Source of the DNA: Candidatus Hydrogenedentales bacterium
Lineage (GTDB): Bacteria; Hydrogenedentota; Hydrogenedentia; Hydrogenedentales; JAEUWI01
Direction: 5' to 3'
Length of the DNA stretch: 64,000 nucleotides
NCBI GenBank assembly: GCA_942492815.1
Contig: OW818658.1
Span: 5,208,125-5,272,124 of the forward strand
This document shows, one piece after another, positions 1 to 64,000 of this stretch. The position numbers were made by a program, and so were the translations under genes. Under the pieces are notes generated by a model. That model searched no databases, was not told the DNA's origin, and worked only from the letters and a program-made list of their open reading frames with translations. Numbering within the stretch: position 1 is the stretch's first letter; each line of letters begins with the position of its first letter.

Positions 1-164
1 TCCAGCCGGGGGGGGGCTCATTCCCACAGTGCCGCTTCATGTGAATCGGGACCAGAGGCGTGATATTCTGGCCGACGACCGAATCAGTCCTAGTTTAGTT
101 GAGTGAAACGCGTGTGGCGGCTCCCCAAAATCACGCCCATGACGCTGGAAAGACAGTGACCAAG

Positions 165-845
165 ATGTCCTACATTAAACCTACCCTGGCGGCTCTCCAC
201 GTGGTCGCCCTGCTGCTGTGCGCAGCGACACACGCACAGGAGGTGGAACGCTCTTTTGTAACCACGTCCGGCAAGGCGACCGTCTACACGGCGCCCACGC
301 ACGCGGTCTTCTGGATTCACCATACCATCACGCAGGACACGCTTACGTTCGCACTGGAAGAATCCACGAAGGTCGACGCCGCGGTGCGCGAGGTGATCGC
401 CCTGAAAGAACTTCACCCCGCCCTGCTCGAGACCAGCCCCCCCGCAATCATCTCGGCGCAGGAGAATACGGTCCGCATATCCACGGAGGTCCGCTTCTCG
501 ATGACGGCTTACGCCATGGGGGAAAACGCCATGGTCAAGTTCGGCGAACTCTGCGAGCAAATGAGGGAAATCACCGCCGGGCTCGGCAGCGAATTTACGG
601 GCCCCCACTTCATCACGACGGAAAAGGCCGCAGTCACTCAGGATGCGGTTCAGGAAGCGACGAAAGATGCCTATCCCGCGGCGGTAGGCGCGGCGGCGGC
701 CATGAATGTGGCGGTCCGCGCGGTCGATCTTGTGGACGTGGGGACAATCACGTGGAACGCCCCGCCCGACACAGAAGCGACCTTCCCCACAGTGGCCCAG
801 ATCGCGTGTACCGCCGAAGTGCGGGTAACTTACGTTCTGGAGTAA
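165..845 (+). CDS. Secreted hypothetical protein with signal peptide (possibly SIMPL/DUF541-like periplasmic protein)
   Basis: ORF 99..845; internal ATG at 165 gives MSYIKPTLAALHVVALLLCAATHAQ, a signal-peptide-like N-terminus; family assignment tentative. Confidence 0.45.
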   Translation: MSYIKPTLAALHVVALLLCAATHAQEVERSFVTTSGKATVYTAPTHAVFWIHHTITQDTLTFALEESTKVDAAVREVIALKELHPALLETSPPAIISAQENTVRISTEVRFSMTAYAMGENAMVKFGELCEQMREITAGLGSEFTGPHFITTEKAAVTQDAVQEATKDAYPAAVGAAAAMNVAVRAVDLVDVGTITWNAPPDTEATFPTVAQIACTAEVRVTYVLE

Positions 846-877
846 GTCCGGGGCGCGGAGCAGGCAGGCCGGGCTGC

Positions 878-1639
878 CTACATCTTTCGAATCAGGCCAT
901 TGTCCCGCTTGAGCGCCATGCAGAAGCCCTTTTCCGGAGAAAAGGTCAGGCTGCCTTCATGCATTTCGGCCACCTGGCGGGCCGCATAGAGCCCGAGGCC
1001 CACATGCTCTCCGTCGGGCCAGTAGCTCGTCATGGGGAGGAAGGCCGATTCCATATGCTCCGGGGCCAGCCCACCGCCGGAATCCCAGATCTGGAACTCC
1101 ACTCCGTCTTCCGTCGCGAGCACCGAGATGCGGACGCGCCGATCCGGCTTTTCGGATACGGCGTCCTGCGCATTCATGAGCAGGTAGATGAGCGCCACCT
1201 TGACCCGGGCCAGATCCAGCGGCATGGCCCCAACCTCCGGATCATAGAATTTTTCGAACGCAATCTGCTTCATCTTCAGTTCGTAGTCGCGGAGCGTCAG
1301 CACGTCGTCCATCAGCCGGTCCGGAGACACCAGATTGATGTCCATGCGGTCACGCCGGGCGATGGAGGTGAGGGAGGAGATGAGCTGGCTGCACTTCGTG
1401 ATGCCATCGACAATCTGGCCCAGCATGCGGTTGGTGTCGGGGCTGATGCGCTCGTCGAAGGAGGCCAGCTCGGCATAAGCCATGGCCGCGCCGAGAAGGT
1501 TGTTGATATCGTGGGTAACCCCGTTGACGCACTTGCCCACCTGCGCGTAGCGGTGCAATTGCACCAGAGACGCTTTGCCCTGTTCTGAGTCCGGGTCGAA
1601 TGAATTCAAAATCCGCCAGCCTTTCTTTCGAATCGCCAA
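878..1639 (-). CDS. Sensor histidine kinase core (HisKA + HATPase_c, no transmembrane segment)
   Basis: H-box THDINNLL; ATPase motifs ...QIWDSGGGL... and GLGLYAARQ; 253 aa. Confidence 0.8.
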   Translation of the reverse strand: MAIRKKGWRILNSFDPDSEQGKASLVQLHRYAQVGKCVNGVTHDINNLLGAAMAYAELASFDERISPDTNRMLGQIVDGITKCSQLISSLTSIARRDRMDINLVSPDRLMDDVLTLRDYELKMKQIAFEKFYDPEVGAMPLDLARVKVALIYLLMNAQDAVSEKPDRRVRISVLATEDGVEFQIWDSGGGLAPEHMESAFLPMTSYWPDGEHVGLGLYAARQVAEMHEGSLTFSPEKGFCMALKRDNGLIRKM

Positions 1640-1750
1640 CTACCGCTCGACTCTTGGCAAGAGTGTATGTAGAACCCCATGATACACCGCCGGTGGCGCT
1701 ATCAGGTAGTGCAAGCGCCAGACTGCCCGTCTGGCGCTTGCAACGAATGC

Positions 1751-2992
1751 TTAGTTGGACTTCATATTATCCGCGACGGCCTTGGCGAACTCGCTGCACT
1801 TGAGCAGCGTGGCCCCTTCCATCAGGCGCGCAAAATCATAGGTCACGGTTTTGTTCTGGAAAGTCCGGGTCAGCGCGTCGATGAGCGAATCCGCCACTTC
1901 CTGCCAGCCCATGTACTCGAACATCATCACGCCGGAGAGCACCACGCTGCTCGGATTAACCTTGTCCAGGTTGGCGTACTTGGGCGCCGTGCCGTGGGTC
2001 GCCTCGAAGACGGCCACACCGGTGTCGTAGTTAATATTCGCGCCGGGGGCGATTCCGATACCACCCACCTGGGCGGCCAGAGCATCGCTGATATAGTCGC
2101 CGTTGAGATTCATCGTGGCAACGACATCAAATTCCTTCGGGCGGGTCAGGATCTGCTGCAGGAATATATCCGCGATGGAGTCCTTGACCAGGATCTTGCC
2201 GTCGGCATGGCCGTGGCAGTCGTCCCAGGCCACGGCGACGTCTGCGAACTCTTCGCGCACCACTTCGTAGCCCCAGCGGCGGAAAGCCCCTTCGGTGTAC
2301 TTCATGATGTTGCCCTTGTGCACCAGTGTAACACTCTTGGAGCCGTGCTTGACGGCGTGGCGCAGGGCGGCGCGCACCAGGCGCTTCGTGCCGAATTCAC
2401 TCACGGGCTTCAGGCCGATACCGGAATTGTGGCGAATTTCCCAGCCAAACTCGGCCTTGCAGAAATCGGCCAGCTTTTGGGCCTCGGCCGATCCGGCCTT
2501 CAACTCCAGGCCGGAGTACACATCTTCGGTGTTTTCGCGGAAGATGGTCATGTTCACGTTTTGCGGCGCGATGACCGGGCTCGGAACGCTGTCGAAGTGG
2601 CGAACGGGCCGCACGCACGCGAAAAGATCGAGTGCCTGGCGCAGGCTCACGTTCAAGCTGCGGAAACCGCCGCCCACCGGGGTCGTGAGCGGCCCTTTGA
2701 TGGCGATCTCGTATTCCCGGATCGCGTCGAGCGTTTCTTCGGGGAAGTAGGAGCCGGTGACCTGGTTGGCCTTTTCACCCGCATAGATCTCCATCCAGGC
2801 GATCTCGCGACTGCCGCCGTAGCAGTGCTTCACCGCTTCGTCGAAAAGAAAGCGGGAGGCCTTCCAGATATCCGGGCCCGTGCCATCACCTTCAATGAAG
2901 CCGATGATGGGGCGGTCCGGCGTCTGGAGCTGGCCGTCTTTGATGCAAATCTTTTCGCCTTCGGGCACCACGATGTGCTTATAGGTCGCCAT
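1751..2992 (-). CDS. icd: NADP-dependent isocitrate dehydrogenase
   Basis: 413 aa; strong resemblance to E. coli-type Icd along full length ([15 protein letters not shown]..., [18 protein letters not shown]). Confidence 0.95.
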
Positions 2993-3038
2993 TTCTTCTC
3001 CTTGGTACTCGTTGTTCTTGAACCTGGCGGAAGGCGGG

Positions 3039-4631
3039 TTACGCCGCGGAACCCGGCAGGGATACCAGGCGCACGCTGATTACATTGGGAATGCTCCGGA
3101 GCGTGTCCAGCACCGTATCCGACACGGACTCGTCCAGATTCAGCACCGTCAGCGCCCGAGCGCCGCGGGCCTCGCGGCCCAGCGACAGATTGGCAATGTT
3201 GATGCCCGCCTCACCCAGGGTCAGGCAGACCCGGCCGATAACCTGGGGCACGTCGTTGTTAATGCAGATGACCATGTGACCTTCGGGCTTGGCGTCCACG
3301 CGCATCCCATCGATGCTGCAGATGCGCGGGTCAGTCCCGTCAAAAAGCGTTCCCGTGATGGTGTGGGACCCGGCGTCGGTGACGACGGTGACGCCAATTT
3401 CGAAAGCATAGTCTGAGCCGGCGGGGCAGCGCTTTTCGCTGCACGCGATACCGTGCTCCTTCAGGCGGTGGGGCGCGCTGATGGCATTCACATCCTCAAT
3501 GGAGGGGCTGAGGTAACCCGCCAGAATGGCCGCCGTGATCGGATAGAGATCGCTGGCACCCATCTCGCCGCTGTAGGTGATTTCGATGGCGGAGGGCCGG
3601 CCCTCGCTGAAGGCCGCCTGGAAAAGGCCCAGATTCTCAGCGAGGCCCAGCAGGGGCATGAGCGCCTTGCGCGTCTCGCTGTCCAGGCTGGGCACGTTCA
3701 CCGCGTTCACGATGGCACCGGTTGTCAGGTAGTCCGCGATCTGCTCGGCCACTTCCACCGCCACGGTGAGCTGGGCTTCGTCGGTGGACGCGGCCAGGTG
3801 GGGCGTCATCACGATATTGTCGAGCCCGATAAAGGGATTCTCGGGCAGGGGCTCGGTGGTGTACACGTCGAGGGCCGCGCCCGCGATCACGTTGTCGCGC
3901 AGGGCCTGGGCCAGCTCTACCTCGTTGACCAGACCGCCGCGCGCGCAATTGACGATGCGGCAGTTGGGCTTCATGCGCTTGAAGTGCTCGGTGCGGAAGA
4001 GGTTGTCGGTCTTGTCGGTCTTCGGCGCGTGGAGCGTGATGAAATCGGAGCGCTCAATAAGTTCGTCGATGGAGACCAGTTCGACACCGAGGCCGTCGGC
4101 CTTGAGCTGGGTCATGATGGGATCAAAGGCGATGACTTTCATGTCGAAGGCCTGGGCGCGCTTGGCGACCGCGCCGCCGATGCGACCGAGGCCCACCACG
4201 CCGAGGGTTTTGCCGCAGAGCTCGGTGCCCATGAAATTCTTGCGATCCCACCGGCCGGCCTGCATGGAAGCGTTGGCCAGGGGCACGTTGCGGCAGAGGG
4301 CGAAAAGCAGCGCGAAAGTGTGCTCGCAGGTCGAGATGGTGTTGCCGCCGGGCGTATTCATCACCACGATGCCCCGCTTGGTGGCGGCATCCTTGTCGAT
4401 GTTGTCGGTACCCACACCGGCGCGGCCGATAATCTTCAGGTTGCCGGAGTTGGCCAGGGCTTCCTCGTTCACCTTGGTCGCGCTCCGCACGACCAATCCG
4501 TCGTACTGGCCGATGATGGCCGCCAGTTCCGCAGGGGATTGGGGGGGCTTCACGTCCACGTCAATGCCGCGGGCCCGAAACACGTCGACCCCTTGTTCAC
4601 TGAGACCATCTAAAACCAGTACTCGGGCCAT
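3039..4631 (-). CDS. serA: D-3-phosphoglycerate dehydrogenase (long form with ASB and ACT domains)
   Basis: 530 aa; NAD-binding GxGxxG ([13 protein letters not shown]), catalytic region and C-terminal ACT-like regulatory domain. Confidence 0.95.
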
Positions 4632-5026
4632 TCAATCTATCTCCATGGAAAGCACGATGGGGCGGAGGCTCACCCCGACTCCGGGGCCATACCGCCAATT
4701 CGATCATGCATATTACGAAACTTGTACTTATTTTCTTCTTGCGTGACGCTGGGAGGGGCGAGGGCCGTTGTGGAACATGTACCACCTTCGGGATCAACGG
4801 CACCGCAACGTTCGATTGCACGCCTGACCCGCACGGGAAATCTGCGCGGGAACGGCCCGGCGTTATCGGCACCCAGGCACGAGATTGGCAGCTCCTGCCC
4901 TCAGGGTGACTGCACGGAGCCGAAAGGATAGCAATCAGGGGCGCAAATTGTCAAACGCCATGCGCGCGTTTCCCCGGTGTGCGCCGCAAAGCGCACCGCC
5001 TCCGGCTTCGCGGAAGTTATTTGTTT

Positions 5027-5917
5027 TCAGCAACTTGCTGGCTGAAGTCTGCCGGGTATCGCTGCGGCGGGTTGCACCTGCCAGATTGCGAGCACGGATT
5101 TGCCCACCAGATGGCCCAGCAGGGGATCCACCACGCGAGACACCGGGACCAGCCACTTATCCCAGAACTGAACCTGACCCAGGGTCGGCACCGAGGAGCG
5201 CAGCACCAGCCGGTTCGCTAGAGAGGCCATTACCCCGACCGAATCCAGATAGTAGAAATGGCCCGACAGCGTATTCGGTGGCCCGATAGCCGCCAGACTT
5301 TTCCACGTGTAGCGCCGGTAGTGGCCCACGGCCTCGTCAAAGGGTGAAAAGAGGCCCGGGTGGGCTGGGGCGAGAACGATCACGTGTCCGCCAATTCGGG
5401 TTCGGGCACCCGCGCGGGCCAGTTCCCCCGCGTCGTCCAGAATATGCTCCAGCACATCGATATAAAGTACGGTGTCAAACTGGACCTCGGGGGACAGGTC
5501 ATCCAGGGTGCCGGTAACCACTTCGACCGTTCGGGCGGGCCCGTCCAGTGCCGGAAAGACTGGAATTCGGGCGGCAAGCCCCGGATCCGGCTCCAGGCAC
5601 AACCAGCGACCCGACATTCCGCCACGCAACAGGTCCGTGTTCGTACCCATGCCGGCGCCAACTTCAAGGACATCCGGGCCCAGACACGACCGGATGCGAT
5701 CGGACCAATAGGCCTTCCAATTGCTGGCGTGGGCAAAAAGTTCGAGTTCCTCACCCGGATAGACGTTAGACAAAGCGTGTTTTCTCCTCGGCGCGCGCAG
5801 GTTCCAGAAAAGAGGGTACCCCATCCAGCGGCGAGCGCGCCAATGTCCTCTGTGCGCGACCGGCGACTTGCGATTGCGGGTTGCGGAAAACAGCGTTCTT
5901 GAGTACCATACTATCAT
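5027..5917 (-). CDS. Class I SAM-dependent methyltransferase
   Basis: SAM-binding motif I LEVGAGMGTNT and motif region VIVLAP; start codon uncertain (5917 or an internal ATG near 5824). Confidence 0.65.
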   Translation of the reverse strand: MIVWYSRTLFSATRNRKSPVAHRGHWRARRWMGYPLFWNLRAPRRKHALSNVYPGEELELFAHASNWKAYWSDRIRSCLGPDVLEVGAGMGTNTDLLRGGMSGRWLCLEPDPGLAARIPVFPALDGPARTVEVVTGTLDDLSPEVQFDTVLYIDVLEHILDDAGELARAGARTRIGGHVIVLAPAHPGLFSPFDEAVGHYRRYTWKSLAAIGPPNTLSGHFYYLDSVGVMASLANRLVLRSSVPTLGQVQFWDKWLVPVSRVVDPLLGHLVGKSVLAIWQVQPAAAIPGRLQPASC

Positions 5918-6085
5918 TCAGTGATGCTGTTCGTTTCCCGCTGCGATCCTTGGGCGCGAAACGTGGAATCGCGCCGCGCCCCATTCCACTCCCGCCGGGA
6001 GATGTATCGGAATGCGAACGAGTGCGGCATGTCTGGCTGACTCGTCCGTAGGCATGTGCTCTTATCCCCCTGGGAGATCCGTATC

Positions 6086-7372
6086 ATGTTCAGAATTGTT
6101 GCGGCGGCGTGTTTCGCCATTGCCCTGTCCCTGCTGATCCAGGGGTGCCCAAATCTGGACCCTGAAATTCCGGGGGGGCCGGAGGGTGTAGTCTATGTGG
6201 ATGCCGGGTCCGGCAGCGACACAAACGGAAACGGCACGTTGCTCCGTCCCTGGAAATCCGCTTCGCACGCGCTCCTCAAGATCGCCCCCCATGCGGGCGT
6301 GGACAGCGGATTCACCATCTCGCTCGCTCCAGGGGAATACGCGGAAAAGATCGTTCTGTCTCGCTACGTCACCCTGCGGGGCGCGGATGGCGATGACCCC
6401 GCCGCTACGCGGATCCTCCCCGGACCCGGCGCGGCACACGGCAATCTGCAGGCGGGCGACTCAGTTGTCACGGCTGTGGCCGGACTCGCGGGTGAAAACA
6501 TCTTGCGCGATTTGACCATCGCCATTCCCGCCGATGCCCCAGGTGGCGTCACACTGCTTTCCGTCCCGGACGCGACGATTGACGTGGAGAATGTTGTCTT
6601 CGATGGCCATGGCGCCAGCGATTCCATTGCGGTGCGGATTGCGTCCCCGGGGTCGTCGGCATCTACATTCAAGCGCTGTCAGTTTCGCGGGGTCCATAAT
6701 GGCGTGCTGGCCTCAGATACAGCGGCCAGTTTCGCCCGAAATCAATTCGTAGATATTTCGGGGGCGGCGATCCTGGCTCCCCCGCCGGATACAAAACAAA
6801 CGGGAACCTTCCTGTACCCCACCCTGGGTTCGATTGACGCGTGTACGTTGTCTTCCGGGAACATATTCTTTACCGACACCATCAACCCGCCCGGTGGTCT
6901 GAACCCATCGGCCGGACCGGTCATCGATACGGGAGAAGCCTCCGGCGACGCCCCCGAACTTCTCGCCCAAGGGAACACCTGGATCGGTGTCGAGTTTCAA
7001 GGAGCCCTGGCCGAGGGCGACTATGACGCCGCGTCTCGTCAGGTCGGTGAGCGCGTATCGGATAATGTGCGAACCGACGCGCCCAGCTTCGAAGCGATCT
7101 CCGACGCGAAGAATGTGCTTGCACTCACGATTATCTGTTCGGTGCGCAATGCACTGACGGACGAGGTCATTCCGGATGCCCTCGTCTCGATCGGTGTGGG
7201 CCCGGACAGCACAACGTTAGAAGATGGCTTCGCGGTTTTCACGGTCGCGTCCCCGGGCCTTTTCACCTTCACCACGTCCGCGGAAGGTTTTGCGACCAGT
7301 GTGGAGTGTGCGGTGATCGCGCAGGGAGAGTTGCTCGTGGTAATAGATCTGCTGCTTACACCGGCGGGCTGA
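6086..7372 (+). CDS. Lipoprotein with right-handed beta-helix-like repeats (DUF1565-like), function unknown
   Basis: ORF 6056..7372; ATG at 6086 preceded by GGGAGA; N-terminus MFRIVAAACFAIALSLLIQGC has a lipobox; Gly/Asp/Thr-rich repeats. Confidence 0.6.
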   Translation: MFRIVAAACFAIALSLLIQGCPNLDPEIPGGPEGVVYVDAGSGSDTNGNGTLLRPWKSASHALLKIAPHAGVDSGFTISLAPGEYAEKIVLSRYVTLRGADGDDPAATRILPGPGAAHGNLQAGDSVVTAVAGLAGENILRDLTIAIPADAPGGVTLLSVPDATIDVENVVFDGHGASDSIAVRIASPGSSASTFKRCQFRGVHNGVLASDTAASFARNQFVDISGAAILAPPPDTKQTGTFLYPTLGSIDACTLSSGNIFFTDTINPPGGLNPSAGPVIDTGEASGDAPELLAQGNTWIGVEFQGALAEGDYDAASRQVGERVSDNVRTDAPSFEAISDAKNVLALTIICSVRNALTDEVIPDALVSIGVGPDSTTLEDGFAVFTVASPGLFTFTTSAEGFATSVECAVIAQGELLVVIDLLLTPAG

Positions 7373-7405
7373 CGCGCGACGAAGCAAGAGACAAACTGGG
7401 CGACA

Positions 7406-7984
7406 TCACGGCCAGGCCCGTAGCGCCAGCACAATCACCGCCTCCAATTCTTCACGGCTCGCCCCACTGCTGGCCTGTACCGCCATGCCCCGGACCACCG
7501 TGGCGATGAATCGCGCCAGGTCCGCCGGGTTGGTGTCCGCAGGCAAGTCGCCTTCAGCCTTCGCACGCTCGAATCGCTCGCGAATAGCGCACTCCCCGGC
7601 GGTGCGAAATTCCACCAAGGCCTTGCGAATGATGTCGGCGTCCTCGCCGGTGGCCAGAGCCGCATGCACGGCCAGGCAGCCGCCGGGATTCTGGGGACAA
7701 GTTCCGAGGTCCGCAGCGCCCCGGAGGATCGCTTCCGCGCAGGCCCGGGCCGTGGGTGCCTGGAGTGCCACGGCGACATACGCCGCTGGCCCAGTGGCAT
7801 AGCGCTCCAATACCTTGCCGAAGAGCTGCTCTTTATTGCCAAAAGCCCCGTAGAGGCTGGGACGGTTAATCCCCATCGCCGTGGTCAGATCGTCCAGCGT
7901 CGCCCCCTCGTAACCCTTCTCCCAGAAGACACGGAGCGCCGCATCGAGGGCGTGCTGACAGTCAAATTCTCGCGGACGGGCCAT
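7406..7984 (-). CDS. TetR family transcriptional regulator
   Basis: N-terminal helix-turn-helix ...ATLDDLTTAMGINRPSLYGAFGNKEQLF; ATG at 7984 (MARPREFD) preferred over ORF-track start 8035. Confidence 0.85.
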   Translation of the reverse strand: MARPREFDCQHALDAALRVFWEKGYEGATLDDLTTAMGINRPSLYGAFGNKEQLFGKVLERYATGPAAYVAVALQAPTARACAEAILRGAADLGTCPQNPGGCLAVHAALATGEDADIIRKALVEFRTAGECAIRERFERAKAEGDLPADTNPADLARFIATVVRGMAVQASSGASREELEAVIVLALRAWP

Positions 7985-8069
7985 GGTGGGAATATGCGCT
8001 CCAAAAGTTTTGTACTTACTGATACAGTATATCATAGCTTGGGTTCGGCAGCGCCCTCCGACAACTTCC

Positions 8070-8115
8070 TTGACAGGTCAACTATTTCCATGTAGAATTG
8101 TACTGTTCGGTACAA
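8070..8115 (+). promoter_or_regulatory. Candidate sigma70-like promoter (TTGACA-17nt-TAGAAT) overlapped by palindrome TTGTAC-N6-GTACAA, likely TetR operator
   Basis: -35 at 8070-8075, -10 at 8093-8098, inverted repeat 8098-8115, about 30 nt upstream of the SDR start at 8146; divergent from the TetR gene. Confidence 0.5.
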
Positions 8116-8145
8116 AACAGCCCCACCCACTGAAGGAGAATCCCC

Positions 8146-8895
8146 ATGAAAAAACTTGAAGGCAAAGTTGCCGTGGTCACTGGCGCATCCAAAGGCATCG
8201 GCGCGGAAATCGCCCGACAACTCGCAGCCGAAGGCGCTTCGGTGGTCGTCAACTACGCCGCCAGCAAGGAAGGCGCGGATCGCGTCGTCACTGGCATCGA
8301 GGCCGCCGGTGGCAAGGCCATCGCCGTGAAAGCCGACGTGTCCAAGCAGGCGGATATCGTCCAACTCTTTGCGGAGGCGAAAACCGCCTTTGGCCGCCTC
8401 GACGTGCTGGTGAACAACGCGGGAATCTTCAAGTTCGCGCCCCTTGGCGACATCACGGCGGAGCACTTTCACGAGCAGTTCAACCTCAATGTGCTCGGCT
8501 TGCTCCTCACGACCCAGGAAGCCGCGAAGCATTTCGGGCCCGAAGGCGGCAGTGTCATCAACACCAGTTCCATTGTCAGCACCTATGCACCGGCTTTTGG
8601 CTCGGTCTACAGCGCGACAAAGGCCGCCGTGGACGCGGTGACCAAGTCCCTCGCCAAGGAACTCGGACCGCGGAATATCCGCGTCAACTCCATCAACCCT
8701 GGCATGGTGGAAACCGAAGGCACCCACACGGCGGGCATCACGGGCAGCGAACAAGAATCGGTCGTGACCTCCCAAACGCCCCTGGGCCGCACCGGACAAC
8801 CCGACGATATCGCACCCGCCGTGGTCTTCTTCGCATCGCAGGATTCTAAGTGGATCACCGGCGAGACACTCTACATTTCAGGTGGCTTTCGGTAG
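8146..8895 (+). CDS. SDR family NAD(P)-dependent oxidoreductase
   Basis: TGASKGIG cofactor motif, NNAG, catalytic YSATKAA; 249 aa. Confidence 0.9.
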   Translation: MKKLEGKVAVVTGASKGIGAEIARQLAAEGASVVVNYAASKEGADRVVTGIEAAGGKAIAVKADVSKQADIVQLFAEAKTAFGRLDVLVNNAGIFKFAPLGDITAEHFHEQFNLNVLGLLLTTQEAAKHFGPEGGSVINTSSIVSTYAPAFGSVYSATKAAVDAVTKSLAKELGPRNIRVNSINPGMVETEGTHTAGITGSEQESVVTSQTPLGRTGQPDDIAPAVVFFASQDSKWITGETLYISGGFR

Positions 8896-9025
8896 GCTGA
8901 AGGCTGAAAATGGATCTTATGCGACCTATGAGTCGTATGGGTCAGTATAATACTGAGACCCCATACGACCCATAAGACCCATTCCCATCACACCCCGACT
9001 ATCGCTCAACAAAAAGGATCCCCAC

Positions 9026-9775
9026 ATGCCCAATTCACTCAGCGGAAAAGTTGCCCTTGTCACCGGTGGATCACGCGGCATCGGCGCGGCCATCGCCCAC
9101 GCCCTTGCGGATCACGGCGCAGACGTAGCCATCAGCTATTCGGCGTCTGCGGAAAAAGCACAAGCCGTCGCGTCGGAGCTCGGCGCGAAGGGCGTCCGCG
9201 CCCACGCCTTCCAGGCGGACCAGGCCGATCAAACCCAAGTCACGGACCTCGTAAAAGCCGTGGCCGATCACTTCGGTCGCCTCGACATCCTCGTCAACAA
9301 CGCGGGCGTCTTCTCCCCCGGGATGATCGGCGCTCCAGACACCGACGTGGCGGGCCTTGATCGCCAGCTCGCCATCAACTACAGCGCCGTGGTCACGGCC
9401 ATCCGCGCCGCCGCGCCGATCATGGGTGAAGGTGGGCGCATCATCACCATCGGATCGGGCCTGGCGGATCGCGTGGCCTTCCCGGGCATTGCCGACTACT
9501 CGGCCACCAAGGCCGCCGTGGTGGGTTATACCCGCGGCGCAGCCCGTGACCTGGGTCCAAAGGGCATCACCGTGAACGTGGTCCAGCCCGGTTCCACCGC
9601 CACAGACATGAATCCGGAAGACGGCCCCGGCTCCGAAGGTCAGAAGGCGCTCATCGCCCTCGGTCGCTATGGCCAGCCTGCGGAAGTCGCTGCCGCCGTG
9701 GCCTTCCTCGCGAGCCCTGCGGCATCGTACATCACGGGAACGGTAATCACGGTGGACGGCGGATTTACAGCGTAG
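9026..9775 (+). CDS. SDR family NAD(P)-dependent oxidoreductase (paralog)
   Basis: [19 protein letters not shown] motifs; 249 aa. Confidence 0.9.
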
Positions 9776-9828
9776 TAGGCTGTAGGCACTCACCCGTCTG
9801 TCAAGGAACAACTCAGGAGCTTCTTCCC

Positions 9829-10428
9829 ATGCCAAAAATCCTCGTTCTCTACTATTCCATGTATGGCCACATCGAAACCATGGCGGGCGCCATCGCCGAG
9901 GGCGCCCGCTCCGTGGAAGGGGTGGAGGTCACCATCAAGCGTGTGCCCGAAACCCTTTCCGAGGAATCGGCCAAGCGCAATGGCGTGAAGCTCGATCAGG
10001 CCGCCGAGGTCGCCACGCCCGGCGAATTGGGCGACTACGACGCCATCATCTTCGGCACGCCCACGCGCTTCGGTAACATGGCCGCCCAGATGCGTAATTT
10101 CCTCGATCAAACCGGCGGCCTGTGGGTCAAGGGCGGATTGGTCGGCAAGGTCGGCAGTGTCTTCACCAGCACCGGCACGGGCGGCGGCAACGAGTCCACC
10201 ATCATCAGCTTCGTTACGACCCTGATGCACCACGGCATGATTTACGTCGGCCTCCCCTACGCCTGTCCGGAACTCGCCGACATCAGCGAAGTGAAAGGCG
10301 GAAGCCCCTGGGGCGCGGCCACCATCGCCGGTGCCGACGGCTCGCGCCAGCCCAGCGGGAAGGAACTCGCCCAGGCCCGATTTCAGGGCAAACACGTCGC
10401 GGGAATCGCGCTGCAGATGAGTAAGTAA
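9829..10428 (+). CDS. wrbA: NAD(P)H:quinone oxidoreductase, type IV (WrbA)
   Basis: Near-colinear with E. coli WrbA ([26 protein letters not shown]..., [18 protein letters not shown]). Confidence 0.9.
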
Positions 10429-10441
10429 CCATTAATGAAGA

Positions 10442-10475
10442 GGCCACGTGCAGAATGCACGTGGCCATATTTTTT
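10442..10475 (+). terminator. Rho-independent terminator of the SDR-SDR-wrbA operon
   Basis: Perfect hairpin GGCCACGTGCA-gaa-TGCACGTGGCC followed by ATATTTTTT, 14 nt after the wrbA stop. Confidence 0.75.
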
Positions 10476-10476
10476 A

Positions 10477-10586
10477 CCACGGATGGCACGGATATCACGG
10501 ATGAAGAGTGTGAGATATCGGGAAGTCGCTGAGCACGTTCGAAATGCCCGATTTTATTTCATCCGTGTTATCCGTGCCATCCGTGG
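10477..10586. repeat. Long inverted repeat (27-bp arms, 26/27 match) enclosing ~56 bp
   Basis: CCACGGATGGCACGGATATCACGGATG at 10477-10503 and its reverse complement at 10560-10586, between convergent wrbA and hydrolase genes. Confidence 0.6.
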
Positions 10587-10600
10587 CAGGAAATCTATCG

Positions 10601-11662
10601 TTATTCCCCAATCGTCTCCGCGATCAGCATATAGGCCGCAGCCCGTTGCGCGGGGGGGAAATCGTGCTCCGCTTCGGGGTAAGCGGCTTGCAACTTGTGC
10701 TCCGAATTGAAAAGTTCAAACACCGGCATCGCCGACTTCACACAATCTTGCACACCGGAAACTTCAAAGTTCTCGTCGCTGATTGGCGCATTGATGAACA
10801 CCGCGCGCGGCGCGATCACACCCAGAATCTCCGTGAAATCAAAGGGCATTTTCGCGGGGTCCTTGTCGAACTTCGTCACAATGGAGGGCATGTAGGTCTT
10901 GCTCGTCCAGCCCGTGATGTTGCCCTCATAGTACTTCGGAAAGCGCGTGAAGCCGCAGCTTGTCACCGCCACCTTGATCCGCGTATCGAAAGCGCTGACG
11001 AACAACGTGTTGTGGCCTCCCAGCGAATGGCCGATAGCCCCGATGCGTTCCGGGTCGACCTCGGGCAGGCTCTGGAGCAAGTCCACGCAACGCACGTGAT
11101 TCCAGATGCCCTTCATGGTCCCGCTCTCGTAACCCATGGCATAGACGTCGATCATATAATCTCCGAAGCCGGGATAATCCGGTGCGATGACCACATAACC
11201 GCGCTCCGCCAGCTCCTGGGCATAGTTCCGGTTCAATAGCCCGCTCTTCCCCACCGGCTCTTCTTTGCCCAGTTGATAGGTCTGGTGCAGCGCGAGGATC
11301 GCGGGTGCCTTGCCGGTGATATTCTTCGGAATCAGCAGGTAAGCCGGTGCGCGATCGCCGGGCTCCGACTGGAAAGTGATTTTCTTCCGCGTGTACATCG
11401 GAAACTCCATCTCCTCCAGCACCTGCACCGCGAGATCGCCCCGCTCGTGCGTGGGAAAGGGTCCCATCACCTTCTGCATGTTCTCCAACACATGGGCGCG
11501 GCGGATATTCCAGTCCGGGATAGCCTTCACGGGCTGCGCCGCACCGACCGCGTCGATGTACTGCATAATGTTGAGCTTGTCGGCGTAGAAGGGGGCGTCC
11601 TCCGTAAAGGCGGTACTGGCACCGCAGGAAAACAGAACGAAACACAACAACAGAAAACGCAT
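10601..11662 (-). CDS. Secreted alpha/beta hydrolase (esterase / dienelactone-hydrolase-like)
   Basis: Signal peptide MRFLLLCFVLFSCGASTA; nucleophile elbow GHSLGG; 353 aa. Confidence 0.8.
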   Translation of the reverse strand: MRFLLLCFVLFSCGASTAFTEDAPFYADKLNIMQYIDAVGAAQPVKAIPDWNIRRAHVLENMQKVMGPFPTHERGDLAVQVLEEMEFPMYTRKKITFQSEPGDRAPAYLLIPKNITGKAPAILALHQTYQLGKEEPVGKSGLLNRNYAQELAERGYVVIAPDYPGFGDYMIDVYAMGYESGTMKGIWNHVRCVDLLQSLPEVDPERIGAIGHSLGGHNTLFVSAFDTRIKVAVTSCGFTRFPKYYEGNITGWTSKTYMPSIVTKFDKDPAKMPFDFTEILGVIAPRAVFINAPISDENFEVSGVQDCVKSAMPVFELFNSEHKLQAAYPEAEHDFPPAQRAAAYMLIAETIGE

Positions 11663-11743
11663 GGGGAACTCCTTTGGAAATCAGCCTGAACCGTTAAGGC
11701 ATGATAGTGCGGGTCCATCGCCGATGCAACTGGCGCGTTTGCA

Positions 11744-11802
11744 GGACGGATAGGACCGATAGGACTGATTTTCTCAATCTGTCGTATCGGTCCAATCCGT
11801 CC
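11744..11802. promoter_or_regulatory. Array of 9-bp repeats GGACNGATA (3 direct + 2 inverted) upstream of the hydrolase gene
   Basis: GGACGGATA GGACCGATA GGACTGATT ... ATCGGTCC AATCCGTCC; 82-140 bp upstream of the hydrolase ATG; same architecture recurs at 15843-15906. Confidence 0.5.
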
Positions 11803-11909
11803 TATGATCTAAGCCATTTAACTTTCTATTGATAATAAGTTATCATAAGCAAGATGGCCGCACGCGCGGGAAAGCAGTCCCGCGCGCAACGCGGCCCCGG
11901 AACCCCACC

Positions 11910-12320
11910 ATGAACGCAAGCCCCGTCAAGGGACACATCGACAAGATTTCCATCGGCCTTTCCGCCCTGTGCGCGGTGCACTGCCTCGTGCTGCCTGTTG
12001 TCGCGGGTGTACTTCCCGCCCTGGCGGCGGTGACCGCCAGCCACTCCCATTTTCACGTGCTTATGCTCGTATTGGTGATTCCGCTGAGTGGACTCGCTCT
12101 CGGCGCGGGCTGGCTGCGCCACCGCGATCGGATCGTCCTGGCCCTCGGCGTCTGCGGCATGGGACTCATGGTCCTCGCGGTTACCCTGGGCCACGATGTG
12201 CTGGGCGATGGGGGCGAGCGCTGGGCCACCCTGGTCGGCTCCTTCTTTCTCGCGGCGGGGCATTTCCGAAATTTCCGCCGGTGCCACCCCGCGGACGGCT
12301 GTCACAAAGGCGCCTGTTAG
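11910..12320 (+). CDS. MerC-like membrane protein (mercury transport family), tentative
   Basis: ORF 11829..12320, ATG at 11910; GLSALCAVHCLVLP Cys pair in first TM and C-terminal RRCHPADGCHKGAC resemble MerC. Confidence 0.5.
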   Translation: MNASPVKGHIDKISIGLSALCAVHCLVLPVVAGVLPALAAVTASHSHFHVLMLVLVIPLSGLALGAGWLRHRDRIVLALGVCGMGLMVLAVTLGHDVLGDGGERWATLVGSFFLAAGHFRNFRRCHPADGCHKGAC

Positions 12321-12408
12321 GCCGACCGTCACCCCCGCGATTGCCTCCGACGCGCCAATATTGTACGCTGTGTTTCCCTTTTGGCCATTGGAAAGGAATA
12401 CAGCATCC

Positions 12409-13140
12409 ATGCTCCACAAATGTTTCATCGGAACCGACGCCGCCCAACTCGCCTTCTGGGACGTCCAGCACACCCGCACCGGCGCGGAGTCGATGGAACT
12501 TCCGGAGCTCGATGAGCTATGGAAGGCCGACGCCCTGGGCGGTCGCGTTTTCTTCATCAACACCGGATCGAACGGCGCCTGGGATGTGCATCTCTATGTG
12601 GACGAAGCCGTTCCCGATGATGTGCTCGTGAACTACAAGACCTTGAATCGCCGATTCTTGCTCCGCTGCCCCTCGGGTCGGCTCATCGCGGACGGGGCGG
12701 AATTCTATATGGCCAGCGCGGAGGAAACGCCCGGGTCGGAGGACGCCATCCAGGTTCCGGTGGGCGACTATGAGCTGCAACTGCACGAACTCTGTGCCGC
12801 TGACCTGGACGACCCCGCCTACCTTACTACTGTCGTAAGCAGGGACGACCTGGACTACTACCTGAGCAGGAACTCGGGATTCGGATGGGGCTGCGCGGGC
12901 CTGATCGCAGGCGCGATCATCGGCGCAATCACCCATTGGTACTGGGGCCTGTTCGTCGCGATGGGCGTGATCGTCTGGGGCGGTGTGAAACGCTGGCGGC
13001 ACCAGAACGATACCCGCTTCGCCGATATCGAATCGCGCCTCGACACGGATCGCAATCAGTACGCTTTCTTTATTTGCTCGCTGCGGCCCATTGGTGCAGA
13101 CTCCGTTCTTCGAGGCGGCTGGTATAATTTTTCGGGGTGA
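12409..13140 (+). CDS. Hypothetical protein with C-terminal transmembrane anchor
   Basis: Internal ATG at 12409 of ORF 12088..13140 (MLHKCFIGTDAAQLAFWD...); hydrophobic stretch GLIAGAIIGAITHWYWGLFVAMGVIVWGG. Confidence 0.45.
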   Translation: MLHKCFIGTDAAQLAFWDVQHTRTGAESMELPELDELWKADALGGRVFFINTGSNGAWDVHLYVDEAVPDDVLVNYKTLNRRFLLRCPSGRLIADGAEFYMASAEETPGSEDAIQVPVGDYELQLHELCAADLDDPAYLTTVVSRDDLDYYLSRNSGFGWGCAGLIAGAIIGAITHWYWGLFVAMGVIVWGGVKRWRHQNDTRFADIESRLDTDRNQYAFFICSLRPIGADSVLRGGWYNFSG

Positions 13141-13143
13141 CTC

Positions 13144-13466
13144 AGGGACAGCGTCGCCCCGTGATCGAAACGTGTAAGATGCGTTGCGCACCCGTTGTTT
13201 CCTCCAAGTCGAGGGAGGCTTGCTACAACCGGCGAGGCTGTCCTGTCGCCAAGGAGAGCAGCCCGCACGATCAACAGTAGCTCTGCACTGAGAAAGTAGC
13301 CTTCAGTAGAATACTTCGCGAAGATAGAGTCTATTACTAATGCACCGGGTCACGACGTCAGACAACAGGACAGCCCCGCCTGTTGACGTGCACTCCGCCT
13401 GGTTAAAGATCACTGGTTGACACGCAGCGTCATCGCGCATCCACATCACGGGGCGACGCTGTCCCT
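13144..13466. repeat. 21-bp perfect inverted repeat pair flanking ~281 bp; one arm encodes the last codons of the GH92 gene
   Basis: AGGGACAGCGTCGCCCCGTGA at 13144-13164 and reverse complement at 13446-13466 (reads HRDSVAP-stop on the minus strand). Confidence 0.7.
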
Positions 13467-15800
13467 ATGTGTCATCACAAAGCGCAACTCGCCCCCACCC
13501 GCGATTTCGTCGTGGGTGAAGTAGGTGCGATCGAGCACCTTTCCATTCAGCGAAACGCTATCAACGTATAAATTCTCCGGCGCGTAATTGTCGGCGATGA
13601 CGGTCAGGGTCTTCCCCTCGCCCATATCAACAACGGCCTTCGCAAACAGGGGCGCGCCGATCTCGTAGCGCGTGGTGCCCGCGATGGGATAAAAACCCAG
13701 CGCGCTGAAGACATACCACGCCGATAGCGTCCCGCCGTCGTCGTTGCCATCGAGGCCCGCGTAGTGGTCCGCATACTTCGTGTCTAGAATGTGGCGCACC
13801 CACTTCTGCGTGAGGTCGGGTCGGCCCACCGCATTGAAAAGGTAGGCCGCATGAAAGTAGGGCTCGTTGCCGTGCCAGTAGTGGGAGCCGGGATGCCAGT
13901 CGCCCAGGGTGTCATTGGACTTTTCAAAGTAGTCCTCCAGCTCCGCGACGAACTGCTCCTTGTTCGGAAACAGCGAGACAAGCCCTTCGCCGTCAAACGG
14001 CACGCCCCAGCGCCACATCATGGCGCTACCTTCCACAAAATCGTCCGTGAACTCGCGGCCCGAATCGGTGTAGCTCAGCACGAGCGGATCGAACTTGTCC
14101 GTGAAGGCACCCCCACTATCGCGCGGCACAAAGAACAGCCGCGTGGGGTCCCATACATTCCGATAGGACTGGGCGTGCTTCGCGAAGACCGACGCGTCGT
14201 GGGCCTTGCCCAAGTCCGCCGCGAGAAGCGAGAGGGCGTGGTCACACCAGGAATATTCCAGCGTCGCCGACACCGCATCCGACATGGTGTCCGAAGGACA
14301 GTAACCATGTTGGAGATAGCCCTCCAGCCCTTCGCGCCCGGCGAACTTGGACCATTCAGGCTTGCCCGTGAGAGCGGTCTGGCGCATCATGGCGTAGGCC
14401 GCTTCAATATCGAAATCACGCACGCCTTTCAGCCACGCCTCGGAGACCGCCACATCCGCCGGGGTGCCGAACATGCAATTGGTGTAGCCCGCGCCCGAGG
14501 GCCAGCGGGGCAGGCAACCGCCCGCCTTGCCCATCTCCACCAGCGAGATCATCATGTCTCGTTGCTCCTTTTGCGCGATCAGATTGTAGAGCGGGTGAAC
14601 GGTTCGGAAGGAGTCCCACAGGGAGAAATCGGTGTAGTAGGTGGTGCCTGGAGTCACCGTATGCACCGCACGGTCGAAGCCCGTGTACTCCCCGTTCACA
14701 TCATTGAAGGTGGTCGGCATTTGCATCGTGCGGTAGAGCGCGGTGGTAAAGATACGCCGCTGCGCCTCGCTCCCACCTTCGATCTGGATTCGAGAGAGAT
14801 GGCTCTCCCATTGATCGCGGGCCTGGGCATAGATTTCCTCGAAGGTTTTTCCCGCCACTTCCGCTTCCAGATTCTCCCGAGCGTTCCCGATACTCACATA
14901 CGAAATCGCGAGCCGCACCTCCACAATCTGGCTTTCCGGCGAGGGTGAAAAGGCGAGCGTGGCTCCGATGTAATCGCCGCTTATCGCAGCGCTGTTTGTG
15001 CTGAATTCGTTTCCGCTCCATGTGCCGTGGCTCGCGATGGGCTTGTCGAACTTCGCAACGAAGAACACATCGAGCCCGTCGTAGCGCCCTGAAAACGATC
15101 CATGGATGCGAATGCTTCCTTCCACTTCGCGCTGGTCGGGCCGGATAGTCACCGTCCCCTTCTCGCTCCGCTTGTCTCCGATGACACTGCTGACATCAAT
15201 AGCCAGATGGGGCATCGTTCCGCCGGGGAAAGTGTAGCGGTGTACCCCGACGCGCGGTGTTGCGGTTAGCTCAACAAGTATATTCTCCTCCTGAAGCCGA
15301 ACGGCATAGTAACCGGGAAAGGCTTTCTCCTCCGTGTGAGAAAAGATCGCATAGCGTTTCCCATTTGGCTCCTTGCTATCCAGCAATGCCGTAGAGGGAA
15401 AGATGCGGAACACGCCGCCTTCCTGCGCATCCGCCCCGAGCAGGCGCGTGTGGCTGAATCCAACAATCTTGTTGTCACCGTAGAAATAGCCCGAACGGTT
15501 GAAGGCCTCTTCATTGAGCAGCAGCGACGCCGTATCAGGCGCGAGGCGCACCATGCCGAAGGGAACGGTGGCGGCGGGGGAATCGTGGCCGCACATCCAC
15601 GAGTAGCCGCCCGTGGCGATGAAGGGATCTACGCTGGCCCCGAGCTTGCCGGGTTCGATTGCGGTTTCCAGCGCACCGGGCTTTGGGCTCACGATTGATC
15701 GGTAGGTGCCCCAGACGCCCAGCAAGGCCAGTACCGGAATGGTCAGGATCACCAGTGCCACGATCAGCATCCACTTGAGAATTCGCTTGAGTCTTTTCAT
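13446..15800 (-). CDS. Glycoside hydrolase family 92 (alpha-1,2-mannosidase-like), secreted/membrane-anchored
   Basis: 784 aa; N-terminal signal anchor; GH92-type motifs HGNEPYFHAAYLF and GNDDGGTLSAWYVFSALGFYP. Confidence 0.9.
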   Translation of the reverse strand: MKRLKRILKWMLIVALVILTIPVLALLGVWGTYRSIVSPKPGALETAIEPGKLGASVDPFIATGGYSWMCGHDSPAATVPFGMVRLAPDTASLLLNEEAFNRSGYFYGDNKIVGFSHTRLLGADAQEGGVFRIFPSTALLDSKEPNGKRYAIFSHTEEKAFPGYYAVRLQEENILVELTATPRVGVHRYTFPGGTMPHLAIDVSSVIGDKRSEKGTVTIRPDQREVEGSIRIHGSFSGRYDGLDVFFVAKFDKPIASHGTWSGNEFSTNSAAISGDYIGATLAFSPSPESQIVEVRLAISYVSIGNARENLEAEVAGKTFEEIYAQARDQWESHLSRIQIEGGSEAQRRIFTTALYRTMQMPTTFNDVNGEYTGFDRAVHTVTPGTTYYTDFSLWDSFRTVHPLYNLIAQKEQRDMMISLVEMGKAGGCLPRWPSGAGYTNCMFGTPADVAVSEAWLKGVRDFDIEAAYAMMRQTALTGKPEWSKFAGREGLEGYLQHGYCPSDTMSDAVSATLEYSWCDHALSLLAADLGKAHDASVFAKHAQSYRNVWDPTRLFFVPRDSGGAFTDKFDPLVLSYTDSGREFTDDFVEGSAMMWRWGVPFDGEGLVSLFPNKEQFVAELEDYFEKSNDTLGDWHPGSHYWHGNEPYFHAAYLFNAVGRPDLTQKWVRHILDTKYADHYAGLDGNDDGGTLSAWYVFSALGFYPIAGTTRYEIGAPLFAKAVVDMGEGKTLTVIADNYAPENLYVDSVSLNGKVLDRTYFTHDEIAGGGELRFVMTHRDSVAP

Positions 15801-15842
15801 GGGGCTCCCGTGGGGTTGATTGACAGCTCGCTATAGCTTACA

Positions 15843-15906
15843 GGACCGATAGGACGGATACGACCGATATTGGCGACGTAATCTGGCCTATCGGGCGAAT
15901 CCGTCT
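15843..15906. promoter_or_regulatory. Array of 9-bp repeats GGACNGATA (3 direct + 2 inverted) upstream of the GH92 gene
   Basis: GGACCGATA GGACGGATA CGACCGATA ... CTATCGGG ... AATCCGTCT; 43-106 bp upstream of the GH92 ATG. Confidence 0.5.
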
Positions 15907-15907
15907 T

Positions 15908-15943
15908 ACAAAATAAAAGAGCGCCGGGCATTCCCGGCGCTCT
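15908..15943 (-). terminator. Rho-independent terminator downstream of gyrA
   Basis: 10-bp stem AGAGCGCCGG/CCGGCGCTCT with a U-tract (TTTATTTTGT) following on the minus strand, about 30 nt after the gyrA stop. Confidence 0.7.
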
Positions 15944-15971
15944 GGTACTTCCATTGTGTTCGAGCAGGCGG

Positions 15972-18494
15972 CTATTCCTCGCCGCCCTCTTCGATCACGT
16001 CGTCGGGCGAGGAATCGTCCGCATCGCTGTCGCCATCCGCGCCGGCGGTGGCGTCATCATCGTTTTCTTCCGGCACAGCCTTGGCCACGGCACTCACCCG
16101 GGCGCCCTCCTGAGGCTTCATCACCGTCACGCCCTGCGTGTTGCGGCCGATGGTGCGGATGTCTTTCACCGAAGTGCGAATTACGATACCATCCGTGGCC
16201 ACCAACACCAGCTCGTCGTTGTCGTCCACGGTCATCATGCTGACCACGTTGCCGTTGCGCTCGGAAGTCTTGATGTTGATGATGCCGGAGCCGCCCCGGT
16301 GTTGCAGGCGATACTCGCCGACCTGGGTTCGCTTGCCGAAGCCGTGTTCGGTCACGCTGAGCACGGTGCGGTCATCCTGCGCGAGGGACATGCCCACCAC
16401 GTAGTCCTTCTCGTCGAGGCGAATGCCGATGACGCCCCGGGCCGTGCGGCCCATGGGACGCGCGTCGGTTTCGGGGAAGCGGATGGCCATGCCCTTGTAG
16501 GTGGCGATAAGCACGTTGTCGCTGCCGGAGGTAAGCTGCACGTCCATCAGCTCGTCGCCCTTGTCAATTTCGAGGGCGATGATACCGGTCGTGCGGGGAT
16601 TGCTATAGGCCTTCAGGGCGGTCTTCTTGACCGTACCCTTCTTGGTGACCATGAAGACGAACTTATCTTCTTCGTGCAGATCGCGCACCGGCAGGAAGGC
16701 CGTTACGGTCTCTTCACCGCCGAGACTGAGGAGATTCACCATGGCGCGACCGCGCGCGGTACGACTCATCTTCGGAAGTTCGTGCACCTTGCGCCAGTAG
16801 ACCCTGCCTAAGTTGGTGAAGAAGAGCATGTACTGGTGGGCCGACGCGATGAAGAGGTCTTTTACGAAATCCTCTTCCTTGGTGTCCATGCCGGACACGC
16901 CGCGGCCGCCGCGCTTCTGCTTGCGGTAGGTACTCACGGGGAGGCGCTTGATGTAGCCCTCGTTGGAAACCGTCACCACCATGTTCTCGTCGGCGATGAG
17001 ATCTTCGACGTTGAACTCGCCCTCTTCGTCGAGGATGTCCGTGCGCCGTTCGTCGCCATGCTTTTCCTTTACCGTAATGATTTCCTCGCGCACGACGGAC
17101 AGGATGTTTTTATGGCTGGAGAGGATCGTTGTCAGACGTTCGATTTCTTTGAGGAGTTCGGCATACTCGTTCTGGAGCTCTTCGCGTTCGAGACCGGTCA
17201 ACTGGCGTAAACGCATCGCCAGGATAGCGTTGGCCTGAATCAGCGTGAAGCCAAAGGCGGCCATGAGCTTGTCGCGGGCGTCGTCGCGATCCGCCGAAGC
17301 GCGGATGATCTTGATGATCTCGTCGATGTGGTCGATGGCCTTGAGCAGACCTTCGAGGATGTGGGCGCGGGCCTCCGCCTTGTCCAACAGGAAGCGGGTA
17401 CGGCGCTCGACGATTTCCGCGCGGTGCTCCACGTAGTAGTGGATCAGCTCGGCCAGATTCAGCACCTTGGGCTGGTTGTTCACCAGCGCCAGGAAAATAA
17501 TGCTCGCCGTCGCCTGCAATTGCGTGTGCTTGTAGAGTTGGTTCAACACCACTTCGGGCTCTTCACCCCGCCGCAGTTCGATCACCACGCGCATACCGTC
17601 CTTGTCGGACTCGTCGCGCAGATCGGTGATGCCTTCGACGGTCTTGCTGCGCACCAGGTCCGCGATCGACTCGATGAGCCGGAGCTTGTTCACCTGGTAG
17701 GGAATTTCCTGAATGATGATGCTCTGCTTGCCCTGGCCGCCGTCCTTCTTCGTCTCCACCGCCACGCGACCGCGCACTTTGAGGCGACCGCGTCCCGTGC
17801 GGTAGGCATCCTTGATGCCCTTGCGCCCGAGGATCACGCCGCCCGTGGGGAAGTCAGGCCCCGTGACGAATTGCATCAGATCGTTCGGTGTGGCCTTAGG
17901 GTTGTCGATGAAGTGGATGATGGCGTTGCACACTTCGGTAAGGTTATGGGGCGGGCAACTCGTCGCCATACCCACGGCGATACCGTAGGAACCGTTCACC
18001 AGCAGGTTCGGAAAAGCCGAGGGAAGAACCGTCGGCTCTTTCAGTCGCGTATCAAAGTTGTCCTGGTGATCCACCGTCTCTTTGTCGAGATCCGCCATCA
18101 TGTCGGCGGTGATGGATTCCATGCGCGCTTCGGTATACCGGTAGGCCGCCGCGTTGTCGCCGTCGATCGAGCCAAAGTTACCCTGGCTGTCCACCAGCGG
18201 GTAGCGCATGTTCCATTCCTGGGCCATGCGGACCAGCGCATCGTACACCGACGAGTCGCCGTGGGGGTGGTAGTTACCGAGGGTCTCACCGACGATGGAG
18301 GCGCATTTACGGAAGGCCCGGCCCTTGACCAGGCCCAGCTCCTGCATCACATAAAGGATGCGGCGGTGAACCGGCTTCAGCCCGTCGCGCACGTCCGGCA
18401 GCGCGCGGCTCACGATCACGCTCATGGAATACTCCATGAACGACTTCTGCATTTCGTGCTCGATGGTTATCGGCTTGATATCGTCTCTGGCCAT
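15972..18494 (-). CDS. gyrA: DNA gyrase subunit A
   Basis: 840 aa; canonical N-terminus with active-site Tyr region, acidic C-terminal tail. Confidence 0.97.
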   Translation of the reverse strand: MARDDIKPITIEHEMQKSFMEYSMSVIVSRALPDVRDGLKPVHRRILYVMQELGLVKGRAFRKCASIVGETLGNYHPHGDSSVYDALVRMAQEWNMRYPLVDSQGNFGSIDGDNAAAYRYTEARMESITADMMADLDKETVDHQDNFDTRLKEPTVLPSAFPNLLVNGSYGIAVGMATSCPPHNLTEVCNAIIHFIDNPKATPNDLMQFVTGPDFPTGGVILGRKGIKDAYRTGRGRLKVRGRVAVETKKDGGQGKQSIIIQEIPYQVNKLRLIESIADLVRSKTVEGITDLRDESDKDGMRVVIELRRGEEPEVVLNQLYKHTQLQATASIIFLALVNNQPKVLNLAELIHYYVEHRAEIVERRTRFLLDKAEARAHILEGLLKAIDHIDEIIKIIRASADRDDARDKLMAAFGFTLIQANAILAMRLRQLTGLEREELQNEYAELLKEIERLTTILSSHKNILSVVREEIITVKEKHGDERRTDILDEEGEFNVEDLIADENMVVTVSNEGYIKRLPVSTYRKQKRGGRGVSGMDTKEEDFVKDLFIASAHQYMLFFTNLGRVYWRKVHELPKMSRTARGRAMVNLLSLGGEETVTAFLPVRDLHEEDKFVFMVTKKGTVKKTALKAYSNPRTTGIIALEIDKGDELMDVQLTSGSDNVLIATYKGMAIRFPETDARPMGRTARGVIGIRLDEKDYVVGMSLAQDDRTVLSVTEHGFGKRTQVGEYRLQHRGGSGIINIKTSERNGNVVSMMTVDDNDELVLVATDGIVIRTSVKDIRTIGRNTQGVTVMKPQEGARVSAVAKAVPEENDDDATAGADGDSDADDSSPDDVIEEGGEE

Positions 18495-18584
18495 TATTCG
18501 TCCTTGCGGTCGCTTACTAAATCCGGCGAATTATCGCTGGTTATACTTCCATTCATCAGGGGCGCCTGAAGCACTTAGGCTGCG

Positions 18585-18989
18585 AGTTCGAAGCGGAGCT
18601 TCGGGTACTGCATTTCCAAGCGGAGCTCTTGACATTATCCATAAATTCTTTTGGATAGGAGACTATTTTATTAGTCCCGAAGGGACGGCATATCGTAGCC
18701 CAGGGTGGAGCGAGGCACGAGCGAAACCCTGGGTATTGTTGCAATAAGATCACTAGCCCCAGCGGGGCGGCATAGGAGAACGAGGGAAATCGTCCCCGGT
18801 CTTCTATGCCATCCCTTCGGGATTTAAGAGTGTTTGGGCCAGTTGACCCAGGGTTCCGCTCGTACCTCGCTTCACCCTGGGCTACGATATGCCGCCACTG
18901 CGTGGCTAATTGGACAACTTTATGTAAACCGTTTCAGTGTAATAGCTGTAAATTTATGGGTAATGACAAAAGCGAAGCCTGGGAACGAG
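18585..18989. repeat. Family-1 palindromic structured repeat element (~400 bp), copy A, in the gyrB-gyrA intergenic region
   Basis: Left module TAGTCCCGAAGGGACGGCA...GTAGCCCAGGGTGGAGCGAGGCACGAGCGAAACCCTGGG and its inverted counterpart on the right arm; related copies at 24621-25001, 27928-28258 and 28354-28689. Confidence 0.75.
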
Positions 18990-19010
18990 CGGGTTTCCAG
19001 TTCTCCTCGC

Positions 19011-21443
<2,433 letters not shown>

Positions 21444-21743
21444 TCATAGTGCCCCCGCGATAGACGGTGTTTGGAATACGCGTCATTATAGCAAAATTGG
21501 CCGGTCAAAACCAACTTAAGCGCAATATTCAGCGGGATTTAAGCCGGGTACACACCGCCCCTTGTGGCGGCCTTCCGCTTCCACGGGGCCGTGCCACAAG
21601 CCTGCTTGCCCGCACCCGAATTCCCCCGGCGGGATGGTGCGCGACTACCCTTCGTGATACCATGGATTCGACCCTGGAAGGATCTAATTCGCCATGCCAC
21701 GCGCTACAATACTCCCCTTCCCGCCGGGGAGGCCCAAACCATC

Positions 21744-23723
21744 ATGAGCATCCGCTTTCGCCTGCTCCTCCTCGTGTCCGTGCTCGTCGTCATCTCCGTC
21801 ACCGTGCTCGGCTACCTCACATCGGCCTACGTGGACACGCGCCAGCGCCTTCGCGAGGCCGATGTTGTCCTCGTCGAGCTCGTGCAGGCGGCGGGCACTT
21901 CGGCGGCGATTGCCCGACTGCGGCTCCTGGTGCTCAATCGGCAGAGCACCGGCGCCGGCGCACCCGGCGACGTAGAGGAGGAGGCCCTGCGCTGCGCGCG
22001 TGCCTTTGGTGCCTGGAGATCCGCCTCAACCCTCGCGATTCAAGTGGGCATTGAAGGCGAAGCCGACGACCTGGCGCAAATTGAAGTCTTGGCAGAGGAT
22101 TTTCATGCGGAGCTCAAGAAGCTCCGCGCGGCCCTGGGCGGTAAGGCCGCGGCGGATCCCGCCGTCTTCGATCAACTCCTCGATACGGGCGTACACCTGC
22201 GCATTGTTGACGATCTTCGCGAGATGAGCACCGCGTTTGACGGGATCCTGCTCAGCATGGGCACCACCCCCTGGATCGCTCGAATCGGGCCCGGCCAGCT
22301 TGCCACCGCACGCGCCACCCTCGCCGAGATCCGCTCGGCCCACTTGGTCCGGGATCGCCTCCAGCGCCAATCCAGCCGCATTGCCTTGCTCCTGGCCGAC
22401 GCGTCGCCTGAAATCGACCGCGCGATCATCAGCACCACCGTTTCCCTGAACGAAACGATGGGAGCCTGGCTGAGGGCCACGGAAGCCTATGCGGAGGTCT
22501 CCGGCGAGCCCGCACCGCCGCATTACGAAAAGTTTGTCGTCGCCAACAGGATGCTCCAGGGGCACGTCAATCAGATCCTGGAGGATGCGCGCCGCGGACG
22601 CCTCGACGACGCGCGGGCACGCGCCACCGAAACCTGGATGCCTGCGCTCCAGAATGAACTGCTGCCCCTCCTGGAGGAGAGCCTGAACACGGAAGTCGCC
22701 GAACTGCGGAGCATGCTGGTGGAACTCTCCAGCTCCACCGCTTCGGCGGGCGCGGGCGGCATAGCCGTGATTTGCGCCGTCCTGCTCACCACCATCGCGG
22801 GCGCGTTCCACACAGTACGCTCCATGCTCCGTTCCCTGGACCAGCTTCGCGCGGGGACGGAACGTGTCGGCGCGGGAGATTTCGCCCACCGCGTGAATCT
22901 CTCCACCTCGGACGAGCTGGGCCGCCTCGGGGCGAATTTCGACGCGATGGCGGAAAAGCTTCAGGAGCAGGTGCGGCGGCGCGAAGCCCTCGAAGTGGAG
23001 TTGCTCCGCAACGAACGCCTCGCAACGCTGGGCCAGGTCATCGCCACCGTGAGCCACGAAATACGCAATCCCCTGGGCACCATTCAGACCTCGATCTACT
23101 CGCTCCGCAAACGGATGGGCGATCAGGGCGACGCCGTGGCAAAGTCGCTGGACCGCGCCGAGCGGAGTATACTACGGTGTGACCGGATCATCGGCGAGCT
23201 GCTGGAATATACCCGCACCCGTGAACCGGTCTGTGTGGAGACTCCCTTGGATGCATGGCTCGCGGAGGTGCTGGACGACTTCAACCTCCCCACCGGGGTC
23301 GCGGTCACACGGAAACTGGATTCGGGCGCGGGCGTTGCCATCGACCGAAACCGGCTCCAGGGGTGCGTAGTGAACTTGCTCAGCAACGCGTGCCAGTCCA
23401 TGGTGGAGCGGCCCGGCGGCCCGGAGCGTTGCGAACTGCTCGTCGAGTCCCGATGCGCCGCCGGACGCGTGGAAATGCGGATTGCCGACACCGGGCCCGG
23501 CATCCCACCGGAAGTGCTGGCCCGAGTCTTCGAGCCCATGTTCAGCACGCGCACCTTCGGTGTGGGCCTGGGGTTGCCCATCGTGAAAAAAAACATGGAG
23601 CAGCACGGCGGGGGCGTGGAACTCGCCAGCGAAGCCGGATGCGGGACGACCGCAACGCTCTGGCTCCCCTTGGTGCAAAGGAAGGAAAAACAGGATGAAG
23701 AATCTCCGAATACTGGTGGTTGA
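21744..23723 (+). CDS. Sensor histidine kinase with periplasmic sensor region, HAMP, HisKA and HATPase_c domains
   Basis: ATG at 21744 gives TM anchor MSIRFRLLLLVSVLVVISV; second TM then HAMP; H-box ATVSHEIRNPLGTI; ATPase motifs DTGPGIP and GLGLPIV. Confidence 0.85.
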   Translation: MSIRFRLLLLVSVLVVISVTVLGYLTSAYVDTRQRLREADVVLVELVQAAGTSAAIARLRLLVLNRQSTGAGAPGDVEEEALRCARAFGAWRSASTLAIQVGIEGEADDLAQIEVLAEDFHAELKKLRAALGGKAAADPAVFDQLLDTGVHLRIVDDLREMSTAFDGILLSMGTTPWIARIGPGQLATARATLAEIRSAHLVRDRLQRQSSRIALLLADASPEIDRAIISTTVSLNETMGAWLRATEAYAEVSGEPAPPHYEKFVVANRMLQGHVNQILEDARRGRLDDARARATETWMPALQNELLPLLEESLNTEVAELRSMLVELSSSTASAGAGGIAVICAVLLTTIAGAFHTVRSMLRSLDQLRAGTERVGAGDFAHRVNLSTSDELGRLGANFDAMAEKLQEQVRRREALEVELLRNERLATLGQVIATVSHEIRNPLGTIQTSIYSLRKRMGDQGDAVAKSLDRAERSILRCDRIIGELLEYTRTREPVCVETPLDAWLAEVLDDFNLPTGVAVTRKLDSGAGVAIDRNRLQGCVVNLLSNACQSMVERPGGPERCELLVESRCAAGRVEMRIADTGPGIPPEVLARVFEPMFSTRTFGVGLGLPIVKKNMEQHGGGVELASEAGCGTTATLWLPLVQRKEKQDEESPNTGG

Positions 23724-24423
23724 CGATGACCGCGACTTCGCCGAGGGCGTGGCCGATGTGCTGCAACTCCACGGCCATGAAACCGCCGTGGCCCATTCAG
23801 GTGAGGAAGCCCTGGAAACCTTCACCGAGACGGAATTCGACGTAACCTTCATGGATGTGAAGCTACCCGGCTGGAACGGCGTCGAGAGCTTTCGGGAATT
23901 CCGCCGGCGCTTCCCCGGCGCAAAAGTCGTGATGATGACCGCCTACAGCCTGGACAATCTGATGGACGTAACCACGGAGAAAGGCGTCATCGGATCGTTC
24001 CACAAGCCCCTGGCCTTCGGCGAGGTCGAGGCCTTGTTGGACCGCGTGCGGCAGGACACGCGCGTGCTGATCGTGGACGACGATGTCGATTTCGCGAGAG
24101 AAATCCGCGACATGCTGGAGGTCGCCGGCTTTTCGGTGCGCTCCTGCTTCGACGGGCAAACCGCCATCCGGCGATGCCTGGAGGAATCCTTCGACGCCAT
24201 GGTCCTCGACCTGCGCCTGCCCGGAGCCAGCGGTGCGGAAGTTTTCAGGGCCGTGCGCGTGGCGCGGCCGGACTTGCGGATCGTCACTGTCACGGGATTT
24301 GATGAGGAATCCATCGAAAGCGATCCCGAGAAAATCGCTATCGACCCCAACCGTGTTCTTCACAAGCCCTTCAATCCCGACAGCCTCCTCCGCATGCTGG
24401 AGCACGTACCAGGCGTGGGTTGA
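23695..24423 (+). CDS. Response regulator with two tandem receiver (REC) domains, no output domain
   Basis: Two REC domains (LVVDDDRDFAE...DVKLPG and LIVDDDVDFAR...DLRLPG); overlaps the kinase gene by 29 nt. Confidence 0.85.
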   Translation: MKNLRILVVDDDRDFAEGVADVLQLHGHETAVAHSGEEALETFTETEFDVTFMDVKLPGWNGVESFREFRRRFPGAKVVMMTAYSLDNLMDVTTEKGVIGSFHKPLAFGEVEALLDRVRQDTRVLIVDDDVDFAREIRDMLEVAGFSVRSCFDGQTAIRRCLEESFDAMVLDLRLPGASGAEVFRAVRVARPDLRIVTVTGFDEESIESDPEKIAIDPNRVLHKPFNPDSLLRMLEHVPGVG

Positions 24424-24471
24424 GGTTTCAATCAGCCTTTTCCCGCAGGGTTTCTGATAGTTCCGCTTCCT

Positions 24472-24600
24472 GGGGACGTACCGCCGCACTGGCACCCGAC
24501 ACAAGCGAGGTGAATGCTAGGGCCTTCTCCTCAGCCCGGTTAAGCGAGGCCCATACCAAAGCGGCGGCATGTCCCGGTAGATGCTGGAATCGTGACGCGA
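24472..24600. repeat. Family-2 structured repeat, partial solo unit
   Basis: GGGGACGTACCGCCGC ... GCGGCGGCATGTCCCGGTAGATGCTGGAATCGTGACGCG boxes shared with the tandem units at 50337-50855 and 57074-57720. Confidence 0.7.
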
Positions 24601-24620
24601 GAACTTTTCCTCTCGTTTCC

Positions 24621-25001
24621 CTCGTTCCCAAGCTCCGCTCTTGTCATTACCCACAAGTTTCGCGAGATAGGTGTCTATTGCTTTAGTCCCGAAGGGACGT
24701 CATATCGTAGCCCAGGGTGGAGCGAGGTACGAGCGAAACCCTGGGTATTATGGAAAAAATTCATTAGCCCCAGCGGGGCGGCATAGAAGAACCGGCAATC
24801 CATCCCTGGTTTTCTGTGTCATCCCTTCTGGATTCAATGTTTTTGGGGTCCGGTGACCCGGGGTTCCGCTCCTACCTCGCTGTACCCTGGGCTACGATAT
24901 GCCGCCACTACGTGGCTAATCAGATGCATTTCTGTGATCTGTTGCAGTGTCCTATGCTTAAGAACATATGGGCAATGACAAGAGCTCCGCTTGGGAACGA
25001 G
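24621..25001. repeat. Family-1 palindromic structured repeat element, copy B
   Basis: Terminal arms CTCGTTCCCAAGCTCCGCTCTTGTCATTACCC / GGGCAATGACAAGAGCTCCGCTTGGGAACGAG are inverted repeats; internal modules near-identical to copy A. Confidence 0.75.
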
Positions 25002-25030
25002 TGAAGGAGGATATTGTGGGCCCAGGGCAA

Positions 25031-25225
25031 TTGTGCAACAGACTGTTGCACAAATCACGGTTCGCCGGTCTAATGCAAATGCGACACAGGCTGCGCCGCA
25101 TTTATAAGTGATTTGTCGCCAGCAGCTTAAGGGATCAGCACTTGACCGATCTAATTTTGCAACAGCCTGTTCCAAAATTGACAGTATGGCTGGTTCCATC
25201 ATTTTTGCCACAGGCTGTGGCAAAA
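25031..25225. promoter_or_regulatory. Three 23-bp palindromes, consensus TTTTGCMACAG-N-CTGTKGCAAAA (candidate protein-binding sites)
   Basis: Perfect palindromes at 25031-25053 and 25203-25225, one-mismatch copy at 25155-25177. Confidence 0.5.
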
Positions 25226-25241
25226 TTGCCATTCCTTAATT

Positions 25242-25901
25242 TCAATAGGTCTTCAGGCCCGATTCATCCTCACTCTCCAGCAGGTCCTGTACCGCCCCTT
25301 GCAGTTGTTGTGCTATCTCTTTGGCACCACCTTTGCCCGGCACCACGTGATCAAAATTCATGGGCTTCCCAACGACCACGCTCAACCGCGTGAGCCTTGG
25401 CAATCGCCGGCCCTTGGGCCAGCTTTCGAAGGCCCCATGGATCGCGCAAGGCAGCACCGGCACTGGACATCCGCGCAGCAGCAGCCCTATCCCCGCCTTG
25501 AACTCGCCCAGCTCCCCCGTCGTTGATCGCGTGCCTTCCGGAAAGAGGATCAGCACGTTGCCCGGCGTTTTGAGCAACTGCTGGCAGATCTTCAGGCTCT
25601 GTTGGGGACCCGCCGTCCGGTGAAAGGGCAGGGCGTTCACGATGATCGAGGAAAACATGACGCGCGGGAGCGCGGTGAAGAAGTAGTCCGCCGCCGCCGC
25701 CGGAAATATACGATGGCGCATGCGAAAGGGCAGCATGGAAATGAGACAGATCGCGTCCCAATGACTCGAGTGATTGGCCACAAGAACGAAGGCGGAATCC
25801 TGGGGGATATTTTCCAACCCGGTGACGCGAAAGCGATGAAAGACCTTGAGCCAAACGCGAATGAACAGCCCCGCGGCGGATCGCGTCGCGAAGGTCCACA
25901 T
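25242..25901 (-). CDS. plsC: 1-acyl-sn-glycerol-3-phosphate acyltransferase (PlsC family)
   Basis: HxxxxD motif (NHSSHWD) and FPEGTRS motif; ATG at 25901 chosen (ORF track extends to 26246 across cdsA in another frame). Confidence 0.8.
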   Translation of the reverse strand: MWTFATRSAAGLFIRVWLKVFHRFRVTGLENIPQDSAFVLVANHSSHWDAICLISMLPFRMRHRIFPAAAADYFFTALPRVMFSSIIVNALPFHRTAGPQQSLKICQQLLKTPGNVLILFPEGTRSTTGELGEFKAGIGLLLRGCPVPVLPCAIHGAFESWPKGRRLPRLTRLSVVVGKPMNFDHVVPGKGGAKEIAQQLQGAVQDLLESEDESGLKTY

Positions 25902-25993
25902 GGACGGCTCGCGGGGAAAGTCGCGCAAACCATCCGCCAGACTCTTGTCGAGATCGCGGGCGCTATCGTAGTGCCATTCGTCCACTCCCCCCC

Positions 25994-26950
25994 CTATCGC
26001 ACGCCGTAGAGGCCGTAGAACCAGTTCACCATATGCAGGAACAGGGGCGCGGTGAAGATCAGGCTGTCGATGCGATCCAGAATGCCCCCATGGCCCGGAA
26101 TCAGCGCGCCCGTATCCTTGATGTTGATGTCGCGCTTGATGACGCTGATGGAAAGATCGCCCAACTGCCCGCCGATGCCCACGATGAGCCCCGTGATGAT
26201 CAGTTGAAGCGGCCCGAAGTGGGGCAGGCAGGGCGCGGCGATCCACGGGAAGACCATGGAGACGGCCAGCGCACCGAGGGATCCCTCCCAGGTTTTGTTC
26301 GGGCTGATTTGGTCGCGCAGCTTATGCCGACCAAAGGCCTTGCCAAAGCAGAAGGCCGCGATGTCGTTGATCTCCACGGCCACGATGAGGAAGAGCAGAT
26401 ACGCATAGGGCCGGTCGGAATTCGCGAGGAAGGTCAGGTGACCGAACATCCATGCAATGTACACGAAGCCCACGAGCGCGAGCGACACCAACTGCAACTG
26501 GCCCTTCGTGCGGTTGCGCAGGATCGGGATGGTCAGAATCAGCGCGATGGCGTAGACCGGCAACGTTCGAAACATGCCGAACCAGCCGTGCCGTCCATTG
26601 TAGGGATCGGTCAGGATCGCGATGAGGAAAATCGCCCCGATGGACACATAGACCGCGCCCGTCATCCACCAGTCGCGATAGAGCCCCGTGGCCCGGGCGA
26701 ACTCGCGGAAACCGATCAAGGCCACGATGGAAAAGAGTGTGATGGTGGCCTCGCGCCCGAGGAGCACGGCGGCCAGCACCGTGGGGATCATGATCAGCCA
26801 GCCCTGGTAGATACGCCACACGGCGGTGACGTTTTTCCCGAAGGCGTACTTCAGCAGCAACAGGGCCAGGCCCGCGACAATCAGCGCGCCGAGAATAAAC
26901 CCGCCGAGGAAGCGAACACTCGGGTCGTGCAGCGCGGCGTGAAAATTCAT
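25994..26950 (-). CDS. cdsA: Phosphatidate cytidylyltransferase (CDP-diglyceride synthase)
   Basis: 318 aa multi-TM protein; conserved C-terminal CdsA signature ...KRDINIKDTGALIPGHGGILDRIDSL. Confidence 0.9.
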   Translation of the reverse strand: MNFHAALHDPSVRFLGGFILGALIVAGLALLLLKYAFGKNVTAVWRIYQGWLIMIPTVLAAVLLGREATITLFSIVALIGFREFARATGLYRDWWMTGAVYVSIGAIFLIAILTDPYNGRHGWFGMFRTLPVYAIALILTIPILRNRTKGQLQLVSLALVGFVYIAWMFGHLTFLANSDRPYAYLLFLIVAVEINDIAAFCFGKAFGRHKLRDQISPNKTWEGSLGALAVSMVFPWIAAPCLPHFGPLQLIITGLIVGIGGQLGDLSISVIKRDINIKDTGALIPGHGGILDRIDSLIFTAPLFLHMVNWFYGLYGVR

Positions 26951-27612
26951 GACGCCGCCTTGCGGTTCAGCGCGTCAATAATACGCCGCAAGCGGACTAC
27001 GACCGTCTGCACGCAGCCCGCGATGACGACGATCAAGGTCCAGTCCATCACGGTCAGATGCCACAGCGTTGGGAGATTCCACCCGGCCCAGATCTGGAGC
27101 AGCAGGATCGTCGCGCCGATGTGGAGCGTCACCATGCGCCAGGGCTTCGCCATCACGCCGCTGAACTCCCGCTGCACGCCCACCGCCTGACCGAAGATGC
27201 CGATGTAGGCCGTGAACACTGCCAGGATCGCCGCCCAATAGCCCAGGGGCACCAGGCACAGTCCGCTGTGGGCCACACCCGCGAAGATCATCACATCGGA
27301 CACGCGATCCGGCACTTCATTCACGATCTCGCCATTCAGGCTCGCCTTGCCCGAAGCCAGCGCCACCATGCCGTCGAGCATGTTGAACCACAAGCGCGCA
27401 TAGCAGAAAAACGAGCCTGCCATCAGCAGCCACGGATAGGCCGACGCCTGCCAGAAGCACAGCCCCGCCAGAGCCGCCGCCACGACGGACAGATAAGAAA
27501 TCGTGTTCGGGTGGACATCCCACCGAACACAAAAACGAACCGACCCGCCCGCCCAACTCCGAAAAAGCCCCGCAATCGGCCTGCGCGACGTGGGTTTGTA
27601 GTCACTACTCAT
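26947..27612 (-). CDS. CDP-alcohol phosphatidyltransferase family protein (PgsA-like)
   Basis: Motif DGMVALASGKASLNGEIVNEVPDRVSD; 4-nt overlap with the cdsA start; multi-TM. Confidence 0.8.
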   Translation of the reverse strand: MSSDYKPTSRRPIAGLFRSWAGGSVRFCVRWDVHPNTISYLSVVAAALAGLCFWQASAYPWLLMAGSFFCYARLWFNMLDGMVALASGKASLNGEIVNEVPDRVSDVMIFAGVAHSGLCLVPLGYWAAILAVFTAYIGIFGQAVGVQREFSGVMAKPWRMVTLHIGATILLLQIWAGWNLPTLWHLTVMDWTLIVVIAGCVQTVVVRLRRIIDALNRKAAS

Positions 27613-27887
27613 CGATCCCGATACCCCTTTCCATAAATTGGCTGCGGCGTAGTATCCGGGACCCCGTCGGAAAGAATCAACAAGGTGCCGCCCAACAGGG
27701 GCTCAGGCATTCCTGCCTGAGACTGGGCTCACCCAGACATGGAAAGGCCCGGCGAGTATGTAAGGCGATCTGGGATCACAACGTCGTGTTCTCGAATGCC
27801 GAGACTTGCGCACACGCCCACAGGCCTGTCGAATGGCAACGTGAGCGCTGTCTCAGACAGGAATGTCTAAGCCCCTTGGGACCGCAC

Positions 27888-27927
27888 CCCGCGCCACGAT
27901 GCGACGTTGTTCCGCGAGGGGTGGGAG
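27888..27927 (-). pseudogene. Truncated silent copy of the hsdS 3' conserved region (cassette fragment 1)
   Basis: Minus-strand reading GTTLPPLAEQRRIVAR, then diverges into a GACAGGAATGTC hairpin motif and stops. Confidence 0.65.
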
Positions 27928-28258
27928 GGTGGTACCTCGAAGGGCCGGAAGGCGTTAGCCACGAAGTGGCGGCAGTTTGTAGCCTGGGGTGGAGCGAGGC
28001 ACGAGCGCAACCCCAGGATCACCAAACAAACACATCGAATCCGCGAAGCGGATGCCAGATTGCGATAACCCCGCTCTGCCATCCGCCGCAGGCGGATTCA
28101 ACCAGTGGGGGATTCGGACCTGGGGCTGAAGCCCCAGGCTAATGACTGATGTCCACTTCGTGGACTAAGAAAACGCTCGGAGAACACCGTCCCCTGTGCC
28201 GTCTTTCCCATATTCCTGGTTCACTCGTTCCCAATTCGTAATTCATAATTCATAATTC
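27928..28258. repeat. Family-1-like structured repeat element, tandem unit 1 downstream of hsdS
   Basis: Contains TAGCCACGAAGTGGCGGCA hairpin, CCTGGGGTGGAGCGAGGCACGAGCGCAACCCCAGG hairpin and mirrored GTCCACTTCGTGGAC / CCTGGGGCTGAAGCCCCAGG hairpins. Confidence 0.7.
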
Positions 28259-28353
28259 TCAATTCGTCAGTTCACTGACGCCCGCCTCCAACTGGCCCAC
28301 CAGCCCCATCAGCTCCTCCACCCGCGCCACGATGCGACGTTGTTCCGCCAGGA
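28259..28353 (-). pseudogene. In-frame silent copy of the hsdS 3' conserved-region cassette (fragment 2)
   Basis: Minus-strand translation AVRGTTFPLLAEQRRIVARVEELMGLVGQLEAGVSELTN-stop; differs from the hsdS C-terminus by a 15-codon in-frame deletion and a few substitutions. Confidence 0.7.
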
Positions 28354-28689
28354 GCGGAAAAGTGGTACCTCGAACGGCCGGAAGGCGTTAGCCACGAAGT
28401 GGCGGCAGTTTGTAGCCTGGGGTGGAGCGAGGCACGAGCGCAACCCCAGGATCACCAAACAAACACATCGAATCCGCGAAGCGGATGGCAGGTCACGAAG
28501 ACCATGCTCTGCCATCCGCTTCGCGGATTCAAAGAGTGGGGCATTCGGACCTGGGGCTGAAGCCCCAGGCTAATGACTGATGTCCACTTCGTGGACTAAG
28601 AAAACGCTCGGAGAACACCTCCCCCTGTACCGTTTTCCCCATATTCCTGGTTCACTCACACCCAATTCGTAATTCATAGTTCATAATTC
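28354..28689. repeat. Family-1-like structured repeat element, tandem unit 2 directly abutting the hsdS stop
   Basis: Near-identical to 27928-28258; includes a 22-bp perfect inverted repeat GAATCCGCGAAGCGGATGGCAG / CTGCCATCCGCTTCGCGGATTC. Confidence 0.7.
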
Positions 28690-30264
28690 TCAATTCGTCA
28701 GCGCGCTGACGCCCGCTTCCAGCAGCGCCACCGCCGTCCGGCGCGACGTCGCGATCTGCGCCTCCAACTGGTCCACTAGCCCCATCAACTCCTCCACCCG
28801 CGCCACGATGCGGCGTTGTTCCGCGAGGGGTGGGAGAGGAAATTGAATTGAACAAATAGTTTTCATGTTCAAAAATGGCTGGACTGCCTCGGATGCAATC
28901 CCACGAAGATACTCGGCTATAGCATTCAAGTAGATGCACAAATACTGGGCCGTAACCACCTCACCTACGCGAAATCTGCACAAACCCGTTGTGGAGAGCA
29001 TCCCCTCCGGCATCGACTCCGGATAGATGGCACAGAGTCCAATGCTTCCGACTTTACCTAAGAGTACATCGTTCGGCAATACGTTGTGCCGCCTCAGCAA
29101 CGCGAACTTTTCCTCTCGAATGTATCGAAGGTCGTTGGGATTAAACCTAAACGGCTTAACATTCACCATTCGAATCACGGGGACACCCGTCTCTATGTAA
29201 TCCGTCTTTATGTTTATAGATTGACCGAAGGGCCCGTCGACAATCGCTGACTCTGAAGCATTCCCTATCTCGCCAATTCTGCACCACGTCCAGGATTCTG
29301 GAAGCGGATGGTTGTGCCCACTCAGGCTAGAATCAGCCAGTGCTCTTGGTTTACGCATCTCCCCTGATTTAATCGCGATTTGTTTAGCGCTTTCCACCCT
29401 CGCGAGGAGCTCCTCCGCCCCTTCATCTGCCGGGTCCTGGGGCACGAGCTTTCCCCGAACGGCGAGGGTGAGGATGGACTTGCGGAGGTCGGCGGGGTCG
29501 ATGGGGCAGGCCGGGTGAAAGAGGAGCTTGAGGTTTTCCGGGGTCGGGTCCTCGTTGAACCGGGACACGCTGGCGCGGGCGAGATCGGCGTGCCGCGCGT
29601 CCCGTTCCCGCTGCTGCGCCTCCAGCCGGTCACACAGGGCCATCAAGGCATCCACCTTCGCCACAATCCGCTTCTGCTCCGCGAGCGGCGGGAGGGGAAT
29701 CTCGAATCGCTCAATCATCCCTTTTGTCAGCGCCTGCCGGGTTGCTCCAACTTGTACATCATCGATCATCACTTGAATCGCCGGACTGGCCAGAAACTTC
29801 GCAAGGAACACCGGGTCCAGATCGGGTGTGGGACGTATTATAGTCACGTGCTGGTTCACCCGCGCGCCCACCATCTCCACTGGCGCCGTCGTGACTCGGC
29901 CAATCGACGCACCTGTGATATTGAGGAGAACGTCATCCGCCTGCACGATCACATTCGAGAGCTTATCTGCTTGTTCGCTCGTCAAGAACACAAGGCCGAG
30001 AGGTTCGAAACCGCGAAAGTGAACGTTCATCGAACGAATGAGCGGAATCCCTTGAGTCACGTAAGAGACCCGGCCTCCCGACGGTGTTGCACCACTGCCG
30101 ATCTTGGAAGCCAACGACTTGAGAGTCACCAAAGGCCAGGGCTCGCCAACCGGCAACAGTTTTCCCGAGAAGGCAAGGTGAAGCACCAGTTCCCGCATCT
30201 TGTCCACAGCCCTGGGCGCGTCGGCGAACAGCTCAAAGTTCTCAAAAAAAGTGTCGAGGTTCAT
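28690..30264 (-). CDS. hsdS: Type I restriction-modification specificity subunit HsdS (two target-recognition domains)
   Basis: Central and C-terminal conserved repeats LPPLAEQKRIVAKVDALM... and LPPLAEQRRIVARVEELM...; ATG at 30264 preferred (ORF track start 30297). Confidence 0.9.
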   Translation of the reverse strand: MNLDTFFENFELFADAPRAVDKMRELVLHLAFSGKLLPVGEPWPLVTLKSLASKIGSGATPSGGRVSYVTQGIPLIRSMNVHFRGFEPLGLVFLTSEQADKLSNVIVQADDVLLNITGASIGRVTTAPVEMVGARVNQHVTIIRPTPDLDPVFLAKFLASPAIQVMIDDVQVGATRQALTKGMIERFEIPLPPLAEQKRIVAKVDALMALCDRLEAQQRERDARHADLARASVSRFNEDPTPENLKLLFHPACPIDPADLRKSILTLAVRGKLVPQDPADEGAEELLARVESAKQIAIKSGEMRKPRALADSSLSGHNHPLPESWTWCRIGEIGNASESAIVDGPFGQSINIKTDYIETGVPVIRMVNVKPFRFNPNDLRYIREEKFALLRRHNVLPNDVLLGKVGSIGLCAIYPESMPEGMLSTTGLCRFRVGEVVTAQYLCIYLNAIAEYLRGIASEAVQPFLNMKTICSIQFPLPPLAEQRRIVARVEELMGLVDQLEAQIATSRRTAVALLEAGVSALTN

Positions 30265-30676
30265 TGTACCCCCAGGGACTGACGCGCGCAGGCGCACTTG
30301 TCGCGAGCGGCACAGACCAGGCGGTCAATCGGCGATGGTGAAAGCGGCAGGCACGCCCATGCGCGTGGCTGTCCCGTCGTGAGGGAGATGCACGCGATAC
30401 TCAAAGACAGGCCCGGTCCGCGACACGCCCCCTGAATACGGGCGTCGCGCGTGCGTCGAGGGCGCTCGGGCCACGACGGGACAGCCACGGACGTTGAAAT
30501 ACCTGTTGCTCGTAAACGACCCCCGTCAATCCATGGTGCCTTTGCTACCGGAATACACCGGTCCGCGTCAGTCCCTGTGAGACTGCCCTTCACACCATCG
30601 CAGGCCCCTCGCAGGCAAGTCGCATCGGCGACTGACGCGACGCCACGGGCACGGGAAAGCCAACCGGAGCGGCCAG

Positions 30677-30865
30677 ACAAAGGAGCTTGGACATTCCTGT
30701 CCGAGACAAAGCCTGCGTTACAAATTGACAGGCCCGCTGGCATGTGCGAAACCTCCGCTATCAAAAATCGGGACTTTGGCACGCCTGGCTTTACAGACAA
30801 CTTCACAGGGCCCTTCGGTGTTGGCGCAGGCGCTGTCTCGGACAGGAATGTCCAAGCTCCTTTGT
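30677..30865. mobile_element. MITE-like element, 189 bp with 32-bp perfect terminal inverted repeats
   Basis: ACAAAGGAGCTTGGACATTCCTGTCCGAGACA at 30677-30708 and exact reverse complement at 30834-30865; related solo motif at 27845-27872; no ORF inside. Confidence 0.65.
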
Positions 30866-30913
30866 ACCGCGTATCGAAGCTGCGCGTAATACTCCCCGAA
30901 AACGAGTAGCCTC

Positions 30914-32350
30914 TCATCGCGTCAGCGCCTCCATCAATTGCGCCTTCAATGCTTCCCGGGTCTCGGCGATCTGCGCCAGGAGCTTTTCGTATTCCGGCAG
31001 GAGTTCGTCCACGTTGCCGGGGCCGGTGTCGGTGCTGTGGGGGTTCTTCAGGTCGAGGTTGTAGTTGCCCGCCTGGATGGCCGCCACGGAGACGCGCCAG
31101 GCCTGCTCGTTTTCCACGCGCTTCTTCCACCACTTTTTCTCGGGCGCGAATTCCTCAATGCGGATGGGCTTGGTCTTGTTGTAGCTCTTGGCGCCGGGGG
31201 GATAGGGGTGCTCGTAGTACCAGACCTCCTTCGTGGGCTTGCCCGCGTCGAAAAAGAGCAGATTGGTGCGGATGCCGGTGTAGGGGCTGAAGACGCCGTT
31301 GGGCAGGCGCACGATCGTGTGGAGGTTGAACTCGGTCAGGAGCCGCTCCTTGATGCGGGTCTTCACGCCTTCGCCGAAGAGGGTGCCGTCGGGCAACACG
31401 AGCCCCGCGCGGCCGCCAGGCTTGAGCAGCTTCATCAGCAGCACGAGGAAGAGATCGGCTGTTTCTCGCGTGCGGAATTCCGTCGGGAAGTTGGCCTCGA
31501 TCCCGTCTTCCTCCATGCCGCCGAAGGGCGGGTTGGTGACGATGACGTCCACGCGCTCGGTGGCCTTCCAGTCGCGCAGTGGCCGGGCGAGGGTGTTGTC
31601 GTGGCGCACGTTGGCGGGCACGTCGATGCCGTGGAGCATGAGGTTGGTCATGCAGAGGACATGGGGCAGGTGCTTCTTCTCGATGCCGTGGAAGCAGTCC
31701 TGGATCGCGCGCTCGTCGGCCTCGGTTTTGGCCTGCTTGCGCAGGTGCTCGATGGCGCAGGTGAGGAAGCCGCCGGTGCCGCAGGCGGGATCGAGGAGGG
31801 TCTCTCCGAGGCGCGGGTTGACCTGCTCCACGATGAACTGGGTGACGGCCCGGGGCGTGTAGAACTCGCCCGCGTTGCCCGCGGACTGGAGGTCTTTCAG
31901 AATGCGCTCGTAGATGTCGCCGAACATATGGCGGTCGTCGGAGGCGTTGAAATCGATGCCATTGATCTTGTTGATCACCTGGCGCATGAGGGTGCCGTTT
32001 TTCATGTAGTTGTTGGCGTCTTCAAAGCTCATGCGGATGAGCCCGGCAATCTTGTCCTGGCCGCCGGTGAGGGCCTTGAGCTTGGGCAGGAGCGTGTTGT
32101 TCACAAAATCGAGGAGGGCCTCGCCCGTGATGCCTTCCTCGTCCTTCGCCCAGTGGCTCCAGCGCAGGTGCGGGGGCAGGGGCGACTTGTAGTGGTCGCG
32201 GATGAGTTCGAGTTCCTGCTCGCGGTCATCGAATATTTTCAGGAAGAACATCCAACCGAGCTGCTCCAGGCGCTGGGCGTCGCCATAGGTGCCGGCGTCC
32301 TTGCGCATGATGTCCTGGATGGATTTTACGATATTGGAAACGTTGGACAT
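30914..32350 (-). CDS. hsdM: Type I restriction-modification DNA methyltransferase subunit HsdM
   Basis: N6-adenine methyltransferase motifs (TNPPFG, LDPACGTGGFL); 478 aa. Confidence 0.95.
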   Translation of the reverse strand: MSNVSNIVKSIQDIMRKDAGTYGDAQRLEQLGWMFFLKIFDDREQELELIRDHYKSPLPPHLRWSHWAKDEEGITGEALLDFVNNTLLPKLKALTGGQDKIAGLIRMSFEDANNYMKNGTLMRQVINKINGIDFNASDDRHMFGDIYERILKDLQSAGNAGEFYTPRAVTQFIVEQVNPRLGETLLDPACGTGGFLTCAIEHLRKQAKTEADERAIQDCFHGIEKKHLPHVLCMTNLMLHGIDVPANVRHDNTLARPLRDWKATERVDVIVTNPPFGGMEEDGIEANFPTEFRTRETADLFLVLLMKLLKPGGRAGLVLPDGTLFGEGVKTRIKERLLTEFNLHTIVRLPNGVFSPYTGIRTNLLFFDAGKPTKEVWYYEHPYPPGAKSYNKTKPIRIEEFAPEKKWWKKRVENEQAWRVSVAAIQAGNYNLDLKNPHSTDTGPGNVDELLPEYEKLLAQIAETREALKAQLMEALTR

Positions 32351-32394
32351 GGATTGGGCTTGCTTCTACGTGCGCGATTGCACGGGTGAGTTTA

Positions 32395-32467
32395 CAGGGA
32401 CGGCAGGGACATCAGGGACAACAGGAAGAGAGTATTCTGCCGTCCCTGATGTCGCTGCTGTCCCTGT
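32395..32467. promoter_or_regulatory. Imperfect inverted repeat with GGGAC heptad repeats between hsdR stop and hsdM start
   Basis: CAGGGACGGCAGGGACATCAGGGACAACAGG ... CTGCCGTCCCTGATGTCGCTGCTGTCCCTG in the 143-nt hsdR-hsdM spacer. Confidence 0.45.
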
Positions 32468-32493
32468 GAATGAGGGCGGATAATCCGCACATT

Positions 32494-34860
32494 TTACGCC
32501 ACCCTCCGGTACAGCTCGGCTTCGAGGGCCTGGATCGCCTCCAGGTACTGTTCCTTGCCGCCGAAGAGTTTCACGATCTCCGTGACGGTGCCGAATTGGG
32601 TCAGCGGAGCCACTTTCAATATTTCCAGGGACTCCACGCTCTGGATGCCGCCGTCGGCGAACTTGTCCAGCAGCGCGTCGAGCACGGCGCGCACCTCCGC
32701 GCCGTATTTCGCGAAGACGTGGCGCTTGCGCACGTTCTCCGCGCGCTCGCGCCGGGTGAGGGGCGGCTCGTCGAAGGCCACGTGGCAAATGAGGTCGAAG
32801 GCGTCGTAGTCGCGGCCCACCTGCTCGGCGAGTTCGTCCAGGAAGACGCCCTTGCCCGCGAGCTCTTCGAGGATGGCCTGCTTCCGCTCGGCATCGCTCC
32901 AAACGGTGAGAAATTCCGTCAGCGTGGCGAAGGACTTTTGCACGGTGCGGCGGCTGTAGTCGCGGAGGGATTCGGTGATGAGCTTGCCGTCGGCGTCGAG
33001 GTATTGCACGCGCTCGGTGACGATCTTTACTTCCACGTTGTCCACGTAGTACTTCTTCGGCCGTCCGCTGTCGCCCTCACCGTCGAGGGGCCAGGGCTCA
33101 CCGTCAATGTACACCTCGCCCTCTTCCTGAGCGTTCGTCGAACTTTCGTCCGGCGGCACCACGGAATCGTCGGGCCCGGGTACATAGATCTGCACCGGAT
33201 CGCCGTCGAAATCCGGATCGGCGAAGAGGGCCGTGGCGCGCTTGAAATCCATGATAGTGAAATAGAGCTTGCCGTAGTCCTCGCGGATGCGGGTGCCGCG
33301 ACCGATGATCTGCTTGAACTCGGTCATGGAGGCGATGCGCTTGTCGAGGACAATGAGGTGGCAGGTCTGGGCGTCAACGCCGGTGGACATGAGCTGGGAG
33401 GTGGTGGCGATGACCGGATAGTCCCGGCTGGGATCGATGAAATTGTCGAGCTGGGCCTTGCCCTCGGGGCTGTCGCCGGTGATGCGCATGACGTATTTGT
33501 CGTTGGCGGCGGCGAGGTCGGGGTTGGCGTTGACCAGGGCCTGGCGCATCCGCTCGGCGTGATCGATGTCGTCGCAGAAGACTATCGTCTTGGCGAAGCG
33601 GTTGGTGGCGTAGAGGAACTCGGTGATTTTCGCGGCCACGAGGGCGGTGCGCTTTTCGAGGACGAGGTTGCGATCAAAGTCGAGGATATTGTACTCGCGA
33701 TCTTCGATTTCGTGGCCGTATTTGTCGGTCTGGCCGCGCTCGGGCCGCCAGCCGTCGAGGTCTTTGTCGATGCCGACGCGGACCACCTTGTAGGGCGCGA
33801 GGAAGCCGTCGGCGATGCCTTGCTTGAGGGAGTAGGTGTAAATGGGTTCGCCGAAGTACTCGATGTTCGACACGTCGCGCGTTTCTTTGGGCGTTGCGGT
33901 GAGGCCGATCTGGGTGGCGGAGCTGAAGTACTCCAGGATCTGCCGCCAGTTGGCGTCGTCGGCCGCGCTGCCGCGATGGCACTCGTCGATCACGATGAGA
34001 TCGAAGAAGTCGGGCGAAAACTGTTTGTAGATGTTCTGATCTTCCTCGGTGCCGCTGACGGCCTGGTAGAGGGCGAGGTAGATCTCGAAGGCCTTGTCCG
34101 CCGTGCGGTTCGTGATCTTGGTCATGGCCTTGCCGAAGGGCTTGAAGTCGTTGCTCTTGGTCTGGTCGGCGAGGATGTTGCGATCGACGAGAAAGAGGAT
34201 GCGTCTGCGCGCCCCGGCCTTCCACAGCCGCCAGATGATCTGGAAGGCGGTGTAGGTCTTGCCAGTGCCGGTGGCCATAACGAGGAGGATGCGCTTCTCG
34301 CCGCGCGCGATGGCGTCCACGGTGCGGTTGATGGCGACGAGCTGGTAGTAGCGCGGGGCGCGGTCGGAGCCGTCGTCGTAGTAATCCTGGGTGGTCACGG
34401 CTTCCTGCGCGTCGGTGTAGCCTTTGGCCTGGCGATAGCGGGCCCAGAGTTCTTCGGGCGTGGGGAATTGATCGAGGGGGATCTCGCGCTCGACTGTGCC
34501 TCCGGTGCCAGTGCGGTCGTGCTCCAGAAAGGTGTCGCCGTTGGAGCTGTAAGCAAAGGGCACGTCGAGGATCTCGGCATACTCGAGCGCCTGCTGCATG
34601 CCCGCGCCCACAGCGTGGTTATTGTCCTTGGCCTCGACGACGGCAATGGGCATGTTGGGCTTGTAGAAAAGGAGGTAATCGGCTTTTTTCGCCTCGCCCC
34701 GCGACACGGACTTGCCCCGGACGATCACGCGCCCCTTGGTGAAGTGATACTCTTCGAGCATCTGGGTCATCACGTCCCACTTCGATCCGCCGGGTCCGAG
34801 GATCGCCGGCGTGATGAACTTGGTGCGGATGTCGGTCTCTGTCAGTGCCTTTTTGTCCAC
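32494..34860 (-). CDS. hsdR: Type I restriction enzyme endonuclease/helicase subunit HsdR
   Basis: 788 aa; N-terminal nuclease region, SF2 helicase motifs (ATGTGKT Walker A, DECHR); canonical HsdR N-terminus. Confidence 0.95.
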
Positions 34861-34953
34861 GTGTGCCCCTGTGTGCCTGTTTTGTATGAATCCCGCCCGG
34901 GCTCGGTGGGGCTATTGTACATGGCACCGGGCCGAAGTGGGAAGCGGGGCGGG

Positions 34954-35967
34954 CTATTTCGCCTTTTCCTCGATCCGCTTTGCTTCCCGCTCCAGTTCAG
35001 CCATTTCGTCGCTGGCGGCCTCTTCATCCAGTCTTCGCCGGTTGAACTTTTCGTACTCCCCTTCCGCGCGGGATTTTGCGAGGTCTGCGCTGATGGTGCC
35101 CGCGTTCTCCAGAACTTCCCGCCCGTTGAACTGGAGGAAGGCATTGAGCTTCCCCTCCCAATCGGCCATGTGCATGGGCTGCTTTCGCTCCGCCTGGTCT
35201 TCGGCGTAGTCGAGGTACATCGTTACGATTCGGTTGAGTCCACGCACTTCCTCCTCGGTGAGGTAGTTTTTCGCGATGGCCACGTCGCCCTTCCGAACTT
35301 TTGCGCCTTTCCAGGTGGTCAGGCCCATGTTGGGCTGGGTGGCGTCCACGCGTTCCACGATCAGCTCGGCAGCCGTGTGGCCGTGGGTCGCCCAGTGAAG
35401 TTTGTTCTGCACTGCCTTGAAGAAATGTCGGGCCTGTTCGGAGTTGGGTTCATAGTCCACAGCGAGGGCGTAGATATCCTGAATCTTCCGGTAGAAGCGT
35501 TTCTCCGAAGCGCGGATATCACGGATCCGCTCCAGGAGTTCGTCATAGTAGTCCGCGCCGAGATTGCGGCCCTCCTTGAGCCGCTCGTCGTCCATGGCGA
35601 AGCCCTTGACGAGGTATTCCCGGAGCCGCTCCGTGGCCCAGCGACGAAACTGGGTGCCCCGGTGGGAGCGAACGCGATATCCGACGGCGATGATCACGTC
35701 GAGGTTGTAGTGTTTGATTGCCCGCTGGACTTCCCGCGCGCCCTCGGATTGAACTGTCAAGTATTCCTTGACAGTTGCCCCTTCGTCGAGTTCGCCTTCC
35801 TCGTAAATATTTCGAATATGGAGACTTATGTTCTGCTTGCTGCTATGAAACAAGTCTACCAATTGCGCCTGGCTGAGCCAGACGGTCTCGTCTTCCAAGC
35901 GCACGTCGATGCGCGTCTTCCCGCCCTCGGGCTGGTATATGAGGATTTCCGATTGTGGTTCCGGCAT
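34954..35967 (-). CDS. rhuM: RhuM family protein (uncharacterised, frequently linked to Type I R-M loci)
   Basis: N-terminal region ...IYQPEGGKTRIDVRLEDETVWLSQAQLVDLFHSSKQNISLHIRNIYEEGEL typical of RhuM; directly upstream of hsdR on the same strand. Confidence 0.8.
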   Translation of the reverse strand: MPEPQSEILIYQPEGGKTRIDVRLEDETVWLSQAQLVDLFHSSKQNISLHIRNIYEEGELDEGATVKEYLTVQSEGAREVQRAIKHYNLDVIIAVGYRVRSHRGTQFRRWATERLREYLVKGFAMDDERLKEGRNLGADYYDELLERIRDIRASEKRFYRKIQDIYALAVDYEPNSEQARHFFKAVQNKLHWATHGHTAAELIVERVDATQPNMGLTTWKGAKVRKGDVAIAKNYLTEEEVRGLNRIVTMYLDYAEDQAERKQPMHMADWEGKLNAFLQFNGREVLENAGTISADLAKSRAEGEYEKFNRRRLDEEAASDEMAELEREAKRIEEKAK

Positions 35968-36237
35968 GCGGCCCTCCCGTTGTCCCGTGCCCCCGGTGCT
36001 TGACGTCGCTGGTGGCGGCGCTCACTGGAATCCATACTGCCGCACGGGATATTGAAAGCTTAGCGCAGGCTGCGGGGATGGCGCAACGCAAACGGGAGCG
36101 CGGGTTTTCCTACCCGCGTATCGGGCAACTTAGTTGCGCGATCAAGTGAGGCGGGGCTACGGGCGGAACCGAATGCGCCGTTGGCGCAACCACGTGTAGG
36201 AAGACCCGTGCTCCCGGTTTCCGTCCTGAACTCCCCC

Positions 36238-36558
36238 CTACTCCCCCATTTCTTCCCCGTCGGGCAACAGCACGATATACATATCCGACACGAGCTCTTT
36301 CCCCGCTATCTTATTGATCTTTTTCATGATCTGCCACTTGCGGTAGTTGAGCTTGTGCATCCACACGGCGCTGTCGGCCTCGATGCGGAGCTGGAGTTCT
36401 TTGATGCCCTGGGGGCGGGTGTGTTTGGCCACGGTTTCGCCGACGATCTCGGGCCAGTGTTCCCAGATCTCGGCGTGCTCCAGGTGCTTGCCCAGATCGG
36501 TGGTCTTCTTCATCTTGGCGAGGATGTCGCCAACGCCTTCCAACTTACTCCGCTTCAA
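36238..36558 (-). CDS. DUF721 domain protein (DciA-like)
   Basis: 106 aa; overlaps the recF 3' end by 14 nt; DUF721 genes typically sit in the recF/gyrB neighbourhood. Confidence 0.65.
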   Translation of the reverse strand: MKRSKLEGVGDILAKMKKTTDLGKHLEHAEIWEHWPEIVGETVAKHTRPQGIKELQLRIEADSAVWMHKLNYRKWQIMKKINKIAGKELVSDMYIVLLPDGEEMGE

Positions 36559-37618
36559 GCGTGCCTCGCGTCATCTGGTAGCGGCGGTAGGGACGCCCGC
36601 CGATTTTTTCCGCCAATTCCCGTTCGGTGGTGGTAACCAGACATTGTACCTTATCCTGGAGGGACTCGAACAGGGCTTGGGCCCGGTGCGCATCCAGCTC
36701 GGCGAGGACTTCGTCGAGCATGAGAATGGGGTATTCGCCGGTCTGGGCCTGGACCAGTTCGATCTCGGCGAGCTTGAGGGCGAGTGCGGCGGATTTCTGC
36801 TGGCCCTGGGATCCGTAGATACGGGCGGGCCGCCCTTCGATGAGGATCTCGATGTCATCGCGGTGGGGCCCGCGGAGGGTCTGCTTGCGGCGGATGTCGT
36901 GATCGCGGGTATCGCGGAGGATGGCCTCGAAGTCTTCGGCGCGCTCGAGATCGGGGGTGTAGGTCAGGGAGAGGGTCTCGGCGGTGGCGATGCGCTGGTA
37001 GGCCCCGGCGGCCTGCACGGAGAGATCGGCGATAAAGGCCGCGCGCTCCTCCATGAGGATCTGCCCGGCGGGCGCGAGCTGGGCATCCCATATTTCGAGT
37101 AACGCCGGATCGGGCCGGTGCTGCTTGAGGAGGCTGTTACGCTGCTTGAGGGCCTGGCGATAGCGCTGGAGCGCGCCAAGGTAGCGGGGGTTAATCTGGG
37201 AGATTTCCATGTCGAGGAATCGCCGCCGCATGGAGCCGCTGCCCTTGACGAGGGCCACGTCTTCGGGCGAGAAGAAGACCGTGTTGATACGGCCCAGGAT
37301 ATCGCTGACGCGGGTCTGGGGAACGCCGTTGATCTTGAAGCGCTTGGCCTTCTGCCAGTAGTGGGCTTCGAGCTGCACCTCGCGATCGCTGCGCTGGGCC
37401 GTGGCGGTGATGGAGAAGCCCTCCTCGCCGTGGCGCGCAAGCTCGCGCTCGTTCAGTGTGCGGTGGCTGCGCGCGGTGCAGACGTAGAGCAGGGCCTCCA
37501 GGAGCGAGGTCTTGCCCTGAGCGTTGTCGCCGTGGATGATGTTGAGGCCGGGTTCGGGCGCGAAGCTGAGTTCTTCAAGGCAGCGGAAGCGGCGGCAGGT
37601 GAGTTGGGTCAACCACAT
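36545..37618 (-). CDS. recF: DNA replication and repair protein RecF
   Basis: 357 aa; Walker A GDNAQGKTSLLEAL; ABC-type signature and Walker B (ILMLDEVLAELD). Confidence 0.95.
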   Translation of the reverse strand: MWLTQLTCRRFRCLEELSFAPEPGLNIIHGDNAQGKTSLLEALLYVCTARSHRTLNERELARHGEEGFSITATAQRSDREVQLEAHYWQKAKRFKINGVPQTRVSDILGRINTVFFSPEDVALVKGSGSMRRRFLDMEISQINPRYLGALQRYRQALKQRNSLLKQHRPDPALLEIWDAQLAPAGQILMEERAAFIADLSVQAAGAYQRIATAETLSLTYTPDLERAEDFEAILRDTRDHDIRRKQTLRGPHRDDIEILIEGRPARIYGSQGQQKSAALALKLAEIELVQAQTGEYPILMLDEVLAELDAHRAQALFESLQDKVQCLVTTTERELAEKIGGRPYRRYQMTRGTLEAE

Positions 37619-37699
37619 GGGGCTAGTTTACCCGGTTGCGCGGGAGCGTAATTTCCCGAAGGCCATGGTGAACGTCGAAGCGGGAGACGCGGGCGCGCC

Positions 37700-38557
37700 T
37701 CATTCCGCCAGCGTAAGCAGTTCGTCGATGGAGGCCCGCATGTTGAAGTACTGTTCGGCAACCTTGGCCAGCTTCGCGCAATCGATGTCGGCCACTTCGT
37801 AGGTTTCCGGCACGACCTCCGTGCGGTTGTCCGGGTGGGAGTAGAAACCGCTGAGGTTGCACATCTGGTTGGCGATGGAGAGACAGGCAGCAAGCACCTT
37901 GTGTTGGGGGTCGCAGGCATTGAGGTCGTGGTGGCCCCGGATGGCATTGATCACGGCCGGCGTCAGCTTCCATTTCTGGGCGAGCATGGCGCCGAGTTCG
38001 GCATGGTCCACGCCGATGACCCGCCGTTCGGCTTCGTACCAGGCGATCTTCTCCTCCCGCACGAGCGCTTCAATCTCCGTGCATTCGTCCGGCAGGTATT
38101 CTTCCAGAATCACCTTGCCGATGTCGTGGATGAGGCCATACGTGAACGCTTCATCTTCGGAGCCCACGAAGCCCTTGACGCAGCCGGACAGTACGATGGA
38201 CTTCATCGCGATACCGCAGGCCACGGAATGCTGGAGGAAATGGGTCGCGCTCGACTTCATGCAGTCAAACGCGGTGGCGGTCATGGCGAGATTCTTGAGG
38301 ACTTTCGCCCCGAGCAGCACGGTGGCGTGCTCCACGCTGGTGACTTCCTGGCCGAGTCCGTAGTAGGCGGAATTCACCAGGCGGAGGGTCTTCAGGGCAA
38401 TAGCGGGATCGGAGGAGATAACATGGGCGACGGACTTCATGTCGCAGGTGGGGTCATTGAGCATTTCGGTCAACTTGGCCACCGAATCGGGAAGACTCGG
38501 GAGCGTGACCACCTCGTCCAGGAGGGTTTCAATATCGTAGGCGTTGTCGGGTGCCAT
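37700..38557 (-). CDS. HDOD domain signalling protein
   Basis: HD-related output-domain pattern (GLIHDIGKV); ATG at 38557 (ORF track gives TTG at 38560). Confidence 0.8.
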   Translation of the reverse strand: MAPDNAYDIETLLDEVVTLPSLPDSVAKLTEMLNDPTCDMKSVAHVISSDPAIALKTLRLVNSAYYGLGQEVTSVEHATVLLGAKVLKNLAMTATAFDCMKSSATHFLQHSVACGIAMKSIVLSGCVKGFVGSEDEAFTYGLIHDIGKVILEEYLPDECTEIEALVREEKIAWYEAERRVIGVDHAELGAMLAQKWKLTPAVINAIRGHHDLNACDPQHKVLAACLSIANQMCNLSGFYSHPDNRTEVVPETYEVADIDCAKLAKVAEQYFNMRASIDELLTLAE

Positions 38558-38826
38558 CAATCAAGCCCTGCCGGCGCGGGAAAAGAGTGACTGCCAAATC
38601 CCCGTTCCTGCATGCAGAGGACTTCGAGGTACTGGCCGGGGGTCAGAAATTCGCAACCCGCCGGCAACAGGGCGGTATGGGGCTTCTTAGGATCATCCCC
38701 CGGCGTAACCAGCGTCGCGCCGTTGGGGTTGCTGGACGGCCCCACCACGATGATGCTGCCCTTGCCACCTTGCTTCAGCGCAAGACTACCCACGAGCGCC
38801 TCGCCCTGCTTTTTCCACGTAATCAA
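38557..38826 (-). CDS. Hypothetical small protein (89 aa), possibly translationally coupled to the HDOD gene
   Basis: Stop TGA overlaps the HDOD ATG (ATGA); TTG start only; no recognisable domain. Confidence 0.3.
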   Translation of the reverse strand: MITWKKQGEALVGSLALKQGGKGSIIVVGPSSNPNGATLVTPGDDPKKPHTALLPAGCEFLTPGQYLEVLCMQERGFGSHSFPAPAGLD

Positions 38827-38937
38827 GTTGCGGATTCACTTTCCAACGGGCACACCTCGGGCATGCCGCGACGTTTCGAAATCAGGCTCCGGCACCAGGA
38901 CACCCTGAGGCACCGGCTGCCGGGCGGATTCGCGGAA

Positions 38938-39300
38938 TCAGAAAATGTATTCGGGCTCGAGGACCGCGTCGTAGTTCACGGCTTTGTCGGTGAAGGGAAA
39001 GCTCACCATCTCGAACACGCCCGTGCTCGTGCGCATGATCGCGCGAGCACCACCCAGCACCGGAACGACGCCAAGGAGGTACGCCAGCGGCTTGCCTTCC
39101 TTGTACTTCTTGTCGAAGGTTACCGGGATCTCGGCCCAGCCGAAGAGCACGTTGGAGACGCCGCGACCCAGCTTGGTCAGGGATTTTTCAACCCCGGTCG
39201 GCTTGGGAAGGTCCAGTTCGGGATTGTACAACTGCGCCGAAACAGGCGACACCTGGAACAGCATCACCCCTACCAGCAGCACGGCAATCCCACTTCGCAT
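38938..39300 (-). CDS. Small secreted protein (TIGR04073-like, exosortase-system-associated family), tentative
   Basis: Internal ATG at 39300 gives signal peptide MRSGIAVLLVGVMLFQVSPVSAQ; motif KLGRGVSNVLFGWAEIP. Confidence 0.5.
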   Translation of the reverse strand: MRSGIAVLLVGVMLFQVSPVSAQLYNPELDLPKPTGVEKSLTKLGRGVSNVLFGWAEIPVTFDKKYKEGKPLAYLLGVVPVLGGARAIMRTSTGVFEMVSFPFTDKAVNYDAVLEPEYIF

Positions 39301-39708
39301 AATCAGGTGTTTGGTAGCCAAAATGCTCCCTCCACATCCATTGTTGTTAGTGCCTGTAAACAAACACGTTCCCGTAAAACAATATGGTTCTCGGAGTGTA
39401 GCACAGCCGCCGGTACTTGTCAATTAACTACTGACGCCGCGAAATACCCCTCACTTGGAAGCCCGTGGCCGCTTTCCCATCACGAAAAGCGATTCAAAAC
39501 GAAACACCCTGCTCGAGTCTGCGACGAACGGAGCGAACCAAGGACAAGCGCGACCCCGGCGCTGTGTTCAACACAAGACACTTATATTAAACAACTTACA
39601 CGATTTAAAACGCGCGACGGGTTGGATTGGCACGGGTTTGGCCTATAGAAAGGCGTCAGTCAACAAGAAACACCACCTCAGGGTGGTAACAACATAAGGA
39701 GAATCACC

Positions 39709-40161
39709 ATGAGCCTGCTAGTACCCATCAAACGGACGAACGTCTTCCCCTGGGCGGGATTTGGCGAACTGGAGCAGCAGTTGGAGCGCATGTTCAACCC
39801 CGGCACAACCCCCGAGCAACAGCCGGGTGCCACGTGGATGCCGCCGGTGGATATCCACGAGTCGGAAGATGCCTACACACTGGTCGCCGATTTGCCGGGC
39901 ATGAAGAAGGAGGACATCACCGTCAGCATCGTGGAAGACCGGATTACCCTGAAGGGTAGCCGCAAGCGCGAAGAGCGCCACGAGGAAAAGGGCTATCGCC
40001 GCTATGAACGCGCCGAGGGCACCTTCGAGCGGAGCTTCCGGATCAACGGCGGCGTGGATGGTGCCAAAGTAGAGGCCACCTTCGAGAATGGCGTACTGAC
40101 CGTGAAGCTGCCGAAGCCCGAGGAAACCAAGCCCCGGCAGATCGAGGTGAAGGTAAGCTAA
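39709..40161 (+). CDS. Hsp20/alpha-crystallin family small heat shock protein
   Basis: Alpha-crystallin domain (...YTLVADLPGMKKEDITVSIVEDRITLKG...GVLTVKLPK); 150 aa. Confidence 0.9.
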   Translation: MSLLVPIKRTNVFPWAGFGELEQQLERMFNPGTTPEQQPGATWMPPVDIHESEDAYTLVADLPGMKKEDITVSIVEDRITLKGSRKREERHEEKGYRRYERAEGTFERSFRINGGVDGAKVEATFENGVLTVKLPKPEETKPRQIEVKVS

Positions 40162-40262
40162 GGGCCTCGCTCAGGACCACGGGTCCTGATTCACATAGAT
40201 CGCGCGGCCAATAGCGGCCCCGCCTGACAGGGAAAACGATCTCTCCTTCCTGTGGAACAACC

Positions 40263-40299
40263 GAAGCCCCGCCCCGGGCACATACCGGGGCGGGGCTTC
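40263..40299. terminator. Strong hairpin (15-bp perfect stem) between convergent hsp20 and DltD-like genes; possible terminator
   Basis: GAAGCCCCGCCCCGG-gcacata-CCGGGGCGGGGCTTC; no clean U-tract on either strand. Confidence 0.4.
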
Positions 40300-40352
40300 A
40301 ACGTCGTTCAACAATACTTGGAATCGGTCACTTCGGCTGTTGCCGCGTCCGA

Positions 40353-41351
40353 TCAACCCGCGAGGTAGGGCCGCAATTGCTCGCCCAGAACCTCAGAGAA
40401 AGCGGTCGCCCCCTCTTTGTTGACGTGAATGCGATCCTTGTAGAGTTTCGGATTCAGGAAGAGATCGCTCGTGCTGCTGTCCACGCGAACCACGGGCACC
40501 TCCAACTCCTCCAGCAGCGCAAGATAGGCATCCAGCAGGGCCGTGTGGTCGGCGAGGTCTTGTCCCTTCTTCTCCCACAGGGGCCCCAGGCACACAATAA
40601 ACGTCACGTTTTTCTCGCGGGCCGACGCCACGAAGTTGCGCAGGGTATTTACCTGGAAGGGGTCGATGGCGGGAACCGTAGTCGCTTCTGGCGGTGCATT
40701 CATCTCCTCAATCCGAACGATTTCCAGCACATCGGAACCGTAGTAAGGCAGGAAGCCCCGGCTCTTGATGGTGCCGGCTGAATCGGGCTTGAGGGTGTAC
40801 TTCAGGAGCGGCATCAGCATGGAATTGTAGGGATAGGCGGCGGAGAGCAGCCGCACGCGCTCGAACTTGCTGCGTTCCAGGAGGAGTGTGTTGAGGGCGC
40901 TGTTGTCGCGCTTGTAGTAGGGCAACAGGACCGAAAGCTTATCCAGACTGGCGGTGCCGCCGGCATCCCGGAGATCTTCCGGATTCAGATCGAGGACAAA
41001 CGCCTTTGGCGTGTATTCCCCCAGCACGAGCTGGGCGATCCCGTAGTGGCACAGGAGATTCTGCGCATCGATGCCGGCATTGAAAAAGCTACGCCCGGTG
41101 GACTTTTCCAGCACGTCGGGAATGTAGTGGTGCTTGGCGCGCGAGGAGCCGAAAACAACCACATCGTTGCGTTGCTCCAGGGTCAGATTGATGCACCCGC
41201 CGAAGTCGCCCTCCTGGGTTCTGGCGTACAGCTTCCCCAGGACAAGGCCGAGCCCCTGATCGATTGAAATGATCAGGATGGCGGCCAGCAGCGCGCGCAG
41301 GGCGAAGTGCTTGATACTAGAATTGGAAGTAGATGAATTGTCCGCCATCAA
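40353..41351 (-). CDS. DltD-like / SGNH-type protein partner of MBOAT acyltransferase
   Basis: 332 aa with N-terminal membrane anchor; immediately downstream of and overlapping the MBOAT gene. Confidence 0.55.
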   Translation of the reverse strand: MMADNSSTSNSSIKHFALRALLAAILIISIDQGLGLVLGKLYARTQEGDFGGCINLTLEQRNDVVVFGSSRAKHHYIPDVLEKSTGRSFFNAGIDAQNLLCHYGIAQLVLGEYTPKAFVLDLNPEDLRDAGGTASLDKLSVLLPYYKRDNSALNTLLLERSKFERVRLLSAAYPYNSMLMPLLKYTLKPDSAGTIKSRGFLPYYGSDVLEIVRIEEMNAPPEATTVPAIDPFQVNTLRNFVASAREKNVTFIVCLGPLWEKKGQDLADHTALLDAYLALLEELEVPVVRVDSSTSDLFLNPKLYKDRIHVNKEGATAFSEVLGEQLRPYLAG

Positions 41352-42753
41352 TCACGCCGATCGTCAAAATGAGTAGGATGCAGTACGAGTAAATACCCCA
41401 GCGCAGCCAAGTGGGCCACCGGTTGAAACTCTCGACCATCGTCCGGTTCCCCTGGAGCCGCTCCACCGCAAGCAGGGAGACAATGCCCAGGATGCCGTAG
41501 AAGAAGTGGCTGGCATTGGAAATATCCAGGGAGAACCAATTGGGGCCAAAAATGGCCCCGATCACGTGGAACGCGTCGGAGACATTGTTCGCGCGGAAGA
41601 AGATCCAGCCGAGGCAGACGAGGTGGAAGCAAATGAAGACTTGTACCGCCCCGTGCAATCGCTTGAAATTTTTCAGCCCGATCTTCTCCGAAAATGATTC
41701 GCGCAGAGACTTGCTGATCAGCGCGAAGACCAGGAAGAAGCCGTGGAGCGCGCCCCAGATGACGAAGGTCCAGTTGGCCCCGTGCCAGAGTCCGCTGACC
41801 AGGAAGATAATGAATAGATTCCGGTAATAATAAATTTTCCCGACCCGGTTCCCGCCGAGGGGAATGTACAGGTAGTCGCGAAACCAGGTGGAGAGGGATA
41901 TGTGCCAGCGCGACCAGAACTCGGAGATGGACTTGGACTCGTAGGGCTTCCGGAAGTTCTCCATCAGGTCGAAGCCCAGCATGCGCGCGGAGCCGATGGC
42001 GATATCCGAGTAGGCCGAAAAGTCGCAGTAGATCTGGAAGGCGAAGAAATAGGTCGCCATGATAAAGGTGGGCGCGGAATCAAAATGGTAGGGGTTGTTG
42101 TAAACCGTGTTCACGTAAATGGACAGCCGGTCCGCGATGACGATCTTCTTGAAGAGCCCCCAGAGAACCATGCGCAAACCGTCCACGATCCGCTGGATGT
42201 CGAGGGCGTGCTTCTCGTGGAACTGGGGCAGAAAGCTGACCGCGCGCTCGATGGGCCCGGCCACCAACTGGGGGAAGAAGCACACATACAGGGCAAATAT
42301 GCCAAAGTGGTGCTCCGCCTTCTTCTGCCCCCGATACACATCGATGGTGTAGCTCAGGGTCTGAAAAGTGTAAAACGAAATGCCCGCGGGCAGCAGGAGG
42401 TTATACGTGGGAAAGTGGTAGCCAATATTGAAGGTATTGAAGACTTCTTGAAAGCTCGCGCTGAAGAAGTTCAGATACTTGAAGGTAAAGAGCATCCCCA
42501 GGTTGGACGTGAGGCTGAAACCCAGCCACATCTTGCGCATCCGACTGCTGGTGGTTTTCTCCATCCCCAGCGCGGCAACATAGTCCACCAAGGTGGACAG
42601 CACGATGAGAATGATGAACTCCGCCTTCCAGCACATATAGAAGTAGTAGCTGACGATGAGGAGAAGGAACCACCGGAAACGGTGAGGGACGAGAAAGTAC
42701 GTCGCAACCACGAGCGGAAGAAAAAGCAGGAAATCTATCGAGTTAAACAGCAT
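41317..42753 (-). CDS. MBOAT family membrane-bound O-acyltransferase (AlgI/DltB-like)
   Basis: 478 aa multi-TM; conserved His region WHISLSTWFRDYLYIPLGGNR and ...SGLWHGANW. Confidence 0.9.
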   Translation of the reverse strand: MLFNSIDFLLFLPLVVATYFLVPHRFRWFLLLIVSYYFYMCWKAEFIILIVLSTLVDYVAALGMEKTTSSRMRKMWLGFSLTSNLGMLFTFKYLNFFSASFQEVFNTFNIGYHFPTYNLLLPAGISFYTFQTLSYTIDVYRGQKKAEHHFGIFALYVCFFPQLVAGPIERAVSFLPQFHEKHALDIQRIVDGLRMVLWGLFKKIVIADRLSIYVNTVYNNPYHFDSAPTFIMATYFFAFQIYCDFSAYSDIAIGSARMLGFDLMENFRKPYESKSISEFWSRWHISLSTWFRDYLYIPLGGNRVGKIYYYRNLFIIFLVSGLWHGANWTFVIWGALHGFFLVFALISKSLRESFSEKIGLKNFKRLHGAVQVFICFHLVCLGWIFFRANNVSDAFHVIGAIFGPNWFSLDISNASHFFYGILGIVSLLAVERLQGNRTMVESFNRWPTWLRWGIYSYCILLILTIGVIDGGQFIYFQF

Positions 42754-43353
42754 GGGGCCAGGTTTTCCGCTTATCCAATGTGGCTCGTGGTTGTTCTCAT
42801 GTTCAATTCAGCCAGGGGCTATGTCCGGCCACCCCCGAAAGATGACCCGAATGCAGTTCGGGCGCGCAGATCACCCACGGCTGGAGTGGTTGCAGTGAAC
42901 CATTCCAATCCATTCATGCGGGTGTGCCCGCTCCCGGAAGACGGCCTCCAAGGACCAACTCCGCTCCCCGGAACTCCGGCGACACCCACTCCGATTCGAA
43001 CCCCGACATGGTGCAGGCAATCCTCCACATTCTGGAAAACTCGCCTGCCGTGGGCACGGGCGGCAATGAGGCGGGGATGCATTATCATTACTGAAGATCA
43101 TCCCGGACACTTCACTGCGACCGCGTAGTGGTCGGGATTGTAAAGCATTTACCTCGATATTTCAAAGTAACAAGAGCACGGGCGAAAAGTCGGGCAGCCC
43201 GCCCCCTCATCCGAGGAGTTCCGCGCTTCCGCCGCGAGTCACGGGCGGCTCGGGTCCCGGTGACAGGGCGACCCTGCCCCGAATGCCGAGGCCCCGCCAC
43301 GGCGCATGCCGGGCGGGGCTCCAATAAGACTATTCAATCAGCACGGGGCCGAC

Positions 43354-46300
43354 TTATCGCGCCAGACGGAATCCGTTGATACCGTCGGAGTGGTTCGGGT
43401 CGTAGCGGAAGCGTCGGGACGAGCGCTGGTTCTCTTTTTTCACCAGTCGGGCCCAGGCGCCGCCGCGGGCAACCTTGTTGGTGCCGACTTCCGGCCCGCG
43501 CGGATTGTCCGTCACGTTTTGACTGTAATACGTGTCCAGATACCAGTCATCGCACCATTCAACCACATTGCCCGCCATGTCATAAGCCCCGATGGGGCTG
43601 GGGCTGTCCACGGTCTGGATATTGCCGTTGGGGCTGATATTGATTCCATTGAACCAGCCCACCGGCGAGGTATAGGACTCTTTCGCATCCTGGAGGATGC
43701 CCAGCGGGTTGATGAAGCTCGTGCTGCCGTAATCCGGATTGGGGCGGAAGGCGTCCACGTGGAAGTTGACCCGATCCCGCGTGGTCAGCTCGTCGCTGGT
43801 GATCGGATAGATCCAGTGCTTCTCACCGTCCCAGGCGGCCGCCCGCTCCCATTCGGCCTCGGTGGGCAGGCGGTAGCCATTCTTCGTGAAGTCGCCGGTC
43901 CACGTGTCCGTATCGTAGACCGGTTCGAGGCCGGAACGCTCGGAAAGCCAGTTGGCAAAGAGCACGGCGCCATACCACGTGGGCTCGGTCACCGGATGCG
44001 TCGCCTTGTCGTAGAAGGTGCCGGCCGGGATCCCTTCAAGGCTTTTCGTCACGAAGGCCTTGGAAGTCTGATCGTAGTCAATCCCGTCCTCCGTGAGGGC
44101 GAAAGCGAAGACCACCCGAGGCAATACGCTGTCGTAGAACCATGCATGCTCGGGGAAGCCACGCCACGTGGCGCCGTTGGGCCGCTTGAGCAAATCGCGG
44201 GAAGGATGGTGCATGTAATTCATGAACTCGGCATATTGGGCGTTGTTCACCTCAAATTTGCCGATCTCGTAGGCGTCCAGCGTAACGTCGCGGCGGGGAA
44301 GCTCATCCGACTGATCGAAAAGCGCGTCATCGCCGTCTTCCCGGGGCCCCATGGTAAAGGTGCCCGCGGGCACGGGAATCATGACCACATCTTCAAAGAA
44401 GGACGCGCTGAAGGTGCTCGTGGCGACCACCTCGGTGTCCGCGCGAGGATTGTCGGTGCTGCCATCGCTCCACTGGGAGAAGAGGTAGCCCTCATCGGGG
44501 ACCGCGGTCACCGCTGCCGTACTCGCGCCCACCGCAACATCCTGAACGGCGACACCGGCAATGTTCCCATTTTCCCCGGCCTCGTAGGTCACCGTAAGTG
44601 TCGCAGAGAAATTGGCCGTGACGGAAATATCGGCGCTGACATCCAGATCCGTGCGGGGATTGTCGAGAACGCCATCGCTCCAGCCGTCGAAGCCAAATCC
44701 GTTGGCGGGTACCGCCGTCACCGCGCGGCCATCCGCACCATCGCGGATGGTCTGGCTCGTGGGCCCGGTCAGGCTCCCGTTGCTGCCCGCGATATAAGTC
44801 ACGGTGAACAGCTCAACAAACTGGGCGGTCACCGTCACATCACTGATTACATTAACGTCGGTACGGGGATTCTGCTTCGTGTTGTCACTCCATTTGTCGA
44901 ACACGAAACTGGCATTGGCGACGGCCGTCACGGCCGTGCCCGAACCGCCTGTATTCACAATCTGGGTCGTCGTGCCGGTCAGCGTTCCGCCTTCGCTGGC
45001 CAGATACGTCAGGGTATAGGCCGGCACGAACTCCGCCGTTACGCTCAGGTCGCTTGTGGGGCCTGTGTCCACCCGGGGATTTTCCGTGCGACCATCGCTC
45101 CACTGATCGAAGCCATAGCCCTCATTGGGCACAGCGGTAACCGCCGTACCTGTGCCGCCGCTGCCGATCACCTGCTCCGTATCCCCCGTCAGGGTTCCAT
45201 TCGAGCCCGCCGTGTAAACCAAATCGATCGCCGTGGCGAAGTTCGCGGTCACGGTAACATCACCGTCCACGTCAACGTCCGTTCTGGGATTGTCCGAGCG
45301 CCCATCACTCCAGCCCGCAAAGCCGAAGGTCGCATTGGGCACCGCTGTCACCGCCGTGCCGTCCTCGCCGTCATTCACGATCTGCGAGGTCGCGCCCGTG
45401 AGGGAGCCGTTGGCCCCGGCAACATACGTCAGCGTGTACTGGGCCAGGAAATTGGCCGTAACCGTCACATCCCCATCCACATCGAGGTCCGTGCGGGGGT
45501 TGTCCTCGCTGCCATCGCTCCAGCCAAGAAAGATGAAACCCTCGCCGGGCACCGCGTTGACGGGCGTGCCATCGTTCCCGTCGATGACGGACTGCTGGGT
45601 CACGCCTTCCAGGGTGCCACCCGCGCTGGCGGTGTAGGTGAGTTGGAAGACTTCCCGGAAGTTGGCCGTAACCGCCAGGTCCGCCGTCACGTTAAGATCC
45701 GTGCGCGGATTGTCCGTGCGACCGTCGCTCCAGTCTTCAAAGACGAAGCTGTCGTTGCGCACGGCGGTGACGGGCGAGCCGCTGCCGCCCTCCGGCACGA
45801 GCTGGTTGGCGTTGCCCGCGATCGTGCCGCCCGCGCCCGCGGTGTAAGTGAGCGCGAAGAGTTCGGCAAAGTTGGCGGTCACGGAAATGTCCGCGCCCAC
45901 CGTCCGGTCACGGCGGGGATTGAGGGTGCTGCCATCGCTCCAGTTGACGAAGGCGTAACCGTCCAGAGGCACCGCCGTCACGGCGGAACCGTCCGCGCCG
46001 GGGGCCACACTCTGGGGCGTAGTGCCTTCGATGGTGCCGCCGGGGCCCGCCGCATAGGTCAGGGAAAAGGGATCGCCCCCATCGCAGGGGCCTTCAAAAC
46101 CACCCAGCGCAATAATCTGATCGAGGCGGTTACGGCTGACCTGCAGGGTCTCCGCCGTCGGCGTGCCTTCGCCGAAGAGCAGGCACACGGTAACAAGGTC
46201 GCCCCCATCATCCTCGGGTGTGCCGGGAAGATCGAGCACCACAATCGTGTGCGGTGCAATGGAACTGTCCAAGCCGGCCGTTCCCACCACGGCGACATCG

Positions 46301-47061
46301 GTGTTGATTGCCAGAATCGCGGGGGTGCCGCTCGGGGTGCCATAGTCGCCCGGCACGAAAATATCGGCGTCGCTGTAGTCCACCGTGTACCGGGCCGTGC
46401 CGGCTGCGAGGACGAAGGTCTCGGCGGCACTGTCCGTGCTCTCGATGGTGCCTTCGATCCGGGTATGGGAGACAGATTCCCGGAGATCGGCGGAAAGCGT
46501 CGGCGCCAGCGTATAGTTGCCGCCCTCGCCTTCGAGCACGTTGAGGCCACCCAGTTCGAGATAAAGCATGCCCGCGCTGTCGGCGACAATCTCAAAATCA
46601 AAGTCCAGGGTGTAGGTTCCGCCGTCAGACAGTGCCAGCGTGATGGTCTCCAGAGGATTGCTGACCAGCACCATGCTGGCCTGGGAGATTACGAGTTCCA
46701 CGCCGGTATACGCGCCAGCGGGGACTGTCGTATCCGAAAGGAGCGCCGCCACGGTGGTCAGATCTAAGAGATCCACCGTTTTCGCGCTGGGTAGGACACT
46801 GGTGGACACCGTATCAGCGCCATCCTGCGAAAGAACGCGAATCGCCTGGATTCGAGCCTCCAGACTCAGAATGGCCGCGTCGTCCACCGGGACGAGTCCC
46901 TTGGGGATCAATTTCCCGGCGTCAAGCGCCCCCGTGGCGAGGAGAACCTTGAGGCTCTCTTCCTCGGGTGTCGGGGGCGGACAACTGGTAAGGGCAATCG
47001 AGCTCAGCACGGCCAAAGTAAGAAAAAATGAACAGCGTCGAAAATTAATATAAACGTGCAT
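43354..47061 (-). CDS. Giant lipoprotein: N-terminal DUF4382-like region, 8 divergent InlB B-repeats, C-terminal formylglycine-generating-enzyme (FGE)-sulfatase domain
   Basis: 1235 aa; lipobox ALTSC; 8 repeats of ~75 aa with F-x-x-WSDG-x-x-x-NPRTD...VTANF; C-terminal FGE-type motifs (MAGNVVEWCDDWY, RGGAW). Confidence 0.85.
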   Translation of the reverse strand: MHVYINFRRCSFFLTLAVLSSIALTSCPPPTPEEESLKVLLATGALDAGKLIPKGLVPVDDAAILSLEARIQAIRVLSQDGADTVSTSVLPSAKTVDLLDLTTVAALLSDTTVPAGAYTGVELVISQASMVLVSNPLETITLALSDGGTYTLDFDFEIVADSAGMLYLELGGLNVLEGEGGNYTLAPTLSADLRESVSHTRIEGTIESTDSAAETFVLAAGTARYTVDYSDADIFVPGDYGTPSGTPAILAINTDVAVVGTAGLDSSIAPHTIVVLDLPGTPEDDGGDLVTVCLLFGEGTPTAETLQVSRNRLDQIIALGGFEGPCDGGDPFSLTYAAGPGGTIEGTTPQSVAPGADGSAVTAVPLDGYAFVNWSDGSTLNPRRDRTVGADISVTANFAELFALTYTAGAGGTIAGNANQLVPEGGSGSPVTAVRNDSFVFEDWSDGRTDNPRTDLNVTADLAVTANFREVFQLTYTASAGGTLEGVTQQSVIDGNDGTPVNAVPGEGFIFLGWSDGSEDNPRTDLDVDGDVTVTANFLAQYTLTYVAGANGSLTGATSQIVNDGEDGTAVTAVPNATFGFAGWSDGRSDNPRTDVDVDGDVTVTANFATAIDLVYTAGSNGTLTGDTEQVIGSGGTGTAVTAVPNEGYGFDQWSDGRTENPRVDTGPTSDLSVTAEFVPAYTLTYLASEGGTLTGTTTQIVNTGGSGTAVTAVANASFVFDKWSDNTKQNPRTDVNVISDVTVTAQFVELFTVTYIAGSNGSLTGPTSQTIRDGADGRAVTAVPANGFGFDGWSDGVLDNPRTDLDVSADISVTANFSATLTVTYEAGENGNIAGVAVQDVAVGASTAAVTAVPDEGYLFSQWSDGSTDNPRADTEVVATSTFSASFFEDVVMIPVPAGTFTMGPREDGDDALFDQSDELPRRDVTLDAYEIGKFEVNNAQYAEFMNYMHHPSRDLLKRPNGATWRGFPEHAWFYDSVLPRVVFAFALTEDGIDYDQTSKAFVTKSLEGIPAGTFYDKATHPVTEPTWYGAVLFANWLSERSGLEPVYDTDTWTGDFTKNGYRLPTEAEWERAAAWDGEKHWIYPITSDELTTRDRVNFHVDAFRPNPDYGSTSFINPLGILQDAKESYTSPVGWFNGINISPNGNIQTVDSPSPIGAYDMAGNVVEWCDDWYLDTYYSQNVTDNPRGPEVGTNKVARGGAWARLVKKENQRSSRRFRYDPNHSDGINGFRLAR

Positions 47062-47216
47062 TGCGAGTTTCCCTGCTGAGCCCAGCCTGTATAGACGCTA
47101 CTTTCGGTAGTGTATTGTTGTCAGTCTATAGGATTATACAGGAAAGCATGGATTTTCATCACACGCTCTGTAAAGATTTCCCCTCATGCGGAATTCCGGG
47201 GAGGGGCGTTGGCACC

Positions 47217-47810
47217 TCAGCGTCGGGGCCCGCGCTCCGGCTCCCGCTTGTTCTCCACCCCGCTTTCGGCGGGCTCACCCGCGGCGCGACGATGCATCCC
47301 CCGCTGCAACCACTCGCAGCGCTCCTCCAGGGCATTAATCCCCACGAGGATGGCCACGGCGATGACGGCCAGCTTGACGCCGAGGAAGGGGGACCCCGTG
47401 CCTATGACCACACCGATGGCGGCCAGCACCCAGATGCTCGCGGCGGAGGTTGCCCCCACGACCATGCCATCCCGGTTCAGCATGACCCCGGCCCCGAGAA
47501 AACCGATGCCCGTGATCACCTGCCCGATGACACGCGTGGGGTCGGTAGTGGGGTTAACCACGACAAGTCCGATGGCGACGAAGATATACGTACCCACAAC
47601 GATAAGCACGCTGGTGCGGATGCCGATGGGTTTTCCCTGCCATTGGCGCTCCAGACCGATGATGCCCCCGGAGATAAGGCAGGCGAAGAGGGCAATCCAC
47701 GAGAGCGGATCGACGGAGATCCAGGGGCTGTCACCCCAGGCATAGAGGCGGAGATACAGGGATTCCAAAATGCGGTTCACCTCTCGCGGTAACGCCACGG
47801 TGTCGGGCAC
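47217..47810 (-). CDS. mgtC: MgtC/SapB family membrane protein
   Basis: 197 aa; MgtC-type N-terminal TM core (...GGIIGLERQWQGKPIGIRT...). Confidence 0.8.
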   Translation of the reverse strand: MPDTVALPREVNRILESLYLRLYAWGDSPWISVDPLSWIALFACLISGGIIGLERQWQGKPIGIRTSVLIVVGTYIFVAIGLVVVNPTTDPTRVIGQVITGIGFLGAGVMLNRDGMVVGATSAASIWVLAAIGVVIGTGSPFLGVKLAVIAVAILVGINALEERCEWLQRGMHRRAAGEPAESGVENKREPERGPRR

Positions 47811-47965
47811 CCGTGCAACAGTTCGCCGGGCGACTTCACTATAGCAGGTTTCTCAGGCAGACGGGTCGGGCGGGCCCGCTCAAAAAAAATGCCTTGGGAC
47901 TTGTTATTGCTTTTCTTACCCATGTATTGTATGCGCGATCACCCCGATCAATCAGGAGACCGAAG

Positions 47966-48163
47966 ATGAACGCTGAAGGACGCCGAACTACCAATCGCAC
48001 GTCCCGGCTGACGCGGGAAGTGCTGCTAAGCCTGCTGGACCGTCATACGTCTGGCTGCTTGCCGTCTCCCCACCAGCGCCGCACACTCTCAGCAGAGTCG
48101 TGCAAGCGCGGTGCGCTTCAGCCGAAAAAGCAACGTCTACGGAATCCTGAATGGAACGCTTAG
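47966..48163 (+). CDS. Hypothetical small basic protein (65 aa)
   Basis: ATG at 47966 preceded by AGGAGA 6 nt upstream; Arg/Lys-rich; no recognisable family. Confidence 0.3.
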   Translation: MNAEGRRTTNRTSRLTREVLLSLLDRHTSGCLPSPHQRRTLSAESCKRGALQPKKQRLRNPEWNA

Positions 48164-48743
48164 CTTCACATAACCTCGATAACACTCCCGGCCTGGCCGA
48201 CTGGGGCGCACATTTGCGCCCGTCGGCGCTTCGGGGGCTATTCGGGCCGTCGCTCGCGGGAAGCAATTCCCCCTCGCAGGACGGCCTTTCCCTTTGCCCG
48301 GAGGCCCTTCCCGCCGCCTCGAACAATAATAATCTCCGCAAGGGTGAATATTGTTCGGCCCAAATGGGTAATAGCATCCCCGGGTGTATAGAGCCGGTCC
48401 CCGGCGGGAATGCTCCCGGCCAGGCCGGTCGCGTGACCCTTCAGAATAAGCAACCCCGAAAATGTTGCATTCGGCGCACACAGTTGAATACAATGGCTGG
48501 TTTTCCGGAATACCCTTGTGCATCATCCCTGCGCATGTTCTCCGGCAATCGCGCGCTCCCGCGAGGGCATCGCGCCAGCCATCAATACCATCTCGCAGGC
48601 TTGGGCTCTGCACCGCGCATATTAAATGACAAGGCCGTAAGTGTGTTCTTGCCATTTTTTACCCTAGGTTGCCGTGACTAGAAACCCGGCTAACTCTTGC
48701 GATTTACCGCAGTGCTGCGGTATTCGAAAGGAGGATTTATACG

Positions 48744-49190
48744 TTGGCTAAAGGAAGACACCTTCTCATCGATTGTGTGAATGTGCCCCGGGAAGTCTGT
48801 GGCGACGACAAGCTGGTATTGAAGGCGATGGCATCGGCCGCGGAACGCGCCGGTGCAACCGTCATCTCCCAGGTTCGCTACCATTTTGGGCACAATTCCG
48901 CACCTGGCTTCACCGCCATGGTCCTGTTGGACGAGAGCCATTGTTCCGCGCATGCGTATTCGGACGAAGGCCTGCTCGCCTTGGATATCTTTACCTGCGG
49001 GGACACCGACCCCCGGGATGTATTGGCGTACATGCAGGAGATGCTCGATCTGGGCGATATTACCGTGCAGCATTGCGAACGGTTCCATACGCCCGGCGAG
49101 CGCTTTAGAGCGCCTGAGATTGCTGTCTCCCTGAAGTCCTTCCGTACCGAGGCATTCGAACTCGCGACGAGCGGGAACGGGCATGGATAA
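48744..49190 (+). CDS. speH: S-adenosylmethionine decarboxylase proenzyme, small bacterial type (SpeH)
   Basis: Self-processing site context LLDESHCSAHAY; TTG start with AGGAGG about 10 nt upstream. Confidence 0.85.
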   Translation: MAKGRHLLIDCVNVPREVCGDDKLVLKAMASAAERAGATVISQVRYHFGHNSAPGFTAMVLLDESHCSAHAYSDEGLLALDIFTCGDTDPRDVLAYMQEMLDLGDITVQHCERFHTPGERFRAPEIAVSLKSFRTEAFELATSGNGHG

Positions 49191-50277
49191 CCGCTGTTTC
49201 CACAGCGGTTCCGCAGACGGACTGAAACCTCTCTTAAGTCTTGACCTGGACCAGATCCACACCTTTAAGGGTCTGGTCCAGGCGATGTCTCACACGGCCT
49301 TCGGCGGACGAAGGCTGGGCGAGGCACTGGAAACGCTGACGGAAATGGTGCAGACGCCGGGATGCTTCAAAGTCATGAGCATCTCTGGCGCCATGACCGT
49401 GGCAAAACAGGGCAAGATCGTTTCAGACCTGATCGACCGCGGCGTCATTGACGCAGTCGTGGCCACCGGTGCGCTGGTGACCCACGGCCTGACGGAATCC
49501 TTCGGCAACACCCACTACGCGGTGCCCCATGACGCGACGGACGAGGAGCTTTTCGACCAGGGCTACAATCGGATTTACGATACCCTGGAGATGGAAGCGA
49601 ACCTCAACGATCTGGCGGAAATCATCGCCGGCATCATGGACAAGCAGGACGCGAACACCGCGTGGTGTTCCAGCGCCATCTGTCGCGCCATCGGCGAAGA
49701 GCTGGACAAGCGCGACGAAGGACCCGGAATTCTCCGGAGCGCCTACCGCCGTGGCGTGCCCGTGTATATCCCCGCCTTTACCGATAGCGAGATGGGACTT
49801 GACCTCTCCACTTGGGCCATGGCGCGAAGCCTGAAGCCCGGCGCGGCCCCCGAGGCGTGCCTCGACACCGTCCCGAATTTTAATCCCTTCCTCGATTTGC
49901 AGGATTATGCCAAGCGCGCCATCGGCGCCTCGACGCTGGGCATTTTCACCATCGGCGGCGGCGTGCCGCGCAACTGGGCTCAGCAAGTGGGCCCCTACGC
50001 CGACATCACCGCGCGGCGCCTTGGCATCACCCTGCCCGAGATCAAATTCAAGTATGCGGTGCGCATCTGCCCCGAGCCCGACCACTGGGGCGGCCTTTCC
50101 GGCTGCACCTACAGCGAAGGTGTGAGCTGGGGCAAGTTCGTGCCCCGCTCCGAAGGCGGCAAACACGCCGAAGTCCACGCGGACGCCACGACGGTCTTCC
50201 CCCTGCTGGCCAAGGCCCTCTTCGAGACGCTGGAAACGGGCGATGCCCCGAAGGTCTGTCCGAAGTCGGGCAAGTAA
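49183..50277 (+). CDS. Deoxyhypusine synthase-like protein (DHS family; possible homospermidine-synthase-type enzyme)
   Basis: 364 aa DHS-family architecture; 8-nt overlap with speH. Confidence 0.8.
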   Translation: MDNRCFHSGSADGLKPLLSLDLDQIHTFKGLVQAMSHTAFGGRRLGEALETLTEMVQTPGCFKVMSISGAMTVAKQGKIVSDLIDRGVIDAVVATGALVTHGLTESFGNTHYAVPHDATDEELFDQGYNRIYDTLEMEANLNDLAEIIAGIMDKQDANTAWCSSAICRAIGEELDKRDEGPGILRSAYRRGVPVYIPAFTDSEMGLDLSTWAMARSLKPGAAPEACLDTVPNFNPFLDLQDYAKRAIGASTLGIFTIGGGVPRNWAQQVGPYADITARRLGITLPEIKFKYAVRICPEPDHWGGLSGCTYSEGVSWGKFVPRSEGGKHAEVHADATTVFPLLAKALFETLETGDAPKVCPKSGK

Positions 50278-50291
50278 GCACGTAAATCTGA

Positions 50292-50331
50292 ATCGCCGCG
50301 CTCCACGATGCTGGAGCGCGGCGATTTTTTG
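50292..50331 (+). terminator. Rho-independent terminator after the speH / DHS-like operon
   Basis: ATCGCCGCGCTCCA-cgatgc-TGGAGCGCGGCGAT followed by TTTTTTGT. Confidence 0.8.
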
Positions 50332-50336
50332 TCTGA

Positions 50337-50855
50337 GGGGACGTACCGCCGCAAATAAACCCCGTAAAGGGCACACCGCCCTACGCCCTATGAGTCCATT
50401 CAACCGAGGGACGTTCACGCCAACGCGGCGGCATGTCCCTGGGGATGCTGGAATCACGACGCGGAATAAATCCAGGGCGCTCCATTACATCCGCCGGGAC
50501 GGGCACGCGCGCTGCCAGGAGCATCGCAAATAACAGTCATAGGAATGCGTGGAGTGACCCGCGCCCACACAAGTCGCGGGCGCGAGTCCGTCCCAGGGGA
50601 CGTACCGCCGACAATATTCCCCGTGAAGGGCACACCACCCTGCGCGCTCTGGATCCATTCAACCGAGGAACGTTCACACCAAGGCGGCATGTCCCTGGGG
50701 ATACTGGAATCGTGACGCGGAATAATCCAAGACCCTCCATTACGTCCACCGGGACGGGCACGCGCGTTGCCGGGAGCGTCGCACATAACCGTCATAGGAA
50801 TGTGCGGAGTGACCCGCGCCCGCGCCCGCAGCCGTCGCGGGCGCGAGTCCGTCCC
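50337..50855. repeat. Family-2 structured repeat, two tandem units (~258 + 261 bp)
   Basis: Units about 85% identical; each has a 5' GGGGACGTACCGCC box, a central GGCGGCATGTCCCTGGGGAT(G/A)CTGGAATC(A/G)TGACGCGG box and a 3' GGGACGGGCACGCGCG...CGCGGGCGCGAGTCCGTCCC box. Confidence 0.8.
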
Positions 50856-50856
50856 T

Positions 50857-51699
50857 TTACGCGCCCCACTTCTCGCGGATCATCTTCAGGCCGTTCGTGG
50901 CGAGGTACTCTTCGCTCGGAGCCATGACGCGCCAGATGCAGGTGGCACCGGCAAGATCGGGGATCCAGGAGCCAAAGGCTTCGATTACCATCCAGCCGTC
51001 GTAGCCGATTTCCTTGAGTGCCGCGAAGCAGGTGTCGTAGTCGATGTGGTCGTCGCCGGGTGTCGCACGGTCGTTCGCGGAGATATGCACGTGGTTGATG
51101 CAGTTGCCACCGGCGCGGATCGCCTCGGCGAAATTCTTCTCTTCGATGTTGGCGTGGAAGGTGTCGAACATCTCCCCCACCGCTTCGATGCCAACGGCGC
51201 GCACAAGATTCGCGGAATCCGCCTGGGTGTTGAGGAAATACGTCTCGAAGCGGTTCAAGGGCTCGATGGCGAGTTTGATGCCTTTCTCCGTGGCGTGGGC
51301 ACCCACTTCACGGAAGCCTTGGATCGCGCGATCCATTTCATCAGGCACGGGGCCGCGTCCGATGAGCCGACCCACCGGGCTGTACAGGGGGCCGCAGAGG
51401 GCCTCGGCGCCCAGCACCACACAAGCGTCTATGCAGGCTTTGAGATGGACGACAGCCGCCTTGCGCTCGCCTTCGTCTTCACCGATCAGGTTCGTGCCGG
51501 CGGGCAACACCGTCACCGCCGTCCGGCCCAGGCCCAGCGCGTCGCACTTGGCGGCCAGCTTAGCCCAGGGGGATCCATCGGCCGAAAACATGGGAAACTC
51601 CACGCCGTCGAAGCCCCAGCCTTTGATCTGTTCCAGCAGGGGCAGGTGGCTCTCGTCCGCGCCACCGGTCCACAGCAACAAGTTCATCCCGACTTTCAT
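50857..51699 (-). CDS. Sugar phosphate isomerase/epimerase (xylose-isomerase-like TIM barrel)
   Basis: 280 aa; TIM-barrel family pattern (...AIEPLNRFETYFLNT..., ...HVHISANDR...). Confidence 0.85.
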   Translation of the reverse strand: MKVGMNLLLWTGGADESHLPLLEQIKGWGFDGVEFPMFSADGSPWAKLAAKCDALGLGRTAVTVLPAGTNLIGEDEGERKAAVVHLKACIDACVVLGAEALCGPLYSPVGRLIGRGPVPDEMDRAIQGFREVGAHATEKGIKLAIEPLNRFETYFLNTQADSANLVRAVGIEAVGEMFDTFHANIEEKNFAEAIRAGGNCINHVHISANDRATPGDDHIDYDTCFAALKEIGYDGWMVIEAFGSWIPDLAGATCIWRVMAPSEEYLATNGLKMIREKWGA

Positions 51700-51831
51700 G
51701 GGTTATTCTCCTTCTTGAGGGTGCGTCCATCTTTGGAGCGCCCGGGTCTCTTGGGTATGCCCGGCGAGCGGAATCGCCGCCCGCCGAAGGGCCCCGTCAC
51801 TATACGGATGGCCGGGGCTGAAGGCAAACTT

Positions 51832-51924
51832 GAAGGATGAAGGTTAAAGGATGAAGGTTAAAGGATGAAGTATGAAGTGAGCGAGGAACCGCACCCGTTC
51901 TTCAGCCTTCATCCTTCATCCTTC
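51832..51924. promoter_or_regulatory. Direct repeats AAGGATGAAGGTTA (x2.5) facing inverted CTTCATCC repeats in a divergent promoter region
   Basis: GAAGGATGAAGGTTAAAGGATGAAGGTTAAAGGATGAAG ... CTTCATCCTTCATCCTTC between the isomerase start and the PSCyt-family gene start. Confidence 0.45.
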
Positions 51925-52116
51925 AAATTTCATCCAACCCTACCAATTGGTCAGATCGGGCAAATACGACCCGATCCTCGCCATTTTACCATGACACCGG
52001 TGTCTTACGCAGTTTTATTGATATTTTGGCGAAGTCCATCAAAGAAAACTTTATTTCTCCTTGCAACTTTTCCCACCAATAGGGGATGATATACAGAATA
52101 ACGTAGGAGTAGCATC

Positions 52117-55100
52117 TTGAAGTACCACCTGACGATTGACCATCCCGAACGGCTTGCCCGATGTATCGCCGCCTTGGCCGCGCTGGCGTGCTCTGTGAGT
52201 ACGCGAGCGGCGGAGCCGTCCCCCGAAGCCATCGAGTTTTTTGAGACCAAGGTCCGCCCCGTGTTGGCGGACCGTTGTTTTAAGTGCCATGGCCCCGAGA
52301 CGCAAAAAGCGGGGGTGCGCCTCGACGCACGCTCGGCCATGCTGGCGGGCGGCGAGGGTGGTCCGGTCTTGTTGGAGGGCGATCAAGCGGCGAACAGCCG
52401 CATCCTCCAGGTCATCAAGTATGACACCCAGACAAAGATGCCTCCCGATGGTAAATTGGCGCAGGAGGAAATCGACGCCCTTACACAATGGGTGACGATG
52501 GGTAGCCCGTGGCCGGGTGGCGAGGAAGTGCTGGCGGCGAACAAATCCACGGCATGGGCGGATCGCATGGCGGCCGCCAAAGCCTCCCACTGGTCTTACC
52601 AGCCGGTTAACTTGCCCAGCGCGCCGGAGGTTACGGCGAAAGATTGGGCCCAGACGCCCATCGACCAGTTCATCCTGGCGCAGATCGAAGGGAAACAGAT
52701 TACGCCTTCGCCCAAGGCGGACAAGCGCACGTTGATCCGACGGGCGTACATGGATCTCACGGGCCTCGCCCCTACGATGGACGAGGTGCGGGCCTTTGAG
52801 GCGGATGAAAGCCCCGAGGCCTTCGAAAAAGTTATCGAGCAGTTGCTGGCATCACCGCGCTATGGCGAACGCTGGGGCCGTCACTGGTTGGACGTGGCGC
52901 GCTATGCGGACTCGAAAGGCTATGTGTTTCAGGAGGAGCGGAGCTTCGGCTTTTCCCACACCTACCGCGACTATGTCGTTCGCGCCTTCAATGAAGACCT
53001 GCCCTACAACACCTTCCTGAAACAGCAACTCGCTGCGGACCTGATGGATCTGGGCGAGGACAAGCGTCCCCTGGCCGCGCTGGGCTATCTCTCGCTGGGC
53101 CGTCGCTTCGTGGGCAATATTCACGACATCACCGATGACCGCATCGACGTGGTCATGCGGGGCATGCAGGGCCTCACGGTTTCCTGTGCGCGCTGCCACG
53201 ATCACAAGTACGACGCCATTTCCGCGGCGGACTATTACGGCCTCTACGGTATCTTCCGCAGCTCCACAGAGCCCGCGGAGTTGCCGCTGATCGAGGAGCC
53301 GAATCCCGACGATCCGAAGTATCAGGAGTTCCTTGCCGAGTTCAACCGCAAGCAGGCGGAAAAAGAGGCGCTGGTAGATCAGATCCAGGGCGACCTGCTG
53401 ACCCACTGTCGGGACCAGATTGGCACCTATCTGACGGCGGCCCACAAGGCCTGGGATATGGATGACCCGACGCTGCGGGTACTGGCTGCGGATCTGAAAG
53501 TGAAGTGGCAGGTCGTGACGCGCTGGCGCGATCACCTGAAAGCCCAGTCGGCCAATCCCCACCCCGTGCTCGGCCCGTGGTTCGCCTACCGCGCCCTGCC
53601 CGAAGCGGAGTTCGCCGCAAAGAGCCCCGAACTGGCCGCGCAGATTGCGGGCAAATCCCTCAACGGTGATGAAGTGAACCCGCGCATTGCCAAAAGCTTT
53701 GAAGGCGAAGCGCCGAAGACCATGGACGAGGTCACCCAGCGCTACGTGGACGCGCTCCGCGATGCCTCGAAGGATTGGGCGGACCTGCTGGCCTCCCGGC
53801 AGCAGATTGCGCTGAACAATCCCGAGCGCGCGGGTGAAGCGCCCCAGGCATTACCCGACCTCAACCAGGAGGCCGTGCGGCAGGTCCTCTTCGCGAAGGA
53901 CAGCCCCGCCAACATTCCCCGGGGCGATGTCTGGAATCTGAGTGAAGTGCCGATTCAGGGCCAGTTACGGGACAAGGACAACGCGATCACACGGGTGAAA
54001 AATACCCACCCCGGCCGCCCGAATCGGGCCATGGCGCTGGTGGACGGCGAGCTGTTCAATCCCTATGTATTCCGTCGCGGCCAGCCCGGCAGCAAGGGCG
54101 ACGATGTACCCCGGAAATTTCTCGATGTGCTCTCCACGCCCGCGTCCCAGCCTTATACGAATGGAAGCGGTCGCCTCGAACTCGCGAACGCGATTGCCAC
54201 GCACGAAAACCCCCTGACCGCGCGGGTGATGGTGAATCGAGTCTGGATGCACCACTTCGGCCGCCCGCTCGTGGGTACCCCGAGCGATTTCGGCGCGCGA
54301 AGCGATCTGCCCACCCACCCGGAATTGCTCGACTATCTCGCGAGCGAGTTCATGGCGGGCAACTGGTCGGTGAAGAATCTCCACCGGATGATCATGCGCT
54401 CGGCGGTGTATCAGCAGCAGAGCCTCGCCCGGCCCGACGGTGAAGTCGCCGATCCGGAGAACCGGCTGCTATGGCGGCAGAACCGGCAGCGCCTGGGCTT
54501 TGAGTCCATGCGCGATGGCGTGCTCCTGGCCGCAGGCCGGCTTGACACGACCATGGGCGGCGAAGGGGTATCGATTGTGGATGCCCCCTTCTCCACGCGC
54601 CGCACGATCTACGGCGAGGTGGAGCGCCAGAACCTGCCGGCGGTATTCCGCACCTTCGACTTTGCGAGCCCGGACATTCACACGCCCATGCGCGTGAACA
54701 CGACCGTGCCCCAGCAGGCCCTATTTCTCATGAACAGCCCCTTCCTCGTGGAGCAGGCCGAGCAACTTGCCGCGCGGGACGCGATCGCGCAGAAGGCGAC
54801 GCCCGAAGAGCGCATCGCCGCACTGTACCAAGCGGTCTTCCAACGCGATCCCGCGCCGGACGAGATCGCGCTGGGCAAGCGTTTTGTGGAGCACCAGGAG
54901 ACCTCCTCCCCCGATGAGTTCTCCCATCCGCGCTGGCAGTATGGCTATGGCGCGATAAACGGCGATACCGGCGCGCTGAATTCCTTCACAGCCATGCCCC
55001 ACTTCACGGGCACGGCGTGGCAGGGCGGCCCGACCCTTCCCGACCCGGTAAGCAACTGGGCCTCGCTGAATTCTCACGGCGGACATCCTGGCCCGGCGGG

Positions 55101-55527
55101 CTTTGCGGTGGTCCGGCGCTGGACCGCGCCTTATGACGCGACGATTGCCATGGACGGCGATTTGAAGCACGGCTCCGCCGAAGGCGATGGCGTCTTCGCT
55201 TCCGCCGTGGCCTCGAACGGCCAGGTGCTGTGGCGCGGAAGCGCCCACAACAACAGCACGGCAAGCATCTTTGAAACCCTCGAGGTAAAGGCGGGTGACA
55301 CGATCGACCTGGTGGTCGATTGCGGCGCGAGCCAGGACTTCGATTCCTTCACATGGCACCCGCGTATACACGTGCTGGCGGCTGCGGATGGCGACACCAG
55401 CGCGGGCCGGGAAAGCGAATGGCGCTCCCGCCTGGGTTTCCAGGGACCGCCCCCGCCGCCCATCGAGCCCTGGGGGAAATATGCCCAGGTGCTGCTGATG
55501 TCGAATGAGTTTATGTTTGTGGATTGA
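52117..55527 (+). CDS. PSCyt1/PSCyt2(DUF1549)/PSD1(DUF1553) domain protein with c-type heme motif
   Basis: 1136 aa; signal peptide; CFKCH (CxxCH); DUF1549-type RRAYMDLTGLAPT; DUF1553-type SCARCHDHKYD. Confidence 0.9.
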   Translation: MKYHLTIDHPERLARCIAALAALACSVSTRAAEPSPEAIEFFETKVRPVLADRCFKCHGPETQKAGVRLDARSAMLAGGEGGPVLLEGDQAANSRILQVIKYDTQTKMPPDGKLAQEEIDALTQWVTMGSPWPGGEEVLAANKSTAWADRMAAAKASHWSYQPVNLPSAPEVTAKDWAQTPIDQFILAQIEGKQITPSPKADKRTLIRRAYMDLTGLAPTMDEVRAFEADESPEAFEKVIEQLLASPRYGERWGRHWLDVARYADSKGYVFQEERSFGFSHTYRDYVVRAFNEDLPYNTFLKQQLAADLMDLGEDKRPLAALGYLSLGRRFVGNIHDITDDRIDVVMRGMQGLTVSCARCHDHKYDAISAADYYGLYGIFRSSTEPAELPLIEEPNPDDPKYQEFLAEFNRKQAEKEALVDQIQGDLLTHCRDQIGTYLTAAHKAWDMDDPTLRVLAADLKVKWQVVTRWRDHLKAQSANPHPVLGPWFAYRALPEAEFAAKSPELAAQIAGKSLNGDEVNPRIAKSFEGEAPKTMDEVTQRYVDALRDASKDWADLLASRQQIALNNPERAGEAPQALPDLNQEAVRQVLFAKDSPANIPRGDVWNLSEVPIQGQLRDKDNAITRVKNTHPGRPNRAMALVDGELFNPYVFRRGQPGSKGDDVPRKFLDVLSTPASQPYTNGSGRLELANAIATHENPLTARVMVNRVWMHHFGRPLVGTPSDFGARSDLPTHPELLDYLASEFMAGNWSVKNLHRMIMRSAVYQQQSLARPDGEVADPENRLLWRQNRQRLGFESMRDGVLLAAGRLDTTMGGEGVSIVDAPFSTRRTIYGEVERQNLPAVFRTFDFASPDIHTPMRVNTTVPQQALFLMNSPFLVEQAEQLAARDAIAQKATPEERIAALYQAVFQRDPAPDEIALGKRFVEHQETSSPDEFSHPRWQYGYGAINGDTGALNSFTAMPHFTGTAWQGGPTLPDPVSNWASLNSHGGHPGPAGFAVVRRWTAPYDATIAMDGDLKHGSAEGDGVFASAVASNGQVLWRGSAHNNSTASIFETLEVKAGDTIDLVVDCGASQDFDSFTWHPRIHVLAAADGDTSAGRESEWRSRLGFQGPPPPPIEPWGKYAQVLLMSNEFMFVD

Positions 55528-55625
55528 GCGGGAGCACGGACATTCCTGTCCGTGTCCTCGTGCAACGGAGTTGCACGATACGCGGGTAAGAAAACCCGCG
55601 CTCCCGAGTACTGGAGTAAAACCAA

Positions 55626-57065
55626 ATGAGTCACCATAAACCAACCGCCGACGACTTCGTCTTAAACCGGCGCGATTTCCTCAAGCGCACCGGCATGGGC
55701 TTTGGCGCGATGGGCCTGGCCAGCACCCTGCTCGGCGGCAGCACGAACGCCTTCGGCGCGCTGAATCCCACCGCGCCGCAGCGGCCCCACTTCGAGGGCA
55801 AGGCGAAGCGCGTGGTCCATATCTTCCACAACGGCGGCCTCTCCCAGGTGGACTCCTTCGACCCGAAGCCCTCGCTGGCGAAGTACGCGGGCCAGAACCT
55901 GCCCAACTTGAATCTCCGCACGGAGCGGCCCACCGGTGCGGCTTTCCCTTCACCCTTCACCTTCAAGGAATATGGTGAGAGCCGCATTCCCGTGAGCAGT
56001 CTCTTCCCCCACCTGGGCGAGTGCGTGGACGACATGTGCATCGTGCGCTCCATGTGCGCGGACGTGCCGAATCACGAGCCGTCGCTGTTGTTGATGAATT
56101 GCGGCGACGCGCGCCAGATTAGGCCGAGCGTAGGCTCGTGGGTCACCTATGGCCTGGGCACGGAAAACCAGAATCTGCCCGGTTTCATCTCCATGTGCCC
56201 CAGCGGCTACCCGATCCAGGAGTCACAGAACTGGCAGTCGGGTTTCCTCCCCGGCGTGTACCAGGGCACCTACATAGATACGCAGCACACAGAGATGGAA
56301 AAGCTCATCGCCCACATCGAGAACAACTACCAGTCGAGCAAATCGCAGCGCGAACAACTCGACCTGCTCAGCGAATTAAACCACCGCCACCTCGCCGCAC
56401 GCGACCAGGACAGCGAACTGGAGACGCGCCTTCAGAGCTTCGAACTGGCCTACCGTATGCAGCTCGACGCAACGGACGCCTTCGACATTTCCCGCGAACC
56501 GGAAAGCATCCGCGAGATGTATGGGCCGGGCGTGCATGGGCGTCAGTGTCTCATCACGCGGCGGCTGCTGGAGCGGGGCGTGCGCTTCATCCAGCTCTGG
56601 CACGGCGCGGGCCAGCCCTGGGACAGCCACGACGACATCGAGAAACTCCACGGCAACCTCGCGAAGGAATGCGATCAGGGCATCGCGGCGCTTTTGAAGG
56701 ATTTGAAACAGCGCGGCATGCTGGACGAGACGCTGGTGCTTTGCACGGGCGAATTCGGCCGCACGCCCACCGTCGAACTGCCCACGCCCGGCGCAAACGC
56801 GGGCAAAGTGAACGGCCGCGATCACAACCACTACGGCTTCACAGCCTGGATGGCGGGCGGCGGCGTGAAGGGCGGCCACATCCACGGCGCGACGGACGAG
56901 TTCGGCTTCCAGGCGGTGGAAAACCGGGTCCACGTCCACGACCTCCACGCGACGATGCTCCACTTACTGGGCTTTGACCACGAAAAACTGACCTACCGCT
57001 ACGCGGGCCGCGATTTCCGACTGACGGACGTACACGGGCACGTCGTGCGGGACATTATTGCGTAG
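55626..57065 (+). CDS. DUF1501 domain protein (sulfatase-like fold) with twin-arginine signal
   Basis: 479 aa; Tat motif NRRDFLKRTGMGFGAMGLA; canonical partner of the DUF1549/DUF1553 protein. Confidence 0.9.
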   Translation: MSHHKPTADDFVLNRRDFLKRTGMGFGAMGLASTLLGGSTNAFGALNPTAPQRPHFEGKAKRVVHIFHNGGLSQVDSFDPKPSLAKYAGQNLPNLNLRTERPTGAAFPSPFTFKEYGESRIPVSSLFPHLGECVDDMCIVRSMCADVPNHEPSLLLMNCGDARQIRPSVGSWVTYGLGTENQNLPGFISMCPSGYPIQESQNWQSGFLPGVYQGTYIDTQHTEMEKLIAHIENNYQSSKSQREQLDLLSELNHRHLAARDQDSELETRLQSFELAYRMQLDATDAFDISREPESIREMYGPGVHGRQCLITRRLLERGVRFIQLWHGAGQPWDSHDDIEKLHGNLAKECDQGIAALLKDLKQRGMLDETLVLCTGEFGRTPTVELPTPGANAGKVNGRDHNHYGFTAWMAGGGVKGGHIHGATDEFGFQAVENRVHVHDLHATMLHLLGFDHEKLTYRYAGRDFRLTDVHGHVVRDIIA

Positions 57066-57073
57066 GGGTACCA

Positions 57074-57720
57074 GGGGACGTACCGCCGCAAAGGCACTTG
57101 GGCAGACGCGGTAAACACGAATCGTCATTGCCACTCGATAGGGACAAAGCCCGCTCTGGTGCGGCGGCATGTCCCGGTGGATGTTGCAACGTGACGTGAA
57201 CACTTCGCGAAGCTTTCGGTAATGGACCCGGTGGATGAAGCCCGACTGGATCCACAAAAACGGTGATGTGGAGCGTTCGCGTGTACTCCACACTTCCACT
57301 GGGACAGGCACGCGCGTTGTCGTAAACTTTGCTCGTATTCGTCATCCTGAATAATCAATATGAACCACGCCCGCAGTAGTCGTGGGCGCGAGTCCGTCCC
57401 CGGGGACGTACCGCCGCAAAGGCACTTGGGCAGACGCGGTAAACACGAATCGCCATGCACACTCGATTTTGACAAAGCACGCTCTGGTGCGGCGGCATGT
57501 CCCTGTGGATGTAGAATCATGACGTGAACGCAACATGTAGTCAACTTGCGGAGAACGCTCGACCGGATTCGCAAAATCGGCGATCTGGAGCGTTCACGCG
57601 CCTTTCGCACATCCACTGGGACGGGCACGCGCGTTGTAAGGTACTTTGCCCACATTCGTCATCCTGAATACTTCAATGTGCACCCCGCTCGCAGTAGTCG
57701 TGGGCGCGAGTCCGTCCCCC
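57074..57720. repeat. Family-2 structured repeat, two tandem units (~328 + 319 bp)
   Basis: Both units start GGGGACGTACCGCCGCAAAGGCACTTGGGCAGACGCGGTAAACACGAATCG and end CGCAGTAGTCGTGGGCGCGAGTCCGTCCCC; shared boxes with 50337-50855. Confidence 0.8.
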
Positions 57721-57721
57721 G

Positions 57722-60700
57722 TCAGCCGCTCAGCGCATGAACAAACAACGTCTGCTTCGCCACTTTCGCTTTTGCCAACTCTACCAGATGCTGGTGGTGT
57801 GTAAAGTAAATCACCTGGGTGCGCTCGGACAGCGTGGCGAGCACGTCGAGTGCGGCGGTCGCGCGGGCGTCGTCGAAGTTCACGAGGATGTCGTCGAGAA
57901 TGAAGGGAATGGGCGCGTGGCGTTCGAGGTGGCGCTCCAGGCTGGCAATGCGCAGGGCCAGATAGAGCTGGTCCGCCGTGCCCTCGCTCATGCCCGCCAC
58001 TTCGACAAGCGATGCAGTTTCCGCGCGAACACCGAGGAGCACGTGGCGATCCCGATCATCCACATCGGCGCGAAGCTCCGCGAAAGATCCCAGCGTCAAC
58101 GTCTGAAAGATTTCACCCGCCCGGGAGAGCAACGGCTCCTGATTCGCCGCTCGGTAACGCTCGATAGCGCGATTCAGCGTGAAGTGGGCGACCCTAAGAC
58201 GGGCATACTCTTCGGCATCTTCCGCAATAGTCGCAATGAGGGACTGGGTCTCCACCGCCGCATCGGCGGCCTGGCTTCCGCCGTTCATCTGGGCCAGTCT
58301 GTTCTCGAGTGTGCCGATAGAGATAAGCAATGCGTCGTGTTCTATTTTCAACTCATCCAGTCGCTCTTCAAGTGCCAGCAGGGCTGGCATGAGAGCGTCT
58401 GAATCTTCCGCCGCCACCAACTCGTCTATGGACGCTATTGCAATCCCAGGGTACAGGACAAGGAGGCGCTTTTCGATATCGCGCAGTGCGTCCTCGATTC
58501 GCTGCCGCTCGTTGGAGCCCTTTTCAGCGTCGGGCAGCGCGGCGGCATCTTCCACGCGCGCTTCGACGCACAACGCGGCTAACTCACCTTCCGCGCGTGC
58601 CAGAGCCGCCTCGGCGGCGCGATGGCGCTCCTCTTCATCGTGCAATTGCTTCGTCAAGCGTTTCTGCTCGCCATTGGCCTCGCGATTCTGCTTCAATGCC
58701 TGATAGAGGGCCCGCACGATGGCGTATTCGTCCCCTTCGACCGCCAGTCCAACAGTCGATGCCAGGGCCCGCGCTTCGCTACGAAAATTTGCGTCGTCGC
58801 GCAGGATGAAATCCACGCGCTGCTGAAGCTCCACTGAACTTGCGTGCTTCGTCAGAACCTCGTCGATCGCCTCCACGATGGCGAGGGCTTCCGCGCCGAC
58901 GGCATCGGGACGGGCACCGATAGCCTGCATCATCGCGGACCAGGCATCGCGCCAGGCCTCCTCCTCTTCCCGCGCGCGGGCCAGGGCCCCTTCGGCGGCG
59001 GGGCAGTCGACGCGCTCGAGCTTGTCGAGCGTCTTTTCCATATGGGCACGTTGCTGGGTGATCTCGCGCTGTCGCGCCAGCGCGACCTCGGCGTGATCGA
59101 TCAGGGCCGCCAGCGACGATTCAGCAGGCAGGCAATCAAGGCCGCAGCCTTCGAGGACCGCCTCCAACTCGGCGCGCTGTGTAACGTTGGAGGCGCGCAA
59201 GGCCTTCAATGACTTCGCGGTTTCATGGAGCGCGGCGATCTCGGATTGAAGTGCATCGAAGGACTTGCGCCAGGCCGCCATCTCCGCCGGTGTACGGGGC
59301 TCGATATCGGCAGGCTGCCACAGAGCCTTCCACGCTTTTTCCAGCTTTTGATGGCTCGCGAGTGTGGCAGCATGGACGGCGTGCTGCTTCGCGCACTTCT
59401 CCCCAAGGGCCGCAACGGCGCTTTCCAGTTGCGCGCGCTGCGCCACGCGCTCCGCTTCCGTACGAAGGCGATCCGACAGCTCGTCAGCATCCGTCACGAG
59501 CGCCGCCACGGCATCGGCCAGATTCTGGACCTCGGGGTGGCGTGCGCGAACGTCTTCCACGATAGCGCTTGCTTCGGGAGTGGCGACCTGGTCGGGCGGC
59601 GTAGCCCCTTCCCAGGCGGCGCGGGCGAAGGCCCAACTCTGCTGACGCAGACCGCGGGCTTCCTCCAGTGCTTCGAGGGAAGGCGCGTGGTGCTCGCGCT
59701 GATAGGCCGCCAGATCGGATTCGGCCCGCGCCCGCTCCGCCTCGATCGCCGCCAACTGCTTCTCCGCCTCGGCGGCCGCGCGAATGGATTCGCCCATATC
59801 CAGGCGAAATTGCTCGATACTCTCCGCCGATGGCACGGAAAGGAGCTCCAAGGCCTCCATGGTGCCCGACCAATGTCCCAGACGCGCGATGCCCGACGCA
59901 ATCAATTGGTGAAGGCTCTCCGCGCGGGCTTCATGATCGCGCAGCGCACTTTCCCTGTCTCCCGACTGACGACTACGCTTCAAGGCGGCATCAAGGAGCG
60001 CGGTATCCGTGGCGACGCCCACAACGGCAAGTTCCGCCACGGCCAGTTCCCGTTGGCGTTGCAACTGATCGAGAGCGACGTTTGCGTGGTGCAGCCCATC
60101 GCGACAGGACTGGCCGCGCCGGTCCAGCTCCGCCAGGCGCTGCTTCTGTCCCGGCGGCAGGCGCAATTCTTCGGCCTGCTCAATCGACCAGTGAGGGCGC
60201 AGGTGATGCAGCGTGCGCTCCGCTTCATCCCGCAGGCGCGCCAGTTCGGGCGCGAGCTTGCGCTCGAGGTCGTTGCGCGCTTTTTCATTGACGCCGAGGT
60301 CCTGATGCAGCTTTTCGATCTCGTCTTCCCGCGCGAGCAGCAGGGCATTGACGTGAAGGGGCTCCAACTCCCGCTTCAACCGCGCAATGGCCGCGCCAGT
60401 CTGCACAAGGGTCTCGCCGGCATTCCGGGCGGCGGTCTGCGCGTGGATCCGCCGCTCGGAAAAATCCGGGGGCAACAAAACCGTTGCGGCCAGGGGCGCG
60501 AGGGCCTCCAGCAATGTAGCCCGTTGTGATACAAGCGGCAGGGCCTCGTGGATGCGCTTCAAGCGAGCCTGCTCCGCACGGGCCTCGCGGAGTCGATCGT
60601 CCAGTTCGGCGCGGCGCGCCTCGGCGGCCTTCCTTTCGCCATCCAGGGCTTCCCACTCGCGCGACGAGAGCTGCGCGAATTTCACCGTCTTGCGGGCAAT

Positions 60701-61270
60701 GGCGAGTCGAGCCAGCGCGCTATTGATGCGCGGCTTGGCAGCGCCGGGCTTGAAAAGCTCCCCCGCGTCGCTGTCGAGCTTCGCTAAGAGCGCGCGGAGG
60801 TGCCCCATGCCCGACGCGGCGGAGAAGAGGGCCTGCCCCACGTCCCCTTCGCCCTGCACAAGGGCCTGGCCGCCCTGGACCAACTGGTCGTGGGTCAAGC
60901 CGAAAAGATTGCGAAAGGCGTCCACATCGACTCCGCCGCTATAAGGCGCGAGGGCATCGTCGGGAAGCGCGGTCTTTTCGTCCTCCGCCAGGAGCGTGGC
61001 CTTGTTGCCCTTGCGGCGATAGAGGGTGATGCTTTGCTTTTCATTGGTGAGGGTCGCGCCGATGCGCAGCTCCGCCATGCGGTGGAGGAAGTCGTCCGCC
61101 GTGCGGGTCTCGATGCCGTAGAGCAGTTGGGTGATCGCGCGGAGGGTGGTGCTCTTGCCGGCCTCGTTGGGACCGTGGATCAGGTGGAGTCCTTCTTTGC
61201 CGCCGGAGAGGTCGAGGCTGCGATCGGTGAAGGCGCCGAAGGCCTTGAGGTGGAGCCGCTGGAGTTTCAC
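57722..61270 (-). CDS. SbcC/YhaN-like ATPase with long coiled-coil
   Basis: 1182 aa; N-terminal Walker A GPNEAGKST; long Ala/Glu/Arg/Leu-rich coiled-coil; C-terminal Walker B region ...IPFILDDILVNFDD. Confidence 0.85.
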   Translation of the reverse strand: MKLQRLHLKAFGAFTDRSLDLSGGKEGLHLIHGPNEAGKSTTLRAITQLLYGIETRTADDFLHRMAELRIGATLTNEKQSITLYRRKGNKATLLAEDEKTALPDDALAPYSGGVDVDAFRNLFGLTHDQLVQGGQALVQGEGDVGQALFSAASGMGHLRALLAKLDSDAGELFKPGAAKPRINSALARLAIARKTVKFAQLSSREWEALDGERKAAEARRAELDDRLREARAEQARLKRIHEALPLVSQRATLLEALAPLAATVLLPPDFSERRIHAQTAARNAGETLVQTGAAIARLKRELEPLHVNALLLAREDEIEKLHQDLGVNEKARNDLERKLAPELARLRDEAERTLHHLRPHWSIEQAEELRLPPGQKQRLAELDRRGQSCRDGLHHANVALDQLQRQRELAVAELAVVGVATDTALLDAALKRSRQSGDRESALRDHEARAESLHQLIASGIARLGHWSGTMEALELLSVPSAESIEQFRLDMGESIRAAAEAEKQLAAIEAERARAESDLAAYQREHHAPSLEALEEARGLRQQSWAFARAAWEGATPPDQVATPEASAIVEDVRARHPEVQNLADAVAALVTDADELSDRLRTEAERVAQRAQLESAVAALGEKCAKQHAVHAATLASHQKLEKAWKALWQPADIEPRTPAEMAAWRKSFDALQSEIAALHETAKSLKALRASNVTQRAELEAVLEGCGLDCLPAESSLAALIDHAEVALARQREITQQRAHMEKTLDKLERVDCPAAEGALARAREEEEAWRDAWSAMMQAIGARPDAVGAEALAIVEAIDEVLTKHASSVELQQRVDFILRDDANFRSEARALASTVGLAVEGDEYAIVRALYQALKQNREANGEQKRLTKQLHDEEERHRAAEAALARAEGELAALCVEARVEDAAALPDAEKGSNERQRIEDALRDIEKRLLVLYPGIAIASIDELVAAEDSDALMPALLALEERLDELKIEHDALLISIGTLENRLAQMNGGSQAADAAVETQSLIATIAEDAEEYARLRVAHFTLNRAIERYRAANQEPLLSRAGEIFQTLTLGSFAELRADVDDRDRHVLLGVRAETASLVEVAGMSEGTADQLYLALRIASLERHLERHAPIPFILDDILVNFDDARATAALDVLATLSERTQVIYFTHHQHLVELAKAKVAKQTLFVHALSG

Positions 61271-62532
61271 TTGCCCGCCTCCAGGCGCTGCCCGACGGCG
61301 CGCAGGAGCGCTTCGGATTCATCGAGCCATTCCACGAGTCGCTGGGGTCGATCCAGACCAAGGCTGCTCTCGCCTTCCGCGAGTTCCCCTGGCAATTTCC
61401 CATGCAGGGGTTCAAGCAGGGCAGCCAGTTCAGCGAGGGAGACCTCGTCCGTCTTCATGAAGGCGATCACCTCGGCCAGCTCGGCGAAGGGGCCGTCGTC
61501 GAAGGGCTCGCTGGTGGACTTCGGCGCCGTGGTGCTCACCTTCACCTTCTCAATCCAGACTTGATCGCCGCCGTGGATATTGGCGATGTTGCGAATCTCG
61601 CCCACCAGGCGTTTGGGCTGGGCCAGAAGTTCACCGTGGGCCTTGCTGGCACCCGTGAAGGTCACGCGAACCGCAAGCATGCGATCGCCGCAGGAATCGA
61701 GCGCCTGCAACAGGGCATCCTTGAAATCGTCAACGCACTCGTCCAGCGTGGCACAGCGCGATGCGTCCACGGCGATCTCCGCCCAGCGCACCACATCGAG
61801 TTCACGAAAATCGACCTCGTGACGGCCGTGATCATCGACAGTAATCACGAGGCAGCCCTTCGGCCCGGTCTCGCGAATGTGGCGGCCCTGAATATTGCCG
61901 GGAAACCAAATCGCCGGATCGAAAACGCGGACGGCCTCCTGCTTGTGAATGTGACCCAGGGCCCAGTAATCATAACCAAGTTTCTTCAGGCCCTCAATCG
62001 TGCAGGGGGCGTAGGTGTCGTGGCCTTCGTAGCCCGTGAGGCTGGTGTGGAGCAAACCGATGTTGTACACGCCCGGCACGGCCTTGGGATAGTTGGCGCT
62101 GAGGTCCGCGGTCACCGCACGGGTGGCGAAGCCCTGGCCGTGAAGGGCCACGCCGATGTCTTCCAGTTGTATCGTCGCCGCCTTCTTCGTGGTGAATCGG
62201 TGGACGTTGTCCGGCAGTTGGAGGCTCTTGGTCATGACGCTCTGGGCGTCGTGGTTGCCTGCAATGAGGTACACGGGAATCTTCGCATCCCGGAGGCGCG
62301 CCATCTGGCGGGCAAAGAAAAGCCCGGTATTGTGATCGGGCCAGTCACCGTCGTAGACATCCCCCGCGATGAGGACAAAGTCTACTTCTTCCTCCAACGC
62401 GACATGGACGAGATTTTCCAGGGCGCGGCGGGTCGCGCCGCGGAGGGCCTCTTCCGGCGCGCCTTCATAGTGCGCCAGTCCAAGGAGGGGGCTGTCGAGG
62501 TGGAGATCGGCTGCATGGATGAATTTAGACAT
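61267..62532 (-). CDS. SbcD/YhaO-like calcineurin-type metallophosphoesterase nuclease
   Basis: ATG at 62532 gives MSKFIHAADLHLD (motif I); GDVYD and GNHD motifs; 4-nt overlap with the ATPase gene. Confidence 0.85.
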   Translation of the reverse strand: MSKFIHAADLHLDSPLLGLAHYEGAPEEALRGATRRALENLVHVALEEEVDFVLIAGDVYDGDWPDHNTGLFFARQMARLRDAKIPVYLIAGNHDAQSVMTKSLQLPDNVHRFTTKKAATIQLEDIGVALHGQGFATRAVTADLSANYPKAVPGVYNIGLLHTSLTGYEGHDTYAPCTIEGLKKLGYDYWALGHIHKQEAVRVFDPAIWFPGNIQGRHIRETGPKGCLVITVDDHGRHEVDFRELDVVRWAEIAVDASRCATLDECVDDFKDALLQALDSCGDRMLAVRVTFTGASKAHGELLAQPKRLVGEIRNIANIHGGDQVWIEKVKVSTTAPKSTSEPFDDGPFAELAEVIAFMKTDEVSLAELAALLEPLHGKLPGELAEGESSLGLDRPQRLVEWLDESEALLRAVGQRLEAGK

Positions 62533-62653
62533 GGGGCTCTCGGGGTTCTGGAAATATCCGGGTGTGCTCCAATGTACACGGTACGGCATATGTCCGCAAG
62601 CTGTGAGGGCAGCCTTTGCCTCGCCGTCCCTGTTGCGCTGTGGCTGGCCGCTG

Positions 62654-63826
62654 CTAGGTCGCGCGTTCCTCGGCAAGCGGCGCGGACATACTGGCGGCGC
62701 AGGTGTGTACCGTGTGGATGCAGAGCAGGTAGACGGCGGGAAGGGCCAGATAGTAAACCCGAATTTCGTCGATGGCGCCAAATGCAATATAGAGCGGAGT
62801 TATTAACGCCATGATGCCGAGAAACATGCTTCTGACCCAGCGGGGCTTGTCCTTCCAACCAAGAAGGACGAGGGGAATGAAGAGCGCCAGGTTGAGCACA
62901 TTATAGGAACGCGGCACCGGAATAAGCCGGGCGAAGTTGTCCGTGAAAGCGTAGTAGGTGGAGGGCCGCAGGAAGAAGGCGAGGTTGTCCCACAGGTGAA
63001 ATTCCACGTGGGCGCCGGGATTGTTCGCGAGGGCGGCGCGCACCGACAGCACCGTTAACCCGCCCAGCAACACATGCAGCGCCACGTGCAGCCCGAGCTG
63101 TTTTCGGGGCATCGCGCCGAAATACAGGGCCAGGAAGTACACGACCGTAAACACGCCCGTCTCCTTGTTCAGACAGGCAAGTATGAAGCAAAAGTAGTAG
63201 GGAATCCAGCGCCTTGCCAGGAGCAGCGCGAGACAGGCCAGGGCCCAGAATATCTCGGGGAAGTCGTAGATGAAACCGCAATTTAGAAAGGTCAAAGCCA
63301 GAAAGGGAAGCGCCACCACGGGAGCGAAGTCAACAAAGAGTTGCGAATAGCCGTAGACCCGCCGGGTGATATGCCGCAGCAGCAGGAGCACGCCGAAGAG
63401 GTTCGCAAAGAGAAAGACATGCCCCACGATGCGTTCCACGGTGCGCTCGGTGCGCCAGTTGTACACCGCCCTCACTTCGCGCAGCTTTTGGGAGAGCGCC
63501 GAATCCGGCGCGACGGATTCGACCGTTTCAATCCGGTGGCGGATGCCCTCCGGCACGATCGCGGAAAGGGCGTTGATGGCGGCGGGCGTCAGCACGCGAT
63601 AGGCATAGGGGCGCTTGGTTTCGTGATCCATATAGCGCTCGAAATTGAGCCAGGAATGTTTGGCGTCGCCGAACCCAAACTCCCCCATGAACAGGTGTAG
63701 CACGATGGCCGCGGTAAGAAAGTAAGCAAAGAAGAGGAGATAGAAGTAGACCGCGCAGCGAGGTTGAAGCAGGCGACTGATCCGGCCCAACCGGGCGAAA
63801 ATAAAGGAAGAGAGAGGACGCTCCAT
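62654..63826 (-). CDS. Hypothetical integral membrane protein (multi-TM)
   Basis: ATG at 63826 (MERPLSSF...); numerous hydrophobic helices; no recognised family. Confidence 0.5.
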   Translation of the reverse strand: MERPLSSFIFARLGRISRLLQPRCAVYFYLLFFAYFLTAAIVLHLFMGEFGFGDAKHSWLNFERYMDHETKRPYAYRVLTPAAINALSAIVPEGIRHRIETVESVAPDSALSQKLREVRAVYNWRTERTVERIVGHVFLFANLFGVLLLLRHITRRVYGYSQLFVDFAPVVALPFLALTFLNCGFIYDFPEIFWALACLALLLARRWIPYYFCFILACLNKETGVFTVVYFLALYFGAMPRKQLGLHVALHVLLGGLTVLSVRAALANNPGAHVEFHLWDNLAFFLRPSTYYAFTDNFARLIPVPRSYNVLNLALFIPLVLLGWKDKPRWVRSMFLGIMALITPLYIAFGAIDEIRVYYLALPAVYLLCIHTVHTCAASMSAPLAEERAT

Positions 63827-64000
63827 TGGATACCCCTGAAGATTGACTCGGTTCCTGTACGAACTTTCCGACGACCGCTGGCTGGTGCCACCAGTCCCGG
63901 CCTTGAAAACTCCTGCCACCTCCCTCAAGCATACCTGGGATACTGCGGAAGATCAAACAGCTATCCGGAGGCCAAAGCACACCCCGCTCCTTGCAGCAGT

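Follow-up and report, generated by a model that had tools for sequence, protein, structure and literature searches.

The window, by which we mean the whole 64-kb stretch of DNA analysed here, contains a type I restriction-modification (R-M) operon in which hsdM and hsdS are separated by a long non-coding spacer, and a 189-bp palindromic element lies within this spacer. The Hydrogenedentota are a candidate phylum for which MAGs are nearly the only source of knowledge. The R-M island, together with about 10 kb of other genes (a two-component system, a lipid acyltransferase and a CDP-diglyceride synthase), is located at 15972-37618, inside the origin-proximal recF-dciA ... gyrB-gyrA cluster. The features of the window are listed below in order of position.

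27693..27880, no strand assigned: copy 2 of the palindromic element, diverged, with its internal sequence inverted relative to copy 1.
27888 to about 28796-28836, minus strand: tandem units between hsdS and copy 2, each made of the last ~35 hsdS codons and an Acido-Lenti-1 doublet.
28690..30264, minus strand: hsdS, 524 aa, with two target-recognition domains (Pfam Methylase_S in two stretches; 100% identical to P0121).
30265..30913, minus strand: non-coding hsdM-hsdS spacer, 649 bp (hsdM stop at 30914, hsdS ATG at 30264).
30343..30510 (168 bp), no strand assigned: second, unrelated imperfect palindrome, with 39-nt arms that are 74% complementary.
30677..30865, no strand assigned: palindromic doublet element, copy 1 (paired arms and a long-hairpin fold).
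30677..30717, no strand assigned: left arm of copy 1, a REP-like unit (R1 covariance model 54.8 bits, E = 1e-13).
30686-30693 / 30698-30705: local 8-bp hairpin of the left arm, with the loop TTCC at 30694-30697 (covariation across 55 arms).
30825..30865, no strand assigned: right arm of copy 1, an inverted REP-like unit (R1 53.5 bits; local hairpin at 30837-30856).
30914..32350, minus strand: hsdM (Pfam N6_Mtase 7e-72, HsdM_N).
32494..34860, minus strand: hsdR of the EcoAI/EcoEI type (Pfam ResIII, EcoEI_R_C).
34954-35967, minus strand: rhuM, between dciA and hsdR (Pfam).
55535..55554, plus strand: singlet arm hairpin CACGGACA-TTCC-TGTCCGTG, in the spacer between a PSCyt/PSD1 gene and a DUF1501 gene.

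The 32-mer ACAAAGGAGCTTGGACATTCCTGTCCGAGACA is found exactly at 30677-30708 on the plus strand and at 30834-30865 on the minus strand, and a comparable inverted match occurred in none of 100 dinucleotide-preserving shuffles. The initial annotation, which had described a 189-bp segment bounded by 32-bp perfect inverted repeats, was therefore exact on this point. A repeat finder extended the arms to 41 nt with 95% complementarity, the outer 32 nt being perfect and 107 nt lying between the arms; with an arm-arm identity of 0.95, copy 1 is the best preserved of the 14 doublets compared. Folding of the 203-nt region 30670-30872, which adds 7 nt of flank at either end of the element, gave a single long hairpin, with a free energy of -113.4 kcal/mol (z = -11.4) as RNA and -62.3 kcal/mol (z = -8.4) as DNA. 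Two long ORFs overlap copy 1 and neither has a Pfam match, which agrees with the earlier description of the segment as non-coding. No Rfam family was found at copy 1, either at the gathering score or at E <= 1, and the plasmid, phage and viral collections contained nothing similar to the element.

The start of hsdS was placed at the ATG at 30264, where the 524-aa NCBI protein P0121 also begins; the HsdS N-terminus read from this ATG (MNLDTFFENF...) aligns with the HsdS starts of two related R-M loci (L023 and L024). The distance between hsdM and hsdS had been reported as 616 bp, a figure counted from an in-frame GTG at 30297. The long spacer stands, but its true length is 649 bp. In related EcoAI-type systems (L024, L001 and L011) the two genes overlap, and in L024, which comes from a Hydrogenedentes MAG, they do so by ATGA. 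The order in L023 is hsdM-yhcG-hsdS with overlapping stops and starts, and on the P0004 contig DUF1016/YhcG_C genes sit between hsdM and hsdS. The closest relative, a contig of GCA_041443065.1, encodes HsdM and HsdR proteins 98% and 96% identical to those of the window. Its hsdR-hsdM gap is 143 bp, as in the window, its hsdM-hsdS gap is 304 bp, and it is without rhuM. Because the relatives have overlapping genes or carry yhcG, and even the nearest relative has a spacer of only 304 bp, the 649-bp spacer is regarded as derived, and the separation of hsdM and hsdS is indeed atypical, as had been proposed.

The spacer of the window exceeds that of GCA_041443065.1 by 345 bp, that is, by more than the 189-bp element. 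From the length of the spacer we infer an insertion of the element into the hsdM-hsdS junction; it would have entered a spacer that is absent from the ancestral, translationally coupled hsdM-hsdS arrangement. In the fold of the entire spacer, the imperfect palindrome at 30343-30510 forms a second long hairpin, of which no further copy exists in the window or in the fetched loci. This palindrome and the 189-bp element together roughly account for the 345-bp excess over the closest relative. Two candidate remnants in the spacer were considered and rejected. For the 48 nt that separate the hsdM stop from the element, alignments to three hsdS starts gave no support for a vestigial hsdS 5' end (p = 0.2-0.46), and tblastn and blastn returned nothing for a yhcG/DUF1016 remnant. 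At the other side of the operon, dciA is followed by hsdR on the GCA_041443065.1 contig. Since the gap between these two genes in this closest relative is only 89 bp, the comparison of gene order marks rhuM, at the margin of the R-M island, as a gene gained or lost in a lineage-specific way.

Comparison of the copies gives a basic unit of about 40 nt, which consists of CAAAGGRGCT, an 8-bp hairpin with a TTCC loop, and then GAGACAAGGCSCACG; the consensus is CAAAGGRGCT-YRGRCA-TTCC-TGYCYG-AGACAAGGCSCACG. In the doublets two such units are inverted, their termini CAAAGG...CCTTTG are conserved between copies, and the inner 107 nt are only weakly conserved. The window contains a second doublet (copy 2), which is located just past hsdS and adjoins a truncated hsdS 3' fragment. 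It is 71-88% identical to copy 1 over parts of its length, and nhmmer matched the two with 55.0 bits on the minus strand and 33.2 bits on the plus strand. With R1, the arm at 27690-27733 reaches 54.6 bits and the arm at 27840-27883 reaches 52.9 bits; copy 2 folds with a free energy of -117.4 kcal/mol (z = -7.2). Its arms contain AGGCATTCCTGCCT and AGACAGGAATGTCT; their differences from copy 1 are compensatory, and the small hairpin is preserved.

A recurrence of the hairpin core had been noticed earlier at 27845-27872 and near 55540. The former proved to be larger than claimed, as 27855-27868 belongs to the right arm of the full second copy, and the latter was confirmed as an exact singlet hairpin. 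The singlet has the exact 14-nt core at 55538-55551 (R1 32.9 bits, E = 3e-7), and a T-A to A-T double change leaves its stem intact. It starts 8 nt past the stop of the PSCyt/PSD1 gene and 69 nt ahead of the DUF1501 gene. When the arm covariance model was run on the window without filters, five arms were found (those of copies 1 and 2 and the singlet) along with one marginal candidate, and the total for the 64-kb window is two doublets and one or two singlets. The marginal candidate is an arm-like hairpin at 36087-36130, CAAACGGGAGC-GCGGGT-TTTCCT-ACCCGC, with 16 bits and E ~0.03. It lies in the dciA-rhuM spacer, at the opposite edge of the R-M island, and could be a decayed singlet or a chance match.

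For the search in other genomes we used a degenerate 26-nt arm pattern that fits all four doublet arms of the window, and exact matches were counted. In the species-representative genome set, 17 loci matched, and all of them belong to four MAGs: Candidatus Hydrogenedentales JBHEKR01 and JBIJDL01, Candidatus Hydrogenedentota JAUIMA01 and the uncultured-bacterium bin CAXBPH01. The pattern is also present in 5 metagenome contigs, one locus each, and absent from the viral contigs. With 22 further loci matching, the repeat is not unique to this locus, and the family is multi-copy and dispersed as the initial annotation had supposed. Across the window and the 22 loci there are 63 arms when mismatches are allowed and 67 by profile. 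A profile search of L024, a Hydrogenedentes R-M locus of 22 kb, found no arms, and there are none at the related R-M locus L023. Because L024 is without arms and its hsdM and hsdS overlap, we consider the family to be lineage-restricted. One of the loci, L014 (Hydrogenedentota Co_bin.7), is syntenic with the window at 52.7-57.1 kb, with about 72% nucleotide identity. This palindromic repeat family in Hydrogenedentota is previously undescribed, but the kind of element is known.

The arms occur in several arrangements. There are 14 inverted doublets, 2 in the window and 12 elsewhere; in most of them some 153 nt separate the arm starts, which is also the distance in the window. There are, in addition, about 10 singlets, halves or arrays, and the ratio of these to the doublets is biased by ascertainment with the exact 26-nt pattern. 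Single arms and half-elements are found in L014, L006, L011, L019 and L021, and in L002 and L012 a right half adjoins a left half. The singlets look like decayed remnants. Tandem clusters are also present. For example, L015 carries seven tandem 100-bp units at 4720-5424 (85% matches), starting 13 nt past a DUF1501 gene, and each unit is composed of one arm and a conserved 60-nt tail. A CRISPR reading of this array was rejected, since the would-be spacers are themselves conserved and the array is hence a 100-bp tandem repeat. In L016 (positions 1-400, MAG JBHEKR01) the tandem unit is 281 bp long and consists of an hsdS 3' end and a doublet, with the identical 12 nt CTTCGCGAATCC after each element. 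A paralogous doublet is located at 1-275 of L001, 2-3 nt past an intact hsdS stop. Both of these JBHEKR01 contigs, L016 and L001, begin inside the repeat, and the assembly is broken there.

Besides the arms that fit the consensus, L011 (2540-2790) and L014 (1-120 / 324-445) contain hairpin repeats with a common CAAAGGGG...CCCCTTTG frame. Their stems are different (GACCATGAATGGTC; CTCAGCC-TGGAA-GGCTAAG), and these variants suggest that the MAGs harbour a broader range of related REP-like subfamilies.

There is evidence that the hairpin of the unit is selected as a structure. Among 55 distinct arms, 96.4% of the cells of the 8-bp stem are paired, and double changes were observed in 52 cells as compared with 18.5 in column shuffles, a value of 52 being reached in 0 of 500 shuffles. 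Two stem positions switch the type of pair, with counts of AU 28, GC 19 and CG 3 at one and GC 29 and AU 25 at the other. When the partner columns were slid, pairing in the stem fell to 13-40%. The pairing is not an artefact of ascertainment, because R and Y could vary independently of each other in the search pattern. Unlike the covarying stem, the TTCC loop and the flanks of the arm are conserved in sequence. At the scale of the whole doublet, RNAalifold on ten full elements gave an arm-arm stem of 28 consensus pairs, 13 of them with compensatory change, and the two arms are more similar within doublets (identity 0.78) than between doublets (0.70; permutation p = 2e-4). Both the small hairpin and the arm-arm pairing are thus maintained through compensatory changes.

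We examined the genomic context of 26 copies, and none lies inside a confident gene according to heuristic gene calls that were partly checked with Pfam; one weak heuristic ORF spans the L006 copy. The intergenic spaces involved are bounded by convergent, co-directional and divergent genes. The flanking genes have common housekeeping or defence roles and include those for EF-G, carA, a PPDK-like enzyme, RecD2, PQQ and FMN dehydrogenases, sulfatase-modifying enzymes and DUF1501 proteins; no transposase is among them. Restriction genes adjoin the elements in 5-6 of about 20 loci: the copies in the window, L001, L016 and L011 have type I R-M genes beside them, and GmrSD is the neighbour in L008. 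Such frequent restriction-gene neighbours may reflect the tolerance of insertions in defence islands.

In the initial annotation the segment was taken for a miniature transposable element inserted into the operon. The dispersed repeat family is consistent with this, but two defining features of a MITE were not found. On the MITE reading, the segment would be a deletion derivative of an insertion sequence, and a DDE transposase with the 32-41-bp terminal repeats as its binding sites would have moved it by cut-and-paste; the long, near-perfect terminal inverted repeats, the small non-coding body, the multiple dispersed copies and the conserved termini all accord with it. A target-site duplication of 2-9 bp was looked for at 13 boundary offsets (0-12) in 12 doublets, however, and no consistent direct repeat emerged. 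A 9-10-bp repeat around the L013 copy was discarded as a candidate, as it belongs to the adjacent arm. Neither a full-length parent element nor a transposase is present in the 206 kb of element-bearing DNA, and there are no inward-facing arm pairs that enclose an ORF. Moreover, single arms, half-elements and tandem arrays are common, and compensatory change in the stem fits recognition of a structure rather than recognition of a sequence by a transposase. We therefore find a classical MITE unlikely.

In our preferred explanation, which we hold to be probably correct, the Hydrogenedentota lineage has a dispersed family of palindromic repeats that are non-coding and extragenic, the 189-bp segment is one of the copies, and the REPIN is the closest functional analogue. 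This explanation is placed ahead of the MITE because a covarying stem stands beside a conserved loop and conserved flanks, because doublets, singlets and tandem clusters that carry flanking sequence occur together, and because there is no target-site duplication. As RNA or single-stranded DNA, the two inverted units and the spacer of about 107 nt would fold into one long hairpin. Spread would then proceed through single-stranded hairpin DNA by means of a trans-acting, structure-recognising RAYT/IS200-like HUH tyrosine transposase, or through recombination. We use the label REPIN by analogy, and both the mobility and the mobilising enzyme are putative. A scan for the RAYT/HUH (Y1) motif in 1,109 six-frame ORFs of at least 80 aa, covering 206 kb of the window and the loci, returned no match.

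It had also been suggested that the element could drive or uncouple the expression of hsdS. The first part finds no support in the promoter analysis: no sigma-70-like promoter was detected in 28500-32500 on either strand, and the lone TTGACA inside the element (30725-30730) faces hsdM and has no -10 partner. The same TTGACA would face hsdS if the core were inverted, and this raises the question of an inverton, in which a site-specific recombinase flips the 107-nt core and switches hsdS on or off. Inverted repeats do enclose a short segment directly upstream of the specificity gene, and the orientation of the core is opposite in copies 1 and 2. The TTGACA is, however, without a -10 partner, and no recombinase was found among the Pfam-analysed genes of the window, which include most neighbours within about 10 kb. 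Loci that are nearly identical but come from different samples align collinearly (L009/L022, L010/L020 and L014/L019), and the L009/L022 alignment spans a doublet with the core in the same orientation. The arms also occur singly and in direct tandem, and they covary as hairpins. We consider an inverton extremely improbable.

The second part of the suggestion fares better. A terminator scan at 30677-30865 gave no call, with only UUU after the stem, and hsdS possesses its own Shine-Dalgarno-like run of GGGGG a few nt before the ATG. Because no promoter or terminator is called at the element and hsdS has this GGGGG run, an effect of the element would most likely be post-transcriptional. It is plausible that the hairpin could uncouple hsdS from hsdM if both are co-transcribed. 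Read-through from hsdM would produce an RNA with a near-perfect double-stranded stem of 41 bp, which would be both a substrate of the RNase III type and a barrier to 3' exonucleases. Cleavage or blocking at the stem would make the expression of hsdS separate from that of hsdM, and probably lower, and hsdS would depend on its own ribosome-binding site for translation. Effects of this kind are familiar from the palindromic intergenic repeats of Proteobacteria. The paired repeats of Correia-containing transcripts are cleaved by RNase III (PMC2649163, PMC10969869).

An effect on hsdS would also be expected if the segment were a cis-regulatory structure of the R-M operon selected by the host (an mRNA processing site, an attenuator or a bidirectional terminator) that is merely repeated elsewhere. 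The hairpin is very stable and lies within a probable operon, its termini have an A-tract / U-tract flavour (CAAAGG...CCUUUG), restriction genes are recurrent neighbours, and a lower expression of S could benefit an M2S1 enzyme. Most copies, however, flank unrelated housekeeping genes in every orientation, including the divergent one; the stem lacks a terminator call and is followed by only 3 U; the internal 107 nt are poorly conserved between copies; and the related R-M loci L024 and L023 are without the element. This explanation is very unlikely in our judgement.

A second group of palindromic repeats exists in the window. Matches to the Rfam motif Acido-Lenti-1 (RF01687) appear as inverted pairs at 18613-18985, 24617-25005, 27950-28170 and 28385-28600. 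These pairs are the inner arms (64-65 nt, 83-88% complementary) of palindromic intergenic repeats of about 390 bp, which also have outer inverted repeats of 35-43 nt. One repeat is in the gyrA-gyrB spacer, another lies past the 3' end of a response regulator gene, and hsdS is followed by two repeats that have diverged. As a sequence family they are distinct from the element studied here, but they resemble it in being inverted pairs within palindromic intergenic repeats, and in L011 such a sequence adjoins an arm of the present family. These repeats have the look of a further REPIN/MITE-like family, here in a phylum that the name of the motif does not cover, and they suggest that the Rfam 'sRNA' is an arm of a repeat. 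Close to the second of these repeats, between it and the acyltransferase gene, there are three similar short palindromes TTGCAACAGNCTGTTGCA at 25030-25230, and this spacer is AT-richer, with a GC content of about 0.49-0.52.

The tandem units between hsdS and copy 2 are about 434-476 bp long, and the stretches 27888-28352 and 28321-28828 are 83.5% identical over 510 nt. The hsdS 3' fragments in them begin with AEQRRIVARVEEL and run to the stop, a 40-mer of the conserved region is present three times (27888, 28321 and 28797), and copy 2 marks the exact point at which the leftmost fragment is cut off. A role of these fragments in specificity switching was rejected, since a target-recognition domain is absent from them and the C-terminal conserved helix is all that is present. 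A more far-reaching proposal would combine these observations. The present family and the Acido-Lenti-1 doublets would be two REPIN-type populations that are kept by as yet undiscovered RAYT-like enzymes and accumulate preferentially at R-M loci; their RNA hairpins would set the HsdM:HsdS ratio, and their DNA would seed tandem duplications of the hsdS 3' end, as in the window and in L016. We rate this combined proposal as decidedly improbable. If it were true, the Rfam 'Acido-Lenti-1 sRNA' would become an arm of a mobile repeat.

In practical terms, family members break assemblies, and several contigs start or end in the repeats; such repeats can also be mistaken for regulatory RNAs. In the window, one copy of the family lies within a type I R-M operon, and in the relatives of this operon hsdM and hsdS are translationally coupled. 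Should the mRNA be processed at the hairpin, the operon would offer a natural case of a selfish repeat rewiring the subunit stoichiometry of a restriction system.

The element can be compared with several known systems. ERIC/IRU sequences are imperfect palindromes in transcribed intergenic regions and alter mRNA stability (PMC10969869), and MITEs are reviewed in the same work (PMC10969869). The present family differs from ERIC/IRU and from bacterial MITEs by its unrelated sequence and its host range, and the target-site duplication and parent insertion sequence of MITEs have no counterpart in the DNA analysed here. The Correia elements (CREE, or NEMIS) of Neisseria are similar in being non-coding elements of about 100-200 bp with long terminal inverted repeats. 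Correia elements are associated with a TA target duplication. They are often co-transcribed with adjacent genes, whose expression is altered by RNase III cleavage, and they carry IHF sites and outward promoters (PMC2649163, PMC10969869). In contrast, the TA duplication, the IHF sites and the outward promoters were not found in the present element, and there is no sequence similarity.

The REPIN, defined by Bertels and Rainey, is a REP doublet hairpin of Pseudomonas and Enterobacteria that is mobilised by RAYT (PMC3116915), and REPIN-RAYT systems have been described mainly from Proteobacteria (PMC5581495). Hydrogenedentota are outside the groups in which these systems have been described (PMC5581495), and no RAYT was found in the 206 kb scanned. 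The unit of about 40 nt and the doublet of 189 bp are larger than those of classical REPINs; in SBW25 the REP doublets fall into 71-bp and 110-bp classes (PMC3116915), and 107 nt lie between the arms of the element here. The likeness is found in the organisation. A short palindromic REP-like unit is the building block, and an inverted pair of units with a spacer gives a long hairpin (PMC3116915). Both kinds of element are extragenic, leave decayed singlets, are without target-site duplication and occur in clusters, which in REPINs are tandem repeats that include the flanking sequence (PMC3116915), just as the tandem clusters of the present family carry their flanks.

Follow-up and report, generated by a model that had tools for sequence, protein, structure and literature searches.

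A Hydrogenedentales lipoprotein with eight B-repeats and an FGE-fold head that lacks the FGE catalytic cysteines and resembles DGR-diversified binding domains

Within a 64-kb stretch of DNA (the window), we identify a 1235-residue lipoprotein whose C-terminal domain has the fold of formylglycine-generating enzymes (FGEs) without their catalytic cysteines. The domain's closest resemblance is to the heads with which retroelement-diversified proteins bind ligands. The protein is uncharacterised but is an ordinary binding-domain lipoprotein of a kind already known, and we consider it probable that it acts as an exported, lipid-anchored stalk-and-head binding protein with fixed specificity, predicted to bind a ligand and not to generate formylglycine.

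The complete open reading frame occupies positions 43354–47061 of the minus strand, running from an ATG start to a stop codon at 43354–43356, and is supported by the ORF listing, by Pfam matches and by full-length orthologues that share 95–65% identity with it. A preliminary description made from the letters alone had proposed this gene and its architecture of lipoprotein signal, B-repeats and FGE-fold domain; the gene is real, and domain annotation with Pfam together with inspection of the sequence gives the same architecture. The accompanying Planctomycetota framing was mistaken, as the nearest genome records are Candidatus Hydrogenedentales metagenome-assembled genomes (MAGs). The source of the lipoprotein is an uncultured Hydrogenedentales bacterium. 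Cysteines occur in the whole protein only at residues 10, 27, 293, 326 and 1170. Residues 1–27 (46981–47061, minus strand) form a signal peptide, MHVYINFRRCSFFLTLAVLSSIALTSC, with a basic n-region and a hydrophobic core followed by the lipobox L-T-S-C at residues 24–27, an instance of the [LVI]-[ASTVI]-[GAS]-C ending used to recognise bacterial lipoprotein signal peptides. A proline-rich linker (PPPTPEEE) follows Cys27, the predicted lipidated residue, and the lipobox is kept as LT[SG]C or LASC in all orthologues (P0001–P0008). These features establish an exported protein with a predicted lipid anchor, which may face either the periplasm or the cell surface.

Behind the signal peptide lies an all-beta module (residues 28–332; 46066–46980, minus strand), a low-complexity, acidic stretch of 305 residues for which we sought homologues by exhaustive HMMER search. 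It opens with a DUF4382 domain (PF14321; residues 70–187, window positions 46501–46854) that scores 37 bits against a gathering score of 25 in Pfam, and stand-alone homologues match the same family. The DUF4382 domain is absent from the preliminary description. An OB-fold-like beta-barrel follows, DUF5666-like in relatives, and then a short segment containing an invariant Cys293/Cys326 pair, which is consistent with an oxidising environment outside the cytoplasm.

Eight tandem InlB-type B-repeats (Flg_new_2) make up residues 333–892 (44386–46065, minus strand). Pfam recovers eight stretches of PF18998 (231.5 bits against a gathering score of 23.6, E = 6.5e-70), and the related Flg_new model also matches (56.6 bits), in agreement with the eight repeats previously placed at about 44.4–46.1 kb. 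The repeat length had been given as about 75 residues; the period is exactly 70 residues (210 nt), and the minus-strand units lie at 45856–46065, 45646–45855, 45436–45645, 45226–45435, 45016–45225, 44806–45015, 44596–44805 and 44386–44595. Large InlB B-repeat/Flg_new_2 proteins number in the hundreds across many phyla, with 40–57% identity over the repeat region, and most carry SLH, PKD, Laminin-G or other heads, unlike the FGE-like head found here, whose combination with B-repeats is concentrated in Hydrogenedentes-like metagenome sequences.

The repeats had also been described as near-identical in DNA and hence prone to slippage in number, a view that the data contradict at both steps. Pairwise DNA identity between units is 49–66% (mean 58%, far above the chance level of 29% given by unrelated 210-nt blocks taken in frame from this gene), mean pairwise protein identity is 52%, third codon positions agree in 41% of cases, residues that are identical share their codon in only 49%, and the longest exact word common to two units is 18 nt. 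Tandem Repeats Finder reported no array over 42–48.5 kb, leading us to reject a DNA-level tandem repeat, and ungapped repeat finding placed the copies at only 60–77%. The stated basis for slippage is therefore missing, and exactly eight repeats, bounded at the same positions, are present in every full-length orthologue across the 95–65% identity range and in all full-length members of the cluster at 90% identity or more. Repeats pair one-to-one between close orthologues. Where size has changed in the lineage, it has done so by duplication of the whole module of B-repeats and FGE-like domain without single-repeat slippage, as in the two-headed proteins P0004–P0006 of sister lineages. The array is old, diverged and locked in length.

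The gene is neighboured by genes for MgtC, an MBOAT protein with a GDSL-like protein, Hsp20 and RecF, and MgtC, MBOAT, the GDSL-like protein and Hsp20 also flank it in three further loci (L001–L003). Because relatives preserve synteny across the whole region, the adjacency of these genes carries no functional information; conserved neighbours give no operon-level clue, and we dropped inference from context. A scan for promoters and terminators stayed at background level.

The head itself is an FGE-sulfatase-fold (C-type-lectin-like) domain of a long, 343-residue subtype (residues 893–1235; 43357–44385, minus strand). It was correctly assigned to the FGE/SUMF1 type at the outset, as PF03781 matches residues 894–1235 with 143.7 bits against a cutoff of 23.3 (E = 1.1e-41). 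In structure, the domain is closest to TvpA (Treponema denticola variable protein 1, PDB 2y3c), a variable ligand-binding protein of a Treponema DGR. It shares the scaffold RGG-x-W ... R-[ST]-[AS]-x-R ... P ... GFR with TvpA and with the CLec1/FGE-sulfatase class of DGR targets, for which a binding role without FGE catalytic function has been proposed (PMC5758913). Across the family, invariant scaffold positions of the C-terminus alternate with hypervariable ones rich in S, Y, D, N, G and F and poor in K, E, Q, M and W. The same head is joined elsewhere to PKD, dockerin, PASTA, Ig and BACON domains as well as to B-repeats, the range of extracytoplasmic attachments expected of a portable binding head. 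Some B-repeat relatives are true DGR targets: the gene for P0092, which combines B-repeats with the same head domain, adjoins bAvd and a reverse transcriptase (locus L004), and its variable region (VR) matches a template repeat (TR) at 86 of 110 positions, with all 24 mismatches at TR adenines. A family-wide entropy profile assigns the VR equivalent of the Hydrogenedentales protein to residues 1196–1235, KVARGGAWARLVKKENQRSSRRFRYDPNHSDGINGFRLAR (43357–43476, minus strand), a fixed segment with a net charge of +8, whereas the remainder of the mature protein carries about −109. Unlike TvpA and CLec1 targets, the protein has a 2-residue insertion in this segment and a Gln at a position usually occupied by Cys in the family, and its head is preceded by the eight-repeat stalk and the DUF4382 lipoprotein module.

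This kinship raises the reading that the protein is itself still being diversified as a DGR target, by a retroelement that lies outside the window and acts in trans. The fold and C-terminal scaffold are those of CLec1 targets, one relative sharing the architecture is demonstrably a DGR target, and remote targets are possible for DGRs (PMC5758913). We nevertheless judge such diversification very improbable. A script that recovered the adenine-specific TR of the control locus L004 found, for the last 180–200 nt of the gene on both strands of the window, a best match of only 54 of 110 positions with 6 of 56 mismatches at adenines, the level of chance, and neither RVT_1 nor bAvd, both present in L004, occurs among the window ORFs scanned. 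The VR equivalent is instead the most conserved region of the protein, with 100, 97, 97, 93 and 75% identity in orthologues that are 95, 88, 87, 68 and 65% identical overall, and it also exceeds the gene average in DNA (0.91 against 0.82, and 0.81 against 0.67). Codons for K, E and Q are inaccessible to NNC-type (AAC-codon) mutagenesis. The segment contains K, K, E and Q, which counts against diversification, as does its 2-residue insertion relative to the family. We rejected the DGR hypothesis for this gene on the chance-level TR match and retain diversification as a trait of its relatives. Still more improbable, in our estimate, is that the protein is a genuine FGE maturing sulfatases outside the cytoplasm. 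The strong PF03781 match, best Foldseek matches in the PDB to FGEs (E = 7e-19), source annotations as 'formylglycine-generating enzyme required for sulfatase activity' and 'SUMF1/EgtB/PvdO family nonheme iron enzyme', and reports of sulfatases and PF03781 genes in Hydrogenedentes MAGs (PMC9723792) all speak for it. Catalysis by FGEs, however, depends on a copper-binding cysteine pair, C336/C341 in the human enzyme (for which C336S and C341S mutants have been solved) and the CxxxxC of GGSFLCHESYC in T. curvata. Whether this pair is retained had been posed as a check, and it is not: residues 1196–1235 contain no Cys at all, in a phmmer alignment to 6s07 the T. curvata pair (GGSFLCHESYCNRYR) falls opposite GGAWARLVKKENQR, where Arg and Glu replace the two cysteines, and the orthologues likewise lack the pair. 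CxxxxC occurs in only 3 of 104 family C-termini, a number compatible with chance in hypervariable loops. A PF00884 sulfatase was not found among the approximately 40 ORFs scanned in the window, which covers 64 kb of the genome, and a link to sulfatases through the nearby DUF1501 protein was rejected because that protein lacks the C/S-x-P-x-R motif. Judged by its sequence, the assignment as an FGE is largely refuted by the missing pair. The protein belongs to the same Pfam family and fold as the FGEs of human (SUMF1), S. coelicolor and T. curvata, with 22–26% identity, but it differs from them in being a lipid-anchored lipoprotein without the Cys pair, with extra insertions and with fused adhesin-type repeats. 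Of the original proposal of a surface-displayed enzyme or binding protein, the binding half fits the evidence and the reading as a true FGE is not supported. That proposal was to be abandoned if FGE catalytic residues were absent and a well-characterised family had this architecture; the residues are absent, a family with the exact architecture was not found, and our literature search retrieved no paper on the combination of B-repeats with an FGE-sulfatase domain.

Two other roles for the fold are somewhat less improbable, and both remain unlikely. As an enzyme of non-FGE chemistry acting on an envelope or extracellular substrate, in the manner of PvdO, CalU17 or the sulfoxide synthases, the protein would explain why the family keeps polar residues invariant, or nearly so, at positions that do not belong to the generic scaffold, such as His190 in WDGxKHW, Asp198 and Asn207, and several FGE-fold proteins without the Cys pair (PvdO, EgtB and CalU17) are indeed enzymes or enzyme partners. 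Yet EgtB and OvoA depend on an N-terminal DinB-like domain whose His triad binds iron; here B-repeats precede the FGE-fold domain and no such domain is present, and NCBIfam scores for EgtB, SenA, OvoA and PvdO reach 15–41 bits against cutoffs of 360–500 (EgtB 40.9/360, SenA 40/420, OvoA 15.3/400). The near-invariant family His32 is moreover replaced by Arg in this protein, and the FGE-fold active-site region is hypervariable across the family, a pattern typical of binding over catalytic sites. A structural role as a PorK/GldK-like lipoprotein in an envelope-spanning secretion or motility ring appears less probable again. The best NCBIfam match is GldK/PorK (TIGR03525, E = 4.3e-19) and these proteins are also lipoproteins, but the match scores 69.1 bits against an equivalog cutoff of 350 and is best only over the C-terminal ~70 residues. 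Genes like gldL/M/N or porL/M/N do not flank the gene here or in the three syntenic loci L001–L003, which sets it apart from the type IX secretion system (T9SS) ring lipoproteins in neighbourhood as well as in overall architecture. Solved PorK chains, in which the FGE-fold match covers most of the 445–491 residues, show neither an eight-repeat stalk nor DUF4382, and the presence of the same head in dockerin, PKD and PASTA proteins is more readily explained by a portable binding module than by a subunit of a ring.

We therefore favour the stalk-and-head binding protein introduced above. In this model the eight B-repeats would act as a spacer of fixed length that holds the C-terminal head away from the membrane, and the head would bind its ligand through the surface of its last ~40 residues, the surface that is DGR-diversified in relatives and whose exposure we assume from TvpA. 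With this surface frozen in the Hydrogenedentales lineage, a single constant ligand would be recognised. Because the segment is strongly basic within a very acidic protein, we speculate that this ligand is probably anionic, for example a polysaccharide bearing acidic or sulfate groups, or some other polymer of the cell envelope. Formylglycine would not be a product of the protein. A more tentative extension, possible but doubtful, is that the gene is a 'retired' DGR target whose head became fixed on a basic, perhaps anion-binding surface, whose retroelement was lost, and which has since been held under strong purifying selection, with the module duplicated in sister lineages. Less likely than such retirement is that the Cys-less FGE fold has acquired a new extracytoplasmic catalysis.

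These results call for a correction of annotation, as the protein and thousands of its relatives carry the label 'formylglycine-generating enzyme' or 'nonheme iron enzyme'. The sulfatase-maturation capacity of Hydrogenedentes and other MAGs has been inferred from PF03781 matches (for example, PMC9723792), and because members like this one cannot be FGEs, such counts overestimate it. The eight-repeat array also provides an example of long tandem protein repeats that need not be unstable. More broadly, the analysis places a Hydrogenedentales lipoprotein family beside DGR-diversified receptors and defines a candidate binding head (residues 893–1235, with its basic C-terminal surface) in a phylum that has hardly been studied by experiment. 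If the gene is indeed a retired DGR target, the family would be a natural example of how binding sites explored by a DGR become hard-wired.

The lipoprotein gene (43354–47061, minus strand, ATG start) encodes a 1235-aa protein whose N terminus, MHVYINFRRCSFFLTLAVLSSIALTSC-PPPTPEEE, reads as a lipoprotein signal with the lipobox L-T-S-C, a signal kept in all orthologs. Pfam places DUF4382 at residues 70–187 (37 bits), eight stretches of Flg_new_2 ('divergent InlB B-repeat') at residues 333–892 (window 44386–46065; E 6.5e-70) and an FGE-sulfatase domain at residues 894–1235 (E 1.1e-41), all on the minus strand. The ORF listing, Pfam and the lipobox thus confirm the architecture and coordinates of the preliminary description, a lipoprotein joining eight B-repeats to an FGE domain. 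The ORF listing also contains an antisense 1153-aa ORF wholly inside the gene (43306–46767, plus strand), which, given that the strong Pfam matches lie on the minus strand, we regard as a shadow ORF produced by the GC-rich coding strand of the repeats.

A word-indexed protein search with the N-terminal 305 aa (46066–46980) returned no matches despite full-length orthologs in the same database; an exhaustive HMMER search recovered the missed orthologs, and the discrepancy looks like a prefilter sensitivity gap for an acidic, low-complexity segment. The HMMER search found this module in 142 representative clusters, where it frequently makes up a whole protein of ~270–300 aa by itself, with a match to DUF4382 and sometimes a weak one to DUF5666. 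Cys293 (46183–46185) and Cys326 (46084–46086) are invariant in all 10 aligned orthologs and paralogs, which suggests a structural disulfide and fits an extracytoplasmic protein.

The repeats had been described as ~75 aa long and near-identical in DNA, and neither property survives measurement. The period is exactly 70 aa (210 nt), units share 49–66% DNA identity (mean 58%) and 41–66% protein identity (mean 52%), the longest exact word common to two units is 18 nt, and Tandem Repeats Finder reports no array over 42–48.5 kb. Third codon positions are 41% identical among units against a 33% baseline, and identical residues use the same codon in only 49% of cases. As a control, unrelated blocks taken in frame from this gene reach 29% DNA identity, versus 58% for the repeats. 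By these comparisons the repeats are real, yet old.

Repeat number is constant. Eight repeats with identical boundaries occur in every full-length ortholog (P0001, P0002, P0003, P0007 and P0008, with 95, 88, 87, 68 and 65% identity to the query, respectively) and likewise in the N-terminally truncated homologs P0009 and P0011. Within the cluster at ≥90% identity, each of the six full-length members has 1235 aa; one other, on a 4.7-kb contig, has 1233 aa, and the remainder are fragments on short contigs. Compared unit by unit with P0002, diagonal pairs average 0.89 and off-diagonal pairs 0.52, the diagonal being best in 8/8 rows; in orthologs at 65–68% overall identity it is best in six of eight. 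Repeats pair one to one between orthologs, and there has therefore been no concerted evolution. Size change in this lineage evidently takes another route, a second block of repeats plus head: P0004, P0005 and P0006 (1934–2006 aa), from related Hydrogenedentiales, carry the same N-terminal module, eight repeats and head, followed by 5–6 repeats and a second head, and P0005 (8001–13808 of the syntenic locus L003) sits at the orthologous chromosomal position. Given the constant number, the lack of concerted evolution and this other route, the proposed proneness to slippage is unsupported; these results are evidence that the array is length-locked.

An AlphaFold model of the head, built from an alignment of 79 family members, is confident (pLDDT 91.2, pTM 0.92), and with it Foldseek ranks FGEs first (E 7e-19) and also retrieves TvpA, the variable protein of the Treponema denticola diversity-generating retroelement (DGR), at 3e-15 (PDB 2y3c). 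Fold and Pfam match would both suit a true FGE. The protein, however, has cysteines only at positions 10, 27, 293, 326 and 1170, and where it aligns to the T. curvata FGE (6s07), GGAWARLVKKENQR lies opposite the catalytic loop GGSFLCHESYCNRYR, which puts Arg and Glu in place of that loop's two cysteines. The active-site Cys pair, flagged earlier as a feature to check, is thus not retained, and it is also absent from the orthologs and from the second heads of P0004–P0006. Judged by this alignment, the domain is no FGE despite its name, and true FGE identity is hardly credible. NCBIfam matches to GldK (69 bits, cutoff 350), EgtB (41, cutoff 360), SenA (40, cutoff 420) and PvdO (36, cutoff 500) are all partial and sub-threshold. 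The query has no DinB-type iron domain, since B-repeats precede the head, and the ~40 window ORFs scanned include no sulfatase, reverse transcriptase, Avd or T9SS genes. Beside these results, another FGE-fold enzyme seems unlikely and a PorK-like ring subunit improbable.

The predicted head is TvpA-like in fold and lacks FGE chemistry. TvpA itself has an FGE fold but no FGE activity, its diversified C-terminal region being the proposed site of ligand binding, and FGE-sulfatase/CLec1 proteins form the largest class of DGR targets (PMC5758913). The family of the long 343-aa head subtype is very large (5670 of 8000 scored candidates match at E ≤ 1e-5) and is fused variously to PKD, dockerin, PASTA, Ig, BACON or B-repeat modules, a range of partners that is in keeping with a portable binding head. 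At the family C terminus, an invariant scaffold (R-G-G-x-W, C-R-S-A-x-R, P, G-F-R) is interleaved with positions of entropy >3.5 bits, where S, Y, D, N, G and F dominate and K, E, Q, M and W are scarce. AAC codons under DGR adenine mutagenesis would be expected to give just such a spectrum.

One relative, P0092 (Cu-binding_MopE, B-repeats and an FGE-like head of the same type), is encoded at 416–4402 of locus L004 (contig MTKZ01004065.1), and its gene adjoins bAvd (5173–5529) and a short RVT_1 ORF of only 204 aa (6571–7185). Aligned with a template downstream of the called RT ORF (~7467–7576), its last 110 nt show 86 identities and 24 mismatches, every one of the latter at an adenine of the template; on this evidence the locus (416–7576) is a complete DGR. 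Two more FGE-sulfatase genes on the contig (9856–10695 and 11915–13036) may be extra DGR targets. Kinship with P0092 could make the query a remote active DGR target. The script that worked on P0092, run for the query 3′ end over the 64-kb window, gave at best 54/110 matches with 6/56 mismatches at A, which is chance. The segment equivalent to the variable region (residues 1196–1235) is the best-conserved part of the protein (100, 97, 97, 93 and 75% identity in orthologs versus 93, 81, 79, 55 and 57% for the N-domain), and its DNA is conserved above the gene average. Its residues include two Lys, Glu and Gln; it has Gln where 55/79 family members have Cys, and a 2-residue insertion found in few members. 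As far as its sequence tells, the query copy is fixed, not diversified, and remote DGR activity is very improbable.

The closest genome records are Candidatus Hydrogenedentales/Hydrogenedentes MAGs, and the earlier Planctomycetota framing does not hold. A gene pair at 52117–57065, PSCyt1/PSCyt2/PSD1 (DUF1549/DUF1553) plus DUF1501, is of a kind typical of Planctomycetota-like genomes and may account for that guess; its DUF1501 protein has a Tat-like N terminus (RRDFLK) and lacks the C/S-x-P-x-R sulfatase motif. The order MgtC, lipoprotein gene, MBOAT plus GDSL-like, Hsp20 ... HDOD, RecF is kept in the syntenic loci L001 and L002 and partly in L003, where a CDP-alcohol phosphatidyltransferase gene replaces the MBOAT/GDSL pair. 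Synteny extends over the entire region, so the neighbours of the gene say little about its function. At 40353–42753 (minus strand) the MBOAT gene, which is AlgI/DltB-like, and a 332-aa ORF without Pfam match overlap and resemble a polysaccharide or teichoic-acid O-acylation pair; the L002 ortholog of that ORF has a faint GDSL-lipase match, and a promoter-like site lies upstream of the pair (43165–43137). At 48744–50277 (plus strand) a gene for S-adenosylmethionine decarboxylase comes immediately before one of the deoxyhypusine-synthase family; the two, also paired in L002, probably serve polyamine biosynthesis. Type I restriction–modification genes hsdS (28690–30297), hsdM (30914–32350) and hsdR (32494–34860), with a RhuM-family gene (34954–35967), look like an island (28690–35967) inserted beside recF in this genome, because L001 and L002 have DciA and other genes after RecF instead. 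Acido-Lenti-1 RNA motifs (RF01687; gathering score 37 bits) occur at 24685–24745 (minus strand, 49.3 bits) and at 28119–28166 and 28550–28597 (plus strand, 40.3 bits each), the latter two directly adjoining the hsdS end of the cluster.

The query carries export and lipobox signals, a set domain order, a fixed eight-unit stalk and a conserved basic C-terminal segment, whose net charge is +8 against about −109 for the rest of the mature protein. We somewhat favour a lipid-anchored stalk-and-head binding protein. The export and lipobox signals would lead to lipid anchoring, the eight B-repeats would form a spacer of set length, and the C-terminal surface, by analogy with TvpA and DGR-targeted relatives, would be the binding site for a constant, probably anionic ligand. 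We found no paper on the B-repeat plus FGE-sulfatase architecture in a literature search; public databases already list proteins of exactly this architecture, but with enzyme names that mislead, and the FGE annotation of such proteins needs correction. By its sequence relationships, the query belongs among non-catalytic FGE-fold/CLec binding proteins related to DGR targets, linking its family to DGR-diversified relatives.

Follow-up and report, generated by a model that had tools for sequence, protein, structure and literature searches.

Which polyamine, and from which precursor, would be made by two overlapping genes that join a protein with an adenosylmethionine (AdoMet) decarboxylase fold to one of the deoxyhypusine synthase (DHS) family? 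The question is raised by a 64,000-nucleotide (64-kb) stretch of a Candidatus Hydrogenedentales genome, called the window below, in which two such genes, ORF A and ORF B, lie on the forward strand. An interpretation made from the letters alone, referred to here as the sequence-only reading, had named the first gene speH and understood the pair as a polyamine module, possibly for homospermidine, rather than as a hypusination system. Our analysis of the pair and of related loci makes it likely that the two enzymes of this operon, which we term speDA-speY, catalyse the first two reactions of the agmatine-dependent ('diagmatine') pathway leading to homospermidine. Its features are as follows:

48730..48734, + strand: Shine-Dalgarno sequence GGAGG of speDA, 9 nt 5' of the TTG, as read from the sequence
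48744..49190, + strand: speDA (ORF A), 148 aa, TTG start; match to PF02675, class 1b AdoMet decarboxylase-fold proenzyme
48936..48938, + strand: Ser65 codon in the motif LLDE/SH, predicted self-cleavage site (at the slash) and pyruvoyl precursor, aligned with T. maritima Ser63
49183..49190, + strand: 8-nt overlap ATGGATAA, with the speY start codon within the final codons of speDA
49183..50277, + strand: speY (ORF B), 364 aa, ATG start; match to PF01916, predicted NAD-dependent agmatine-coupling G44G synthase
50134..50136, + strand: Lys318 codon in the motif SWGK, predicted catalytic lysine forming the enzyme-imine intermediate
about 50290..50333, + strand: intrinsic terminator with a 16-bp stem containing 10 G-C pairs, a 6-nt loop and a T-run

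The overlap of exactly 8 nt and the clean terminator (stem and T-run at 50290-50327) both agree with the sequence-only reading. A second analysis of the terminator gives arms of 15 nt with 100% complementarity. We consider the reading as a whole quite likely, in which both genes are carried on a single transcript that ends at this one terminator and together form the operon speDA-speY. The duplex with the anti-Shine-Dalgarno sequence amounts to -11.9 kcal/mol at the speDA site, compared with -5.4 kcal/mol before the ATG of speY, and this weak site, combined with the 8-nt overlap, suggests that translation of speY is probably coupled to that of speDA.

The TTG start, the Shine-Dalgarno sequence and the 8-nt overlap are all retained in three related loci with 95% SpeY identity (L082, L083 and L084) and in one with 85% (L001). 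The Shine-Dalgarno and TTG context of speDA is identical in L082 and L001, and the overlap uses another stop codon in both of them (ATGGATGA and ATGACTGA, respectively). The terminator stem is kept in L082, with a different loop. Scanning for sigma-70 promoters 5' of speDA gave no site within the window, and an Rfam search of positions 47700-50900 for a riboswitch or leader had as its sole match a chance hit to a snoRNA model (E=0.21). The promoter-like site of L082 is located in a stretch that is missing from the window.

ORF A scores 87 bits against the Pfam family AdoMet_dc (PF02675), and a sequence search of the PDB confirmed the folds of both ORF A and ORF B, finding no solved SpeDA or SpeY structure. 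With canonical SpeD/SpeH, as represented by the T. maritima AdoMet decarboxylase (1TLU), ORF A shares the class 1b fold, the self-processing site between Glu and Ser, and the His and Cys: its Ser65, His70 and Cys85 correspond in the alignment to S63, H68 and C83 of 1TLU. All three residues are invariant in 234 homologs, as is the stretch D63-E64-S65-H66. The two enzymes differ, however, at the Pro of the HTWPE motif of 1TLU, which aligns with Ser73 in ORF A. Among the 234 homologs this position is occupied by Ala in 230, by Ser in two, by Gly in two and by Pro in none. This Pro is completely conserved in bona fide AdoMet decarboxylases and not conserved in SpeDA (PMC10407285, Fig. 8); it is the sole SpeD/SpeDA discriminator according to the authors, and SpeDA arose several times (PMC10407285). 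The canonical systems differ further in that their partner gene is speE, not speY, and in that their substrate is AdoMet, whereas arginine is predicted for ORF A.

At 85.1 bits, ORF A passes the cut-off of 75.65 for TIGR03330 ('adenosylmethionine decarboxylase'), but this weighs little, because the SpeD protein of a related speY-aguB-aguA cluster (L085) is likewise above the cut-off and the model is thus non-discriminating. The missing AdoMet decarboxylase Pro, together with the clustering of the family with speY plus agmatinase or aguB/aguA (see below), fits SpeDA. ORF A is most likely a neofunctionalised pyruvoyl L-arginine decarboxylase (SpeDA), as predicted from these features, and not an AdoMet decarboxylase, so that its naming as speH is probably wrong. 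Its tie to proven arginine decarboxylases (ADCs) consists of the Pro marker, membership of a family with Planctomycetaceae proteins, and synteny. Proteins of Rubinisphaera margarita and Symmachiella dynata (both Planctomycetaceae) belong to the same SpeD family, with ~69-70% identity to ORF A. Homologs of ORF A are typically 131-136 aa long and cover about 77-81% of it; its final ~30 aa are a lineage-specific tail. Phage SpeD homologs, considered as functional anchors, were uninformative because all of them are 37% identical or less.

ORF B matches the Pfam family DS (PF01916) with 249 bits. It is 35% identical (157 bits) to the caldomycin synthase CdmS of T. thermophilus and 28% identical (85 bits) to CsSpeY; its identity to human DHS, Arabidopsis DHS and Senecio HSS is 23% (67-72 bits, 71 for the human enzyme). 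With the eukaryotic and archaeal DHS enzymes that act on eIF5A/aIF5A, and with the DHS-derived HSS of plants, it shares the Rossmann-type DHS fold, the NAD dependence and the lysine of the SWGK motif. This Lys318 aligns with Lys329 of human DHS and with the lysine of CdmS, numbered Lys299 in the literature (PMC10981699), and is invariant in our alignment A1. The motifs RIYDT and GGLSG, on the other hand, are common to ORF B, CdmS and CsSpeY and absent from DHS and plant HSS, with DHS having RIGNL and GSDSG in their place. A further SpeY-type motif of ORF B is GGGVPRNWAQ.

The substrate pocket was compared in a MAFFT alignment of ORF B, CdmS, CsSpeY and the human, Arabidopsis and Senecio enzymes. 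Leu206 and Leu305 of ORF B, both invariant in A1, correspond there to Phe204 and Leu286 of CdmS and to Asp243 and Asp316 of human DHS, where the mapping of Asp243 is alignment-dependent because HMMER places a gap at this position, unlike MAFFT and the published alignment. NCBIfam equivalogs were of no use as classifiers. ORF B reaches none of their cut-offs; its best scores, far below those cut-offs, are to models named 'deoxyhypusine synthase', and it obtains 174 bits against a cut-off of 500 on the equivalog built for the CdmS-type enzyme. Since other members of the clade (L085 and L058) behave alike and fall below the cut-offs as well, these models cannot classify ORF B. The best reading of ORF B, predicted from its motifs and pocket, is a SpeY/CdmS-type diagmatine (G44G) synthase that couples agmatine. 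Spermidine is the amine donor of DHS; agmatine is the one predicted here.

When 40 coding-like ORFs from the whole 64 kb were scanned with Pfam, no spermidine synthase, agmatinase, AIH or NCPAH was detected, and likewise no CASDH/CASDC, HSS, other ADC or ornithine decarboxylase (ODC), or EF-P/IF5A. Approximate E. coli SpeE and EF-P sequences, used as tblastn queries against the window, gave nothing significant. The absence of speE from the window, claimed by the sequence-only reading, was therefore borne out by both searches, and the carboxyspermidine-pathway genes that it had proposed to look for are absent from the 64 kb as well. Genes for aguA/aguB or for enzymes that hydrolyse G44G were not found in the 64-kb window either.

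Among the best 80 speY loci of GTDB species representatives, 20 have a SpeD homolog immediately 5' of speY and in the same orientation. These 20 species span several phyla, with members of Hydrogenedentota, Latescibacterota, Planctomycetaceae, Nitrospirales and others. The pairing goes beyond chance because the same arrangement recurs in so many of these loci and across phyla. Downstream of speY, six loci have an arginase-family gene (L004, L009, L015, L016, L018 and L036), with that of L009 passing the TIGR01230 agmatinase cut-off (205 bits against 174.3), and five have aguB (CN_hydrolase) and aguA (PAD_porph) (L085, L006, L007, L014 and L064). An agmatinase gene or aguB-aguA thus follows in 11/20 speDA-speY loci. 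None of the 85 related loci has speE in its +/-10 kb flanks (0/85), and no efp/IF5A gene was found in the window or any related locus. In 33 Nitrospirota loci, members of the same SpeY clade (53-56% identical) have a pyruvoyl ArgDC (PF01862) encoded at a distance of 3.5-4.5 kb, and 21 of these loci have an arginase-family gene alongside.

From the characterised homologs and the gene context we infer the following substrates and products for the two enzymes. The ORF A proenzyme would cleave itself between Glu64 and Ser65, with Ser65 being converted to the pyruvoyl cofactor, and the resulting SpeDA, a repurposed AdoMet decarboxylase fold, would decarboxylate L-arginine to agmatine. SpeY, with bound NAD and Lys318, would oxidise one agmatine, bind its 4-guanidinobutyl group to the enzyme through an imine and pass this group to a second agmatine, giving N1,N9-bis(guanidino)homospermidine (G44G, also known as diagmatine or caldomycin). 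A third step would then yield homospermidine through a hydrolase encoded outside the window, for which the candidates are an arginase-family G44G ureohydrolase and a G44G iminohydrolase acting together with an amidohydrolase.

This scheme is consistent with published biochemistry. In Gimesia maris, Capsulimonas, Ca. Marinimicrobia, Solirubrobacter and archaea, the SpeD homologs that adjoin speY function as arginine decarboxylases, and those characterised have no AdoMet decarboxylase, ODC or LDC activity (PMC10407285). Every bacterial SpeY tested produces G44G from two agmatines, independently of spermidine (PMC10981699; PMC13625781); human and plant DHS, by contrast, produce no G44G from agmatine (PMC13625781; PMC10981699). 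Bacterial SpeYs yield homospermidine in a spermidine-free E. coli delta-speD strain (PMC13625781). The transfer of an aminobutyl group from spermidine, on which the sequence-only reading had drawn, is therefore probably wrong for this pair. Its proposal of a two-gene module leading to homospermidine and not to hypusination stands, given the SpeY-type motifs of ORF B and the absence of a nearby eIF5A/EF-P-like gene; what falls away is the AdoMet decarboxylase identity and the spermidine-donor chemistry. An eIF5A-like substrate or orthology to an enzyme of different function had been named as grounds for giving up that interpretation: no such substrate gene lies nearby, and ORF A comes close to such an orthology.

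The main value of the analysis is the correct annotation of the gene pair. Pipelines would name it 'adenosylmethionine decarboxylase' plus 'deoxyhypusine synthase family protein', labels that imply spermidine synthesis or hypusination, whereas the evidence points to a path from arginine through agmatine and diagmatine to homospermidine.

Among known systems, the speDA-speY pair of Gimesia maris (Planctomycetota) resembles the window operon in having a SpeD homolog immediately 5' of speY and no speE partner, and L-arginine decarboxylase activity has been proven for its SpeDA, WP_081459519 (Li et al., JBC 2023, PMC10407285). Like the window operon, the G. maris cluster has no hydrolase gene; aguA/aguB are located elsewhere in that genome. 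Planctomycetaceae proteins fall within the ORF A family, with WP_081459519 itself being likened to ORF A by description, not by sequence. The two operons belong to different phyla, the nearest named relative of the window pair being a Hydrogenedentes MAG, and compared with G. maris the window operon has the 8-nt gene overlap and the ~30-aa C-terminal tail of SpeDA.

In the speDA-speB-speY clusters of Capsulimonas corticalis, Ca. Marinimicrobia, Solirubrobacter and DPANN/MGII archaea (PMC10407285), an AdoMet decarboxylase-derived pyruvoyl ADC similarly feeds a DHS-homolog agmatine-coupling enzyme, and G44G production has been demonstrated for the SpeY of C. corticalis and of Ca. Sericytochromatia (PMC13625781). 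A ureohydrolase gene is present in these clusters, whereas the window operon terminates after speY; the six orthologs of the window pair listed above for their arginase-family gene resemble the clusters in this respect, with the agmatinase right after speY. Thermus thermophilus combines CdmS with a SpeA-type ADC and a SpeB-type ureohydrolase (Kobayashi et al., Sci Rep 2024, PMC10981699). The catalytic Lys of CdmS, its hydrophobic residues at the positions of human Asp243 and Asp316, RIYDT and GGLSG all recur in ORF B, but the Thermus ADC is a PLP enzyme of the alanine-racemase fold and not a SpeD homolog.

Several other readings of the pair were weighed against the agmatine route. If ORF A were a bona fide AdoMet decarboxylase, its product, or spermidine formed elsewhere, would feed a DHS-like homospermidine synthase that transfers the aminobutyl group of spermidine to putrescine. 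This agrees with the TIGR03330 score, with the retention of all processing residues in ORF A and with the use of spermidine as donor by eukaryotic DHS and plant HSS (PMC13625781), and speE could lie elsewhere, as our view is limited to 64 kb. We nevertheless judge it improbable: the invariant AdoMet decarboxylase Pro is missing from ORF A and from all 234 relatives, speE is near none of the 85 loci whereas agmatinase or aguAB follows speY in 11, and the characterised speY-adjoining SpeD homologs lack AdoMet decarboxylase activity (PMC10407285). The SpeY pocket, with two Leu at the positions of Asp243 and Asp316, resembles that of the agmatine-using CdmS, and the homospermidine formed by bacterial SpeYs in delta-speD E. 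coli arises in a strain lacking spermidine (PMC13625781). It is very unlikely that ORF A is instead a pyruvoyl ornithine decarboxylase (SpeDC) forming putrescine, two molecules of which ORF B would join directly into homospermidine. The four-residue SpeDC signature around the processing site (Gln/Thr/Phe/Tyr) is absent from ORF A, which reads MVLLDESHCSAHAYSDEGLLALDIFTCG there, compared with Q.IETS..GHF....Y.D.FSC in proven SpeDC domains; set out over the longer region, LLDESHCSAHAYSD...LALDIFTCG stands against Q..ETS..GHF...Y.D.FSC. The SpeDC signature was taken from an alignment of fusion proteins. SpeDC enzymes do exist and cluster with polyamine genes (PMC10407285), and a window without a hydrolase gene after speY would suit a pathway that dispenses with a ureohydrolase, but the partners published for SpeDC genes are HSS, CASDH/CASDC or SpeD/SpeE and not speY (PMC10407285). 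All tested SpeYs, moreover, require agmatine, SpeY and HSS reportedly form mutually exclusive routes (PMC13625781), and agmatinase or aguB/aguA follows the orthologous pairs in other genomes. Protein modification, with ORF B acting as a deoxyhypusine-type enzyme on EF-P or another protein and ORF A supplying the amine donor, would account for the DHS fold, the catalytic lysine and the names of the top NCBIfam models ('deoxyhypusine synthase'). Yet those scores are all well under the cut-offs, the motifs are of the SpeY and not the DHS type, Leu/Leu replaces the spermidine-binding Asp243/Asp316, and neither the window nor any related locus has efp/IF5A. Given also that genes of the clade lie near those for arginine decarboxylases and agmatinases and that the bacterial SpeYs tested are small-molecule enzymes (PMC13625781), we regard this reading as scarcely credible.

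The remaining alternative keeps both enzymes as described and differs in the end point, with the pathway stopping at G44G or yielding a methylated or amino-acid-ligated guanidino-polyamine rather than homospermidine. In L001 and L082, a methyltransferase-ATP-grasp fusion gene lies directly 5' of speDA in the same orientation, no terminator separates the two, and no DUH/DIH gene is linked to speDA-speY in the window, L001 or L082. The sister genomes also have a conserved 65-aa ORF directly 5' of the operon in the same orientation. The upstream genes in the sisters (the fusion gene and this ORF), taken together with the lack of a linked G44G hydrolase gene, mean that the end product could be G44G or a derivative, and G44G (caldomycin) is a natural compound in T. 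thermophilus (PMC10981699). If true, such an end point would add a new final product to bacterial polyamine metabolism. We consider it unlikely, however, as the hydrolase genes of G. maris are found elsewhere in its genome (PMC10407285) and our view here spans 64 kb. As a conserved pathway partner the methyltransferase-ATP-grasp gene was rejected: it has been lost from the window and is missing from all speDA-speY loci outside the close relatives, and is for this reason not required.

The homospermidine route via agmatine, our preferred reading, has already been described in 2023–2026, so the window operon is one more ordinary case of it, found in a further phylum; it extends the agmatine-dependent route to Hydrogenedentota and opens no new question. 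The SpeD family of ORF A is built into speY operons of Latescibacterota, Planctomycetaceae and Nitrospirales that end in either ureohydrolase or iminohydrolase genes, and these mixed endings fit published proposals of modular horizontal spread.

Reading the sequence bore out the two ORFs described in the sequence-only reading, their 8-nt overlap (ATGGATAA) and the terminator it had placed after the pair. L082 and L001 are related speY loci in other genomes, with SpeY 95% and 85% identical, respectively.

47966-48163, + strand: 65-aa ORF, Arg/Lys-rich, 5' of speDA; 72% identity to L082, 44% to L001
48744-49190, + strand: ORF A (speDA), TTG start, 148 aa; Pfam AdoMet_dc match, 87 bits
49183-50277, + strand: ORF B (speY), ATG start, 364 aa; Pfam DS (deoxyhypusine synthase) match, 249 bits
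50290-50327, 3' of speY: terminator, 16-bp stem and T-run

GGAGG lies 9 nt 5' of the TTG of ORF A, where anti-SD pairing is strong (-11.9 kcal/mol); pairing ahead of the speY ATG is weak (-5.4 kcal/mol), and translation of the two genes may be coupled. The TTG start, the SD and the 8-nt overlap are also present in the close relatives, where the stop codon differs (ATGGATGA in L082, ATGACTGA in L001), which indicates that the layout of the pair is maintained and is no accident of ORF calling. SpeDA carries a C-terminal tail of ~30 aa that is found in the close relatives alone and is missing elsewhere in the family. A sigma-70 promoter scan 5' of speDA found no site in the window, and an Rfam search around the operon gave no meaningful match.

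Aligned to T. maritima AdoMetDC (PDB 1TLU), ORF A retains the pyruvoyl-forming Ser65 (LLDE|SH), His70 and Cys85. Many prokaryotic SpeD homologs are pyruvoyl L-arginine (SpeDA) or L-ornithine decarboxylases (SpeDC, with four diagnostic residues) rather than AdoMet decarboxylases, and the sole consistent difference between SpeDA and true AdoMetDCs is the loss of a Pro completely conserved in the latter (Li et al. 2023, PMC10407285). This Pro (HTWPE in T. maritima) is replaced by Ser73 in ORF A and is absent from all 234 family members, which carry Ala (230), Ser (2) or Gly (2) at its position. Given the replacement and a speY/agmatine-gene context that fits SpeDA, the earlier assignment of the first gene as an AdoMet decarboxylase is probably wrong. 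An SpeDC identity is very unlikely, as the published pattern from the fusion-protein alignment is missing from ORF A. Phage SpeD homologs were uninformative as functional anchors.

ORF A does exceed the cut-off of TIGR03330 ('adenosylmethionine decarboxylase'). So does a planctomycete family member (L085 6001-6501) within a speY-aguB-aguA cluster, and the model is therefore unable to separate the two activities. Since Pro-less SpeD homologs in speY/aguAB clusters pass it, the ORF A family is probably misnamed systematically in public annotation; the practical value here is a corrected annotation of the gene pair. The family includes members from the cultured Planctomycetaceae Rubinisphaera margarita and Symmachiella dynata (~69-70% identity to ORF A).

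We compared ORF B with published sequences (Kobayashi et al. 2024, PMC10981699), namely the characterised agmatine-homocoupling enzyme of T. thermophilus, CdmS, a cyanobacterial SpeY, and DHS/HSS from human, Arabidopsis and Senecio. Identity was 35% to CdmS (157 bits), 28% to cyanobacterial SpeY and only 23% to the eukaryotic DHS/HSS (67-72 bits). The catalytic lysine is retained as Lys318, the counterpart of human Lys329. At two pocket positions that set CdmS (Phe204, Leu286) apart from human DHS (Asp243, Asp316) (PMC10981699), ORF B has Leu206 and Leu305, both invariant in an alignment of 21 relatives, with the mapping of Asp243 to Leu206 depending on the alignment, since the HMMER pairwise alignment has a gap at Asp243. 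Among the compared enzymes, ORF B shares RIYDT, GGLSG and GGGVPRNWAQ with CdmS and SpeY only; DHS has RIGNL instead of RIYDT and GSDSG instead of GGLSG. No NCBIfam equivalog for SpeY classifies ORF B. SpeYs of diverse phyla, two of them from speDA-speB-speY clusters, made N1,N9-bis(guanidino)homospermidine (G44G) from agmatine in all cases, and human and plant DHS made none (Li et al. 2026, PMC13625781). By analogy, the aminobutyl transfer from spermidine cited earlier for DHS-family enzymes is probably not the reaction of ORF B.

Gene context was sampled from the best 80 speY loci of GTDB species genomes. In 20 loci, from Hydrogenedentota, Latescibacterota, Planctomycetaceae, Nitrospirales and unclassified MAGs, speY is immediately preceded on its strand by an SpeD homolog of the ORF A family, mostly across a gap of 9-30 nt and in some with a short overlap. 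An arginase-family gene follows speY in 6 of the 20; the arginase-family gene of L009 (Hydrogenedentes UBA2224) scores above the agmatinase equivalog cut-off. In Planctomycetaceae, aguB (CN_hydrolase) and aguA (PAD_porph) lie 3' of speY at five loci, L085 being included alongside the GTDB set. Neither speE nor efp occurs within about 10 kb in any of 85 loci. SpeYs of the ORF B clade in 33 Nitrospirota loci (among L037-L080) lie 3.5-4.5 kb from a pyruvoyl ArgDC (PF01862), and 21 of the 33 loci also have an arginase-family gene. The conserved order in Nitrospirota is speY, DsbA-like thioredoxin, aldehyde dehydrogenase and pyruvoyl arginine decarboxylase, at roughly +1 to +5.5 kb relative to speY. 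On the 7.7-Mb planctomycete contig of L085, aguA (agmatine/G44G iminohydrolase; 8613-9652) is split over two reading frames, either by an assembly frameshift or as a pseudogene.

We consider it likely that the pair encodes SpeDA and SpeY of a route from agmatine through G44G to homospermidine. A self-processed, pyruvoyl-bearing SpeDA would decarboxylate arginine, SpeY would form G44G from two agmatines by way of an NAD-dependent enzyme-imine at Lys318, and a hydrolase encoded elsewhere would release homospermidine. The folds, residues, motifs and gene order are observed directly, and the substrates, the translational coupling and the final hydrolysis are inferred. Homospermidine was formed only when G44G was processed by a hydrolase of the agmatinase or AIH type (PMC13625781). 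A Pfam survey of 40 coding-like ORFs over 64 kb found no agmatinase, agmatine deiminase, N-carbamoylputrescine amidohydrolase, spermidine synthase, CASDH/CASDC, HSS or further ADC/ODC. The same enzymes might instead end at G44G or a modified derivative, an outcome we regard as improbable.

We give similarly little credence to a homospermidine synthase that depends on spermidine and is fed by a true AdoMetDC; the TIGR03330 score would agree with this reading and the lost Pro would not. The absence of speE from the window, already remarked on earlier, held in both the Pfam scan and a tblastn search with E. coli SpeE and EF-P (approximate query sequences), which gave no significant match. An ODC with a putrescine-condensing enzyme is very unlikely, given the missing SpeDC pattern. 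Protein hypusination would suit the Pfam DS match of ORF B and is nonetheless extremely unlikely: a nearby eIF5A-like substrate, looked for as a refutation of the polyamine reading, is absent, with no EF-P/IF5A among the 40 ORFs. The earlier preference for a polyamine module, possibly for homospermidine, over hypusination is supported, with agmatine and not spermidine as the predicted donor.

The module corresponds to the already published speDA-speY arrangement. Its nearest case is Gimesia maris, where speDA lies immediately 5' of speY, and aguA/aguB elsewhere in the genome (Li et al., PMC10407285). Likened by gene arrangement, the cluster types of the ORF A family are those Li et al. gave for proven SpeDA, including Gimesia maris. 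The window differs from that case in phylum, in the 8-nt overlap and in the SpeDA tail. Among named relatives, the one nearest to ORF B (85% identity) is encoded by a 'Candidatus Hydrogenedentes bacterium' MAG (GCA_019637335.1) that carries this gene pair too, and an origin of the window in Hydrogenedentota is therefore probable.

In L082 and L001, speDA is preceded on the same strand by the 65-aa ORF and, directly 5', by a 2-kb gene for a methyltransferase-ATP-grasp fusion (643-669 aa; UbiE-like and D-Ala-D-Ala-ligase-like), with a two-component system farther 5'; no terminator separates the fusion gene from speDA in L082. The two-component system and nearly the whole fusion gene are gone from the window (47811-48743 compared with L082 4554-9561), which retains the last 24 codons of the latter (48551-48622). 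Window positions 48179-48550 match nothing among the fetched loci. The 65-aa ORF has no match in Pfam or NCBIfam, and its C-terminal KKQRxRNPEWN motif is common to all three loci. We did not count the fusion gene in the pathway, since it is unlinked to speDA-speY in other lineages.

The operon neighbours are unrelated: MgtC, a giant FGE-sulfatase/InlB-repeat protein, a xylose-isomerase-like TIM-barrel protein, and PSCyt/DUF1553 and DUF1501 proteins. A ~257-bp unit occurs as two tandem copies (50331-50850, 83-93% identical) in the stretch that separates the speY terminator from the convergent gene downstream; L082 lacks it at the corresponding place. Fragments recur in two other intergenic regions (57073-57713 and 24556-24599), which suggests a dispersed intergenic repeat. 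Positions 28690-35967 (-) encode a complete type I restriction-modification system, comprising HsdS, HsdM and HsdR, together with a RhuM-family gene. The Rfam Acido-Lenti-1 sRNA has three matches, at 24685-24745 (-), 28119-28166 (+) and 28550-28597 (+), scoring 49.3, 40.3 and 40.3 bits against a gathering score of 37; two of them are intergenic, just ahead of the restriction-modification locus.

Follow-up and report, generated by a model that had tools for sequence, protein, structure and literature searches.

REP/BIME elements are found in enterobacteria and pseudomonads, in which palindromic units occur outside genes in high copy number. Successive units point in opposite directions, and conserved linker motifs connect them into mosaics and tandem arrays. 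They are over-represented downstream of gene 3' ends and in convergent intergenic regions, frequently within a few nucleotides of a stop codon. Each REP is a stem-loop of 20–40 nt with a conserved GTAG before it, and the stems carry conserved imperfections. REPIN-RAYT systems include a single-copy gene for the RAYT, a Y1 HUH transposase, which is flanked by the repeats and resides in the same genome. Besides, Correia/NEMIS, ERIC/IRU, RUP and BOX are bacterial MITE-like repeats with terminal inverted repeats. According to Bertels and Rainey (2011, PMC3116915), the REPIN is a pair of invariant 16-mers placed in inverted orientation around a spacer of fixed length and lower conservation; it forms a hairpin, and its excision starts at the first conserved base.

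The repeat studied here lies at positions 50337–50855 of the window, i.e., the whole 64-kb stretch of DNA that was analysed. It stands between two convergent genes that a sequence-only reading of this DNA had assigned to a DHS-like protein and an isomerase, and both assignments were confirmed (PF01916 with an E-value of 8e-74 and PF01261 with an E-value of 1e-41, respectively). The locus is organised as follows, the bit scores being those of the covariance model R1.

49183–50277, + strand: DHS-like gene (deoxyhypusine-synthase family, PF01916)
50290–50333, + strand: terminator-like hairpin of canonical form (16 pairs) with its T-run, belonging to the DHS-like gene and shortly preceding copy B
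50337–50594, + strand: element copy B, 258 nt, an inverted dimer H1-linker-H3 with the ends GGGGACGTACCGCCGC ... GCGCGAGTCCGTCCC
50337–50439, + strand: hairpin H1 of copy B, with the arms GGGACGTACCGCCGC / GCGGCGGCATGTCCC and an unconserved spacer of ~71 nt between them
50440–50495, + strand: linker or weak middle hairpin H2 of copy B, from two unit tails (GGGGATG...CATCCGC)
50496–50595, - strand: hairpin H3 of copy B, an inverted unit, with the + strand arms GGGACGGGCACGCGC / GCGCGAGTCCGTCCC
50596–50855, + strand: element copy C, 260 nt, tandem duplicate of copy B (84% identical)
50596–50695 (H1) and 50751–50856 (H3, - strand): hairpin modules of copy C, 44.8 and 49.2 bits
50857–51699, - strand: xylose-isomerase-like TIM barrel gene (PF01261), with 1 nt between its stop codon and copy C

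Tandem Repeats Finder delimited a tandem repeat at 50336–50821, with a period of 255, 1.9 copies, 86% matches and a score of 744. When the head-to-tail units (50337–50594 and 50596–50855) were aligned globally, 222 of the 264 columns were identical (84%), in agreement with the two units of ~260 bp and ~85% identity reported initially. The start GGGGACGTACCGCC and the end CCGTCCC attributed to the units are present in both of them, and the second unit, which had been described as ending at the isomerase stop codon, indeed ends at 50855, one base before the TAA located on the - strand at 50857–50859. The 14-mer of the 5' box occurs five times in the window without mismatch, each time on the + strand; when up to two mismatches were tolerated, six matches were obtained for 0.84 expected, a number reached by 0 of 100 shuffles. 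The inner box GGCGGCATGTCCC likewise occurs five times exactly in the window, each time 86–91 nt downstream of a 5' box. The pairing proposed between the two boxes was recovered over 15 positions, of which 13 are Watson-Crick pairs and the other two a G·T and an A·C. The associated claim that these imperfections are G-U-compatible on the plus-strand transcript did not hold, one of them being G·U and the other A·C, which is no wobble pair. As G·U and A·C swap on the minus strand, the pairing of the boxes favours neither strand. On the other side of the isomerase gene, a microsatellite is found just upstream of the gene start (51831–51877), which can be read as (AAGGATGAAGGTTA)x2.7 or as a 7-mer x6.7.

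The basic unit of the family is ~130 nt long and consists of a purine, a 15-nt arm (GGGACGKACC...), a spacer of ~71 nt, the complementary arm and a tail of ~27 nt that starts with GTGGATG. An inverted pair of such units, the tails of which pair, makes a dyad-symmetric element of 256 nt. The facing tails give the weak middle hairpin of the full element, in which 71% of the cells are paired and a few double changes are seen. In an alignment, 30 full copies (~256 nt) match solely at the four 15-nt arms and at a short linker, conserved as GTGGATG/CATCCAC. Throughout the family, the arm pair of H1 is GGGACGTACCGCCGC / GCGGCGGCATGTCCC and that of H3 is GGGAC(A/G)GGC(C/A)CGCGC / GCGCG(G/A)GTCCGTCCC, with a median spacer of 71 nt in both hairpins (range 65–75). 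Once reverse-complemented, H3 aligns with H1 over its full length, and R1 puts the two hairpins on opposite strands in every element, with scores of 45–77 bits in the right orientation vs 14–33 bits in the wrong one. For copy B, H1 scored 75.5 bits in the correct orientation vs 24 bits in the opposite one, and H3 scored 53.9 bits on the - strand. The ends of the elements are sharp and the flanks unrelated, the left end being a purine followed by GGGACGTACCGCCGC and the right end GCGCG(A/G)GTCCGTCCC. Single units, inverted dimers and head-to-tail arrays were all met, including H1/H1 inverted dimers at three loci and at least nine arrays; arrays of this head-to-tail type, with junctions of 1–7 nt, are common. 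A basic unit made of hairpin and tail accounts for the ~28 copies that contain H1 plus tail only.

Five clear and two divergent copies of the family are present in the window. Besides copies B and C, these are:

57074–57400, + strand: copy D, 327 nt, with a longer linker, beginning 8 nt past the stop codon of a DUF1501 gene
57402–57718, + strand: copy E, 317 nt, tandem duplicate of copy D (262 of 328 columns identical)
24472–24605, + strand: single unit, hairpin and tail without H3, 48 nt past a response-regulator gene, 67.9 bits under R1
13144–13466, + strand: divergent subfamily copy of the same architecture, read by eye, with weak R1 matches of 11–15 bits
30274–30576, + strand: divergent subfamily copy, 34.6 and 18.7 bits under R1, with the outer arms AGGGACTGACGCG / CGCGTCAGTCCCT

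The copy at 13144–13466 fills the gap between convergent genes, and its outer arms, AGGGACAGCGTCGCCCCG / CGGGGCGACGCTGTCCCT, are inverted repeats of each other without mismatch over 18 bp. The GH92 gene (13446–15800, - strand) has its last ~6 codons and its stop codon within an arm of this copy. The other divergent copy, at 30274–30576, sits between hsdS and hsdM, within a restriction-modification island, and carries mismatches at positions 6 and 8 of the main-family stem, with other bases (T·T and A·G).

Outside the window, the family was found at no fewer than 63 further loci, all of those listed belonging to three Candidatus Hydrogenedentota/Hydrogenedentales MAGs; the scan searched for a pattern of two H1 boxes in one genome per species, which makes the copy number and the taxonomic range lower bounds. 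In total, 80 copies were resolved in the listed loci and the window, and ~125 hairpin modules in 465 kb of the same DNA. The family is dispersed and high-copy, with sharply bounded ends. The isomerase homologues also bear Hydrogenedentes names. No match to the family was obtained in 388 kb of unrelated metagenome loci, gathered via the DHS protein and holding homologues at most 64% identical, nor in viral contigs or plasmids. Likewise, no Rfam family matched the repeat, either at the gathering score or at E<=10, the ORFs overlapping the repeats had no Pfam match, and nothing on repeats in Hydrogenedentes was found in the literature. The family is new, the kind of element is already known, and the phylum is one in which no repeats are known to have been described.

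Between orthologous loci, the spacers drift neutrally and the arms are constrained. In four orthologous pairs, the H3 arms had 2 changes over 120 positions and their spacers 100 over 292 (Fisher p 3e-15); the H3 arms lie outside the search pattern, whereas the H1 arms are the search pattern, their invariance being partly ascertainment. The divergence of the spacers between orthologues is about that of the third codon positions of the neighbouring gene. This is illustrated by the isomerase gene of two close relatives, the third positions of which are 86% (L145) and 73% (L051) identical to those of the window, for spacer identities of 85% and 63–80%, respectively. Between dispersed copies, the spacers are nearly unrelated (mean identity of 0.567 vs 0.542 for shuffles), and a spacer identity above 0.76 is limited to tandem neighbours, orthologues and one segmental duplicate.

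The content of the locus itself varies among relatives. In L145, whose isomerase gene is 94% identical at the nucleotide level, the spacer holds one element, the H3 of which is without its inner arm; arm conservation is thus not absolute. In L051 (isomerase 90% identical in nucleotides), the DHS-isomerase spacer contains one element without H1, and this hairpin is absent exactly arm to arm, between GGGG microrepeats. Three remoter relatives (83–86% amino-acid identity, with another neighbour gene) have no element at the isomerase gene, and two of these three have a canonical hairpin and T-run straight after the isomerase stop codon. At another locus, L006 carries a full element and its orthologue L022 carries H1 alone, the tail and H3 being missing. 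As to the window, no dispersed pair reaches the 84% identity of copies B and C, which indicates that they arose by local duplication of one dimer, in line with the tandem duplication put forward earlier.

The stem of the hairpins was then considered separately from their interior. Three stem positions differ between the arms of H1 and H3, and all three differences are compensatory (T-A/G-C, G-C/C-G, C-G/G-C). Besides, 78 of 78 modules retain the two stem mismatches, a G·T at position 6 and an A·C at position 8. Compensatory arm differences together with retained mismatches show that the stem exists as a genuine structure of the single strand and that its mismatches are fixed. The sequence-only reading had gone further and had proposed a multi-stem, RNA-like architecture and a candidate ncRNA, to be examined by folding and covariation across copies. 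This proposal was not borne out, as the interiors are unstructured, covariation within the elements does not rise above shuffles and Rfam gives no match. Indeed, RNAalifold run on 30 copies retained just the two outer stems of 13–15 bp, with a covariation term of +0.18, and the covariation score within the elements was 0.043 vs 0.038 in shuffled data, 52 of 500 shuffles reaching the observed value. The folding z-scores of the hairpin interiors against shuffled sequence were -0.46 and -0.35. The whole unit folds with z-scores of -2.4 to -3.0 vs shuffles, alike on both strands, and the minimum-free-energy structures obtained from single-sequence folds differ between copies. Real support is limited to the pairing of the 15-bp hairpin stem. 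Two candidate features were rejected: a C-rich, G-poor loop of the Rho-binding (rut-like) type, H1 having a mild C>G skew and H3 none, and a spacer that extends the hairpin as in REPINs, the spacer folding no better than shuffled sequence.

The genomic context of the copies was established from the calls of a heuristic, GC3-based gene caller, according to which all copies lie between predicted genes or overlap their last codons at most. The intergenic regions with copies are convergent in 30 cases, tandem in 25 and divergent in 7, which bears out the anticipated convergent bias. Close to half of the copies (35 of 76) begin no more than 12 nt from the stop codon of a gene with the same orientation, and in 9 of those 35 copies the TAG stop codon is finished by the element's own AG. 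At the other end, the distance to a convergent stop codon is at most 13 nt for 21 of 49 full elements. Nine elements are tightly enclosed by a stop codon on each side. An extra (TA)GGGAC was observed within 20 nt upstream of the RGGGAC start of the element in 8 of 80 copies vs 2% in the background (e.g., L044, L047, L062, L009 and window positions 57063–57073); it could have been left by an earlier copy or reflect a preferred target.

Signals of transcription or mobility were also searched for around the copies. The terminator scan returned a single site at the locus, the one belonging to the DHS gene at 50290–50333, and no terminator-like site was found on the isomerase strand before the repeat. 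No U-tract follows the hairpins, the 3' arms preceding NGTGGATG and not T-runs. Over the gene ends compared, a terminator-like site occurs at 1 of 57 ends abutted by an element vs 42 of 236 ends without one. No promoter-like site was found at the repeat, no target-site duplication in the flanks of 49 full copies, and no recurrent protein family beside the copies. The search for an HUH...Y motif and tblastn with the E. coli RayT gave no match in the 570 kb sampled, which represent a fraction of each genome. Among the 40 window genes scanned, Pfam gave no transposase and no phage or transposase genes were seen.

Taken together, these results make it probable that the locus consists of two neighbouring members of a Hydrogenedentota family of interspersed, non-coding palindromic repeats, of the REP/BIME/REPIN kind. 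This reading follows from the inverted invariant arms, the free spacer of fixed length, the mosaic dimers and arrays, the siting after stop codons, for the most part in convergent intergenic regions, and the long vertical persistence accompanied by gain or loss of modules. The REP/MITE-like alternative that had initially been mentioned beside the ncRNA is also the one supported by a dispersed high-copy family, its sharp ends and its convergent bias. Like REP/BIME, the Hydrogenedentota family is made of many extragenic imperfect palindromes, with alternating units, conserved linkers and arrays, a gene 3'-end siting and conserved stem imperfections. Unlike REP units, its 15-nt arms, GGGACGTACCGCCGC and GCGGCGGCATGTCCC, are not self-complementary and are without GTAG, so that the hairpin needs both arms; this hairpin spans ~101 nt, including a 71-nt unpaired spacer. 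The family has no sequence similarity to known REPs, and its host belongs to the Hydrogenedentota. It resembles REPINs in its inverted invariant ~16-mers (15-nt arms here) and fixed-length spacer, in the predicted hairpin of single-stranded DNA or RNA, in the doublet clusters and in the long vertical persistence. Moreover, the excision of REPINs at the first conserved base recalls the arm-to-arm absence of H1 in L051. However, the spacer of REPINs is paired with compensatory changes, whereas that of the family is unstructured and the arms alone covary, and the family is without recent dispersed copies.

Under this REP/BIME/REPIN-like reading, the arms would be the maintained part of the element, acting as a hairpin in single-stranded nucleic acid, and the fixed G·T/A·C mismatch pair may constitute a recognition feature. 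Spread could have proceeded via a hairpin-recognising enzyme provided in trans, the role that the RAYT has for REPINs, and modules could now and then have been lost from arm to arm. The dispersed copies show no recent shared ancestry (spacer identity of 0.57 vs 0.54 for shuffles), so that any present mobility is putative, and the indels could all be deletions. As the copies stand right behind stop codons, each flanking transcript would first encounter a hairpin of one and the same type, stable and GC-rich. The likeliest effect on the host would be exerted at the mRNA 3' end, through a transcription barrier or protection against 3' exonucleases. Since no U-tract is present behind the hairpins, a role as terminator would be non-canonical.

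In a different account, the element is a host-maintained, cis-acting 3'-end module without present mobility. The copies would then provide converging genes with U-tract-independent bidirectional transcription barriers, RNA stabilisers or protein-binding sites, and a dedicated protein would identify them by their G·U/A·C mismatches. Orthologous loci, at which the arms are under strong purifying selection and the spacers drift, are consistent with this account, as is the dyad symmetry, by which a hairpin of one type, with G·U at position 6 and A·C at position 8, faces the transcripts coming from either side. So are the numerous copies that abut a stop codon, the nine wedged between stops, which leave no space for another terminator, and the scarcity of terminator-like sites at the abutted gene ends. 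In addition, the isomerase strand of the window is without the hairpin and T-run that element-free relatives have after the isomerase stop codon. Nevertheless, the hairpins lack a U-tract, the DHS gene retains its own canonical terminator upstream of the element, the C-rich rut-like loop failed for H3, and 7 copies are located in divergent and 25 in tandem intergenic regions. Moreover, close relatives vary at this very locus, with two elements, one with a damaged H3 or one without H1, and such variable content argues against a strict requirement for the element. A 3'-end module of this type was considered rather unlikely. Equally doubtful at present is a broader proposal, that of a host-maintained lineage-specific system, in which the hairpins would be more than selfish DNA and a dedicated protein would read the 15-bp stem with its fixed G·U/A·C pair behind stop codons, or, equivalently, of a REPIN-RAYT-like "commensal replicator". 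If the host-maintained version were true, the ends of converging transcripts would be formed or protected bidirectionally and independently of a U-tract in Hydrogenedentota; if the commensal replicator were true, it would use a hairpin geometry undescribed so far, far outside the Proteobacteria in which such systems have been studied.

Less probable still is a classical MITE, i.e., a non-autonomous derivative of a cut-and-paste IS with TIRs of ~15 bp, which would be moved by a DDE transposase. The outer ends of the element are indeed inverted repeats (RGGGACG...CGTCCCY), with 12 matches over 15 positions for the main family and 13–18 perfect bp in the window copies at 30274 and 13144, the length of 256–330 bp is typical of MITEs, and sequence subfamilies exist. 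The family thus shares with Correia/NEMIS, ERIC/IRU, RUP and BOX a size of 100–330 bp, terminal inverted repeats and intergenic siting, and with BOX a modular composition as well. Unlike these MITE-like repeats, it is without target-site duplication (none at ~50 full copies) and no parent IS was seen, neither an IS with such ends nor a transposase being present in the sampled DNA. Its interiors are saturated with change, whereas the four internal and terminal arms are fixed, the inner arms being conserved as much as the outer ones. Besides, near-identical dispersed copies are missing, and the arm-to-arm loss or gain of single hairpins is unpredicted by a transposon with two TIRs. Finally, a free-standing structured ncRNA gene family, encoded on the + strand and tandemly duplicated here, is very improbable, since its stable stems, the three compensatory differences between module types in the hairpin stem and the z-scores of the whole unit, though equal on both strands, are set against the missing Rfam match, the lack of conserved structure or covariation past the two outer stems with unstructured, neutral interiors, wobble pairs without strand asymmetry, the absence of a promoter-like site, and a dyad symmetry, variable modules, high copy number and stop-codon abutment that fit such genes poorly.

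If the REP/BIME/REPIN-like reading is correct, an uncultured phylum would thereby have its first described family of interspersed palindromic repeats, each genome carrying roughly a hundred copies or more. The combination of frozen arms and neutral spacers would offer a clean natural experiment on what maintains REP-like elements, and the repeat is a candidate non-canonical 3'-end signal. It also carries a warning for annotation, as such repeats should not be called ncRNA genes or ORFs. Moreover, the repeat may be used as a marker for genome rearrangement and MAG mis-assembly, one copy being found at the junction of an 8.6-kb restriction-modification island. This island of ~8.6 kb (window positions 27629–36232) is absent from the syntenic MAG locus L015, in which a single hairpin unit of the repeat family (5453–5584 of L015) stands exactly at the island junction. 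It contains the following genes.

28690–30297, - strand: hsdS
30914–32350, - strand: hsdM
32494–34860, - strand: hsdR
34954–35967, - strand: RhuM

Genes for gyrA, gyrB, a recF-like SMC_N protein and DciA are located in the window at 15972–21428 and 36238–37618, which points to a housekeeping, probably origin-proximal region of the chromosome. A second tandem repeat (27888–28721; period 433, 1.9 copies, 91% matches) lies at the island edge and ends just within the 3' end of hsdS. Each of its copies contains a match to the Rfam family Acido-Lenti-1 (RF01687), at 28119–28166 and 28550–28597 on the + strand. The third and best match to Acido-Lenti-1 (49.3 bits) was obtained on the - strand at 24685–24745, 80 nt downstream of the single unit at 24472–24605. 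Locus L019, from another MAG, matches positions 24681–24926 in both orientations with 71–73% identity, which makes this a further repeat family that these genomes have in common.

Follow-up and report, generated by a model that had tools for sequence, protein, structure and literature searches.

In the 64,000-nucleotide stretch of Candidatus Hydrogenedentales DNA analysed here (the window), the gap between the facing stop codons of a DUF1501 gene (57065) and an SbcC-like gene (57722) is taken up by repeated DNA, which raises the question of what kind of element this is, how its copies are gained and lost, and whether its host maintains it. An earlier note, made from the letters of the sequence, had described two ~320-bp units with common boxes occupying the convergent gap from stop codon to stop codon, and had proposed growth through local tandem duplication, a preference for convergent 3' intergenic sites and, by implication, recent mobility.

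Anatomy of the repeat

Two units in head-to-tail order, 57074-57401 (328 bp) and 57402-57719 (318 bp), make up the gap, with the first box 9 nt past the TAG stop of the DUF1501 gene and the last box 3 nt before the TGA stop of the SbcC-like gene (Table 1). Both the occupancy of the gap and the likeness of the units are confirmed, the latter by the sequence itself, by exact recurrence of the boxes and by a repeat search matching 57068-57201 to 57396-57529 (89%) and 57233-57353 to 57550-57670 (78%); the tandem-repeat search TRF did not detect this pair. The product of the 1182-aa reading frame is taken to be SbcC/SbcD-like on the basis of its Pfam domains (Table 1) and of a Metallophos gene upstream. 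The middle segments of the two units are unlike in both length and sequence. What had been called a unit-pair-specific middle segment stands as a difference, and is now identified as an expanded linker, H2 (125 and 114 nt, compared with ~55 nt in most copies), which is predicted to fold as a long hairpin in unit 1 and unit 2 alike. The dyad of two inverted paralogous modules within each unit had been missed.

The anatomy of the family was described from 72 copies with exact A and B boxes, including those of the window. Module H1 runs from an outer box GGGACGTACCGCCGC to an inner box GCGGCGGCATGTCCC and measures 98-104 nt, most often 101. In 43 of these copies it is followed by module H3 (99-105 nt), which spans GGGAC(A/G)GGC(C/A)CGCGC to GCGCG(G/A)GTCCGTCCC and has GGGACGGACCCGCGC as its outer box; within modules, the outer and inner boxes are each 15 nt long and lie ~72 nt apart. 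On the opposite strand, H3 is recovered by nhmmer with an H1 profile and has the same layout (outer box, ~72 nt, inner box, then GTGGATG). Thus, H3 is an inverted paralogue of H1, and the full unit has dyad symmetry, its two inverted modules being connected at their tails by the H2 hairpin linker. The linker, in the 43 copies that have it, starts with NGTGGATG and ends with CATCCACN, is closed by GTGGATG/CATCCAC arms, and ranges from 43 to 293 nt, with length classes of ~55, 83, 108 nt and more. The box order of a unit is outer, inner, H2 linker, inner, outer, with 15-bp imperfect inverted boxes flanking each module and unit ends of the form GGGGACG...CGTCCCC, and the unit is reiterated up to two or three times. 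The second module is a literal inverted H1 in three loci (L035, L037 and L061), and the remaining solo copies consist of H1 and a conserved tail, GGATGCTGGAATCGNGAYGYGAAC.

Within the window, boxes A (GGGGACGTACCGCCG) and B (GGCGGCATGTCCC) each occur in five exact copies, box D (GGGCGCGAGTCCGTCCC) in four exact copies and box C (GGGACGGGCACGCGCG) in four copies with at most one mismatch, all on the + strand, a recurrence far above chance expectation. Besides the focal pair (the 57k array), they mark a second tandem pair (the 50k array), placed between an intrinsic terminator and the stop codon of a xylose-isomerase-like TIM-barrel gene (50857-51699, - strand), with a 1-nt gap to that stop. The 50k array lies behind this canonical terminator and is therefore dispensable for termination from that side. 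A partial unit had also been reported at 24472-24600, beside what the earlier note called a family-1 element; it is real and consists of one module plus tail, followed after 13 nt by another kind of repeat (~390 bp) with a match to Rfam Acido-Lenti-1. A further, diverged module is, judging from its boxes, probably an old member of the family.

Table 1. Repeat units of the family in the window, with neighbouring genes and terminator (positions are those of the window)
Feature	Position	Strand	Remarks
Unit 1, module H1 (101 nt)	57075..57175	+	Outer box GGGACGTACCGCCGC at 57075-57089, variable interior, inner box GCGGCGGCATGTCCC at 57161-57175
Unit 1, H2 linker (125 nt, expanded)	57176..57300		GTGGATG...TTCCAC arms beside inner boxes, extra GTGGA/TCCAC hairpins; predicted MFE -44.9 kcal/mol
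Unit 1, module H3 (100 nt, inverted H1 paralogue)	57301..57400	-	Inner box GGGACAGGCACGCGC at 57301-57315, outer box GCGCGAGTCCGTCCC at 57386-57400
Unit 2, module H1 (101 nt)	57403..57503	+	Box matches
Unit 2, H2 linker (114 nt)	57504..57617		Long predicted hairpin, -44.1 kcal/mol
Unit 2, module H3 (101 nt)	57618..57718	-	Outer box ends 3 nt before stop of SbcC-like gene
DUF1501 gene (479 aa)	55626..57065	+	Pfam; TAG stop 57063-57065, 9 nt before unit 1 outer box
SbcC-like ATPase gene (1182 aa)	57722..61270	-	AAA_27, AAA_23, SMC_N domains (Pfam); TGA stop 57722-57724
Second tandem pair of the family	50338..50855	+	Units 50338-50594 and 50597-50855; H2 linkers 56 and 55 nt; TRF period 255
Canonical intrinsic terminator of deoxyhypusine synthase gene	50290..50333	+	16-bp stem and T6; ends 4 nt before 50k array
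Half unit: solo H1 and conserved tail GATGCTGGAATCGTGACGCGAGAAC	24473..24604	+	H1 at 24473-24575 (103 nt); 49 nt past stop of response-regulator gene
Diverged 101-nt module, GGGACTGACGCGCGC ... GCGCGTGGCTGTCCC	30275..30375	+	Mismatches at stem positions 6 and 8 again; probable old family member

A search for the A...B box pair across species-representative genomes gave at least 64 loci. Three Candidatus Hydrogenedentota MAGs account for 62 of the 64 loci listed (29, 15 and 18, hence at least 15-29 per MAG), and the window shares synteny, at 87-92% identity, with two loci (L055 and L017) of one of these, the MAG JBHEKR (bin.359), which assigns it to a Hydrogenedentota genome. Matches in a Rhodothermales MAG (L040; short GGACATGCC palindromes) and in a Verrucomicrobiales MAG (L054; nested perfect inverted repeats) proved to be other repeats and were excluded from the family. 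A box variant with A or C at stem position 7 had a sole metagenome match, which is GC-rich and coding-looking, lacks the tail motif, and was judged to be due to chance. No family copies were found in the viral contigs searched. Rfam 15 contains no family that matches either array in a gathering-score search of the whole window; at E<=10, nothing was found for the 57k array and just two sub-threshold, chance-level matches for the 50k array, one to sbcD RNA (E=0.64) and the other to a snoRNA of trypanosomatids (E=2.3). Nothing relevant was found in the literature on Hydrogenedentes repeats. The family is a previously undescribed multi-copy intergenic repeat of the uncultured phylum Hydrogenedentota.

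Conserved boxes and drifting interiors

The outer and inner boxes are complementary across 15 positions, with the exception of positions 6 and 8. Of 24 distinct box pairs, all have an A.C mismatch at position 8 and 22 a G.U pair at position 6, while positions 7, 10, 11 and 12 vary on both arms with pairing preserved; paired cells amount to 87.8%, compared with 24-53% after a shift of the partner by 1-3 columns. The GTA/CAT combination is present in 72 of 76 copies, though the search pattern admitted perfectly pairing variants, and both non-Watson-Crick pairs occupy an identical outer-to-inner register in H1, in H3 and in the diverged module at 30275-30375. The differences between H1 and H3 boxes are chiefly double-arm changes that keep the pairing, and uncompensated changes comprise a T.T at position 10 in the H3 type of the window and an A.C at position 12 in five copies. 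Taken as sequence patterns, these features point to a specifically recognised paired structure, which may be either RNA or single-stranded DNA. Its strand is not indicated by the conserved mismatches, which yield one G.U and one A.C on either strand.

Information content is limited to the four boxes and the GTGGATG/CATCCAC arms, with none carried by the flanks and interiors, and the H1 interiors of non-tandem, non-orthologous copies have a median identity of 0.53, compared with 0.49 for shuffled sequences. Retrieval by exact A and B boxes inflates the apparent conservation of H1, so that the C and D boxes and the copies of the window itself provide the bias-free evidence. Comparison of orthologous copies between species is a test largely free of ascertainment bias, and here the C and D boxes, unused in retrieval, are 74/75 identical, compared with 75% identity for H1 interiors, 68% for H3 interiors, 66% for H2 and 88% for the coding flank. 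Boxes are thus intact in orthologues while interiors decay, indicating that the boxes are under purifying selection in vertically inherited copies. Module length is also tightly kept (98-105 nt), though the length of H2 in the same elements ranges widely. By these sequence comparisons, boxes and module length are under purifying selection, and interiors drift neutrally. As a separate observation on module length, a fixed loop is odd for a plain RNA hairpin, and would equally fit a measured protein-DNA contact.

Folding of the interiors does not surpass that of dinucleotide shuffles (mean z of -0.1 in forward orientation and of -0.24 for the reverse complement), RNAalifold found nothing but the invariant base stem, and extension of the helix past 15 bp is not significant (p = 0.09). 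A second short helix in the interior, suggested by a column scan (z = 5.4), was rejected after a self-versus-cross helix test (p = 0.09). The idea of the interior as acquired, spacer-like sequence was rejected as well, on account of the lack of matches in phage records or elsewhere in the loci and of orthologous interiors that diverge like neutral DNA.

The combination of a conserved scaffold with a variable interior of fixed length would be expected of free-standing small RNA genes, in which every unit or module would specify a regulatory RNA of its own, the interior serving as a variable "guide", and unit 1 as a whole does fold somewhat better than shuffles (z = -2.5). However, this explanation is highly improbable, given that there is no conserved promoter or terminator, no Rfam family match, and, with units abutting stop codons on both sides, no space for signals of their own, and that the supposed guides look neutral between orthologues and match nothing else in the loci or phages.

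The same box and length constraints bear on a further explanation, an array of protein-binding sites on double-stranded DNA, in which the four 15-bp boxes of each unit would be bound by gyrase or a nucleoid protein, or form a transcriptional roadblock at gene ends, and the centre-to-centre distance of ~86 bp would reflect wrapping or looping. E. coli BIME-2 elements, for example, are gyrase sites at gene 3' ends. Such an array would account for a spacer that varies freely in sequence and fold but little in length (98-105 nt), for two invariant positions at which the outer box differs from the inner, as expected of separate half-sites, and for the box changes that are uncompensated. By contrast, the four box positions that differ between module types do so always on both arms with pairing kept, module lengths spread over about half a helical turn without strict phasing, and the solo modules are strongly polarised with respect to the gene beside them (outer box at the stop codon, inner or tail end away from it), for which a symmetric DNA site has no need. 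The fixed length of the unstructured spacer and the uncompensated changes keep this model alive, as an explanation that we regard as unlikely.

Placement beside stop codons and changes in copy number

Genes around the copies were called with a self-trained codon-usage caller. Among the 60 arrays with both flanking genes called, 28 lie between convergent, 26 between unidirectional and 6 between divergent genes. Outer-box ends face the 3' end of a gene in 77 of 108 cases, and in 57 of the 108 the distance to the stop codon is -1 to +23 nt, including 12 outer ends at which a TAG stop shares its G with the box (TAGGGAC); inner or tail ends are equally near a stop codon in just 1 of 24. Solo modules are consequently polar, with outer box, interior, inner box and tail following the stop codon in that order, while full units offer an outer box to each convergent gene, and the 57k pair obeys stop-adjacency on both of its sides. 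At a few loci, a start codon follows the distal outer box after 13-25 nt, suggesting an intercistronic position. The placement rule is an outer box beside a stop codon. Of the proposed preference for convergent 3' intergenic sites, the 3' part is upheld by these counts, and convergence as such is not the rule, since it holds behind unidirectional genes too.

Tandem neighbours are each other's closest relatives, with interior identities of 0.90 for the 57k pair, 0.79 for the 50k pair and 0.83 for locus L038, compared with the family median of 0.53. The 57k units, 0.90 identical to each other, are 0.75 and 0.77 identical to the orthologous copy in a syntenic relative, in which the contig stops inside unit 1; this greater mutual likeness indicates duplication or homogenisation later than the split of the lineages. 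Junctions of box D with box A, as formed between tandem units, recur in 9 arrays, and together with the likeness of neighbours they support the earlier proposal of growth by local tandem duplication.

An identical arrangement in relatives, which the earlier note had named as an argument against recent mobility, is not what is seen, and this check turns out in favour of the note: copy content differs between relatives at two orthologous loci. At the 50k locus, the syntenic MAG has just H2 and H3 where the window has two full units, and the absent stretch is bounded by GGGGA on both sides. At another locus, H1-H2-H3 in one MAG corresponds to H1 alone in the other, with the break at the GTCCC common to the B and D boxes. 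Breakpoints at short repeats in the boxes suggest recombination or deletion rather than transposition. Target-site duplications were not found (flank matches averaged 1.27, compared with 1.60 in controls with mismatched flanks), nor were near-identical dispersed copies within a genome, save for a 337-bp local segmental duplicate in locus L004. With neither of these signs, and with polymorphisms bounded by short repeats at the boxes, the implied recent mobility is not supported. As far as the sequences allow, changes in copy number are best explained as local, through tandem duplication and box-bounded deletion or recombination.

A non-autonomous transposon of the MITE or REP type, mobilised in trans by a transposase (for example a RAYT-like HUH enzyme) for which the boxes would be terminal inverted repeats or hairpins and the stop-codon site the chosen target, would also produce presence/absence polymorphism between close relatives. 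It would in addition fit the imperfect inverted ends, the conserved mismatches, which RAYT is known to require on REP hairpins (PMC3733652), the extra GGGAC half-sites found just upstream of 8 of 110 outer boxes (compared with 1.5% of random windows), and the frequent breaks of MAG contigs at the element. Nevertheless, copies that are neither tandem nor orthologous hardly exceed shuffled sequences in likeness (0.53 versus 0.49), there is no target-site duplication or conserved flanking target, and no copies occur in the viral contigs searched. A tblastn search with two IS200/IS608 TnpA queries, a weak test, found no such ORF in the window and the 64 loci (~530 kb, small parts of the genomes). 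The boxes, moreover, are intact in vertical orthologues, for which selection by a transposase on new copies cannot account. A selfish element mobilised in trans is the reading least compatible with box conservation in orthologues, and is considered rather improbable.

Relation to known repeats and possible role

Most work on extragenic palindromic repeats concerns proteobacteria, and what these repeats do is a matter of debate. REPs of the published families are situated <20 bp from the 3' ends of convergent ORFs (on both sides) and of unidirectional ones, their termini may supply TAG stops, dimers are inverted and clustered with spacers alike in length and unlike in sequence, mismatches in the hairpins are needed for recognition by RAYT, and superfamilies are tagged by GTAG or CGTC (Di Nocera et al. 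2013, PMC3733652). The Hydrogenedentota element shares many of these features: it is extragenic and present in high copy number, mostly in convergent or unidirectional gaps near the 3' ends of ORFs, lies within 20 nt of the preceding stop codon and at times supplies its TAG, and is conserved across related species. Its palindromy is imperfect with conserved mismatches, and, as in BIMEs, repeats of alternating orientation are joined by characteristic linkers into inverted dimers and reiterated in tandem clusters. Unlike REPs, its boxes are not self-complementary 20-40-bp palindromes, each 15-mer having its partner ~72 nt away within a 101-nt module. Nor is there a constant GTAG/CGTC tag: among 72 H1 copies, TAG directly precedes GGAC in 14 and GTAG in 9, and the sequence upstream of the outer box has almost no information content. 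Its host phylum, Hydrogenedentota, also sets it apart from proteobacterial REPs.

Like MITEs, the element has terminal inverted repeats; unlike them, it lacks target-site duplications and is conserved in its boxes rather than over the full length of its copies, with only tandem, locally duplicated or orthologous copies being alike. The MITE-type repeats ERIC, Correia/NEMIS, RUP and BOX are co-transcribed with genes and fold in mRNA. The element resembles them in size (100-330 bp), terminal inverted repeats, adjacency to genes, and copy-number and presence/absence polymorphism, and its modular build resembles that of BOX A/B/C. Neisseria DUS and Haemophilus USS sequences form inverted pairs downstream of genes, and also occur singly and inside genes, without a fixed 72-nt spacing. 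Their pairs are similar to the boxes in being short, strictly conserved, inverted and located at gene 3' ends, whereas the Hydrogenedentota boxes are always measured pairs with an invariant mismatch. Since the element departs from REPs proper in two defining features and from MITEs in two, it is placed among the REP/BIME-type repeats as a structurally novel form.

Two further identities were considered and rejected. Integron attC sites combine R''/R' core sites (RYYYAAC / GTTRRRY), from which the present boxes deviate, with a bottom strand that folds and with cassettes lying between the sites, and here the interior is unfolded and no ORF lies between sites. Intrinsic terminators, GC-rich short-loop hairpins with a U tract behind them, can be set aside because no terminator-like site lies inside the 57k array, and because canonical ones are used elsewhere (e.g. 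50290-50333).

The reading given slightly better than an even chance is that of a REP/BIME-like, host-maintained 3'-end element, which would probably act as transcribed RNA stems. This RNA 3'-end reading draws support from the way in which solo modules are oriented towards genes and from the compensated changes in the arms. Transcripts of the adjacent gene or genes would include the array as their 3' untranslated end, and each convergent transcript would meet its own module first, with outer-to-inner polarity. The outer and inner boxes would then form a 15-bp long-range stem with the G.U at position 6 and the A.C at position 8, probably bound by a specific factor that requires the non-Watson-Crick pairs. 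Together with the H2 hairpin, the stems may constitute a 3'-end barrier or a protein-binding platform, also between convergent genes. Such a barrier could shield the mRNA from exonucleases, or could terminate or insulate transcription between convergent genes, as has been proposed for REP/BIME.

A more elaborate version, to which only a slender probability is given, views the four-box unit as a host-selected, dyad-symmetric 3'-end device of an undescribed kind, read from both convergent genes, with a fold switched by translation termination. An outer box 0-10 nt past the stop codon would fall within the footprint of the terminating ribosome. Two pairings would be open to the inner boxes, one with the outer boxes (A:B and C:D) and one between themselves (B:C, via GTCCC-N-GTGGATG / CATCCAC-N-GGGAC), similar to the alternative 1:2, 2:3 and 3:4 pairings of an attenuator. 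Termination of translation would then switch the fold, coupling translation to 3'-end formation or insulation, and the invariant A.C and G.U pairs, together with the measured 72-nt loop, would be the features recognised by a dedicated protein.

With dozens of old copies per genome, in which the interiors are near random and the boxes, the A.C mismatch and the 101-nt length are fixed, the family is an unusually clean natural experiment. Such fixity amid drift speaks for a function at gene 3' ends that serves the host, over selfish spread. The boxes, mismatch and spacing are precise elements that could be mutated, or used as bait for a binding factor. The repeat, which breaks MAG assemblies, may also be usable as a marker of Hydrogenedentota contigs.

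Acido-Lenti-1 motifs and the restriction-modification island

The Rfam scan of the window returned three Acido-Lenti-1 matches (Table), which might be read as lone RNA genes. This reading is rejected, because all of the matches are embedded in larger repeats: a ~390-bp repeat, present in two copies and ending in 43-nt inverted repeats, and a 433-bp tandem repeat. The Acido-Lenti-1 motif in this genome is therefore a component of a repeated, MITE-like element.

An 8.6-kb stretch encoding the type I restriction-modification proteins HsdS, HsdM and HsdR, together with a RhuM-family protein, is a defence island, as judged from this gene content. It is missing from L017, a locus of a syntenic Hydrogenedentota MAG, which carries at the corresponding place ~300 bp with a solo H1 module of the main REP-like family. 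Four copies of an 80-nt segment, 61-89% identical to the reference copy, lie within or adjoining hsdS. They have the look of repeated 3' portions of hsdS, and could allow its specificity to be shuffled. The diverged module near hsdS, probably an old member of the main family, reads GGGACTGACGCGCGC...GCGCGTGGCTGTCCC; after it come a GTCGTG...CACGAC linker and then a GGGACAGCCACG box. Its stem mismatches are at positions 6 and 8, matching the main family.

Coordinates of repeats and associated features (window positions; L numbers denote loci from the species-representative genome scan)
Feature	Position	Remarks
Acido-Lenti-1 matches	24685-24745, 28119-28166, 28550-28597	Rfam scan of window
Repeats of the Acido-Lenti-1-associated element	18613-18989, 24617-25005, 27888-28721	Repeat search and Rfam
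Defence island	27628-36233	
80-nt segment, 4 copies	27850-27929, 28283-28362, 28759-28838, 29617-29696	Repeat search
Diverged 101-nt module, linker and box	30275-30490	Just upstream of hsdS start
Intergenic hairpins with sub-repeat arms	10469-10594, 32391-32470, 51826-51930	Also L014, L034, L036
49-nt sequence, inverted copies	36093-36141, 55558-55606	90% complementary
210-nt-period repeat, 7 copies	44423-45984	In 1235-aa ORF 43354-47061 (-)
Extra GGGAC half-site, examples	57066-57073	Also L047, L010, L043
Nested inverted repeats	L054:1955-2115	Verrucomicrobiales MAG
MAG contig ends within main-family element	L055:1-20, L031:1-5, L015:1-30, L038:6630-6659	

Other repeats in the window and in a second phylum

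The arms of several intergenic hairpins are composed of 7-9-nt sub-repeats (CACGGAT, CAGGGAC, GAAGGAT), the sequence of which varies between loci. The inverted 49-nt pair is another small repeat family: one copy sits at a margin of the restriction-modification island, and its partner lies in the PSD1/DUF1501 intergenic spacer. The 210-nt-period array, interrupted by one 420-nt gap, is a protein-domain repeat and not a DNA element. In the Verrucomicrobiales locus, perfect inverted repeats are nested around a ~65-nt spacer and carry the motifs GGGACGTGCCGCC and GGGACAGAGCCGCC, similar to those of the main family; they may represent a related repeat family in a different phylum.

Ends of main-family elements and of contigs

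Among the matches listed for the window and loci, 8 of 110 outer-box ends have an additional GGGAC half-site after the stop codon but ahead of the true outer box, counted in the 15 nt upstream of the box, compared with 1.5% of random windows. These half-sites may be what is left of former boxes, or may have arisen as small duplications of the terminus. Several MAG contigs terminate inside a main-family element, which shows that the repeat disrupts short-read assembly and that copy numbers taken from MAGs are too low.
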